Assembly: GCF_009914755.1 (NCBI RefSeq)
Contig: NC_060926.1
Reading direction: 5' to 3' (one strand)
DNA: 64,000 bases
Origin: the human T2T-CHM13v2.0 reference genome, Homo sapiens
Position numbers and translations under genes: made by a program. Below, piece by piece: positions 1-64,000 of the stretch. Position 1 is the stretch's first letter, and each line of letters starts with the position of its first letter. The notes below the pieces were generated by a model. It saw nothing but the letters and a program-made list of their open reading frames with translations, had not been told where the DNA came from and made no database searches.

Positions 1-205
1 TTCAAGTGATTCTCCCGACTCAGCCTCCTGAGTAGCTGGGATTACAGGCACCTGCCACCATGCCCCGCTAAACTTTTTTTATATTTTTAGTAGAGACAGG
101 GTTTCACTATGTTGGCCAGGCTGGTCTCGAACTCCTGACCTCACGATCCGCCCGCCTCAGTTTACCAATGTGCTGGGATTACAGGCATGAGCCACTATGT
201 CTGGC
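1..205 (-). mobile_element. Alu (partial, at window edge)
   Basis: Antisense Alu consensus. Confidence 0.95.
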
Positions 206-359
206 CTACTATTTGTAATCTATATTCTAAATTAGTTCTTCTAAATCCTAATGTTTCTCCAAATCCTCACTTTGGAAGAAAAGTAAAAGCAAAAAGCAAA
301 CACTTAAACGTGAAGCATGATTTTAAAGTGGCTTACAATAAAGCAACCAGAGCAAGTGA

Positions 360-783
<424 letters not shown>

Positions 784-977
784 CTGAGCTGAGTTTTCTA
801 GAGGCTTCATGACATGTAATAGTTTTACAGACTGAAAGAGGAAGTAAATGAGAATCTAGCTATGTTCTATTAAGCGAGACATTAAAAAGATTTACAACAA
901 TGCAAAAACAATGACACTTTTCTGACTACTTTTTTGCTGTTGGGAAATAGTTATTTTTCATAAAAAATGCTATTATT

Positions 978-1278
<301 letters not shown>

Positions 1279-1382
1279 GCTATTATTATTAACACACAAT
1301 AGGGCTTATTACATTTTTAATGGATTACATTTTTTGTTTTAATTTCTAATGTAATAAACACTGACAGAAATAACCCACATAC

Positions 1383-2941
<1,559 letters not shown>

Positions 2942-3976
2942 TTAAGAAAAATGTAAAAGGAACTTGTGACCAAAAAATTTGAGTATACAAAGAACACAAA
3001 ATAAAACATCCTACATGTTTTCTAAAATAATCTTAAAGTTATGTTAGTTCTTTTAGATACTGCTCTTACCCTACCAATTTAGGACACTATGTACTTTTTC
3101 AAGAAAATTACCTACTCCCTGCACTCAGTGAAATGAACTTCTTTCCTTATACCAGATGGGGAAATAAATTAACTTCCAAACAAATGGACAGCCTAAATTA
3201 GCAATCAGTAAACTTTTTCTACAAAAGGAGGAGATTACTAATCTGGCTTTACAGGCATACAATCTCTGCTGAAACCACTCAACTCCAACCCTGTAGTATG
3301 TAAGCAGCCACAGACAATACATAAACAGAGGCAAGCTGCATTCCAATAAATATTAACAAAATTAGGCAGGGGCCATATTTGGCCCACAAGTTCTAATCAA
3401 CCCCTGCTCTAAACTAACATCTTTATACAAATCCAAGTGATGTTTTTGTTCAATGGAATTTATTTTCAAAATGGAGACACTGGTTTTCAAAATCAAAATT
3501 TAGGAAAAAAGGTAAATCACATAGTTGAGTTATTTTGTTTCTTAGCTAAAACAGTATTTTCTGAAATACCAGTGATGCTAAGTGCTTATACTAGTACATG
3601 TGAACCTAGCCATCTGATGACAGATGAACTTTAATTTTCACTAAAGATTATACTATTATAAAAAAATAAAATATGAAATAGCAGTTAGAACATTCATTTT
3701 AAGCTTGACTATGACAAAACTGAGTAACCATAAGGCTAATTTTAATCAAGCTTGAACTATAAGAGTTCTCTAAAAAGGAAAGTCATATAAAACCAATTAG
3801 AACTTCCCTGTAAAAGAAGAAAAATAAGATTGCCTCCTAGCGGTTCACTGTATTAACTATAACTCCTAGGTACATTATAGAAATAATGATTCAGTGAAGA
3901 AGTTTAGAGCAATGAACTTACTGCAAAAAGAAAAACTGCAATTTATACTAAAGCATTCTCCTCAAAGTCTACGCAC

Positions 3977-4122
3977 CTTTCCAGTAATTCTCTATTTTCC
4001 TGCACATCTCTAGTGGAAAGCGTAAGAAGCATAAGATTAGCATAGGCCAGCAGTAAGTCTGTATTGGTTGCTCGCCAGTCACTTTTATCAGACTCCAAAC
4101 ACTGTAAAGACTCCAGATATTC
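3977..4122 (-). CDS. RGPD8: RGPD coding exon 6 (146 nt); the gene continues beyond the left edge
   Basis: aaaatag|GAATATCTG...GGAAAG|gtgcgt; encodes EYLESLQCLESDKSDWRATNTDLLLAYANLMLLTLSTRDVQENRELLE; frame is continuous across exons 1-6. Confidence 0.92.
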
Positions 4123-4467
4123 CTATTTTGTGGAATGAATAGTAAGTTACAAAACTTAATCAAGTGTTAAGTAATTAACCATTTTATGCCTACAAATTCC
4201 TTTTCTCACTCCAACCACATTTGTGAAACTACATTGATTTTTACATCAACCTTATAAATGAAAACACCAAAAATATATACATTTATCATAGTTATCTCCC
4301 CAATCTTCCCATTATAAATTTAACTGATCCTGGTAAAAATTTCATTTTATAACTGTTCTACATAAATAAAAGAAATTTAAGTCCTGCGGGGCACTGCTGC
4401 TTTAGTACAAAAAGATGTATGCTAATTGCCTACATAGAAATGTAAAGACTCAATAGCTTTTATCTAC

Positions 4468-4698
4468 CTTAAGGGTCTGTACAACACACGAATTCCACTC
4501 TAAACTTGAACGCAAAGCTATGTTCCTCTCTGCCTCATGGCAGTGGGCCACAGCATCCTTCAATCTTTTAGTTGAGCGATACAACTCCACTAGCCGGATG
4601 TTCACATGGACGTCATCAGGTCTTACATAAAGTTCTGACTGAATCAAGTCAAAAAGTTTATTCCATCCATCTTCACCTTCACAATCTAGAAGCTGTTC
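4468..4698 (-). CDS. RGPD8: RGPD coding exon 5 (231 nt)
   Basis: aaatag|GAACAG...CTTAAG|gtagat; encodes EQLLDCEGEDGWNKLFDLIQSELYVRPDDVHVNIRLVELYRSTKRLKDAVAHCHEAERNIALRSSLEWNSCVVQTLK. Confidence 0.93.
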
Positions 4699-5270
4699 CT
4701 ATTTAGAGAGGAAAAAGAAAAATTATTAGAGTAACACTTGTGCAACTTTAAACAAGTCATGCTCCCAAAAAGCACCATTCCACTATGTCTAGTTTTATGA
4801 TGATGCCACCAAAAACACCATCCTAAATACCTTATTCGTCCCTTCTGAGAGTTGCTTACAACCCAGAAACTAAGCCTCAAGAACTGTATGTGAAGAAAAG
4901 CATCTGTGATTACTGCAGTAGCTCATACTCTCTTCAGAGACTACCAGGACTAATGCCACACATTCCTGTCCATCTGAGTCACCACCAGAAGCCTAGACCT
5001 CCCCAGTCAATCCTCAGCAACAAGGTCCTTATGTTCAAACTGCTCTGTATCTCCTTAAATCTGATTCAATCCTGCATCCCCTCTCCTCCCACTGTTCTGT
5101 TACCTTTATCATCATCTCAAAGCACTGTCATCACCTCCTGACCTTAAATGAAGACAGTATCATCTCAGGATAACCCCCACTACCATGATGGCTTTTTCTC
5201 TCTGAACTTACATACGAGGAGAGGAAGTAGGATTTGTGGCCACTCGCTTCTCATTTGCGATGCTCTTCCA

Positions 5271-5373
5271 TCAGCCTCTCAAGAAGCTAGGACCATAGGC
5301 ATGCACCACCATGCCCGGCTAATTTTTTTTTAACGTTCTGTAGAGATGGGGTCTTGCCGTGTTGCCCAGGCTG
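5271..5373 (-). mobile_element. Alu fragment
   Basis: Antisense Alu middle segment. Confidence 0.8.
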
Positions 5374-6804
5374 ACTACTCAGTTCCTTAATCACCTCATC
5401 TCCAGTGATGTTATCCTCTACTCCAACCTCAACCATCCACTTGCCACTGACACAGGTCTTCAAAATCTGCATTTTGGTCATACCACCGAAACCACCATAC
5501 CACCCTTCTTATTCTTCCACCTCACTGAGGGCCTACATACCCTTACTTTCAGAAATATACTTCTCCACCATATGACAAGTTCCCTTCAAGACAATAACAT
5601 CATCAAGTTTTAAACACCTGTAAACACATATAAATACACACACTTTCTTCTGTCAGGCAAAAAATGCTATAATCCCTTATATCCATAATTACTGTTTGCT
5701 TACAGATCCCTTCAACTAATTCCCTCTTTTCCTCAGAAGAACCCTCCCAACTGGTTTCTGTGTGCTTAGATTTGGGAAATCATAACCCCAAGCTAACTGA
5801 TTTCATTTGCATTATCTCAACCATCAAACTGGTGCTGCCTAAAACAAAATACCATTTTAGTACTAACAGACTCACTTTCTCCACTCCCTGACACTTCACA
5901 CCTCCTCCTATTTCCTCAACTTCCCCATACCTTCCTTTGACCCTCACTTTCAACTTATAACCTAGATTCATCCTTCACTGAGAAACCTGATGCTATCACA
6001 TATAAATTCCATTTTACCTTACCTACTTAAACTCGTCTTTCCCCAACTCTCAAGACCAAGCCGCCCATTAGTACTCTGTATTTCATTCCCCTCTCTCCTT
6101 TATCAATTTCTCCTCTTCTGGATGAGATGGATGAAACCCTGGCCTCTCCCTATTGCAAAAGCCCTAGTCTTTGACTCTATGTTAAACATTTTTTTAAAAA
6201 CCACTATGAGTGCTTTTAAAAAGTTCTATCTCATACTTGAGAGAAAAAGCCTTCTCAACAGTAATACTCTCATTCATTAAACAAATGTCAGAAACTGTTT
6301 ACCTTAGCAAGCCTTAAATTTTAGGAGAAATGGAATTACTTTGCATGACAGTTATAAATCTCATGGATTTCAATTCCAAAAAAAAAAAATCTGATACAGG
6401 AAAGGTGTAACAGTGCCTTCAAGTTATTAAAGAAAATCTTTAAAGAGTGCTTCAAAGTATCTAACTTGTTACACTGCAAGAAAAGAATCTCCTGCCATTA
6501 CATATGTTCTTTAACACTACTGACACCAGATTAACTGGATTGCCACGCCCAATATGGGAGTTATGTTTGAGGCATAACACCTAAGAGAGTAAAGAAATCT
6601 GCACAATTAGACCTCACGCTTTAGACTAACATTTAAAATCCAGCTGCTTATTACTGGGGAGAAAAACTTATCAGTAATATTTATCTTTGGAAGCATCTTC
6701 AATGCTTTTTCAGCTTCAAAAATCTGTACATGATTGTTCATAGCAGTTGAACAATAGCCAAAACCTAGAAATAACCAAAATGCCCCTCAAAAGTGAATGG
6801 TTAA

Positions 6805-6981
6805 GGCTGGGCACAGTGGCTCACACCTGTAATCCCAGCACTTTGGGAGGCCAAAGTGGGTGGATCACCTGAGAACCTGGGAGGCAGAAGTTGCAGTGAG
6901 CCGAGGTAGCACCACTGCACTCCAGCATGGGCAACAGAGCAAGACTCTGTCTCAAAAAAAAAAAAAAAAAAAAAAAAAAAA
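6805..6981 (+). mobile_element. Internally deleted, monomer-length Alu inside an old L1 fragment
   Basis: Left-arm 5' end joined to right-arm 3' end; 16-bp TSD AAAAGTGAATGGTTAA. Confidence 0.9.
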
Positions 6982-7115
6982 GTGAATGGTTAAATTGTGG
7001 ACCATGAAATACTACTCAGAAGTAAAGGAACCAACTATGGATATACAAAACTTAATATGGATCACAAATGGTATTATGCTGACTGAACAAGCCAACCTCA
7101 AAAGGTCACATGCTT

Positions 7116-7520
<405 letters not shown>

Positions 7521-7689
7521 CTACAAAAGGGGCAGCATGAGGAAGATCTCTGTGGTAACAGAGTAGTTCTGTATCTTGACGGCAGTGGTGGTATGAATCT
7601 ACACGTGATAAAATGAAAGAAAACTATACATACACATTGTACCAATGTCAAAATTCCTGATTTTGATACTGTGCTTTGGTCAGGTTAAA

Positions 7690-7917
7690 CAGGTTGAGTA
7701 TCCCTTATCCAAAATGCTTGAGACCAGAAGTATTTCAGATTTTGAACTTTTTCAGACTTTGGAATATTTGCAGGATACTTAGCAGATAGAGCATCCCAAA
7801 TCTGAAAATCTGAAATCCAAAATTTTCCAATGAGCATTTCTTTGAGCATCATGTCAGTGCTCAAAAAATTTCAGATTTTGGAGCATTTAGGATTTCGGAT
7901 TTTAAATGCTCAACCTG
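7690..7917. mobile_element. Tigger4a/MER46-type DNA transposon MITE
   Basis: TIRs CAGGTTGAGTATCC...ATGCTCAACCTG followed by TA; internal inverted structure. Confidence 0.85.
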
Positions 7918-8743
7918 TATAAGCATTGGGGAAAAATGAAGTAGCATATAGGATCTTTCTGTGCAAACTTTGCAACTTCCTGTGCAAAAAAATCTATAAT
8001 TATTTCAAAATTAAAATTTTTTAAATTTCTATCAGAAACATATATGATGGGGGTAGGAGGAAGCTAAAGGCAAATATACATTTATAATTTTATATTGTAC
8101 ACACACAATAAAGTATACATTAATATATAAAACATTACAATATACATTTTAAATGTTTGCCAAACATATTTGTGTAGATTTCTCCAGAACAGTTACTTAG
8201 TAAACTATATTTTACTCTATAAAGAATATCAGGACCAGTCAACACACTAGCAAGAACTTCCTACCATTTTTAGTAATTACGTCTTATATACTACAGAAAC
8301 CACCTTTTATCTTTTGCTTGAAAACCTTACTATCTCAAAATACAATCCCTTCTACTTTCAGACAATAGTTATCAGAAAACTCTTCTTTAAAATATCCCTA
8401 AATTGTCATCCTGTAGGTAATTTTCACTTAATGAAGCAAAAATTGTATATCAGACAGAACTTAATGTAAATCTTAGCTCTACTTAGTTTACAGCTACTAA
8501 ACTGTAAAATCCCTAAAATATTAATTATTCCAGAAGGGTAAATGAGATGTCACTTATAAAGTATAACAATGCCTAATAAGACAGTAGATGCTCAGAAAGG
8601 TTTTAATACACTTTTTAAAAGAAAAATGTTAAAGGAAACACAAACACCTGAGCTTAAGGTTTGCTATTGAAAAGTAATTTAAACTCCAAATATTAGAAAT
8701 GGTTATGTCTTAAGTTTTCTCCCTTTATGTTTTGTTTGTTTAC

Positions 8744-8896
8744 CTTTAGTTTATAAATTGCAGGACTTCCTGGGAAAAGTTTTGCTGCTCTTTCGACCCA
8801 GTATTTTGCTCTTCCATCAGTAACATCATTTTTACAAAGCAATTCTGCAATCTTCAACACAAGATCTTTTTGTGTTGGGTTTAATTCCACTGAACG
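8744..8896 (-). CDS. RGPD8: RGPD coding exon 4 (153 nt)
   Basis: ttag|CGTTCAGTG...CTAAAG|gtaaac; encodes RSVELNPTQKDLVLKIAELLCKNDVTDGRAKYWVERAAKLFPGSPAIYKLK. Confidence 0.93.
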
Positions 8897-9331
8897 CTAA
8901 TATCAGAAAAGAAATTAAAGATTAGTAAATAAATTGTATGTATGTATGTAGGAGTATATATACTTATACATAAAGGTTAAAAATTATCACTCCAACCCTT
9001 AAAAAATTCTACTTCTAGAGAAAACATGTTACTTTAAAGGTGTTAAAATAAAAGTGTCTTGGAATTTTCTAGAAATGAATCAAATAAAAATTATATTTGT
9101 GTCATTTGAATGCAAAAAACACAAAAGAACACCATTTCTGACCGTGTTAGACTTACAATTTATAGGTGTTAAACAATTCTAAATCTGTTCCAAGCTGTGT
9201 CACATAATTGTACTATGATACCAATGCCTGTTTTATGATATTTATAAAATATATTTGACTTACTTATATAAATTTCTCTGGGCATCATGTGTTTGGCTAT
9301 GCAAAGGCTATATTTGAATCCTATAACTTAC

Positions 9332-9443
9332 CCTGTAACATTCAACGGCTTTCTCTGTGTTTTCTTCCAATTCATAAAGAAGACCCAGAAATCTGTGAGC
9401 TTTGGGATCCCTCTCTTGCACATTAATGTAAGTACATATGTAT
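9332..9443 (-). CDS. RGPD8: RGPD coding exon 3 (112 nt, TPR region)
   Basis: aaacag|ATACATATG...TACAGG|gtaagt; encodes YICTYINVQERDPKAHRFLGLLYELEENTEKAVECYR. Confidence 0.92.
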
Positions 9444-10202
9444 CTGTTTTTTAAAAGTAATACAAAAGTAAATTAAACTTAGAACTGTACTTTTAAATGC
9501 TAACCGAAGAATACATCTTAAACCAAAGCAACCACTAAACTCGTTTATATTGTTACTCAAAACTACCACTATTTATGCAGATAACTCAAAAGTATTCATA
9601 GAAAGAAATGGGTAATACTTAAAAACACGTACATAGAGTTGACCACATACTCATTTTACCATTAAATGTCACATTTACCAAATTTTTCTCCAGTGTTAAC
9701 CACACATAAGAAATGAACATATAGATTGCTTTTTCTTCCTGATCACATTTTAATAAAGCACTAACAGTTTTGCCAATAAATTAGAAGTGATTATAATAAA
9801 CATTTTTAAAGTTATCATAATGCAAAATACTAAACAGCAACAATTTCCCAAACAACAAAGGGAAATACATTTACCCTTTAAGCAAGAAAGTAATTTCTAA
9901 CAGTACTATATCCAGCTAAAATCGAACAGAAGAAAAATTACTAATTACAGTACCAAATACAGGAAATTTCCATTTCTCAAATCAAGTAACAACTAAAATA
10001 AGTAAATATCCTCTAGGTTCCTTGACAGTATTACGATCAGAGAAATTAGGCCAGACCTAAACTAAGGGATTAAAGTCTCACAGTAAAAAGGTACAAGAGT
10101 TAACAGTCACAGTGCTGCTAGTTACATAATTTATGTACCACCATTTTCCTTTCTTACCAGCATTTCCATCTTCCTTTGGATGCCTTTAAAAGCCTGCCTC
10201 CC

Positions 10203-10504
10203 AGCTGGGAGCAGTAACACACACCTGTAGTCCCAACACTATGGGAGGCCGAGGCAGGCAGACTGCTGTGCTCAGAAGTTCAAGACTAGCCTGGGCAACA
10301 TAGTGACACCTGTCTCTACCAAAAAATGCAAACCTTAGCCAGGTCCACGTGGTGGTGCGCATCTGTATCCCCAGCTACTTGGGGCGCTGAGGTGGGAAGA
10401 TCGCTTGAGCCCAGAAGGCAGAGGTTACAGTGAGCAAAGATGGAGCCAGCTGCTGCACTCCAGCCGGAGCAAGAGAGACAGATACTGCCTAAAAAAAAAA
10501 AAAA
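10203..10504 (+). mobile_element. AluJ
   Basis: Diverged Alu; TSD AAAAGCCTGCCTCCC. Confidence 0.9.
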
Positions 10505-11023
10505 GCCTGCCTCCCTCTTAATTTCCTGCTTTAATCCACTCCCAGCCAGGAAATCAGAATCACCAAGCTTCTTATCCCTAGGATAGAGCCTTACAGCATC
10601 ACATATTGTGTCAATTAAAGATCTTTTATACAAGCTATTCTCCTGCCTTACAATTACAGTTTAGTTTTTTATTCATTGCTATTTTCCATCTGATTAAGGT
10701 ATCAGATATCTAACCAAAAACAAATTAAGATATAGGCATGGTCCTCTTTTACTCCAACAGAAGACAATTTTTAGAAAAAGTGTTTTAAGCCAAACAATTT
10801 CTTGCCCTTGGTATAAAGCAGCAGCATGCAGAAAACACTAATTGCAGTTTCAATCTCAATGGAATCTAGGCTGGTCCTTAGCATCAGTCTGAGTGATAAA
10901 TCCCTTATTCCAGAATACACTTAGGAAGAACTACTAAGAACATATTTTTACCTATTTCAAAGAAGAAAATGAGAAAAGGCATTGATTTTAAAAAAAAGAA
11001 TACATGTTACGGTTTGTACTTAC

Positions 11024-11091
11024 TTTTTAGCAAGATCATATTCTTTAGCTTCATAATACAGCTTTGCAAAATAGAATCCTTTCATTGACTT
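11024..11091 (-). CDS. RGPD8: RGPD coding exon 2 (68 nt)
   Basis: tttttttag|AAGTCAATG...GCTAAAAA|gtaagt; encodes KSMKGFYFAKLYYEAKEYDLAK(K). Confidence 0.92.
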
Positions 11092-11193
11092 CTAAAAAAA
11101 AATTAAAAGTTGTTTTATGTTTCATACAGAAATATTTTCCAACATTTTTTCAAAAGTAGTTAAAGCCTGACAAATGCATAATTCCATGTTTTA

Positions 11194-11860
<667 letters not shown>

Positions 11861-12261
11861 CATAACATACAAAAAATAAATTCAAGAAAGCAAGACAAGC
11901 AGACAACAGAAGTTAAGAATTTTCATCAGCCTTGGAAATCTCGGAAACCCTGTGGTACCACTCTCTCACTTAACAAACAAAAGAAACCAGCTTTCTTTGG
12001 GGAGGAAAGGTATTCCAGAAATCTCTTCTCCTACCATGTGTAAGCCTCTATGGGAAAGAATAAATAAGTACTTAGGATCTATTAAGGCACTGAGGATTCC
12101 CGGGTCCATGTACTGTTCTCTCTACAGATCAGATCAGTATTTTACAGTCAAGGAGTCAAAAAGGCAGAAATAAATATTGAATTCTTCAAGTAATAAACGA
12201 GGTCCACAGCCTGGATCCTTGGTTACATAAACTCCAAAGTCCAAAATGCTGATGCACACCA

Positions 12262-12559
12262 GGCTGGGTGCGGTGGCTCACACCTGTAATCCCAGCACTT
12301 TCGGAGACTGAGGCGGGTGGATCACTTGAAGCCAAGAGTTCGAGACCAGCCTGGCCAACATACAGAAACCTCCTTTCTACTAAAAATACAAAAATTAGCT
12401 GGGCATGGTGGCACACGCCTGTAATCCCCGCTGCTTGGGAGGCTGAGGCAAAGAATCACTTGAACCCGGGAGGCAGAGGCTGCAGTGGGCCAAGATCGCA
12501 CCACTGAACTCCAACCTGGGCAACAGAATGATTCCATCTCAAAAAAAAAAAAAAAAAAA
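12262..12559 (+). mobile_element. AluS
   Basis: Full Alu with poly-A and TSD-like aaaatgctgat. Confidence 0.95.
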
Positions 12560-12639
12560 TGCTGATACAACCAGAGTATGTTCCATCCATGTGATAGAGT
12601 ATACAGCTACTCAAACATCTTATTTTTGAAATTCCAAGA

Positions 12640-13328
12640 CCCCAGTGAATGTCCAAAACGATGAATAGTACCAAACCAGGTTGCCATCAATCGAAACATG
12701 TTTCCTGTTTGTGTCCTCCACCCACAAATTTAATGTCTTGTCCATCTCAACTAAGCACTTATCACACACTGTGGCTGTAACTTTTGCAGTTTGGGGTGTC
12801 ACAACAAAACTAGCACAAATTTCTTTTTCCTTCTTCACAATTTCATGGACAAAAGATTTGTTCTTACCATAGATCTCAGCAACCCCAGTATATGATCTTT
12901 TTTCTTTCCTAAGTCAAAAACTCACCTCTTCACTTAAAGGAAGCACTATATGGCTTCTCTCTGGCATATGTGAACTGCCAGCATCGCTATTCTTGCTCTT
13001 TGGTGCCATTTTAAATAAAATAAAGGTCACTTGAACACAAGCACTGCAATACTCCAACAACTGATCTGATAACTGAGGTGGCTAGTATGTAACTAGCGGG
13101 TGGGGAGCACATACAGCATGAATATGTTGGACAAAGGGATGATTCGTGTCCTGGGTAGGACGGAGCAGGAGGCCGTGAGATTTTTATCATGTTATTCAGA
13201 CCTGTTTGCAATTTAAAACTCATGAAATGTTTATTTATATAATCTTCCATTCAATATTTTTGGACCACGGGTGACGCAGGTAAGTAAAACCACGTAAGGC
13301 AATACTGTGGATAAGAAGGGACTACTGT
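12640..13328 (-). mobile_element. MER44/Tigger7-type DNA transposon remnant
   Basis: Ends in GGATAAGAAGGGACTACTG-TA (reverse complement of the MER44 TIR); Tigger-like internal sequence. Confidence 0.7.
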
Positions 13329-13559
13329 ACCAGCAACGAACAATCAGAAAATGAAATTAAGAAAGCAATTCCATTTACAATCGCATCTAAAAGAAAAAAA
13401 TGCCTGGGAATAAATGTAAACAAGGAGGTGAGAGACTTGTATGCTTAAATTACAAAACCTTGCTCAATGCCAGGCTAACACCTGCAATCCCAGCACTGGC
13501 GACAGAGCAAGACTCCGTCTCAAAAAAAAAAAGAACTATAGCAATCTTAACAAAAATAA

Positions 13560-13878
<319 letters not shown>

Positions 13879-13924
13879 AGTTCCCCCTTTTCAAAATGAA
13901 GAAATAGATTCAAGGTACAATGCC

Positions 13925-14026
13925 AAAACATAATAGAAAAATAATTCCATTACCTTCTTTGCTTCCAACTATGTTAAAACATAATAGAAAAATAATTCCA
14001 TTACCTTCTTTGCTTCCAACTATGTT
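13925..14026. repeat. Perfect 51-bp tandem duplication
   Basis: AAAACATAATAGAAAAATAATTCCATTACCTTCTTTGCTTCCAACTATGTT x2. Confidence 0.95.
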
Positions 14027-15027
14027 ATTAAAGTAGACAATCTTAAGATAATTAAACAACTTTACAAATTATTCTTCTATATGATCTTTTGCCTCTAACC
14101 TGCTCACTTTACAAGGGAACTGAAGCTCAAGCAGACAAATGCCTTGTTTAAAGATATACAGCTAGAAAGGAGCACAGCCCATGTTATGTAAACAGGACAA
14201 TATCTGATGCAAGCAGTACTTCTTTACATGACAGCAGATGTCACTATAAGCAAATACCTGAATTCACTTAAGCTGCCAAATATCAAGAACTGATGCAGGG
14301 CTGAAAACAGGAACAGTAAGACCCTAAGAGATGCCACATCATCGCTATCTTGCACAGTAAGATAGAGATGTAATTGTAATTGTCCAAAACTTAATATTTG
14401 TGGCCTACTTTTTCATTATGCAGTTCTAAATTTCTCTCTTTTTTTTTTAATTCAAACGGAGTCTCACCCTGTCGCCCATCTTGCACAGTCAAATGAATCT
14501 CCCTCCCCCTAAAATCCTCCAAAAAAGCTGCTGTTCTCAACAAACCCATCTGATCAGCTCCAAATCTGTGGAGTCCCAACAAGGGTGAAGGCCGTGATTA
14601 TACAGGACAATGAGGAAAAGTCTAGATACTGAACCATGAGTTCCCCAATCTTCTTCCCCTGGAACATAAGGGTAAGGAAATCTCTCAAAAGGCAGAACAA
14701 ACAAAAGAGGAGAATAAGAGAAAAATTAGAGAAACTCCAGCTTTCAGGTAAACATCATTAAAAAAAAGGGTAAGAAATGGTCAAAGAAATAATACAAGAA
14801 ATGCTACAGAACTGAAAGAAATGAGTTTCCCAATTGAAAGGACACTTCCAGAAAACCTTTAAGTTACCAAGAACAAGAATCTCATGGGACTCCTAACAAC
14901 AGAACTTCTAGAAAATGGAGCAATGCTTTCAAAATTGCAAAAAAAATTATTTGAAACTCAGAATTCGATAACCAAATGATCAACTAAATTAAGTAAAGAT
15001 GTTTTAAAGACATACCATTAGTTTCTA

Positions 15028-15267
<240 letters not shown>

Positions 15268-15642
15268 TCAAAGCAAGTGAGACTATGCTACACCAAAACA
15301 AAGAAAGTAAATGAAGAGGACATGAGATACAAGAAACAAAGGGTCTAACTCAGAAAAAAGATGAAGGGAATTCTCAAACTGGTGATAAAGGGAAGTCCCA
15401 AGAGCACAGCTGTGTAGCAAAGAGGAAGAAAAACCAATCCGGGTTGGAGAAGTTGGTTAGTAAGGGTATTCCAGGTAGACAGACAATCAATCAATCAATC
15501 AATGTTTTAAGCTGAAATTGATGGGATTATGTGACCAGTTTGACCACATTTGAGGGTTTAAATTGCTGAGTTTAAGTAAGCAAGTAGTAACACAACATAC
15601 AAGCAAACCAAAAAATAAAGCAATTATTCAGTCCAGGAAAAC

Positions 15643-15749
15643 GTGGGTGCAGCACACCAGCATGGCACATGTATACATATGTAACTAACCTGCACAATGT
15701 GCACATGTACCCTAAAACTTAAAGTATAATAAAAAAAACAACAAAAAAC
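15643..15749 (+). mobile_element. Very short young L1PA 3' end
   Basis: GGGTGCAGCACACCAGCATGGCACATGTATACATATGTAACTAACCTGCACAATGTGCACATGTACCCTAAAACTTAAAGTATAATAAAA. Confidence 0.92.
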
Positions 15750-15922
15750 TGCACAACAAGGGCAATTCAAATGCAAAAATATTTACCTTATATTTATATA
15801 AATGTTAACTATTCATTTAAACAAAAACTGCAGTAACAGTACTGAAAGAATGAGGGGCAAACCAAAGTGTCTGAGGACAGTTTTGGAGGAGCATAATAGC
15901 CAGTACAGAATGTCTAAAATGG

Positions 15923-16204
15923 GGCCGGGCGCGGTGGCTCACGCCTGTAATCCCAGCACTTTGGGAGGCTGAGGCGGGCGGATCATGAGGTCAGGAGATT
16001 GAGACTATCCTGGCTAACACGGTGAAACTCCGTCTCTACTAAAAATGCTAAAAAATTAGCCGAGTGTTGTGGCGGGTGCCTGTAGTCCCAGCTACAGGCT
16101 GGGGCAGGAGAATGGCGTGAACCCCGGAGGCAGAGTTTGCAGTGAGCCGAGATCGCGACACTGCACTCCAGCCTGGACGATAGAGCCAGACTCCGTCTCA
16201 AAAA

Positions 16205-16235
<31 letters not shown>
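15923..16235 (+). mobile_element. AluY
   Basis: AluY-like diagnostics (GAATGGCGTGAACCC); TSD aatgtctaaaatggg. Confidence 0.95.
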
Positions 16236-16236
<1 letters not shown>

Positions 16237-16511
16237 TGTCTAAAATGGGAGAAAGGGAATTAAAAATAACAAAAGTATATATGTGTGTTACTCAGAAGTA
16301 TGAAGTATAGATGTAAAGGGCAGAAAAAACAACTAACAGCTGTCAAAGGTGCCTGCCTGTAGTCCTAAGTACTCAGGAAACAGAGGTAGGAGGATCATTT
16401 ACGCCCAAAAATTTGATGAGCAACACAGCAAGACCCTATTCTAAAAAACAAATAAATAAAAATAAGAGCTGTCAAGTAGACTTTGAGAAGTAGGAATCAG
16501 CTGCAGAATAA

Positions 16512-16852
<341 letters not shown>

Positions 16853-17465
16853 TAAGAAGGGCAAAAGCACATGTGAGGGAGTAGAAAAATGGCAAAACAA
16901 GAGAAGACTAACAAATGAAAGCACAATGGAAGACTAGAAAGATATGATATACAGACGCATCATCACACACCAAAACTCCGACATTCTAGAAGGCATGGGC
17001 AGTTCACAGATGGCCAGCCTCTGCCAAACTGGGGGAGAATACTAACCTCTTCATATTCTTCACAGCCACTGCCTCTTCTCCCTCCATTCTTTACCTTCTA
17101 TCCAAAGCACCCTGTTTTGTCATTTCACTCAAACCTAACTTTACAGAATAGCTTCACATGTTCCAGTTACTCACTAGTTAATCCATATTCCGCTGAAATC
17201 CCCAGGTTCTAATGTAAATGACTTTAAATTTGGGGGGGAAAAAAAGACTCTAAGTGTAAGAGAGGTGGTCATAATAACCAATCGTCAAAATGTTGCTACC
17301 ACTCCACTTTATTTAATGGAGAAGTTATGTAGTTGAAAGAACATTCTGACTTCTGTCTAGACCAGTGGTTTTTAATCTTTTGGAAGCCAAGGTCCCCACT
17401 AAGAATCTCAGAAAGGCTCTAAGGTTGCTTTTTTTTTTTTTTAAGCTTGTTTAAAAAAAAAATCA

Positions 17466-18053
17466 GGCTGAGCAGAGTGGCTCACACCTGTAATCTCAGC
17501 ACTTGGGGCCAAGGCGGGAGGATCACTTGAGCCCAGGAGTTGGAGACCAGCCTGGGTAACATGGTAAGACCCCGTCTCTACATTAAAGAAAAAAGCCGGG
17601 CATGGTGGCGCATGCCTGTAGTCTCAGCTACCCAGGAGGCTAAGGTGGGAGGACGGATTGAGCCCAGGACGTCAACGCTGCAGTGAGCCACGATCCCGCC
17701 ACAGCACTCCAGCCTGGGAGACAGAAAGAGACCTTGTCTCAAAAACAAAATAATGGCCGGTGCAGTGGCTCACGCCTATAATCCCAACACTTTGGGAAGT
17801 GGAGGCGGGGAAATCACTTGAGCCCAGGAGTTCAAGAACAGCCTGGGCAACATGGTGAAACCCAGTCTCTACCAAAAATACAAAACAAAACAAAACAGCG
17901 GGTGTGGTGGGTACACCTGTGGTCCCAACTACTCGGGAGACTGAGGTGGGAGGATCGCTTGAGCTGGGGAGGCGGAAGCTGCAGTGAGTCGAGATAGTGC
18001 CACTGCATCCAGCTGGGTGACAGAGTGAGACCCCACCTCAAAAAAAATAAAAT
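17466..18053 (+). mobile_element. Two tandem AluJ elements
   Basis: AluJ diagnostics (TTGAGCCCAGGAG). Confidence 0.9.
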
Positions 18054-18426
18054 AACACAAAAATTAAAGTCTTTAATTTCAGGAGTTACAGGAACCCTCA
18101 ATTAAGGTCTGTTTTAGACTCTTACCATCACATTCATATTTATACTATGCTAGCAGTTTGAAATTACAACGTACAAGTAGATATCTATCCTTCTCTGGAG
18201 GAATAGACTGTAACTTACTGCACTGTTCCCAAGAGAAACTAAATCAGACCCACTGCCAAAATTCTGCTGCACTACCCATTTGACCCTGAACAAGTATCTT
18301 AAATCTCTACAGGTCTCAATATCCACAGGGTTGCTGGAAGCGCAAAATAAGATAACCTATGCTTAGTTATGATAAGAGACACAATTATGCTACTATTATA
18401 ATCATGGTCATCCGTGAGTTTCTGGT

Positions 18427-18724
18427 TTTTTTTTTTTTTTTCTGGAGTCTCCCTCTGTCGCCCAGGCTGGAGTGCAGTAGCGCGATCTCGGCTCACTAGA
18501 ACCTCCGCCTCCCGGGTTCAAGCGACTCTCCTGCCTCAGGCTCCCAGGTAGCTGGGACTACAGGCGTGCGCCACCACGTCCGGCTAACTTTATTTGTATT
18601 TTTAGTAGAGACAAGGTTTCAACATGTTAGCCAGGCTGGTCTCGAACTCCTGACCTCAGGCAATCCGCCCTCCTCGGCCTCCCAAAGTGGTGGGATTACA
18701 GGCGTGAGCCACTGCGCCCGGCCA
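18427..18724 (-). mobile_element. AluS
   Basis: Full antisense Alu. Confidence 0.95.
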
Positions 18725-19667
18725 ATATCCTTTTAACATCAACAATAAAAAGTGACTTGTAGCTAACATTTAGTGCTATGTGTCAAGCAATAACCTAAAT
18801 GTTTAAAATGGATCATCCTATCAAATTCTATCAATGTTACAACTCCATCTATGGATGAAAAGTGTAAGTGGCCCCAAATACCCAGCTTATAAACGACAGT
18901 GCTGTGATTATTCAAGCCAAAGCAAACTGACTCAAGATTCTGCGCACATCCACCTTTAATAGCTTCTTCCGTCACTCTTTAGATCCAATGACTAAAGTCT
19001 TATTGAATCCAAAATAGATCACATTATTTACCTGTAAAGAGGAAAAATACCCTAAAAACACTTGTGGAAAAGGTTAAAAATTGTAAGCCATACTAACGAT
19101 TTGTAAGAACTTTAGAATTTTTTTTTTTTAAGCAAAGGCAGCTACCAAAGTGTTCCGGGCGGGGAGGGGGGCGAGGGAGGTGAGTATGAGGAGTGGAGTG
19201 GAGCTGGACCCTTACAAAGGGACAGCGACAAACACCTCATACTCAAAACAAGGGGACTTTCCGTGTCATTTGTGCCATCGGGCCATTGCAAATGTCCACG
19301 CTGAGATGCCTACCTTGTCACTCGACGCAGCCGCCAAAGCTCACCCGGAGCTGCGTCAGTCCCCACTGGGTTCCTCCAGGCCAAGGAGGTACGACCTCCG
19401 CCGCGGCATATAAAGTAAATGTCCAGGACATGGGAAGAAACCCGCCGATACAGCACCCGGGTGCCCAAGCCCCCGAGAACTAGGCCGCGCGGGTACTACG
19501 GGGCCAGAAAGCCCGGGCCAGGGCGAGCCCACGAGCGAGCACCGTCGGGAACAAACCGGGAGAAAGAGGAAGAGCCGGCGCCAAAGGTCTCCCGCCCGCC
19601 GCGGTCCCCCCAGGACTCTTCCTGCGCTTGCAAGCGCCACGCCGCCCACAGGACTGCGCTAGCCGGC

Positions 19668-19967
19668 CTCCGCCTCAACAGAGCGCGCCAGGGAGCAGCG
19701 CCCTCGGGAGCCATGACCCCTGACCCATCGAGGCCGCCGCCGGGCCGGGTCGAGGCCGCCGCCTCAACAGAGCGCGCCAGGGAGCAGCGCCCGTCGGGAG
19801 CCATGACCCCTGACCCATCGAGGCCGCCGCCGGGCCGGGTGGAGGCCGCCGCCTCAACAGAGCGCGCCAGGGAGCAGCGCCCGTCGGGAGCCATGACCCC
19901 TGACCCATCGAGGCCGCCGCCGGGCCGGGTCGAGGCCGCCGCCGCCCGGCCGGGTCGAGGCCGCCGC
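19668..19967. repeat. GC-rich minisatellite, ~90-bp unit, 3 copies plus a partial copy, at the start of intron 1
   Basis: GCCTCAACAGAGCGCGCCAGGGAGCAGCG... recurs at 19672, 19761 and 19851; TGACCCCTGACCC at 19714, 19804 and 19894. Confidence 0.95.
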
Positions 19968-19987
19968 TCTCTTCCAGACCCACTCAC

Positions 19988-20059
19988 CTGTCGAGGCGAC
20001 GGGGTGAGACCCAGCACCGAGGCGACGTACCGCTCCACATCGGCCTTGCTGCGCCTCAT
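19988..20059 (-). CDS. RGPD8: RANBP2-like/GRIP-domain gene (RGPD5/6/8 group, probably RGPD8), coding exon 1
   Basis: ATG at 20059; 72 nt encode MRRSKADVERYVASVLGLTPSPRQ (RANBP2-type N-terminus with the RGPD5/6/8-type VLGLT); donor CAG|GTGAGT. The paralog assignment is inferred from the upstream vinculin-family exon. Confidence 0.9.
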
Positions 20060-20325
20060 CGCGCCGCCAACCTGGCTCCCGAGACGCGTGCGAGCACCGC
20101 TCAGCCCCGCAGCAGTCGCCACTTCCAAGAGGAAAGTGCCTGCAAGCCACTGAAGCAGCGGCGTAGCCGGCGGAGGCCCACTGTGACGAGCGTGCGGCGC
20201 CGCCCACGGAGGCCCACTGTGACGAACCTGCGTTCTGCCTCAGCACTGTGTATCCTCGGCGACGTCGGCGCTCCAGCTGCACTCGGCCGGGCTGGTGGCG
20301 CCGCCCTGTGGTCTGAGGGTGTCTT

Positions 20326-20610
20326 GACATGATCTTATCTATAGAAAACCTTAATGAAAGCTCAAAAAAAAAAAAAAAAAAGACAAACCATCAGTGATAA
20401 TAAATGAGTTCAAAGAGATTGTACCATACGAGGTCAACTAAAAAAAATGAGATGTCTACTTATACACCAGCAAGGAACAATTCAAGTAAAATTAAGTAAA
20501 CAATTCCATTTATAATATTATCAAAAATAATAAAATAATTATGAATAAATTTAACCCAAAAGTGTAAGACTTGTAGACTGGAAACTACAGAACACTGTTG
20601 AAAGAAAAGC
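20326..20610 (+). mobile_element. Old L1 ORF2 fragment abutting the promoter
   Basis: GACATGATCTTATCTATAGAAAACC...AATAAATTTAACC...GAAACTACAGAACACTGTTGAAAG, typical L1 ORF2 sequence. Confidence 0.8.
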
Positions 20611-22626
20611 AAGTGATTCATCCCCCGGTGCCAAACAGCAGACGCAGGTGTTACCAGTCTGGTGGGGCGCCCGAGCTGGGGACCTGGGGTCCTCTGGGAG
20701 GGGCAAGAAGGCAGCGATGCTGGCCCCCGCCTCCATCTGCCCATCCCATCTGCATCCACACACCGCCCTGCGGTAGCTGCTTGCAGCCCTTCTCTGTCAG
20801 TTTCTCCATTATCTTCTGGTTTGGTGATAAATGAGAGTTCCCATCGGGGGTGCCACCCTCTGTGTGACGGGGAGCAGAGAAGACCCTGCATCTGAGTCCT
20901 TCTGGGGGAAGAGCGAAAATGCTGGGACCAGCCCCAGCTGTCAGGGGGTCTCCAATCCCAGCAGGGAGGCCCCACGCATGGCTAGGATGCCCCAGACCCC
21001 AGGGACTGCACGAAGTGGAAAGGAGGGCCCCCGGTCCTAACTAAGGGTTCAGACCCCCGCAACACACATCCAGGCACACCCCCACCCCCTAGGCCTGGTT
21101 CTAGGTCTGCCAGCTCCGAGAAGGCCCCTAACAATGGTGCAGTCGCAGGGGCTGTGTCCCAGGCCGGGCTCACGCCCAGTCCCGCTGCCCCGGGGGTAGA
21201 TGGGGCCCCTGGCCCGCGCGCTGTGGAGCCCTGGAGTGTCTGTGCGCCCCTTCCTTGGAGGGCAGCCGCTGAGGGGCTGCTGCGGGACTGGGGAGCCTCC
21301 TGGCAGCAAGCGCTCCCAATGCGTAGCGGGACGCTGTGATGGGGACAAGATCCTGGCTTTGAAGAAAGCCCTTTCCACCCTGTCCATGTGGGGGTCTCCC
21401 GGTGCCCCTGAGCCAGCGGCCCCCTCCTGCAGGCTCCGGAGGACTCCCCTGCCTGCATCTGGTCTCGCATTTCCTCCGTGACCTCCAAGCTCCCACTGGG
21501 GGCACACGGCTGCCCTGCTGACCCCAACTCTGGCCCTGTGCCGGTGGTGGGCAGCATCTGGCACGGGGGAGGCGCCGTTTCTTCCACACTCGCGCGTCCT
21601 CAGCCCAGATCATCCGGTGAAGTTTCCCCAGCAAGTGGCTCCCCCTGCCCCCTCCACCCTGCCAAGTGTGGTCCCTGGGCCCCCGCCTTCCCTTCTCGGC
21701 CTCTGCCCCTGGGTCTGGGGCCTGCATCCAGCCATCCACGCTCAGGGAGGCCACCTCCTCCCTCGCTCTCGACCACCACAAAGCTGCCCGGGACCTTGTT
21801 CTATCCTTTCCAAAAGTCCTCAGGACCTGCCTGTCTACGGAGCTCCCAAAACGCCCTGTGAGCTCTCCCGGGCCCCTCCTCTCCTTGCTAATAATGTCCC
21901 ACACGGTGCTGCCTGCCTGGCCCCAAAAGAAAAGGACCCTGGAGTGAGTTCTGAACACAAACTCGATGAAAGTGGCCCCCTGCTCCACCTGCCGAGTCGG
22001 CCCCTCCTCAGACTCTCCCCTTGGGCAGGGAAACCTGCCGGGGCCTGACTGTTTCTTCCTGAAACAGCCTCAGGCTGGAAGGAGAGGGATCCACCCTTGG
22101 CCATTGAAGCATTCAGCAGGAATCAGCCCTCGGGGACCAAGACCCTGTGACCAGCCCCGCCCCACAGGCGCCGGTCCTGGGCAGCCTCCCTTGCTCAGGC
22201 CACGCTGCTCCCAAGAAGCCAGGATGAGCAGCTCGCAATAGGCCCCCCAACACGCAGAGTGCCACGCGGAGGACGGGGGCACCCCAGAAAACTGCAGACA
22301 CTGCATGTCCTCTGGGAGCCCCGGCCCTGGGAGACGATGTGCAGTGGCTCCAGCTCTGACCTCATGAGCCCAAGCTCCGCTACACACTGGGTCCTGACCT
22401 GACCTGGGTCCCTGGGGCTCTCCGGCCAGGCCTCTCCCGGTGCCTCCCGCCCCTGAGGCCGCCACCCAGCATCCAGGCCCCTGTGTAGTCATCCCCTCTT
22501 CAGGAATCTGGGTCATGGCTGCAGGATAGGGGCTACCCAGAGCAGGATGTGGAGGGAGGGGCCGCAAAAGCTGGAGAGAATCTACAAGGCACTATTTAGC
22601 CACCTGCCCTTGATTCTAATTCTCAG

Positions 22627-23068
22627 TGACGAGATTCTTTGCTTGGCCAAACTCTATCAGGCCCTTGAACCTTCTAGGCCACCTGCACACTTCCTTGCAA
22701 AATCCGGTTTTAGCAAGAACACTGCTAAGTGACTTCAGCCAGAACTGCCCCGCCCCGTATCTGATCATCCTCGTCAGGGCAGCCTGCTCGTCCTCGGGCA
22801 CCCAGGTGATGACGAATGACCCTGCCTCCCTTCAGCCAGAACCCCCCACCCCTGCTGTTTGTTCTTAGTGATGTTCCATCCGAGGACCCCACTCTGCTCC
22901 TGGGCTATCAAATCCCACTTGCTGGAGCCATATTCAGAGTGGAGCCTAAATCTCTCTCCACCACTGCAAAATCCCACTGCCCTGGTCCCAGCACCCACCG
23001 CACTGGTCCTGAGTAGTCCGCTTCCAGTCTTTAGCAAACATCATTGAATAAATCTCCTTTCATGTCAG
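22627..23068 (+). mobile_element. MER31-type ERV1 solo LTR
   Basis: Starts TGACGAGATTCTTTGCTTGGCCAAACT...GTTTTAGCAAGAAC; AATAAA near the end. Confidence 0.7.
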
Positions 23069-24929
23069 GCACACCCTTAAATGCAGACACGTGTGTCCTG
23101 GGAGGATTACCAACACTCCCCCGGCCCTGCACATCAGCTGTGGAAGGTGAGATTGGGAAGTGCTGGCCTCCTCGCCAAGGCTTCAGCCTCCATTTCTGCT
23201 TTTCAGGTCATGTTCGAACACTGGGGGTCCCAGGAGACCCACCCAGACCAGGCCCCTCTCAGGGTGGGAAGAGCGTGGAGCAAGAGGAGGAGGCTCGGCC
23301 CAGAACGTTGGCCACAGGCTGACCCGTGCAGGGGGCAAGGGCTTAAGACGGCCCCATCTTCCACTCCAAGTGTGGTCTCAATCTTGTTGGCCAGTTTATG
23401 AAAGTCAAGCCTATTGACTCAGTCAGGGTCTTGGCAGGAAGGAGGCCAGGGCGCAGACAGAGATAGGGATCGCTCCAGGGGTGTGTGGCCCCGGGCTGTG
23501 GGGTAGTCCTGGAGCACCTCCACCCCAGCCTGCAGAACACCCAGGCGGAGCAGGAGCAGAGCTGGGCTGTGTAGGGGTTAGGGGACACGGCCAGCCCGCA
23601 ACCCCAGCTCCCCTCCATCTGCCTCCAGTTTCCAGCCAGGGCCCCCTCTGCCAAACCTGGCCCAAGGCAGGGGCCAGGGCTCTGTCTACTGGGGCCACAG
23701 GGAGGGTGGGGAGGGGGCCGGAGCTTCCAGGGCAAGGGAAGGGGCCACCCCCACCCCGTCACGCGCATAGAGGAGGAGGAGGAGCCCACACTGCCCCAGT
23801 GTCCACCCCACGCCTACACCAGCCCCACATGAGCTCGGGGGTCTCTGGGGGTCAGTGTCTGTAGCTACAGATGTGAGCATGCATGCGGGTGTGCAGGACC
23901 TTTGACCGCAGCCTCCCATGCACCCCTGGAAAGGTGCCTTGCCTCTCTCCCTCACTCGCCATGTGCAGGGCAGTGGGCGAGTCCCAGCCAGCATGGGCAC
24001 CCCGCATTTCTCTGCTTCTGCAGCCCCGACTGACCAAGGCCCCCCAAGTGGGCTCCAGCCCTCCAGGCACCTCCCCGTGCCGTGGTGCCCGCCACAGGGC
24101 CTGGTCTCAGGGCTCCTCCAGGACTGGCCAAGTCCCCAGGCTCCTCCCCCGCCCACGGGGGGCGAGGTGCACAGCACTGACGGGCCCCTGGGCCACTCAT
24201 CTGAACTCTTGAGTCCTCCTAGAGCGGTGATCCCAGCCGGGCAGTTAGCTTGAGCAAGCCGAGTACTTACAGAACGTCACCAAACACAAGGTCCCAGCCC
24301 ACATTCCATGACCTCAGCACTGCTGACGACGTCCTCCTGAGTCCATGAACTTCTTGACGGTTCTCATGGCCTCCTCTGGGAAGTCAGGCAGGGTTCTATG
24401 CAGGAGCCGACCCTCACAGGGCTACCACAGGCCTGTGCGGACCCCAAGAGCCAGGAAGCCGCCTGCCGATGGTCCCTCTTAGGGACTGGATCGCGGGCAG
24501 CTCAGACGGCACAGAGTGCTTTCCTCCTTTGGAAATTAAAGACAGCACATGCTCATTTATCTCACACTCTTTTGTAAGAATTACAAATTAACTCGTATTA
24601 ATACTAAGAGTATTAATTATCGCTAATTAGAAATAAGCTGAGAAAGATAAAGTACTATACAAATGTTGGCCGCTGAATGGCTACAGGGACACATGAAGTC
24701 AAAACAGTATCAGGTCTTTCTATGTCTGCGGCAGAATGCCAAAGCCCTGACACACACCCTTTTAGCAGCTTTAAGTCACTTCTGCAAGTGAGTACTAGGA
24801 GATCGTCCCTTACTCCTGATCTCTGCTCTCAGGGGGCCACTTCAGCATAAGCCTTCCACCCTCCACAGATAACCTCAGGTTCTCCTCAAGCCTCTAGATC
24901 TTATTTGACATTTTATTACAGGTAGCAAC

Positions 24930-25197
24930 TTCTCGTGGCCTGTTCTTCCTCTTCAAAGCACATTACTCTGACCTCTGTTTCCATCCTCACATTCCTTTCT
25001 CCTCTTTCTGATCCTCCTACATCCCTCTTATAAGGACGATTGTGACTCCCTCGGGCCCCCAGATCATCCAGGATCATCTCCCATCTAAAGGTTCTTAACC
25101 ATATTTGCAAAGTCCGTTTGCCATGTAAGTAACATATTCACAGGTTTTGGGGATTAGGATCTGGACATATTTGGGGGCCATTATTCAGCCCACCACA
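24930..25197 (-). mobile_element. MLT1 (MaLR) LTR fragment
   Basis: ...GGGATTAGGATCTGGACATATTTGGGGGCCATTATTCAGCCCACCACA terminus. Confidence 0.8.
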
Positions 25198-25199
25198 TG

Positions 25200-26420
25200 T
25201 CCTTCTTACACGCCTCCATCCTTTCTTTTCCTTCTGGTGCTACAAGATGTTCCAGCCTTATTTTGTGTATTCCTGGCTCCAGACCTAGAATTTCTCAGGC
25301 GTTTCTCCAGAAATACTGGGGTGTCACTGCTTCTAGGGCTTCTCAGAAGACAGAGCGAAAAAATATAGCTAAACACAGATTAGTGTATTATACATGTGTA
25401 TACATAGACACGCACACATTCATACTGATACCTCCCACTCTACTCCACAGGGCTTATTCTAACTTCCCCCCTTGCTTATTTGTAACTTTTTTCTCTGAGA
25501 GTGAGACTCCGACTTTCATTATCTACAACATATTTATGTATTTATTATACTTGTAGTTTCAAAATTACTGAGAAACAAATTTACTACCTAGAATACTGTG
25601 TTAATATACAATTTTCTTTAGTTTTACAGTATCCAGTCAAAAGGCTGTCTTCCAAAGTTGCTTAGGTCAGCTCCTTCTCCATGCAACTCTTTCAGTGAGG
25701 CTGTATCATGCGTTTGTAATATTGTTAGATTCATTTGTTATAGCCTGCTTTCTCCACAGGACTTCCTAACAGCCTATTTCTTTTCTTTTTTTTTTTTTTT
25801 TGAGATGGAGTCTTGCTCTGTCACCAGGCTGGAGTGCAATGGCACTATCTTGGCTCACTTGCAGCCTCCGCCTCCTGGGTTCAAGCGATTCTCCTGCCTC
25901 AGCCTCCGGAGTAGCTGGGACTACAGGCGCCCGCCACCACGCCCAGCTAATTTTTGTATTTTTAGTAGAGATGGGGTTTCACCATGCTGGCCAGGCTGGT
26001 CTTGAACTCCCGACCTCAGGCGATCCACCTGCCTCCGCCTCCCAAAATGCTGAGTTTACAGGCATGAGCCACCCGTCCGGCCAGCCTGGTTCATTTTTCA
26101 AATTTGCGTGCACTAAAGTCCACTCTTTGTGGTGTACAGATCCATGTGTAGTTGTGTGTTTCTGGGCTTTTTATTCTGTTCCAGTGGTCAATCTGTCTCT
26201 TCATATGACAGTATCACACACTTTCCTAAAAGAGGATCTAGAAGTGTTTTTAATACCTGACAAGCTATTCTCTCGCTCTCCATAGCTTTTTATTCCAGGG
26301 TTCTCCTAGTTGTTCTTATGTTTAATTTTTTTCATATGGACTTTGGTATCAACTTTTCAAACTCCATTTAAAAAAGAAAGCTTGTGGAATTTTTATAGGA
26401 TTGCACTAAATTGATGGTGT
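25200..26420 (-). mobile_element. Old antisense L1 fragments interrupted by an Alu (25778-26082, minus strand)
   Basis: Degenerate L1M-like sequence and a full antisense Alu. Confidence 0.7.
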
Positions 26421-27002
26421 TGCTAAGATTCAAACATAGGCAGTTTGCTCCAACACCTACATGAAGTTTTGGGCGAAAAAGAAAAAAGTAACATTTTTGT
26501 AGTGGTATTCAGTTTTTATTAATAGAGTTCGGTTTTGTTGTTATAACTAGGCTACTTTGTATTAACCCTGGAATTGAAACTTATTATGAAAATAATTTGC
26601 ATGTAGGTTTACTAATAAAGAATCAGGCTCAAATGCACTAAAAGACAGACATGAAAATTGTGTTTAGACTACTCTGAAAATTCTTATCCCTATAATAGAA
26701 AATAATTCATCTGTGAAATGAAATAATAATCTAGAAACCCTCTGATGGCACGTAGAACTTGTTCTCAGTGGAAAACTCAGTCAACTAATTCTCAAATGTT
26801 TGCATACTTAAATTATACCCCAAGTAATAAATAACAACTTATTAAATAAATTTGCTTTGTGTCTTTGTGTCTTATTAATTTTTTTCTCATCTGACTTCTT
26901 TCCAAAAGCACTTAAAAAGATTATAATAAGTCTCTAGTTACACTTTCCTTCTTCTGCAAATTTGTCAGAGTGAAAATTTATTGTGTTCTTTGAAAGAATT
27001 AC

Positions 27003-27218
27003 CTTTTGACCGCTTGCACGAAGTCTTCACAAGCTTTCGCCAATTCCTCAGCCATCTTCTCCAACGAGGCAAATACTTCATTCTCCACTTCTTTCCTCTC
27101 CATTGAGATGAGCAGATGGCAAAGCTGAACGATCATTGGTGAGATGATTCTCTCAATGCCTTTGTTCTGTATCACAGAGCTGATGTCATCCAAGAGGAAA
27201 GACTCCATCTCTCTTAGT
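27003..27218 (-). pseudogene. VINAC1P: Isolated first coding exon of a vinculin/alpha-catenin family gene (probably VINAC1P)
   Basis: Acceptor ttctgttcacag|, ATG at 27208 in GAGATGG context, donor AAG|gtaatt. The peptide MESFLLDDISSVIQNKGIERIISPMIVQLCHLLISMERKEVENEVFASLEKMAEELAKACEDFVQAVK aligns by eye to the vinculin N-terminus ([30 protein letters not shown]...). The gene name comes from recalled synteny and is not verified. Confidence 0.75.
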
Positions 27219-27514
27219 CTGTGAACAGAAGTTACAACACAGTTTAACTCACACTGACTGACATGTAAACCTACTTCTCTTTGACTTGATGTTCATCTAA
27301 TTTTACTTCTATCATGAGAAAGAAATCTGCAAAATATCAAAGGGATAAGTTGGGGGAGATATTTTTAGGACCTCACAAGTATGGGATAGGTTGTGGCTTA
27401 GCAGAAACATTAAAAAATGGGACAAAGGCACAATGAGATAGATTCAGAGGTTCAAACAATGGCGAATGGACTCACAAACTATATGAAATAGAGGCAGTTT
27501 AAGAAATGGTTAAT

Positions 27515-31910
<4,396 letters not shown>

Positions 31911-33109
31911 AAGGATTTTGAAGCAGATGTCATGAACATACTTCAACAAGTAATTGAACACACTTAAATTTTGAAAATTACAATTCAAGAAAAAAAAGAC
32001 ATAGAAGGAAAAAATTTGAAATTTTAGAACTGAAAATATAATTAAAATAAATTCATTGAATGGGCTCAATAGCAGAATGGAGATGACAGAGGAAAGTCAA
32101 TTAATTTGAAGATAGATTATTACAAGTTTCTCAAACTGAACGACAAAAAGAAAATAGCTGGAAAAGAAATGAACAGAGATCCAGGAACTTGTGGGACAAT
32201 AAGAAAATAGCTAACATTTTCAAGGGCTAAAATAAAAGAACTGTTCATCCTAATTCTATACCCAGCGAACTATACTGCAGGAATGAAGGGGAAATAAAAA
32301 CATTTCTTGTCAAAATATAAACAAAAGTTACCCAGAAGAAACACAAAGCCTGAATGAATTATTAGCTATAGAGAGAGTGAAATAATAAAGGCCTATATTT
32401 TAAAAGGTCATAGATCCAGAAGATTTTAATCCCTGAATTCTTTCTGGCCTTTAAAGAAGGAACAATTCTTACAATGTCTAAACAATTTCAGTACTTGGAA
32501 AAAGTGCAAAGCTTCATTGTTTATCTTATAAGGCTAACATTGCTTTAATTTTTAAAACTAGTAAGAAATATCAAAAAATTAGAGTATATACCATTTTTAT
32601 AAAGGGATACAGACACAAAAATTATAATCAAATTATTAGAATATGAAATCCAATGATATGGAAAAAGAATAGTACTCCTTAACTAATCAGGGTTTGAGGA
32701 ATGAGAGGGTGCTTCAACATTACAAACTCAACTGACCAGGATTCCTTGGACAAATGGCTGATTCAAGGACTGCAGCAGGAATAGAGAAGGTAAGCACAGA
32801 ATCTCTTGAAATGACAGGAAATAAAGAAGTGCTCCCAAACAAAACCAAACGCACTTTGATGGAGGTTTGTCAAAGGCACACAGGAGCAAGTGAAAGAACT
32901 TCCAGTGGCCAAAGGAGGCATGATTGGAGCAACACCATAAAGTAACACTGGATTCTAACCCAAAGTATGAAATAAGTATCTATGAACAATGATTGAGAAA
33001 ATAAATAAATAGGGGAGACAAACCTCCCATGCAGAGGAATTCTAAATGATTGATGTCGATATTTCACCCTCAAACAGTGGAGAGCATAACTCTCCCATCC
33101 TTAAGTGTG

Positions 33110-33318
33110 GGCTGGAAAGGGATCGGGATCCCGATCCACACCCTAAGAGAGGATTCTTGAATCTTGCACAAGAAAGAATTCAGGATGAATCTGCAGTGCA
33201 AAGCAAAAGCAAGTTTATTAAAGAAAGTAAAGTAGTGAAAGCACAGCTACTCCACAGACAGAGCAGGGCGTTCCTGAAAGCAAAAGGAGGAACGCTTCCA
33301 CCGTAGATACAATGTTGG

Positions 33319-33357
<39 letters not shown>

Positions 33358-33977
33358 TAAATACATACATATATGTATATATGAGCTAAATACATACATA
33401 TATGTATATATGAGCTAAATACATACATATATGTATATATGAGATAAATACATACATATATGTATATATGAGATAAATACATACATATATGTATATATGA
33501 GATACATACATATATGTATATATGAGATACATACATATATGTATATGAGATAAATACATACATATATGTATATATGAGATAAATACATACATATATGTAT
33601 ATATGAGATAAATACATACATATGTGTATATATATACACACACATATGTATATATATATGATAAAAAAAGATATTGGGGAGATGTGCTCTGCTACAGGGG
33701 TTTGTGATAAAGCATTAATTGTCCTAATTACTGTATTTTGCAAGAATCGATATGTTTAAAGCAAAATTAGGAATGCCCTTGTTCTCCAGATATTGGGATA
33801 TCTGGACACTCCCGAGTCTGCATCTGTTTAGTAAACATTATTAATCTGTTCCCTTAACCATAAACATCTAGGGGCTAGGAATTCCTCACTTTCTGGGAAT
33901 GCAGCCCAGGAAGCCTCAGACACATTTTCCTAGCCCTCACTCAAAATGGAGTCACTCCAGTTCAAACACCTCTGACA
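33110..33977 (-). mobile_element. MER41-family (C/D-like) solo LTR interrupted by a tandem repeat
   Basis: Reverse complement begins TGTCAGAGGTGTTTGAACTGGAGTGACTCCATTTTG. Confidence 0.8.
33321..33660. repeat. (CA)n plus an AT-rich ~29-bp minisatellite
   Basis: GATAAATACATACATATATGTATATATGA, about 9-10 copies. Confidence 0.95.
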
Positions 33978-34715
33978 TAAGGACTTCCTTCCAAAGAGTA
34001 CAGTAAGGAAAGGGAAAGAAAGAGGGACTTTTCTGTGGAGAAACGTAATGGACACCGTCTCAGCCAGGTGATCAAGGTCAGCATCAACAGGAATAAATCT
34101 CACCAGTATCCCCAAAACTGTCAAGGTCATCAGAAACAAGAAAAGTCTTAGAAACTGTCACAGCCAAGCGGAGCGTAAGGACACATGACAACTAAATGTA
34201 ATGTGGTGTCCTGGATGAGATCCTCGAACAGAAAATAATATTAGGCAAAAACTAAGGAGATCTGGATAAAATATTCACACTAGCTAATAATAACAAATCA
34301 ATATTAGTTGAGTAATTGTTGCAAATACACCATACTCATGTAAGATGTTGGTTATAGGAGACAATTGAGTACAGGGCATATAGGTGCTCTTTGTACGAAT
34401 TTCTTAATTTTTCTGTAAGTACAAAACTGTCCAAAAAGTTAAGACTATTTTAAAAAAATATTCAACTATCACAATATATTAAATCAACAATTTAAACTAG
34501 GATAATACAATTAAGTCAATAAATACTAAAAAGCTTGTTTCTGATCTTTTTTCAAAGTTTCCAAGTAAAATGATTAAATATGATTCGTCATCAAGAGAAA
34601 GCTTTATACTAAACAGTAAAACACAGAGCCAATTTTATCCATCAGTTTCAAGCTGGAAATATCAGCTGGCACCATTATTAAACATATTTTTTCAAAATTC
34701 TACTGAATATAATTA

Positions 34716-35449
<734 letters not shown>

Positions 35450-36259
35450 TTAAATAGTTGCACATGTTTTCTCTATGAACAGAAATCAGAAATGGAAATG
35501 GAAAACCATGTCATTGAATAGCAACTAAATTCAAAGTGAAATAAAAATAACATCAGGGACATGAGTTTAACTTGAATAAAATTTTGTAGTGGACGTTAAA
35601 ACTAAGTACATTGAGAGACACCGTATCTGAATGGGGAGACTCGCTATCATAGGAATAAAAATCCTCCCAACATTAATAATGTATGGATATTGCTGCAGTT
35701 CTTACACAATATGTTTGAGCTAGCTAAAAGGATTTCAAAAATTACATGGAAAAATAAATGCTTCAGAATCACCAAGACACTAAGTCAAAGAATAATGAGA
35801 GGGAATTGCCTTTATATCCACTATATAGTGGAGAATGCTAAACGCTGCCTGCATTAGTTACCTATTTCTATGTATATACAATCTAATGTTAAAATCTCAG
35901 AGAGACCAAAGGATCACAGTCATATTCAGTCACACAAAGGTCCCTTTAAAGAGATTAAAGGTGTTGCTCTCAGATTGTCTCAAACAATTAAACCTCTAGG
36001 GAGCTTAAGAGTATTTTTCCTCAGCCTCTCAGCAGAAGCTCAAGATAGTGAAGGGTTTATCCAGAGAGATTTGTAGGGTTTCGTCTAATGTAGTTAACAC
36101 ATTATGCAAGCAAACAAAAAGACCCACAAATTTCCTGAGAAATCTGTGTGTCAGTTTGGAGTGGAAAAGGCAGACCCAGTACAACATAAAAAGGAATTGT
36201 TGGACCTCCAAAATTCTAGCAGGAAGCAGGCTGAGAAAACAGATGCTACCTTTTCTTTA

Positions 36260-36655
<396 letters not shown>

Positions 36656-36768
36656 CTAAAATTTGGATTTCAGAATTGCTATGGACCAGTAACACCTGTG
36701 TGCCTCCTATTTGCCCCTTTTTTGTGTGTAGAGATTATCTTGTGCCTGTCCCACCATCGTATATTGGG

Positions 36769-37142
36769 TGATATGGTTTGGCTATTTTCCCAAGCAAATC
36801 TTGTCTTGAATTGTAGCTCCCGTAATACCTATATGTTGTGAGAGGGACCCAGTGGGAGATAATTGAATCATGGGGGCAATTTCCCCTATGCTGTTCTGGT
36901 GGTAGTGAATAAGTCACATGAGATCTGACGGTTTTATAACGGGTTTCCCCTTTCACTTGGCTCTCATTCTCTCTTTGTCTGTCACCATTTAAGACGTGGA
37001 TTTACTCCCCCCGCTTGCCTTCCACCATGATTGTAAGGCCTCCCCAGCCCTGTGGAACTGTGAGTCAATTAAACGTCTTTCCTTTGTAAATTACCCAGTC
37101 TCAGGTATGTCTTTATTAGCAGCATGAGAACAGACTAATACA
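36769..37142 (+). mobile_element. THE1 solo LTR
   Basis: TGATATGGTTTGGCT...GACTAATACA; 5-bp TSD TTGGG. Confidence 0.92.
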
Positions 37143-37539
37143 TTGGGTGTGGGAGGTGGGCAGGTATCTCGTCTCTTTAGCTTCAGAAATCCACAGATCA
37201 ATTGGAACTGTGCTTAAGGAGCTGTACTTGGGGAACTACACCTGATGTATCTCAACCATACCTGGACCTGATTTAGATGATGGGATTCTGGACTTAGAGC
37301 TGATGTTATGAGGTGAGGCTCTGGGGACTCTTGGAGAGTTGTAGATGTATTTGCCATGAGGGAGGGATGTGAATCACTGGGGACCAGAGAGCAGACTATG
37401 GTAGGCAGCTTCCTAGGATGGTCTCCAGTGATCTCCACTTCCTGGTATTCAACCTCTTGTGTAATCCCCTCCCCTTAAGTGTGGCCTGGACCTGTTGCTT
37501 GCTTTTCATGAATAGAATATGGAAAAAGTGATGGAATAT

Positions 37540-38168
37540 TATTACTGGAAAGGGGTCCCGATCCAGACCCCAAGAGAAGGTTCTTGGATCTCACACAAAA
37601 AAAGAGTTCAAAGTGAATTCATAGAGTAAAGTGACAGCAAGCTTATTAAGAAAGTAAAGGAATAAAAGAATGGCTACTCCATAGGCAGAGCAGTGGTGTG
37701 GGCTGCTCGACTAAGAACACTTACGGTTCTTTCTTGATTATATGCTAAACAAGGGGTGGATTATTCATGAGTTTTCCAGGAAAGGGGAGGACAATTCCCA
37801 GAACTGAGGTTTCCTCCCCTTTTTAGACCATGCAGGGTAACTTCCAGACATTGCTAAGGCATTTGTAAACTGTCATGGCACTGATGGGAATGTCTTCTAG
37901 CATGCTAACGCATTATAATTCGTGGATAACGAGCAGTGAGAATGACCAGAGGTCACTTTCATTGCCATCTTGGGTTTGGTAGGTTTTGGCTGGCTTCTTT
38001 ACTGCAAACTGTTTTATCAGCAAGGTCTTTGTACTTTGTGCTGATCTCCTATGTCATCCTATGACTAAGAATGCCTAACCTCCTGGGAATGCACCCCAAT
38101 AGGTCTCAGCCTAATTTTACCCAGCCCCTATTCAATATGGAGTCGCTCTGGTTCAAACACCTCTGACA
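37540..38168 (-). mobile_element. MER41B-type solo LTR
   Basis: Reverse complement begins TGTCAGAGGTGTTTGAACCAGAGCGACTCCAT; ~630 bp; 4-bp TSD ATAT. Confidence 0.88.
37774..37803. promoter_or_regulatory. Tandem GAS (STAT) motifs within MER41B
   Basis: TTCCAGGAA at 37774-37782 and TTCCCAGAA at 37795-37803, both matching TTCNNNGAA. Confidence 0.6.
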
Positions 38169-39659
38169 ATATTACTTCAAAGATTAAGTTACAAAAGACT
38201 GTGGCTTTTTTCTTGCTTACCATCTCTTACCCTCTTTCTTGCTCACTGTAGTGAGGCCAGCAGGCATGTTGTAAACTGCCCAATGGAAAAGCCTATGTAG
38301 TAAGGAACCAAGAGAGGCTTCCAGCCAACAGCTTTTGAGGAATTGAAGCTTTAGTCTAATAACCCATGTAGAAACTGGCCAACAACCATGTGAGAGTGCT
38401 TGGAAGCTGATCTATCCCTAATCAAGCCTGAAGGTAACTGCAGCCCTGCTGACACCTTGACTGCAACCAGAGCCCAAGGATCCAGCTACGTTATGTCCAG
38501 ATTCCTGACTCAAAGAATCTATGAGCTAATAAACGTAGGGGTTTTAAGCCACTAAGCTCTGGAGCAATTCGTTATGCAGCAACAGAGTGTGTAATAATTA
38601 CCCTCAAACATAGCAGCTTAAAATAACAAGCATTTATTACCTCAGTTTCTGAGGATCAGGAATCCACCTGCAGCTTAGCTGGGTGGTTCTGGCTCAGAGT
38701 GTCTCACGAGGGTGTAGTCAAGCTATCCGCCTGAGCTGCAACATCTCAAGGCCTGACTGAGGCTGGAGAATCCACTTCCAAGCTCACTGTATGGTTGTTG
38801 GGAGGCCAGACACTCAGTTCTTTCCATATAGGTTTCTCCACAGGGCTACCTCACAACATAGCAACTGGCTTCCCCCAGAGCAAGTGGTCAGAGAGAGATC
38901 TCAAGACTGGCTGTCGTCTTTTTGTAATCTATTCTCAGACGTGACATGCTATCACTCTTGCCTATGATGTTGGACACACAGATTAAACTTAGTGTAACAT
39001 GGGAGGGGACTACACAAGATTGTAAATACTAGGTGTCAGGGATTATTGGGGGCCATCTTGAAGGCTCATTACCAACTTCCTGTGTCCATTTCTCTTCTTC
39101 CCATTAGTTTTATCTAAGAATAGGCCAACCTGTCAGAGATTACGTTCTCTGGACTCCTTTTTAGCTAGATTGGTAGTGTGACTACATTCTGACTAAAGGC
39201 ACACATATGGAATAAAGTCATGTGACTTTGGGGTTATGCCCTTAAAAAGGATTTTGTTTCTCTCCCCCATTTTTCTCTCATACCATGGGCTGGAACATAG
39301 GTATAGTGAGACTATGCAGGTAACACCCTAAGGGATGGCTACGAAAACAAAAAAGAATTTGGCTCCTTGAATTAACTCATAGGTTGCAGCAGCCTACATC
39401 ACTTGGACATCCTGCCAGCTTTGGATTTTCAGAGAAATAAACCTATCTTATGTAAGTTCCTATACTTAATCATTTTTAGGTAGTTGAATCTCCTAAAAAA
39501 AACACTACAATCAGCCCACTATTGAACTGACCCAAGGATATTCAGACTACAGAATCCAGAGATAAATCAAGCACATTTCAGAATTTAATGTAAGACAATG
39601 GCACAGTATTTCAATTTAATGAGAAAATGATAGCTTATTAAATAAATTATCATGTTGAT

Positions 39660-40955
39660 ATTACCAGACAAGTTTACATAAACAAGAGACATCTTTCTGA
39701 CTGTGATTCCAACCTTGCTGTCTAGTACAGTAATGATGCTCACCTTCCTCCTGACATTTAGGAGCTGTCATATGGCCCTTACTGTGCTGGGATCCTATGC
39801 TCCCCATTGCTAACAGGAAGTCCAGTTCTGTAACAGCATCCCCACCATTCTTCTTGACCTTCAGAAGACATTTGCTACCGTGCCTCTCATTGATGCTGCT
39901 GCCCTCCCACCAGTGCCTTCTTAGCTCTGATAAATGGAGTGTCTTTTTGAACTCTTTGTCCATAGTTCTGGCATCTCTGCTTCATTTAATGTGGGCCATT
40001 GATTTTTCCAAGCTTCTGAAGCTTTGCAGCGGTATATTAGAGCTTTCTTGTGGGGCTCATTGCAGGTGTTAAATCTTGTGTTATGTAAAAGATGCCCCCA
40101 CCTTGAGAAGGCTTCTGTATTGGAGTTCTCCAGAGGGGGAGAACAAATAGGATGTATAGGATATACGGATATATCCTATATATATCCTATACATCCTATC
40201 AAATAGGATGTATAGGATATATAGATACATAGATATATATCTATGTATCCTAGGATATATCTATATATCTATATATATGTATCTATATATCTATATATCC
40301 TAGGATACATAGATATATCCTATATATTTGTATAGGATATATAGGATGTATAGGATATATAGATGTATAGGATGTATAGGATATATAGATATATCCTATA
40401 TGATATATGTGATATATCATATATCACATATATGTATGTGTGTGTATATATATCTCTCTCCTATATCTATATCTCTATCTATCTATCTATCTACAGGAGT
40501 TTATTAGGGAAAACTGCCTCACATGATTACAAGGTGACTGTCTGCAAGCTGGGGAAAGAGAGAATCAGTAGTGGCTCAGTCCAAGTCAGAAGGCCTCAAA
40601 ACCAGGGAAGCCAACAATGCAGCTTCAGTCTGAGGCCAAAGGCCTAAGAGCTCTCAGGAAGCCACTGGAGTCTGAGGTCCAAGGGCAGGAAGAGTGGAAG
40701 CCAGTGGCCGGCATGGGAAGAAGAAAGAAAGCCAGAAGACTCAACAAGCAAACTTATCCTATTTTCTGCCTTCTTCATTCTAGCCTGGCAGCTAGATTGG
40801 ATGGTGCCCACCCACACTGAGGGTGGGTCTTCCTCTCCCAAACCAACAACTCAAATGTCAGTCTCCTCTGGCAATACCCTCACAGACACACCCAGAAACA
40901 ATGCCAGCTATCTAGGTGTCCTTCAATCCAATCAAGTTGACACCTAATATGAACA
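39660..40955. mobile_element. ERVL internal remnant plus an MLT2-type LTR
   Basis: TGTATTGGAGTTCTCCAGAGG...CAATCCAATCAAGTTGACACCTAA, MLT2-like termini. Confidence 0.7.
40148..40492. repeat. TA-rich, partly palindromic low-complexity repeat
   Basis: Repeats of TATAGGATAT/ATATCCTATA and (CTAT)n. Confidence 0.95.
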
Positions 40956-42350
40956 GCTTCCTTATGCAGCCTCACCTTCTACCCAACCTTGACTCCTAGC
41001 CATTAAGATCTATTCCTAGGTACACACTACCAGTTCTCTTAATCCCTGTTATTCAGGCCCTGCTGCTCCTTTACATATAACATCTCCCTCCCTCAGCAGG
41101 GCAAGCATATCCTGAGGTAGATCAGGCTTTGAAATTCCACTCTAGTTAATGACCTTGTAGCCAGGCTGATCTTGAACTCCTGGGCTCAAGCAATTCTCCT
41201 GCCACAGCCTCTCACAGTGCTGGGATTATAGATGTGAGCAAAACATCCAGCCAATCCTTTAGAAAAGGGGTGCACCTATGATTATCAGCAGGTAAGCCTC
41301 ACAGCAGCTGGGCATGGATGCACTGACCTGGTGAAGGGATGTGGGTAGAGAAAGAGCACTAGCCTCAGGGAGAGAACATGCTGACTGGCTAGGTATCTTC
41401 TATGTGCCCAGCCCTGCATCCAGCATTGGGTGTGGTCCCACTAACCATAACTGCTAAAAGTCAGGGAGGATGATTCTACACTGAAAATCAGGGCTTTGTT
41501 GCAGAAGGAGGGTACCAAGCAGACAAAACAACAGACCTTATTACAATAGAATTCTAGGTGCCAGATAATTTATTATATATAGTATGTTTGAGATGACACA
41601 CAAAATCAGAGGGTCTACTATTTAAAATAATTTTGTCATCTTTCTCTAGAGAAAGAAAAAAATAAATTCTGCAAATTTTTAACTCCCTAATCATATTAAT
41701 TAGCCAGAACAAACTAATAAAAAACTCTTTAGCTAAGCAGCAACGTCATTGACTTTACATCTCAGAAGCATCACAAATAAAGGGACTGCTCTCCAAAAAG
41801 TAAAAGATAATCAGTCTCAAGACATCACTGGCTGAAGTGAGCACAGATTTATGACCACGTCTTGGTTAGTTCTGCCTCCAAGGCAAAAAGCAGTCCCCCA
41901 AGATCAGCTTCCAATCTCACACACCTCCAATCACCTCATTAGCCCAGTGCAACTTCCCTTCGTTTGGATGATACACACCCAAAAATGAACCTCTCATCCA
42001 GGCTATTCATGAACTCTTATCAGGGAAACTTTCCCATCCTGGTTTGGTAAACTGCTATTCAACTGACTTTTTTAGCTATCTGATTCCAACTGTGTGGCCT
42101 TAAAACATACACACGCATATAATGCAAGGGATTGTGAGTCTCCATTACTGGAGTAGCTGGTTTCAGCCTTCTGTATGTTCTTTGATTTCATGTGTTTGTG
42201 TGTGTATTTCAATTTCTCAGTAGAGATCCAAGATCAAAGAGCCACCCTGAAACTGCACGCACAACCTTAGCCAATATCATATATCAAGAACAATAGTGCA
42301 TCCCGGGGGTAATGACGAAGATGAGTGCCATCCTCAAAAACAAAAGATCC

Positions 42351-42658
<308 letters not shown>

Positions 42659-42840
42659 TCACTGGTGGTTCCTATTATGTTCCCAAGTAGTTTACCAGAT
42701 TGACTCCTGCACACCTGGATTTAAGGTGTATCACAGTGGCCAGCTACAACATTAACCAAGTAATAACCTCAAATGGAGCTACTATAACAATGTAGTATCC
42801 CTACTACTAAAGCACGTTAACACAGCCGCTAGTAATCTAG

Positions 42841-43232
<392 letters not shown>

Positions 43233-44365
43233 ACCCAGGAGCTATGTTAATTCTCCTGATCTCTGTCTCAGTATAACCAAAAGAGAGCTGGACCATCTGG
43301 GACATTCCTCCAAATGTCACATTGGTCCACTTTATTGATGACAACACATTAATTGGACCTGATGAGCATGAACTGGCAAGTACTCAGGATGCCTTTGTGA
43401 AAATACGCACTTAATGAGGATGGGAAGTAAGTCCCGTAAAGATTCAGAGGTTTGCACAGTGATGACAATTTTAGGAGTCCAAAAGTGTGGAACATGTCAG
43501 GATGGGCCCTCCAAAGCAGGAACAAGTTTTTCACCTTGAACATCTTACTACTAAAGAAAGAGGCACAGTGCTTGGGAGACCCCTTCTGGTTTTGAAGGTA
43601 GACTATGTCACACTTGGGAATATCATTCCAACCCATTTATTGGATATTAGTAACAAGCTGTTAATTTTGATAGAGGCTCCGAGCAGAAAAGGGCACTGCA
43701 GCATATTTGGGCTATAGTACAGACAGAACTGCTGCCTGGGCCAAGTGAATGGACATACCTCATGGATTAGAATTAGAAAGTGATACCATGTGGAACCCCA
43801 ATAGGAGAATCTCAGCATAGACATACAGGGTTCTGCAGCAAGTTATGTATCTGCAGCAGAGAACTAGACATCATTTAAAAAACAGCCCCTCACATGCTAC
43901 CAGGGTGTGGTGAGACGCTGCCTCTGACTATGGGCCATCAAGTGATCATGTGGTCAGAACTGCCCATCATGAACTGCATGCTGTGAGACCCAGAGTCATA
44001 AGGTTTAGCAGAGCCTGCAGCAATCCATTGAAAGGTGGAAATGGCACATCCAAGATCATGTCCAAGCAGATCCAGAGCAAATAACTAAGCTGCATGAGCA
44101 AAGAGCCAGACACCCACATGATCCACTTTTTCTCAGCTCATCTCACATAGCAACATGGGTCAATTACCAACAGATGACAGAAGGACAAATGGTCTGAGTG
44201 TGATTCAGGGATGGGTTGGCCCAGTATATTGGTACCCGCTGAAAAGGCACTGCTATTGCATGGTTGACCCACTCAGAGATAAGAGTGATGAGGAGAATCC
44301 CTCCAGGGGGCAGACATTCAGGCTATGCAATTGGTCATACACTTTGGGTGGAGAGAGAAGTAACC

Positions 44366-44731
44366 TGGATTAGTCCATTCTCACGCTGCTATAAAGAACT
44401 GCCCAAGACCGGGTAATTTATTAAGGTAAGAGGTTTAATTGACTCACAGTTTCACATGGCTGGGGAGGCCTCAGGAAACTTACAATCACAGAGGAAGGGG
44501 AAGCAAACACATTCTTCTTTAAATGATGGCAGGAAGGAGAAGTGCCAAGCAAAAGCCCCTTATGAAACCATCAGATCTCGTGAGAACTCAGTCACTATCA
44601 CGAGAACAGCATGGAGGTAACTGCCACCATGATTCAATCACCTCCAACTGGGTCCCTCCCATGACACATAGGGATTATGGGAACTACAATTCAAGATGAG
44701 ATTTGGGTGGGGACACAGCCAAACCATATCA
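44366..44731 (-). mobile_element. THE1 solo LTR
   Basis: ...GGACACAGCCAAACCATATCA end; 5-bp TSD TAACC. Confidence 0.92.
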
Positions 44732-47700
44732 TAACCCAAAGTAAGAATATACATCCACTCACAGGCAGTGATGAATGACTTGACTGGTGGATTAGGGGAT
44801 TGGAAGGAGCAGCATAGTAAGATCAAGGGACAAGGAGGTCTGGGGAAGAGGTATATTGTTGGACCTATGGGAGTGGACATCAAGTATCAGGGTCTTTGTA
44901 GCACATGTTAATGCTCATAAGGGACCATCCATTGCGCATGAGATATTAAGCCAATGCATAGATTGAGTGACTCAACTAATTGATGCCCACCAGCCTCTAC
45001 CCTCAGCCATCCTGGTGCTTCCATCATGGCCTCAGGAAGGAAATAGCCAGGAAGGCATAGATGGAGGCTACGCAGAGGCCCAAGAACACAGGCTCCTCTC
45101 ACCAAGAGTGGTGTAATTTTCCAGCCTGTCAGCAACAGAGATGGATGCTGAGCCACCTGTACATTCCCTTGTGGCAACCAGCCAGCAACTTGGTGACAAG
45201 TTTATTACAATGAATCCTTGCTACTCTGGAAAGGGCAGCCACTCATCCTGACTGGAACTGATACAAGTTCTGGGTAAGGGTTTGGCTTTCCTGCCTGCAG
45301 AGCCAGAGCCAGCACCACTATTTGAGAACTCACAGTGGGAGTGATTTACCAATATGAGATTCCACAAAGCCTAGCTTCAAACAAGGGACCCACTTGATGA
45401 CAAAGGAGGTGCAGCCATGGGCCCATGACCACAGGATCCACTGTTCCTAACATGTACTGCATCCTCCAGAACCTTCCAGCCTGACACAGCAGTGGAATGG
45501 CCTCTTAAAGATGCAGTTGAGGTGCTGACCTGGAGACGACGCCCTGTGAGGATGGAATGCTATTCTTCAAGATGCAACACACTCCTTAAACCAACAGCCA
45601 TTAGATATGTGGTGTTCCTGAAAGGTAGAATTCATCGAAATGGGGACTAAATGGTGGAGAGGGGAATGGCCTTTCTCAACATCTCTCTTGGGGAATTTGT
45701 GTTTCTGTTCCTCACCAACTTTAGATTCTGTGGGACTAGAAGCTGTGGATTCCGAATAAAGCATGCTTTATCAGGGGGTATAGGAAGAGTCCCACTAAAC
45801 TTAAAGTAGTAGATGCCATGGTGCCCACTCAGGTCCCTTCACCAGCCCGTGCACCTAATGCTGCAATGTAAGCTGCTAACAGCTCACATCTGCCCCCTCT
45901 CCAGGGAATTGCCCTGAGATGATATAGCTACTTTTCCTGGGGAGTGATCTTTCCTCTAGGTACAGACTACAGCCAATGACCAAATGAAATAGATTATAAA
46001 AGGTAAGCCCCTTGCCTCTAGGGGAGACCAACTATGATGTAGTTTGTCCTCAATGCTTTCATCTTGTGGATCAGACCAGGCTAGATCTGACCTGACACCA
46101 CATCCTTGCTTAGTTCCTTCCCCTGCCCTCTCCTGTTTCTCCCCTTCCCCTATAGGTTTTTCCTGAAGGGCATTTCTTCAATACGTCATGTGACCCCAAA
46201 CCACTGTCTCAGGCTCTGCTTCCAGGGAAGCTGAGCTAAGACCCTTCCCCTGGCTACATGGATTGCTTCAGGTAAGACAGATAATCTCAGCTTGTCCAAT
46301 TATGATTGACCCCAAAAATCTGTTGAGAGCCAGGTTATGTGCCTGGAGGTGCTGACAGCCACTGTGCCCCCATGATGGGGGCCTGCTTGTGGATAGAACC
46401 AGCACTGAGGAGAGTGTAGTGAGAGACCGAGAGAGTGAGACCAAGTCCTGAGGACATTGCTTACGCTCCTAGATTCAGGCAAGCCTTTGTCCTTCAACAC
46501 ATACTTTTTTGTTCTACTTAAACTATTTTGAATATGTTTGGGAGGCCCAACTGGCACACCTGCACCATTCCCCCACAACCCACAATATCTCTGGGACATT
46601 CCTTTCTGCACATCTACAGATCTTCGACATGAAGTGCTTATAGAGCTGGAAGGAGGACATGTAGAATCCTAACACACCTAAATTATCCAAAAACAGAGGT
46701 GGTTGTATTGTATCTAGTACTGTTTTTGTTTACTTTAGTAGATCTTCTCTTTCGTTTTTAAATGGCTAACTCACACAATGTTTTTTAGCATGAACTCTGT
46801 TAATGAAACATATTAAGACACCAAAATGTATTATAAAATAAATGATCCCAGTTAACAAACAGCTTAACACATAGGGAAAAGAGGAATGTGATTATTCCTG
46901 TTTCTGAATACATCTAGAGATCAGCCAACACCATCACATTCAGAGCATAACTTGTAGAAATCCCATAATCCACTTTTGATTGACAATCACGAGAGAGTAG
47001 CCAACCATAGAGAATCAACAAGGAGAAAAACATGGACAGATTGACTTACCTTGTTGGGAAGACACTTTTCACCCTCCAAAGGAAAGAACAAATAATTGGA
47101 TTCACCCTAAATGTAAGAAATCCAGATGGTTTACCAAGCCACAGAAATCTATGTCCATCTATAGTAGAGTTCCAGACTGTGGCACCTGCCAGCAACTGTT
47201 AGCTGACTCTGCTGCTGATGTTACAGAGAGTATTGCTAACAAGCAGACATCATAATTTATGCATGGAGCTAAGAGAGGTTTGCTGTTTCTGCTGTACTGA
47301 AGGTCCTGCTTATTCATGGAAATAAGAACTGGACTAGAGTCTGTAAAAGAAGCTAAAAGTTTTAATCAATTCAGGCATAAAAATAAGGTTCAACTGTGAG
47401 TCTTCAAAAAGTCCTGTTGTGGGAAACTGAAAGGAAATTAGGCCCTGGAACTAATGAAACCAAATGATGAATTGCCGAACACTTTAATTTGACTTTTTCT
47501 TTCCAGTTATCTCCTGTGTGGATTTTCATAAGAATTTGATTCCTGAGTGAATATTCAGTCTGCTAGTTCAATAATTCAGGCTGCTGAAACAAGAAAAGGA
47601 ATGGGTGCTTAAATTGGAGAGAAAATGGATTTAAAGACATATTTGATATGTATTGTGTCTCAAGTGTTTTCCACACATCATCTCATTTATTCCTCAGAAT

Positions 47701-47784
47701 GATTTCATTAGGTAAGTATTTTTTTATTTCTTTTTTAAATTGACAGGTAAAAATTGTATATATTCATGGTGTGCAACATGGTGT

Positions 47785-48101
<317 letters not shown>

Positions 48102-48539
48102 ACGTAGTGTTTTAATATACGTATACACTGTGGAATGACTAGGCCATTTAGCATGTGCATTATTAGATAAATATTATTAACTTCACTCTACAGATGAGGA
48201 AACCAAAGCTCATGGAGGCTCAAAATTGTGCCCACAATTTCAGAGCCGATAAGTAGATCAAGACTGGATTCAAATCTATACCAATGTGATACCAAACTCT
48301 GGTATTTTGTGTGTATGTGTGAGGGTGAGGAACATCAGGGCATATGAATGGTGCCAAACCTTTGAGGATTATTTCCTATTCAATTATCATCCATTCCTTG
48401 ACTTGCAGTACGTTTCTAAATATTATGGTGTTTGAGTTGTGTCTGGTCAGGAAATCAGAAACCACCACTCAAGTTATTTGAAACAGGAAATTTGATTCAA
48501 GGAATTAATTACAAAAGTATTAGGAGGGATAGTGATTCA

Positions 48540-51690
<3,151 letters not shown>

Positions 51691-51700
51691 AAAATGTTGG

Positions 51701-52066
<366 letters not shown>

Positions 52067-52939
52067 CTACCATCCACCTAACCTGGAGAAAGAAAAGGAA
52101 AGGTGTTTTCCAGGACCCACAATCACCAGGCTACTGAGGCTACTGGGATACACTGTTGCCTCAAGAATAAAAGAAGTCTGTGGCTTTGATCATCTTCCAA
52201 TTTACTGCCAGTGACTCCTACTGGCAGAACCTAAAATCAACTGAAAAGAGAGTCTAGGAAATGTGGTTTGCAGGCTTCCAGCCGCCCTGTGATACAGAGA
52301 CGCATGCAAGGGGTGCGAATGGAGTTAAGAGCCAGTAGACAACTGATTGGCACACTTGGGAAATAGTTATACCCCTGACCAAAAAAAAAAAACAAACAAA
52401 CAAAAAACCTTTTAATTTTGAAATAGTTATACATTTGCAGAAAATTGCAAAAAAAAAAAAAAAAAAAAAAAAAAGGACCAGAAGGTCACATATACCCTTT
52501 TCTCAATTTTCCCCAATGGTAACATCTTGCATAGCTATTGTACAATATCAAAACTAGCAATTGACCTTGGAGGCAGATGAGCATTAGGGAAAAACTAGGT
52601 AAAAGAGATGCTGATGCCTTTGACTTTTCCTTGGGTCAATACATGTTGGAACCAGCTCAGATGATATTTTCAGTTGCCTTCCATTCTAAATCTGGATCAA
52701 AACCCATTTCTTCTAAGAAATTTTTCCTGATTATTCCCCTTGCCCCACATTCCTATTTCCTTAGCACCTCTAGTCATTATCGCTTAAGGGAGTGGGGAGG
52801 GCAAATTATCTCAAATTTGTATTTTCATTTGTAATTTTTCTCTAATTGTTCCCTTTGTGCATGCTTCATCTCACTCACTAAATTGTAAATTGCTTGGGTT
52901 CTGAGATTTTTGTTCTTTGTTGCTACTATTGCCCTAGCA

Positions 52940-53150
52940 CACTGAGAGTGGTTAGGAGCATGGACTTTGGAGTCAAAAGAGATTAGGACCAACTTCTGAG
53001 CAAGTTACTTCACTTCTTGAGGCCTCATTTTCTCCTTTGTAATATGTACAGAATAATAATGGTATTAACCTCATGGGTCGATAGTAAGGATTCATTGGAA
53101 AAGTATTTGTAAGGTGCCTAGCACAGTGCCTGGCATATATTAGCTACTGA
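52940..53150 (+). mobile_element. MIR
   Basis: GCAAGTTACTT...CCTCATTTTCTCC...GCACAGTGCCTGGCA core. Confidence 0.75.
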
Positions 53151-53611
53151 ATAATAACAAAATATTATTGTAATTATTACAACATGGCATCTGATTTCCC
53201 CAGAGAGAGTTATGACAGAGGGGGAGGGAGATGGAGGAGAGAGAGAGACAGAGAGAGGGAAATAGGGCCCACAGTGTATTTTCTAACCTAATCTTGGAAG
53301 TGACCTATCTCAGTTCGCCATATTCTATCTATCACAAACACTAATATGCTTATAATGTGGAAGGGGACACAAAGGTGTGAATACTAGGAGATGGAATCTC
53401 TGAGGCCAACTTAAAGGCTGGCTGCCCCAACCCCCATGAAACTGGGCTGCTCTTGGTTGGTGACTTGTGCTTGGTACAAGGTTGGCCTCTCTGGCCCTCT
53501 TTGTCTGGCACCATGCCCAGCTGTGGCAAATCAGCAACATTGTGGCATATATGTTATTCTTTCTCTTTAATGAGATGGATTTACCTTTTCCACAGGTTAA
53601 GAACAGTTTGA

Positions 53612-53889
53612 GGCCAGGCTTGGGAGCCCATGCCTGTAATCCTAGCATTTCGGGAGGCCAAGATGGGTGGGTTGCTTGAGCCCAGGAGTTCGAGAATAGC
53701 CTGAGCAACATGGGAAAACCCTGCCTTTTCAAAAAAACAAAAATTAATCAGACATGGTGGTGTGTGCCTGTGGTCCCAGCTACTCAGAAGCCTGAGGTGG
53801 GAGGATCACTTGAGCCCAGGGACAGAGGCTGCAGTGAGCTGAGATCTTGCTACTGCACTCCAGCCTGGGCAACAGAGACCCTGACTCAA

Positions 53890-53927
<38 letters not shown>
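53612..53927 (+). mobile_element. AluJ with a (CA)n tail
   Basis: Alu consensus followed by (CA)n. Confidence 0.92.
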
Positions 53928-53929
<2 letters not shown>

Positions 53930-53934
53930 CAGTC

Positions 53935-56900
53935 TGGATCAACAAACCTTTAGCTAGACTGAGAAAAAAAGACAGAATAAATAAATTCAGAAACAAAAAA
54001 AGGGGATATACCAACTGAGACCACAGAAATACAAAGAATCATTAAAGACTATTACAGGCAACTATACACCAACAAATGGGACACCACAGAAGGAATGGAT
54101 AAAGTCCTGGCCACGTACAGTCTACCAAGATTGAACCATGAAGAAGTAGAAAATGTCAACAAACCAAAGATGAATGTAAAAGAATCAAAGCTGTAATAAA
54201 AAGTCTCCCGCCAAAGTAAAGTCCAAGACCTAATGGCTTCACTGCTGAATTCTACCAAACATTTAAAGAAGAACAAATACCAATTCTACTCAAACTCTTT
54301 TTAAAAATTGAAGAGGAGGGAGTACTTCCAAAATCATTCTACCAGGCCAGCATCATCCTGATACCAAAACCAGACAAGGACACACAACAACAACAACAAA
54401 AAGCTACAGGCCAATATCACTAATGAACATAGATGCAACAATCCTTAACAAAATACCAGCTAACTGAATTAAACAACACATTAAAAAGATCATTTACCAT
54501 GATCAAGTGGGATTCATGCCAGAGATCCAAGGATGGTTCAACATCAAAATTTGTGGTTTGTATCACAAATCAACAAATGTGGTACATCACATTGACAGAA
54601 CAAAGGATAAAAACCATATGAACATATCAACAGATGCTAAAAAAAGCATTCAATAGAATTTAACAACACTTTATGATAAAAAAAACTTCAACAAACTGGG
54701 TATAGAAGGAACATACCTCAAAATAATAAAGGCCATATATGACAAACCCACAACCAATATCATACTGATTAGGGAAAAATTGAAAACCTTTCTCTAAGAT
54801 CTGGAACACGACAAAGATGCCCACTTTTATCCAACATAATACTGGAAATTCTGACCAGAGCAATTAGGCAAGAGAAAGAAATAAAGGGCATTCACAATTG
54901 GAAAGGAAGAAGTCAAATTAGCTTCATGCATAGACAACATAGTCTTATACTCAGAAAAACCTAAAGACACCACCAAAAAAATTCTTAGAACTGATAAATG
55001 AATTCAGTAAAATGCAGGCTACAAAATCAACAAATAAAAATTGGTAGCATTTATATACACCAACAGCAAACAATCTGAAAAAGAAATCAAGAAAGCAAAC
55101 CCATGCAATAGCTACAAAGAATGTAAAATACCTAGGAATCAGTTTAACAAAAGATATAAAAGATCAATATAAGAAAAACTATAAAACACTGATGAAAGAA
55201 ATTGAAGAGGACATCAAAAATTGGCAGAATATTCCAATCCATGGATTGGAAGAATTAATCATGTTAAAATGATAATTCTATTCAAGGCAATGTATAGATT
55301 TAGTGCAATCCCTATCAAGATACCAATTACATTCTCCACAGAAATAAAAACAAATCCTAAAATTTATATGGGACCACAGAAGACACCAAACAGCCAAAGC
55401 AATCCTGAGCAAAAAGAACAAAGCTAAAGGCATCACACTGACTTCAAAATATACAACAAAGCTATAGTATCCAAATCAGCATGGTACTGGCATAAAAACA
55501 GACACATAGACCAACCAATGGAATAGAATAGAGAACCAAGAAACAAATTCACACATTTGCAGCCAACTCATTTTTGATAAAGGCACCAAGAACATATAAT
55601 AGGGAAAGGACACTTTCCTCAATAAACCGTGCTGGGAAAACTGGATATTCACATGCAGAAGAATGAAGCTAGACCCCTATCTTTCACCATACAGAAAACT
55701 CAAGTCAAAATGGATTAAAGACTTAAATCTAAGACTGGAAACTATGAAACTACTAGAAGAAGACATTGGACAAACACTTCAGGACATTGGTCTGGTCAAA
55801 GATTTTTTGTGTAAGACTTCAAAAGTACAGGCAAAATAAAGTAAAAATAGGCAAATGGGATTACGCCAAGCTACAAAGCTTCTGCACAGCAAAGGAAACC
55901 ATCAAAAAGTGGACAGACAATCCACAGAATGGGAGAACATATTTGCAAACTATTCATCTGACAAGGGACTAACAACCAGAATACACAAGGAGCTCAAACA
56001 ATTCAATAACAAAAAAGAGAAATAATCCGACTTAAAAATGGGCAAAATATCTGAACAGAGTTTTCATAAAATACGGCCAACAGGTAAATGAAAACGTATT
56101 CAACATCACTAATCATCAGATAAATACAAATCAAAACCGCAATGAGATATCAACTTACCTCAAGGAGATATCAACTTACCCTAGTTAGAATGGCTTTTAC
56201 AAAAAAGACAGGGAATAGCGGATCCTGGTGAGACTGTGGAGAAAGGAGGACTCTCAAACAACGTTCGTGGAAATATAAACTAGTACAGCCACTATGGAAA
56301 ATAGTATGGAGGTGCCTAAAAAAAAAAAAAAAAACTAAACTGAAAATAGAACTACAACGTGATTCAGTAATTTCCACTACTGGGTATACATCCAAAAGAA
56401 AGGAGATCAATATATCAAAGAAATAGCTGCACAACCATGTTCATTTGCAGCACTATTCACAATAGCCAAAACAGGGAACCAAACTAAGTGTCCATCAATG
56501 GATGAATGGATAAAGAAAATGTAGTATATATACATAATGAAATATTATTCAACCATAAAAAAGAATGAAGTCTTGTCGTTTGCAGCAACAGGGATAGAAT
56601 TGGAGGTCATATTGGTAAGTGAAATAAGCCAAGCACAGAAAGACAAATATTACATGTTCTCCCTCATATGTGGGAGCTAAGAAAAAGTAGAACTCATAAA
56701 GCTAGAGAGTAGACTGGTGGTTATCAGAGGCTGGGAAGAGTACTGGGGGAAAGAGGATGAAGAGAGGCTGATTAATGGGTACAAATATATACTTAGAAGA
56801 CATATGACTTGGTGTTCTATAAGTCAGTAAGGTGACTATAGTTAACATTAATTGTTCGTACATTTTAAAATAGCTAGAAGATAATAAAAAAAGTGTAAAG

Positions 56901-56940
56901 AAACGATAAAGATATAAGGTGATGGATATCCCAATTAAAC
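53935..56940 (+). mobile_element. 5'-truncated L1MA-like element
   Basis: Continuous degenerate ORF2 plus 3'UTR. Confidence 0.92.
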
Positions 56941-56970
56941 AAAGAGAGCAGTCTGGCATATTCTTACCTA

Positions 56971-57298
<328 letters not shown>

Positions 57299-57839
57299 TT
57301 AGGCTTTCTCCCCTTGAAACCTGGAAGCCTAAGTCTTACCTGGAATGCTGAGTGGCTACTTCCTGGAAGTGTTTGTTTGAAAAGATGCCACCAACTTCTA
57401 ATTAAGTTGGGTTTTCACAGGCCTGTTACATTGTGTGTAGACCCTGAGCAGGCATCACTTTGCAGCAAGCACGACCCCGGCAAAAGGAGAGTGTGGGGCT
57501 TTGCCAGAGGCCTCTGGATGGGAGGCATGGGTGTCACCTGACAGTCACTAGCACCCTGTGACTCCAGGAGGTCTGGGCATTATCCTTTGAATGCAGTCCA
57601 CTGAGTTACTTTCCTATTTCCTTTACATTTGAACCATTGCATCCACTCTAGAAAGAACGGGAAATAAGAGGAAAAAATGACTCAGGTCACACATGGACAT
57701 AAGCAACTTTCTCCTGCATAGTGAGATGTGAGGGTTTTCAAGAGGCATTCCTGTTTCCACAACCATCACCCCAAACCAGAATTCCAGCAGCCAAGACTGT
57801 GGGAATATGTGCTCCCCCAATTAAAAATTCCTCTGTCTA

Positions 57840-58157
<318 letters not shown>

Positions 58158-58940
58158 CTAAAATCATAAGCTATGTGAGGACAAGGACTTTGTCTTAATC
58201 CTCCACGCCTACAACACTGTCTGGAACAAGTACATGTTAAATGTTGAATGAATGATGCATGCCTTAAGAGTAAGTCATTCCAAAAGTCTCTGTTGACAAT
58301 CCTTACTGCTAGGAAAAATAATGCACCCATCACTGAACCTCAGCATTAATAAGTTCACTCAAATGGAAAATCTTTTTGTCCTAGTTTTGAGAAATACTTG
58401 GAGGGACATAAAGTCAAGGCACCTGCCTCAAGGGACCTTACAACCTAGTACACCTATGTGGTGTCTGTTGGCTTCCTGAGTGAGCTGGCTGAGAGCAGTG
58501 AAGAAGGGTGACAGATTGGTTCAGTAAATATTTATACATTATGTAACATATTATATATATTAAGCAGCAGAGACATCTTGGCATCTGTCTCAACGTAAAG
58601 TACAAAGAAACAACCCTAATCCCTGCATTATCAACCATTGATAAACTTTGTGGCTTCCTCCAATCCTTCTGTTCCATAGACATGATTGAAACACACCACC
58701 CCAAGCCTTCCTGTTCCCATTTCCATTGCTCTGTATGATCCTTTCCACAGTTGGAAGTAAGTATCTTCCTTGTCCATGTTCATGGGTCACGACCTGCATA
58801 CTCATCTCACTCTCAGAGTCAGGTGTAATCTGATGGGGAGAAGCTGTCTTGTGCAGAGCTTGCCTGGCTGTCTTAAAAGGACAGCACCTGGGACATGCAG
58901 TGGGGCCTTGGTGATGTGGGATAGGTGAGAGAAAGTGTTA

Positions 58941-59326
<386 letters not shown>

Positions 59327-59647
59327 TAGTTGAATTTCACCAATTTAACTATGTGCCTGGGGGCAGTCCCTTTTGCATAGAAAACGAAAATGTTCCTGCT
59401 CACCAGCAGGGACATCCCCACTCCACAGGCTGCTTTCCTCCTAACAGAAAGGTATTTTTGGTCTATTATATAAGTGCAGCATCTAAACTTGGTAACTTCT
59501 TATTTACAGACAGTTTATTATATGCCAGGCGTGTACTAGGCATTTTACATGTCATTTCATCCTCACAATTGTGACATCATTAGTCCATTCCTGAAAGACA
59601 GAATTTGAGGCCCAGAGTGGTCAAGAAACCTATTTTGAGTCACACAG

Positions 59648-59699
59648 AGAGTAACTGCAGATATGGGATGTTAGAGTAACTGCAGATATGGGATGTTAG
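59648..59699. repeat. Perfect 25-bp tandem duplication within a MIR-like segment
   Basis: AGAGTAACTGCAGATATGGGATGTT x2. Confidence 0.9.
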
Positions 59700-60396
59700 G
59701 CCTGGTTGGCCCCAGAGCACCACTGTCTTCATCGCTCTGTCACACGGCCTGTGCAGAATTACAAGTCCAGACACAGTTACTTTCCAACTAAAGTGGCTAC
59801 AAGCTCCATCGTCCCCTTGGAAACCTCAGTCCTCATGATTTCTGATTGACACCATCCCAAAACCCAGGTCCTGGTTCTGGAGTTTAAAGCCTCCTTCCAT
59901 GTCTCGAGCTCTGGGTGGCCTGGAATATACTCTTGAGAAATTCCAGCCCCTCTTTGGGGAATTTTAAATGATGAGAGAGCAAAGAGGGGAACAGTTTGCT
60001 TGAGCTGAGAAAACTGTCTCCAGAGGGGTTGAAATCTTTGGTAGAGGTGCATGTGGGTGTTTGTGGAGGGGTGCAGAGCTCCCCCATTCTCCCTCTGGGA
60101 TGTCCATATTCAGGTGTACTCCCATTCCACACACCATTGATAACCTGGCTGTGTCTCTTCCCTGACACTTCACTGGAAGAAGTGTATTCCAGGAACTGCA
60201 TACAGAACCACCCTTCCTTCCAGGGCCTTTCCCTGCTGGACAAGCTCAAGCTGTCATTAAAGGGCCCAAATCCACTCTTGTGGAAGAATGGGCATAGCTG
60301 GGATTTACAGGCTGAATAAGGAGAGCTCATGCAGAAACTTTGTATTAAAAAGACACTCATTATCCATAAACACTTGTGCAGCAAGATATCCAAGGG

Positions 60397-60771
<375 letters not shown>

Positions 60772-60910
60772 CTAATTAAAGGTTTGGATGAATAGAGATT
60801 TTTATGATCCATCTAGTAGGTGGATCATTTTGGAAGGGTTAATACACATTCAACATTAAAACTCCACTGACAAACTGTTATTTGACCTTGATGATGATCA
60901 GGGCATTTCA

Positions 60911-61924
<1,014 letters not shown>

Positions 61925-62269
61925 GAGCTTGGACTTTCTCACTGTGGTGAGGAAGAGGCCATGCATGCATGCACAGCCTCTGTGGTGCAGGCTGGAGTCA
62001 GGGATGGGAAGAAACGGGGCTGAGCTATGGTCAGGGGCCAAGGCCATCTCTCCCAGTATTACCAGGCTCTGACGTGGAACTCTTATGAGTCTGAGAATTC
62101 TAAAAATCCTGCCCTTGCAGGTCATCCTTATAAAAGTATGATTGTAAAGTAGCAAGAAGACATTCTATTTAGCAGCTTATTGGCTTGGTCTGTAACTTTT
62201 AAATACTCAGATATACGGTAGACACTGAGACATGTGGCTCCCATGTGTATACAACTATTAGATGTGGGC

Positions 62270-62477
62270 CTGCTTTTTAGCCAAACATATCCCTTATTGA
62301 CTTTCTCAGTATGACTCTTCTCCAAATCTTCTCTTTGCTCAGGGCTTACTTCTTAGGTTGTCTCTTATGAATATTCAACTCAGTTCTTTTGTTCATTGGC
62401 TTACCAGTTTTTAATTCTTAATTTGTAATCCCTTTTATATCCCAGATATGAGTCCTTTGTCATACATATAGGTATGT

Positions 62478-62527
<50 letters not shown>

Positions 62528-63747
62528 CCTATTCTATGGCTTTCCTATTTATTCTCTTGATGGTGTCTTTTGATGAATGAGACTTGTTAATTTTAAGACT
62601 GACCATTCATATTTTTTTACTTTATTCATAGAGATTTTTGCGTCCTCTTAAGAAATATTTACCTAGTGTAAGATCATAAAGATTTTCTCCTGTTTTCTTC
62701 TAAAAGTCCTTTTTTTTTAAGATGAGGTCTTGCTCTGTCGCCCAGGCTGGAGTGCAGTGGCACGATCAGAATTCACTGTAGCCTTGAACTTTTGGGCTTA
62801 AGCGATCCTAACACCTGACCTCCCAAAGTGCTGGGATTATAGGCATGGGTCACTTTGCCCACCCAGCAAGCTTTATTGCTTTACCTTCCACTTTTAAATG
62901 TATTCCATCATAACGCATTTGCAATTGATTTTTGAGTATAGCATGTGATAGGAGTCAAGGTTTATTTAGTTTTCCATATGGATATCCTTGACCCAGCTCC
63001 ATCTGTAAGCCCATCTCTGCCCCTACTCATCTGCAATGTCACCTTTGATATAAATCAGGTTGTTTATAACATACATACAATGCAATTGTGAGTTCCAGGG
63101 CCACCTTTTTGAGGAACTCAAGCGAGGACACTGCTCTTCACAGCTGAGCATCCATTCCTCCTCACCCACAAACAGCCGCCCCTTGGCCACTGCCCAGGCC
63201 TATGGGTGCCTACACCAGCAGTGCCACTGACCCTTGGGACATGGGCCCGGGGAGGAAGCCTGAGCAGGGCCAGGAAATAGGCTTTGATCTCTGGACAGTG
63301 AATTCTGGTTCCCGGATATCTGGCACATCCTAGAAACTGGGAGGGTGACAGTCTCCTGGTGGCCATTAACTCCTTGACCTCACAAACGTCTCATCTGTAG
63401 GGAAGAATGTGGCTAGAGCAGGGCCGGAGTGAGAGCCTCTAAAGTTTTCTTACGTGGGCTTAAGAGTGGTGCTCCTAAAAAGCAAGCCTCAAAATCCTGA
63501 ACTACTCCTCCCTTCATGTCTTTTCTTTGTGTCCTATACTTAGACCCCCAAACAACTTAAAATGGGTTTTCCCTACATGGGTTACATTGGTCTGTTTATT
63601 ACATTGGTTAATTTTTCCCTTCTTATGCTAAAACCATGCTTCCTTAATTGCTACAGCTTTGTACTTACATACTATAACTTTGATAGTCAGGTCTTGATAC
63701 CTGGTAGTGTAAATCCTCCAACTTTCTTAAAGATTACCTTTGCTATT
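62270..63747 (-). mobile_element. Old antisense L1 fragment interrupted by (CA)n (62479-62522), an Alu monomer (62709-62865) and the inverted arm
   Basis: Degenerate antisense L1 ORF2 on both sides of 63068-63574. Confidence 0.7.
63149..63574 (-). repeat. Right arm of the ~425-bp inverted duplication
   Basis: Reverse-complement match to 61500-61924. Confidence 0.95.
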
Positions 63748-63961
<214 letters not shown>

Positions 63962-64000
63962 TAAAAATCTTAAAAATCATGCCACCATGAAAATCTTTAA

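What the first reader, a model, noticed from the sequence alone, without database searches (positions are those of the whole stretch)
27003..27218. Orphaned but intact vinculin/alpha-catenin-family exon upstream of RGPD, phase-compatible with RGPD exon 3 (possible chimeric gene)
Seen in sequence: a clean minus-strand exon with a pyrimidine-rich acceptor, a good Kozak ATG, 68 open codons and an AAG|GTAATT donor, ~7 kb upstream of RGPD exon 1 on the same strand. No further vinculin-like exons are visible between them. Established knowledge: the peptide matches the first helical bundle of the vinculin/alpha-catenin head (IE-I--P---Q--HL-I--E--EV). Arithmetic: the coding length is 206 nt (phase 2). 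RGPD exon 3 (after 140 nt) and exon 7 (after 782 nt) both have phase-2 acceptors. Splicing 27003 to 9443 gives ...AVK-R-YICTYINVQ in frame, which would replace the RGPD N-terminus with a vinculin-head segment; joining to exon 2 is out of frame. Inference: the RGPD duplicon landed inside or replaced the body of an ancestral vinculin-family gene, leaving its promoter and first exon positioned to drive a fusion transcript.
Basis: partly seen in the sequence, partly recalled or inferred. Interest (0 to 1): 0.8.

Follow-up and report, generated by a model that had tools for sequence, protein, structure and literature searches.

The report
Leftover first exon of dead VINAC1 gene
This is the only surviving piece of a vinculin-like gene (the annotated pseudogene VINAC1P) whose body was lost to duplicated DNA that brought in RGPD8, and nothing shows it is fused to RGPD8.

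Summary
The exon is real. On the minus strand it has acceptor cag|, a Kozak ATG at 27208, 68 open codons plus 2 nt, and donor AAG|GTAATT at 27003/27002. It is 97% identical to the first 69 residues of a 1446-aa siamang vinculin-family protein. It lies within the span the annotation already gives to the pseudogene VINAC1P.

No other part of the gene was found in the human genome. The exon occurs three times on chr2, inside a 12-kb duplicated segment.

The body was replaced by a mosaic. After 2.07 kb of intron 1 comes a 418-bp stub copied from 124 kb upstream of RANBP2. A 3.9-kb chr21-derived piece follows, then the RGPD8 promoter.

Exon 2, the first real acceptor, gives a stop after two codons. 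No annotated transcript or protein carries the exon. It diverges at the same rate as its flanks.

Verdict: a relic exon of a known pseudogene; the fusion idea is unsupported and could not be tested with RNA data here.

The parts
27003..27208 (-). First coding exon of VINAC1P: ATG to the last exon base, 206 nt, 68 codons plus 2 nt
   Evidence: 97% identical to siamang P0001 residues 1-69. Pfam Vinculin profile positions 2-55, 15 bits.
27209..27218 (-). 10 nt of 5' UTR in the same exon, preceded by acceptor-like ttctgttcacag (AG at 27220-27219)
   Evidence: Identical in all three human copies.
27001..27002 (-). GT of the donor AAG|GTAATT
   Evidence: The ortholog alignment ends here. The donor is identical in the three copies.
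24938..27002 (-). Remnant of VINAC1 intron 1, about 2.07 kb
   Evidence: Shared at about 98% with copies A and B. Ends where homology to chr2:109056501 begins.
24520..24937 (-). 418-bp stub copied from chr2:109056501-109056917, 124 kb upstream of RANBP2 exon 1 (the name LIMS1 is recalled)
   Evidence: 98.1% identity. The junction is shared by the window copy and copy A. Copies A and B run on into at least 5.5 kb more of this sequence.
20604..24521 (.). GC-rich segment derived from chr21:41812301-41816550; contains the RefSeq 'enhancer' 20840-21818
   Evidence: 96.9% over 3778 bp plus 98% over 153 bp. 4-bp microhomology at the 24520/24521 junction. GC 0.53-0.67.
20252..20607 (-). RANBP2/RGPD-type upstream sequence, including a repeat at 20325-20607; homology to RGPD5 and RGPD6 ends at 20607
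   Evidence: query 614-1308 matches RGPD5 and RGPD6 at 94-95%.
19988..20251 (-). RGPD8 exon 1; a first exon with no acceptor
   Evidence: Gene table supplied with the finding; sequence checked.
11024..11091 (-). RGPD8 exon 2, the first downstream exon with a real acceptor; out of frame with the VINAC1P exon (stop after 2 codons)
9332..9443 (-). RGPD8 exon 3, the only one of 5 tested downstream exons in frame with the VINAC1P exon
24520..36568 (.). 12-kb duplicated segment carrying the exon; two more copies at chr2:110338721-110350499 (+) and chr2:110905145-110916926 (-)
   Evidence: 1.45-1.54% substitutions. Beyond 36568 the window is single-copy.

Best explanation
Bases 27003-27218 (minus strand) hold the surviving first coding exon of VINAC1P. 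This is the human remnant of a roughly 1,440-residue vinculin/alpha-catenin-family gene that is still intact in siamang, Old World monkeys and many other mammals. In the human lineage the gene was broken about 2.07 kb into intron 1, at window position 24937, by duplicated DNA from the RANBP2 neighbourhood. Everything after codon 68 is gone from the genome.

At this locus a later rearrangement cut that duplicated DNA down to 418 bp. It also joined in a 3.9-kb chr21-derived piece followed by the RGPD8 promoter. The exon with 9.3 kb of upstream sequence was itself copied twice more on chr2.

The exon is still open because it is short and the break is recent, not because it is used. Its frame match to RGPD8 exon 3 is a one-in-three coincidence. 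It may be transcribed at a low level as a pseudogene, but it encodes no functional protein.

Shown: the anatomy, the junctions, the copy number and the absence of the rest of the gene. Inferred: the order of events, the window locus being the ancestral one, and the lack of function.
For: - Orthology: 97% identity to residues 1-69 of siamang P0001 (1446 aa) and 91-93% to Old World monkey proteins. The full-length orthologs score 192-198 bits on Pfam Vinculin, cut-off 38.1.
- Rest of the gene absent: the whole-genome search with P0001 finds only residues 1-70, at 3 places (7 of 7 candidates scored). The C-terminal 335 aa give 0 matches (16 of 16 candidates scored). tblastn over window -80000..+64000, both 50-kb paralogous regions and 20 kb of chr21 gives 3 hits at E<=0.05, all exon 1.
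- Junctions: homology to chr2:109056501 starts at 24937 in the window and in copy A. The chr21 segment starts at 24521 with 4-bp microhomology.
- The window copy is probably the source: sequence beyond 36568 is single-copy, while copies A and B are flanked by other duplicated DNA.
- No constraint signal: the window copy differs from copies A and B at 2-3 of 206 exon sites (0.97-1.46%), against 1.3-1.7% in the flanks.
- Frames: 1 of 5 downstream RGPD8 exons is in frame; exon 2 is not.
- Annotation: none of the exons the gene table lists in the window for RGPD8's transcripts lies at 27003-27218. No human or great-ape protein with this exon is among the 33 longer and 17 near-length database hits.
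- RGPD8 itself carries numerous predicted loss-of-function variants in human haplotypes (PMC13639854, passages).
Against: - No RNA data could be examined, so use of the exon is not excluded.
- All three copies keep an intact frame, ATG, acceptor and donor. With only 2-3 differences, the comparison with flank rates has little power.
- VINAC1P appears in a differential-expression gene list from a human cell-line RNA-seq study (PMC12388004, appendix passage), so some transcription is likely.
- Database proteins are clustered at 90% identity. An RGPD isoform with a swapped 68-residue N-terminus could be hidden inside an RGPD cluster.
- The whole-genome protein search used a stricter first filter and may miss matches under about 60 bits.
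- The gene table gives VINAC1P a '+' strand, while the only homology is on '-'. I could not resolve this.
- Synteny of intact VINAC1 with TTL in other mammals is recalled, not tested.
Confidence: 0.82

Rival explanations
1. The VINAC1 promoter and exon 1 act as an alternative 5' end of RGPD8. Splicing 27003 to 9443 makes a chimeric protein in which 68 vinculin-head residues replace the first 47 residues of RGPD8.
For: The exon is on the same strand, 6.75 kb upstream of RGPD8. ATG, frame and donor are intact. The join to exon 3 is in frame. The RGPD family itself arose as a gene fusion, and another member (RGPD1) has a 5'-extended Iso-Seq model (passages of 10.1101/2023.03.07.531415 and PMC13639854).
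Against: - It requires skipping exon 2, whose acceptor follows a run of nine T; joining to exon 2 stops after 2 codons.
- Frame compatibility is expected for about 1 in 3 exons and was seen for 1 of 5.
- None of the exons the gene table lists in the window for RGPD8's transcripts lies here, and no matching protein was found in the database.
- The region upstream of the exon is AT-rich (GC 0.29-0.44), with no CpG island.
- 68 residues are only a fraction of the vinculin family profile (positions 2-55 of 852).
- By inference, the join would cut inside the first TPR repeat of RGPD8.
- The exon diverges at the flank rate, and RGPD8 carries many loss-of-function variants.
Confidence: 0.04
2. The exon is transcribed and has a non-coding or minor role. 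It could be a pseudogene RNA, an upstream start that reads into RGPD8 exon 2 and yields only a 70-residue peptide and a decay-prone RNA, or a modulator of RGPD8 promoter use.
For: VINAC1P has an Ensembl gene id and appears in a human RNA-seq differential-expression list. Splice signals are intact. Exon 2 is the nearest true acceptor.
Against: Reads from three 98%-identical copies cannot be assigned from a gene list. No transcript structure was available. No constraint signal was seen.
Confidence: 0.12
3. The window copy is not the ancestral VINAC1 locus. On this view it is a passenger of a duplication from one of the two chr2:110 Mb copies, so nothing was 'replaced' here.
For: All three copies share the same intron break at 24937. 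The block from window -58148 to 36568 is shared with the RGPD5 region in permuted order.
Against: The window copy runs straight into single-copy sequence at 36568. Copies A and B are bounded on both sides by other duplicated DNA and are 99.56% identical to each other over 45.7 kb, so they are young. The supplied gene table places the VINAC1P name on the window locus.
Confidence: 0.1

Closest known systems
VINAC1 (vinculin/alpha-catenin family member 1) of other mammals, e.g. the siamang 1446-aa and green monkey 1438-aa predicted proteins
   Same: The first 68-69 residues are 91-97% identical. The start codon is the same, and the exon ends where the alignment to the orthologs ends.
   Different: The human genome keeps only this exon. 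Residues 70-1446, including the Pfam Vinculin tail match at 1261-1408, were not found.
VINAC1P, the RefSeq/HGNC pseudogene annotated at window 25919-33175
   Same: The exon lies inside the annotated span, and the name implies the same ancestry.
   Different: The gene table gives no exons and a '+' strand, while the only homology is on '-'. The two other copies on chr2 and the junction structure are not in the table.
RGPD core-duplicon mosaics on chr2 (RANBP2-GCC2 fusion family; Mao et al. preprint 10.1101/2023.03.07.531415)
   Same: Different duplicated pieces are juxtaposed around an RGPD gene, with local restructuring at the insertion site. The preprint describes this in general terms (passages).
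   Different: In the passages read, that preprint does not name VINAC1 or this junction. Here the collateral result is the loss of a resident gene, not a new one.
Fusion genes created by segmental duplication (RGPD itself is the family example)
   Same: A 5' exon from one gene lies upstream of, and on the same strand as, the body of another.
   Different: There is no transcript or protein evidence, the frame fits only if an exon is skipped, and there is no constraint signal.

Membership tests
Vinculin/alpha-catenin family (Pfam PF01044) | Match to the family profile above the gathering score | tested here: not met
   The human exon alone scores 15 bits, E=0.0082, against a cut-off of 38.1. The best PDB vinculin match has E=0.25. 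The fragment is too short to qualify by itself.
Vinculin/alpha-catenin family (Pfam PF01044) | Full-length orthologs of the fragment belong to the family, and the fragment aligns to the proper N-terminal end | tested here: met
   P0001, P0004 and P0013 score 197.5, 191.9 and 193.4 bits. The exon aligns to profile positions 2-55 of 852.
Vinculin/alpha-catenin family (Pfam PF01044) | Head and tail helical-bundle domains encoded at the locus | tested here: not met
   Only residues 1-68 are present. No match to residues 70-1446 in the window, its flanks or the genome.
VINAC1 ortholog (unitary pseudogene) | Close identity to VINAC1 of related primates | tested here: met
   97% to siamang and 91-93% to Old World monkeys.
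VINAC1 ortholog (unitary pseudogene) | Conserved position between ZC3H6 and TTL in species with the intact gene | not testable with these tools
   No primate or mouse genome is held. Indirect support only: the window copy adjoins single-copy DNA on the TTL side.
Segmental duplication | Paralogous copies of at least 1 kb at 90% identity or more | tested here: met
   Window 24520-36568 matches two chr2 loci at 97.4-98.1%. Window 20604-24376 matches chr21 at 96.9%.
Chimeric VINAC1-RGPD8 gene | Same strand and upstream position | tested here: met
   plus the gene table.
Chimeric VINAC1-RGPD8 gene | Open frame across the join to the first available acceptor | tested here: not met
   Exon 2 gives a stop after 2 codons. 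Only exon 3 of exons 2-6 is in frame.
Chimeric VINAC1-RGPD8 gene | Transcript or protein containing the junction | not testable with these tools
   No RNA-seq tool is available. None of the exons the gene table lists in the window for RGPD8's transcripts lies here. No such protein is among the database hits.
Chimeric VINAC1-RGPD8 gene | Selective constraint on the exon after the rearrangement | tested here: inconclusive
   2-3 of 206 sites differ between copies, the same rate as the flanks. There are too few sites, and no ape DNA was available.

The most novel reading that the evidence does not exclude
The VINAC1 promoter and first exon survive because they now serve as an alternative 5' module for neighbouring duplicated genes. 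At this locus the exon would splice to RGPD8 exon 3. In the two paralogous copies it would splice to the LIM-domain exon about 17 kb downstream, whose acceptor is also phase 2 and in frame. The result would be chimeric proteins or regulated transcripts specific to African apes or humans.
Probability: 0.04. Interest if true: 0.55.

Novelty: already known. Interest (0 to 1): 0.17.

Why it matters
The result clears a tempting 'new chimeric gene' call. The exon is a relic of an annotated pseudogene, and its frame match to RGPD8 is no more than chance.

The modest new content is the base-level anatomy. It shows how a resident gene was cut in intron 1 and lost when RANBP2-neighbourhood duplications restructured 2q13. 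It also shows that the orphaned exon was copied twice more. This is a concrete example of gene loss as a by-product of core-duplicon activity.

I found no paper devoted to VINAC1 or its loss: searches for 'VINAC1', 'Gm14025' and 'alpha-catenin family member 1' returned only gene-list mentions or unrelated titles.

Tried and rejected
- The Pfam Vinculin whole-genome scan found VCL, the alpha-catenin genes and a processed pseudogene, but nothing near chr2:110-113 Mb. The exon is too weak for that profile, so the scan says little.
- The genome search with the 219-aa macaque fragment P0002 was swamped by Alu-derived matches to its read-through tail. It added only the same three exon-1 hits.
- The near-length protein search returned 17 short predicted ORFs, 15 of them unnamed, plus one fox and one generic 'hypothetical protein'. 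It gave no human model that would reveal splicing.
- ORF listing of the chr21-derived segment showed overlapping GC-rich frames in all phases and no evident gene. Its source gene was not identified.
- I inspected the ends of the annotated VINAC1P span. 25919 lies inside an Alu and 33175 next to an LTR-like AATAAA. Neither settles the strand or the transcript ends.
- The tandem repeat scan found only the RANBP2-type CpG-island repeats at 19665-19967.
- I considered and rejected intactness of the frame as evidence of function. By inference, about 206 nt at roughly 1-2% neutral change expects only 2-4 substitutions, and most substitutions do not create a stop.

Full report
**Observation**

On the minus strand a pyrimidine-rich tract ends in cag at 27221-27219. 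The exon begins at 27218 and the ATG is at 27208-27206, with G at -3 and +4. The frame stays open for 68 codons plus two bases, to 27003. The next bases are GTAATT. The stop-to-stop frame is 97 aa.

**Identity**

The peptide alone matches Pfam Vinculin only weakly: 15 bits, E=0.0082, cut-off 38.1. It does align to profile positions 2-55, the N-terminal end. PDB vinculin head structures match at E of about 0.25.

The decisive evidence is orthology.
- A search among longer proteins returned 33 mammalian proteins out of 45 candidates, most of them 1,200-1,530 aa.
- The best is a siamang protein of 1446 aa at 97% identity (E=3.1e-31). Old World monkey proteins are 91-93% identical.
- Three of these full-length proteins score 192-198 bits on Pfam Vinculin.
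- None of the 33 is from human or a great ape.

The supplied gene table gives the span 25919-33175 to the pseudogene VINAC1P, so the exon lies inside an annotated pseudogene. The table gives a '+' strand, but the only homology is on '-'. I could not resolve that discrepancy.

**The rest of the gene is gone**

- tblastn of the siamang protein against the window finds only exon 1; the next hit has E=0.37.
- The same search covered window -80000 to +64000, the two paralogous 50-kb regions and 20 kb of chr21. At E<=0.05 it gives three hits, all exon 1.
- A whole-genome search with the protein finds only residues 1-70, at three places on chr2. All 7 candidates were scored, but the tool warned that its first filter was strict.
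- The C-terminal 335 residues find nothing (16 candidates scored).

**Three copies**

The exon lies in a 12-kb segment, window 24520-36568. This segment recurs at chr2:110338721-110350499 (+; copy A) and chr2:110905145-110916926 (-; copy B) at 97.4-98.1% identity. A and B are 99.56% identical over 45.7 kb.

RGPD5 exon 1 maps to about chr2:110.2553 Mb and RGPD6 exon 1 to about chr2:111.000 Mb (the names come from recalled map order). Copies A and B therefore lie downstream of those genes, not upstream.

All three copies keep the frame, ATG, acceptor and donor. The window copy differs from A and B at 3 and 2 of 206 exon sites (1.46% and 0.97%). The flanking kilobases differ by 1.3-1.7%. There is no sign of constraint, though power is low.

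**What replaced the gene** (read along the minus strand)

| Window coordinates | Content |
|---|---|
| beyond 36568 | single-copy sequence on the TTL side |
| 36568-27219 | upstream sequence; AT-rich, repeat-rich, no CpG island |
| 27218-27003 | the exon |
| 27002-24938 | 2.07 kb of intron 1 |
| 24937-24520 | 418 bp, 98% identical to chr2:109056501-109056917 |
| 24521-20604 | GC-rich segment, 96.9% identical to chr21:41812301-41816550 |
| 20607-20252 | a repeat plus RANBP2-type promoter sequence, where RGPD5/6 homology ends |
| 20251 onward | RGPD8 exon 1 |

- The 418-bp stub's source lies 124 kb upstream of RANBP2 exon 1 and is oriented collinearly with RGPD8.
- The chr21-derived segment joins the stub with 4 bp of microhomology.
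- The junction at 24937 is shared by the window copy and copy A (B is about 99.6% identical to A), so the intron was broken once, before the copies separated.
- A and B then continue for at least 5.5 kb of the RANBP2-upstream sequence. They contain a LIM-domain exon (Pfam LIM 41 bits). In the window copy that sequence was cut off by the chr21 piece and RGPD8.
- Non-CpG divergence is 1.25-1.33% between the window copy and A, and 1.33% between the window and chr21. It is only 0.32% between the RGPD8 and RGPD5 gene bodies.
- From this I infer that the 12-kb copying and the chr21 join are of similar age. I also infer that the RGPD bodies have since been homogenised or re-copied.

**Fusion hypothesis**

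The arithmetic is right: the exon joined to RGPD8 exon 3 is in frame. But exon 1 of RGPD8 has no acceptor. The first true acceptor is exon 2, which follows a run of nine T, and joining there gives a stop after two codons. Exons 4, 5 and 6 are also out of frame. One in-frame partner among five is what chance predicts.

- None of the exons the gene table lists in the window for RGPD8's transcripts lies at 27003-27218.
- No human or great-ape protein of 37-2000 aa with this exon appears in the 5.8-billion-protein search. The caveat is that clustering at 90% identity could hide an N-terminal isoform.
- A recent preprint reports that RGPD8 carries numerous predicted loss-of-function variants. It mentions a 5'-extended model only for RGPD1 (PMC13639854, passages).
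- VINAC1P appears in a human RNA-seq differential-expression list (PMC12388004, appendix passage) and in a variant list (PMC11094034, passage). Low-level transcription is therefore plausible, but its structure is unknown.

**Context from the literature**

Mao et al. (10.1101/2023.03.07.531415, passages) report three relevant points.
- RGPD insertions are largely lineage-specific.
- No gibbon or orangutan copy is syntenic with those of African apes.
- RGPD insertions come with local restructuring.

This fits an intact VINAC1 in siamang and a broken one in human. Neither these passages nor the searches turned up any discussion of VINAC1 loss.

**Verdict**

The exon is the relic first coding exon of the known pseudogene VINAC1P. 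It was orphaned when RANBP2-neighbourhood duplications, and later a chr21 piece with RGPD8, replaced the gene body.

The chimeric-gene half has no support. It remains formally untested because no RNA data were available.

Noticed in passing
window 24520-24521: This is an exact junction between the RANBP2-upstream-derived stub and the chr21-derived segment, with 4 bp of microhomology (GGAA).
   Followed up: yes
window 20604-24521: A 3.9-kb GC-rich segment (GC 0.53-0.67), 96.9% identical to chr21:41812301-41816550, lies directly upstream of the RGPD8 promoter. It contains the RefSeq 'enhancer' 20840-21818. It is absent upstream of RGPD5 and RGPD6, so it could give RGPD8 different regulation. Its chr21 source gene or element was not identified.
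   Followed up: partly
L015:4899-5059 (chr2:~110364900, copy A): A LIM-domain exon (Pfam LIM 41 bits) lies about 17 kb downstream of copy A's VINAC1 exon, on the same strand. Its acceptor (..gttacag|C AAC ATG..) is phase 2, so a splice from the VINAC1 exon would be in frame. I recall this exon as LIMS3. No such protein was found in the database searches, and the frame match is again a 1-in-3 chance.
   Followed up: partly
window 1-17501 versus chr2:110256886-110274383: The 5' part of the RGPD8 gene body is 99.24% identical to RGPD5 (non-CpG 0.32%). That is much closer than the adjacent 12-kb VINAC1P segment is to its copies (non-CpG 1.25-1.33%). This suggests later gene conversion or re-duplication of the RGPD bodies.
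   Followed up: partly
window -58148 to -45452 (left of the window): The 3' flank of RGPD8 is shared with the RGPD5 3' flank at 98.3-99.1% identity. In copy A that flank is followed, after about 6 kb, by the segment equivalent to window 36568-24520. This is a circular permutation of the window's order, as expected if the copy spans a tandem-duplication junction.
   Followed up: partly
window 25919-33175: The supplied gene table gives VINAC1P a '+' strand, but the only VINAC1 homology is on the '-' strand. The span's ends fall inside an Alu (25919) and beside an LTR-like AATAAA (33175).
   Followed up: partly
window 19665-19967: A 90-bp unit is repeated 3.1 times at 97% identity in the RGPD8 CpG island, just downstream of exon 1 in intron 1. 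In RGPD3/4-type loci the homologous stretch is expanded many-fold (many staggered hits at chr2:106.927-106.929 and 108.289-108.291 Mb).
   Followed up: no
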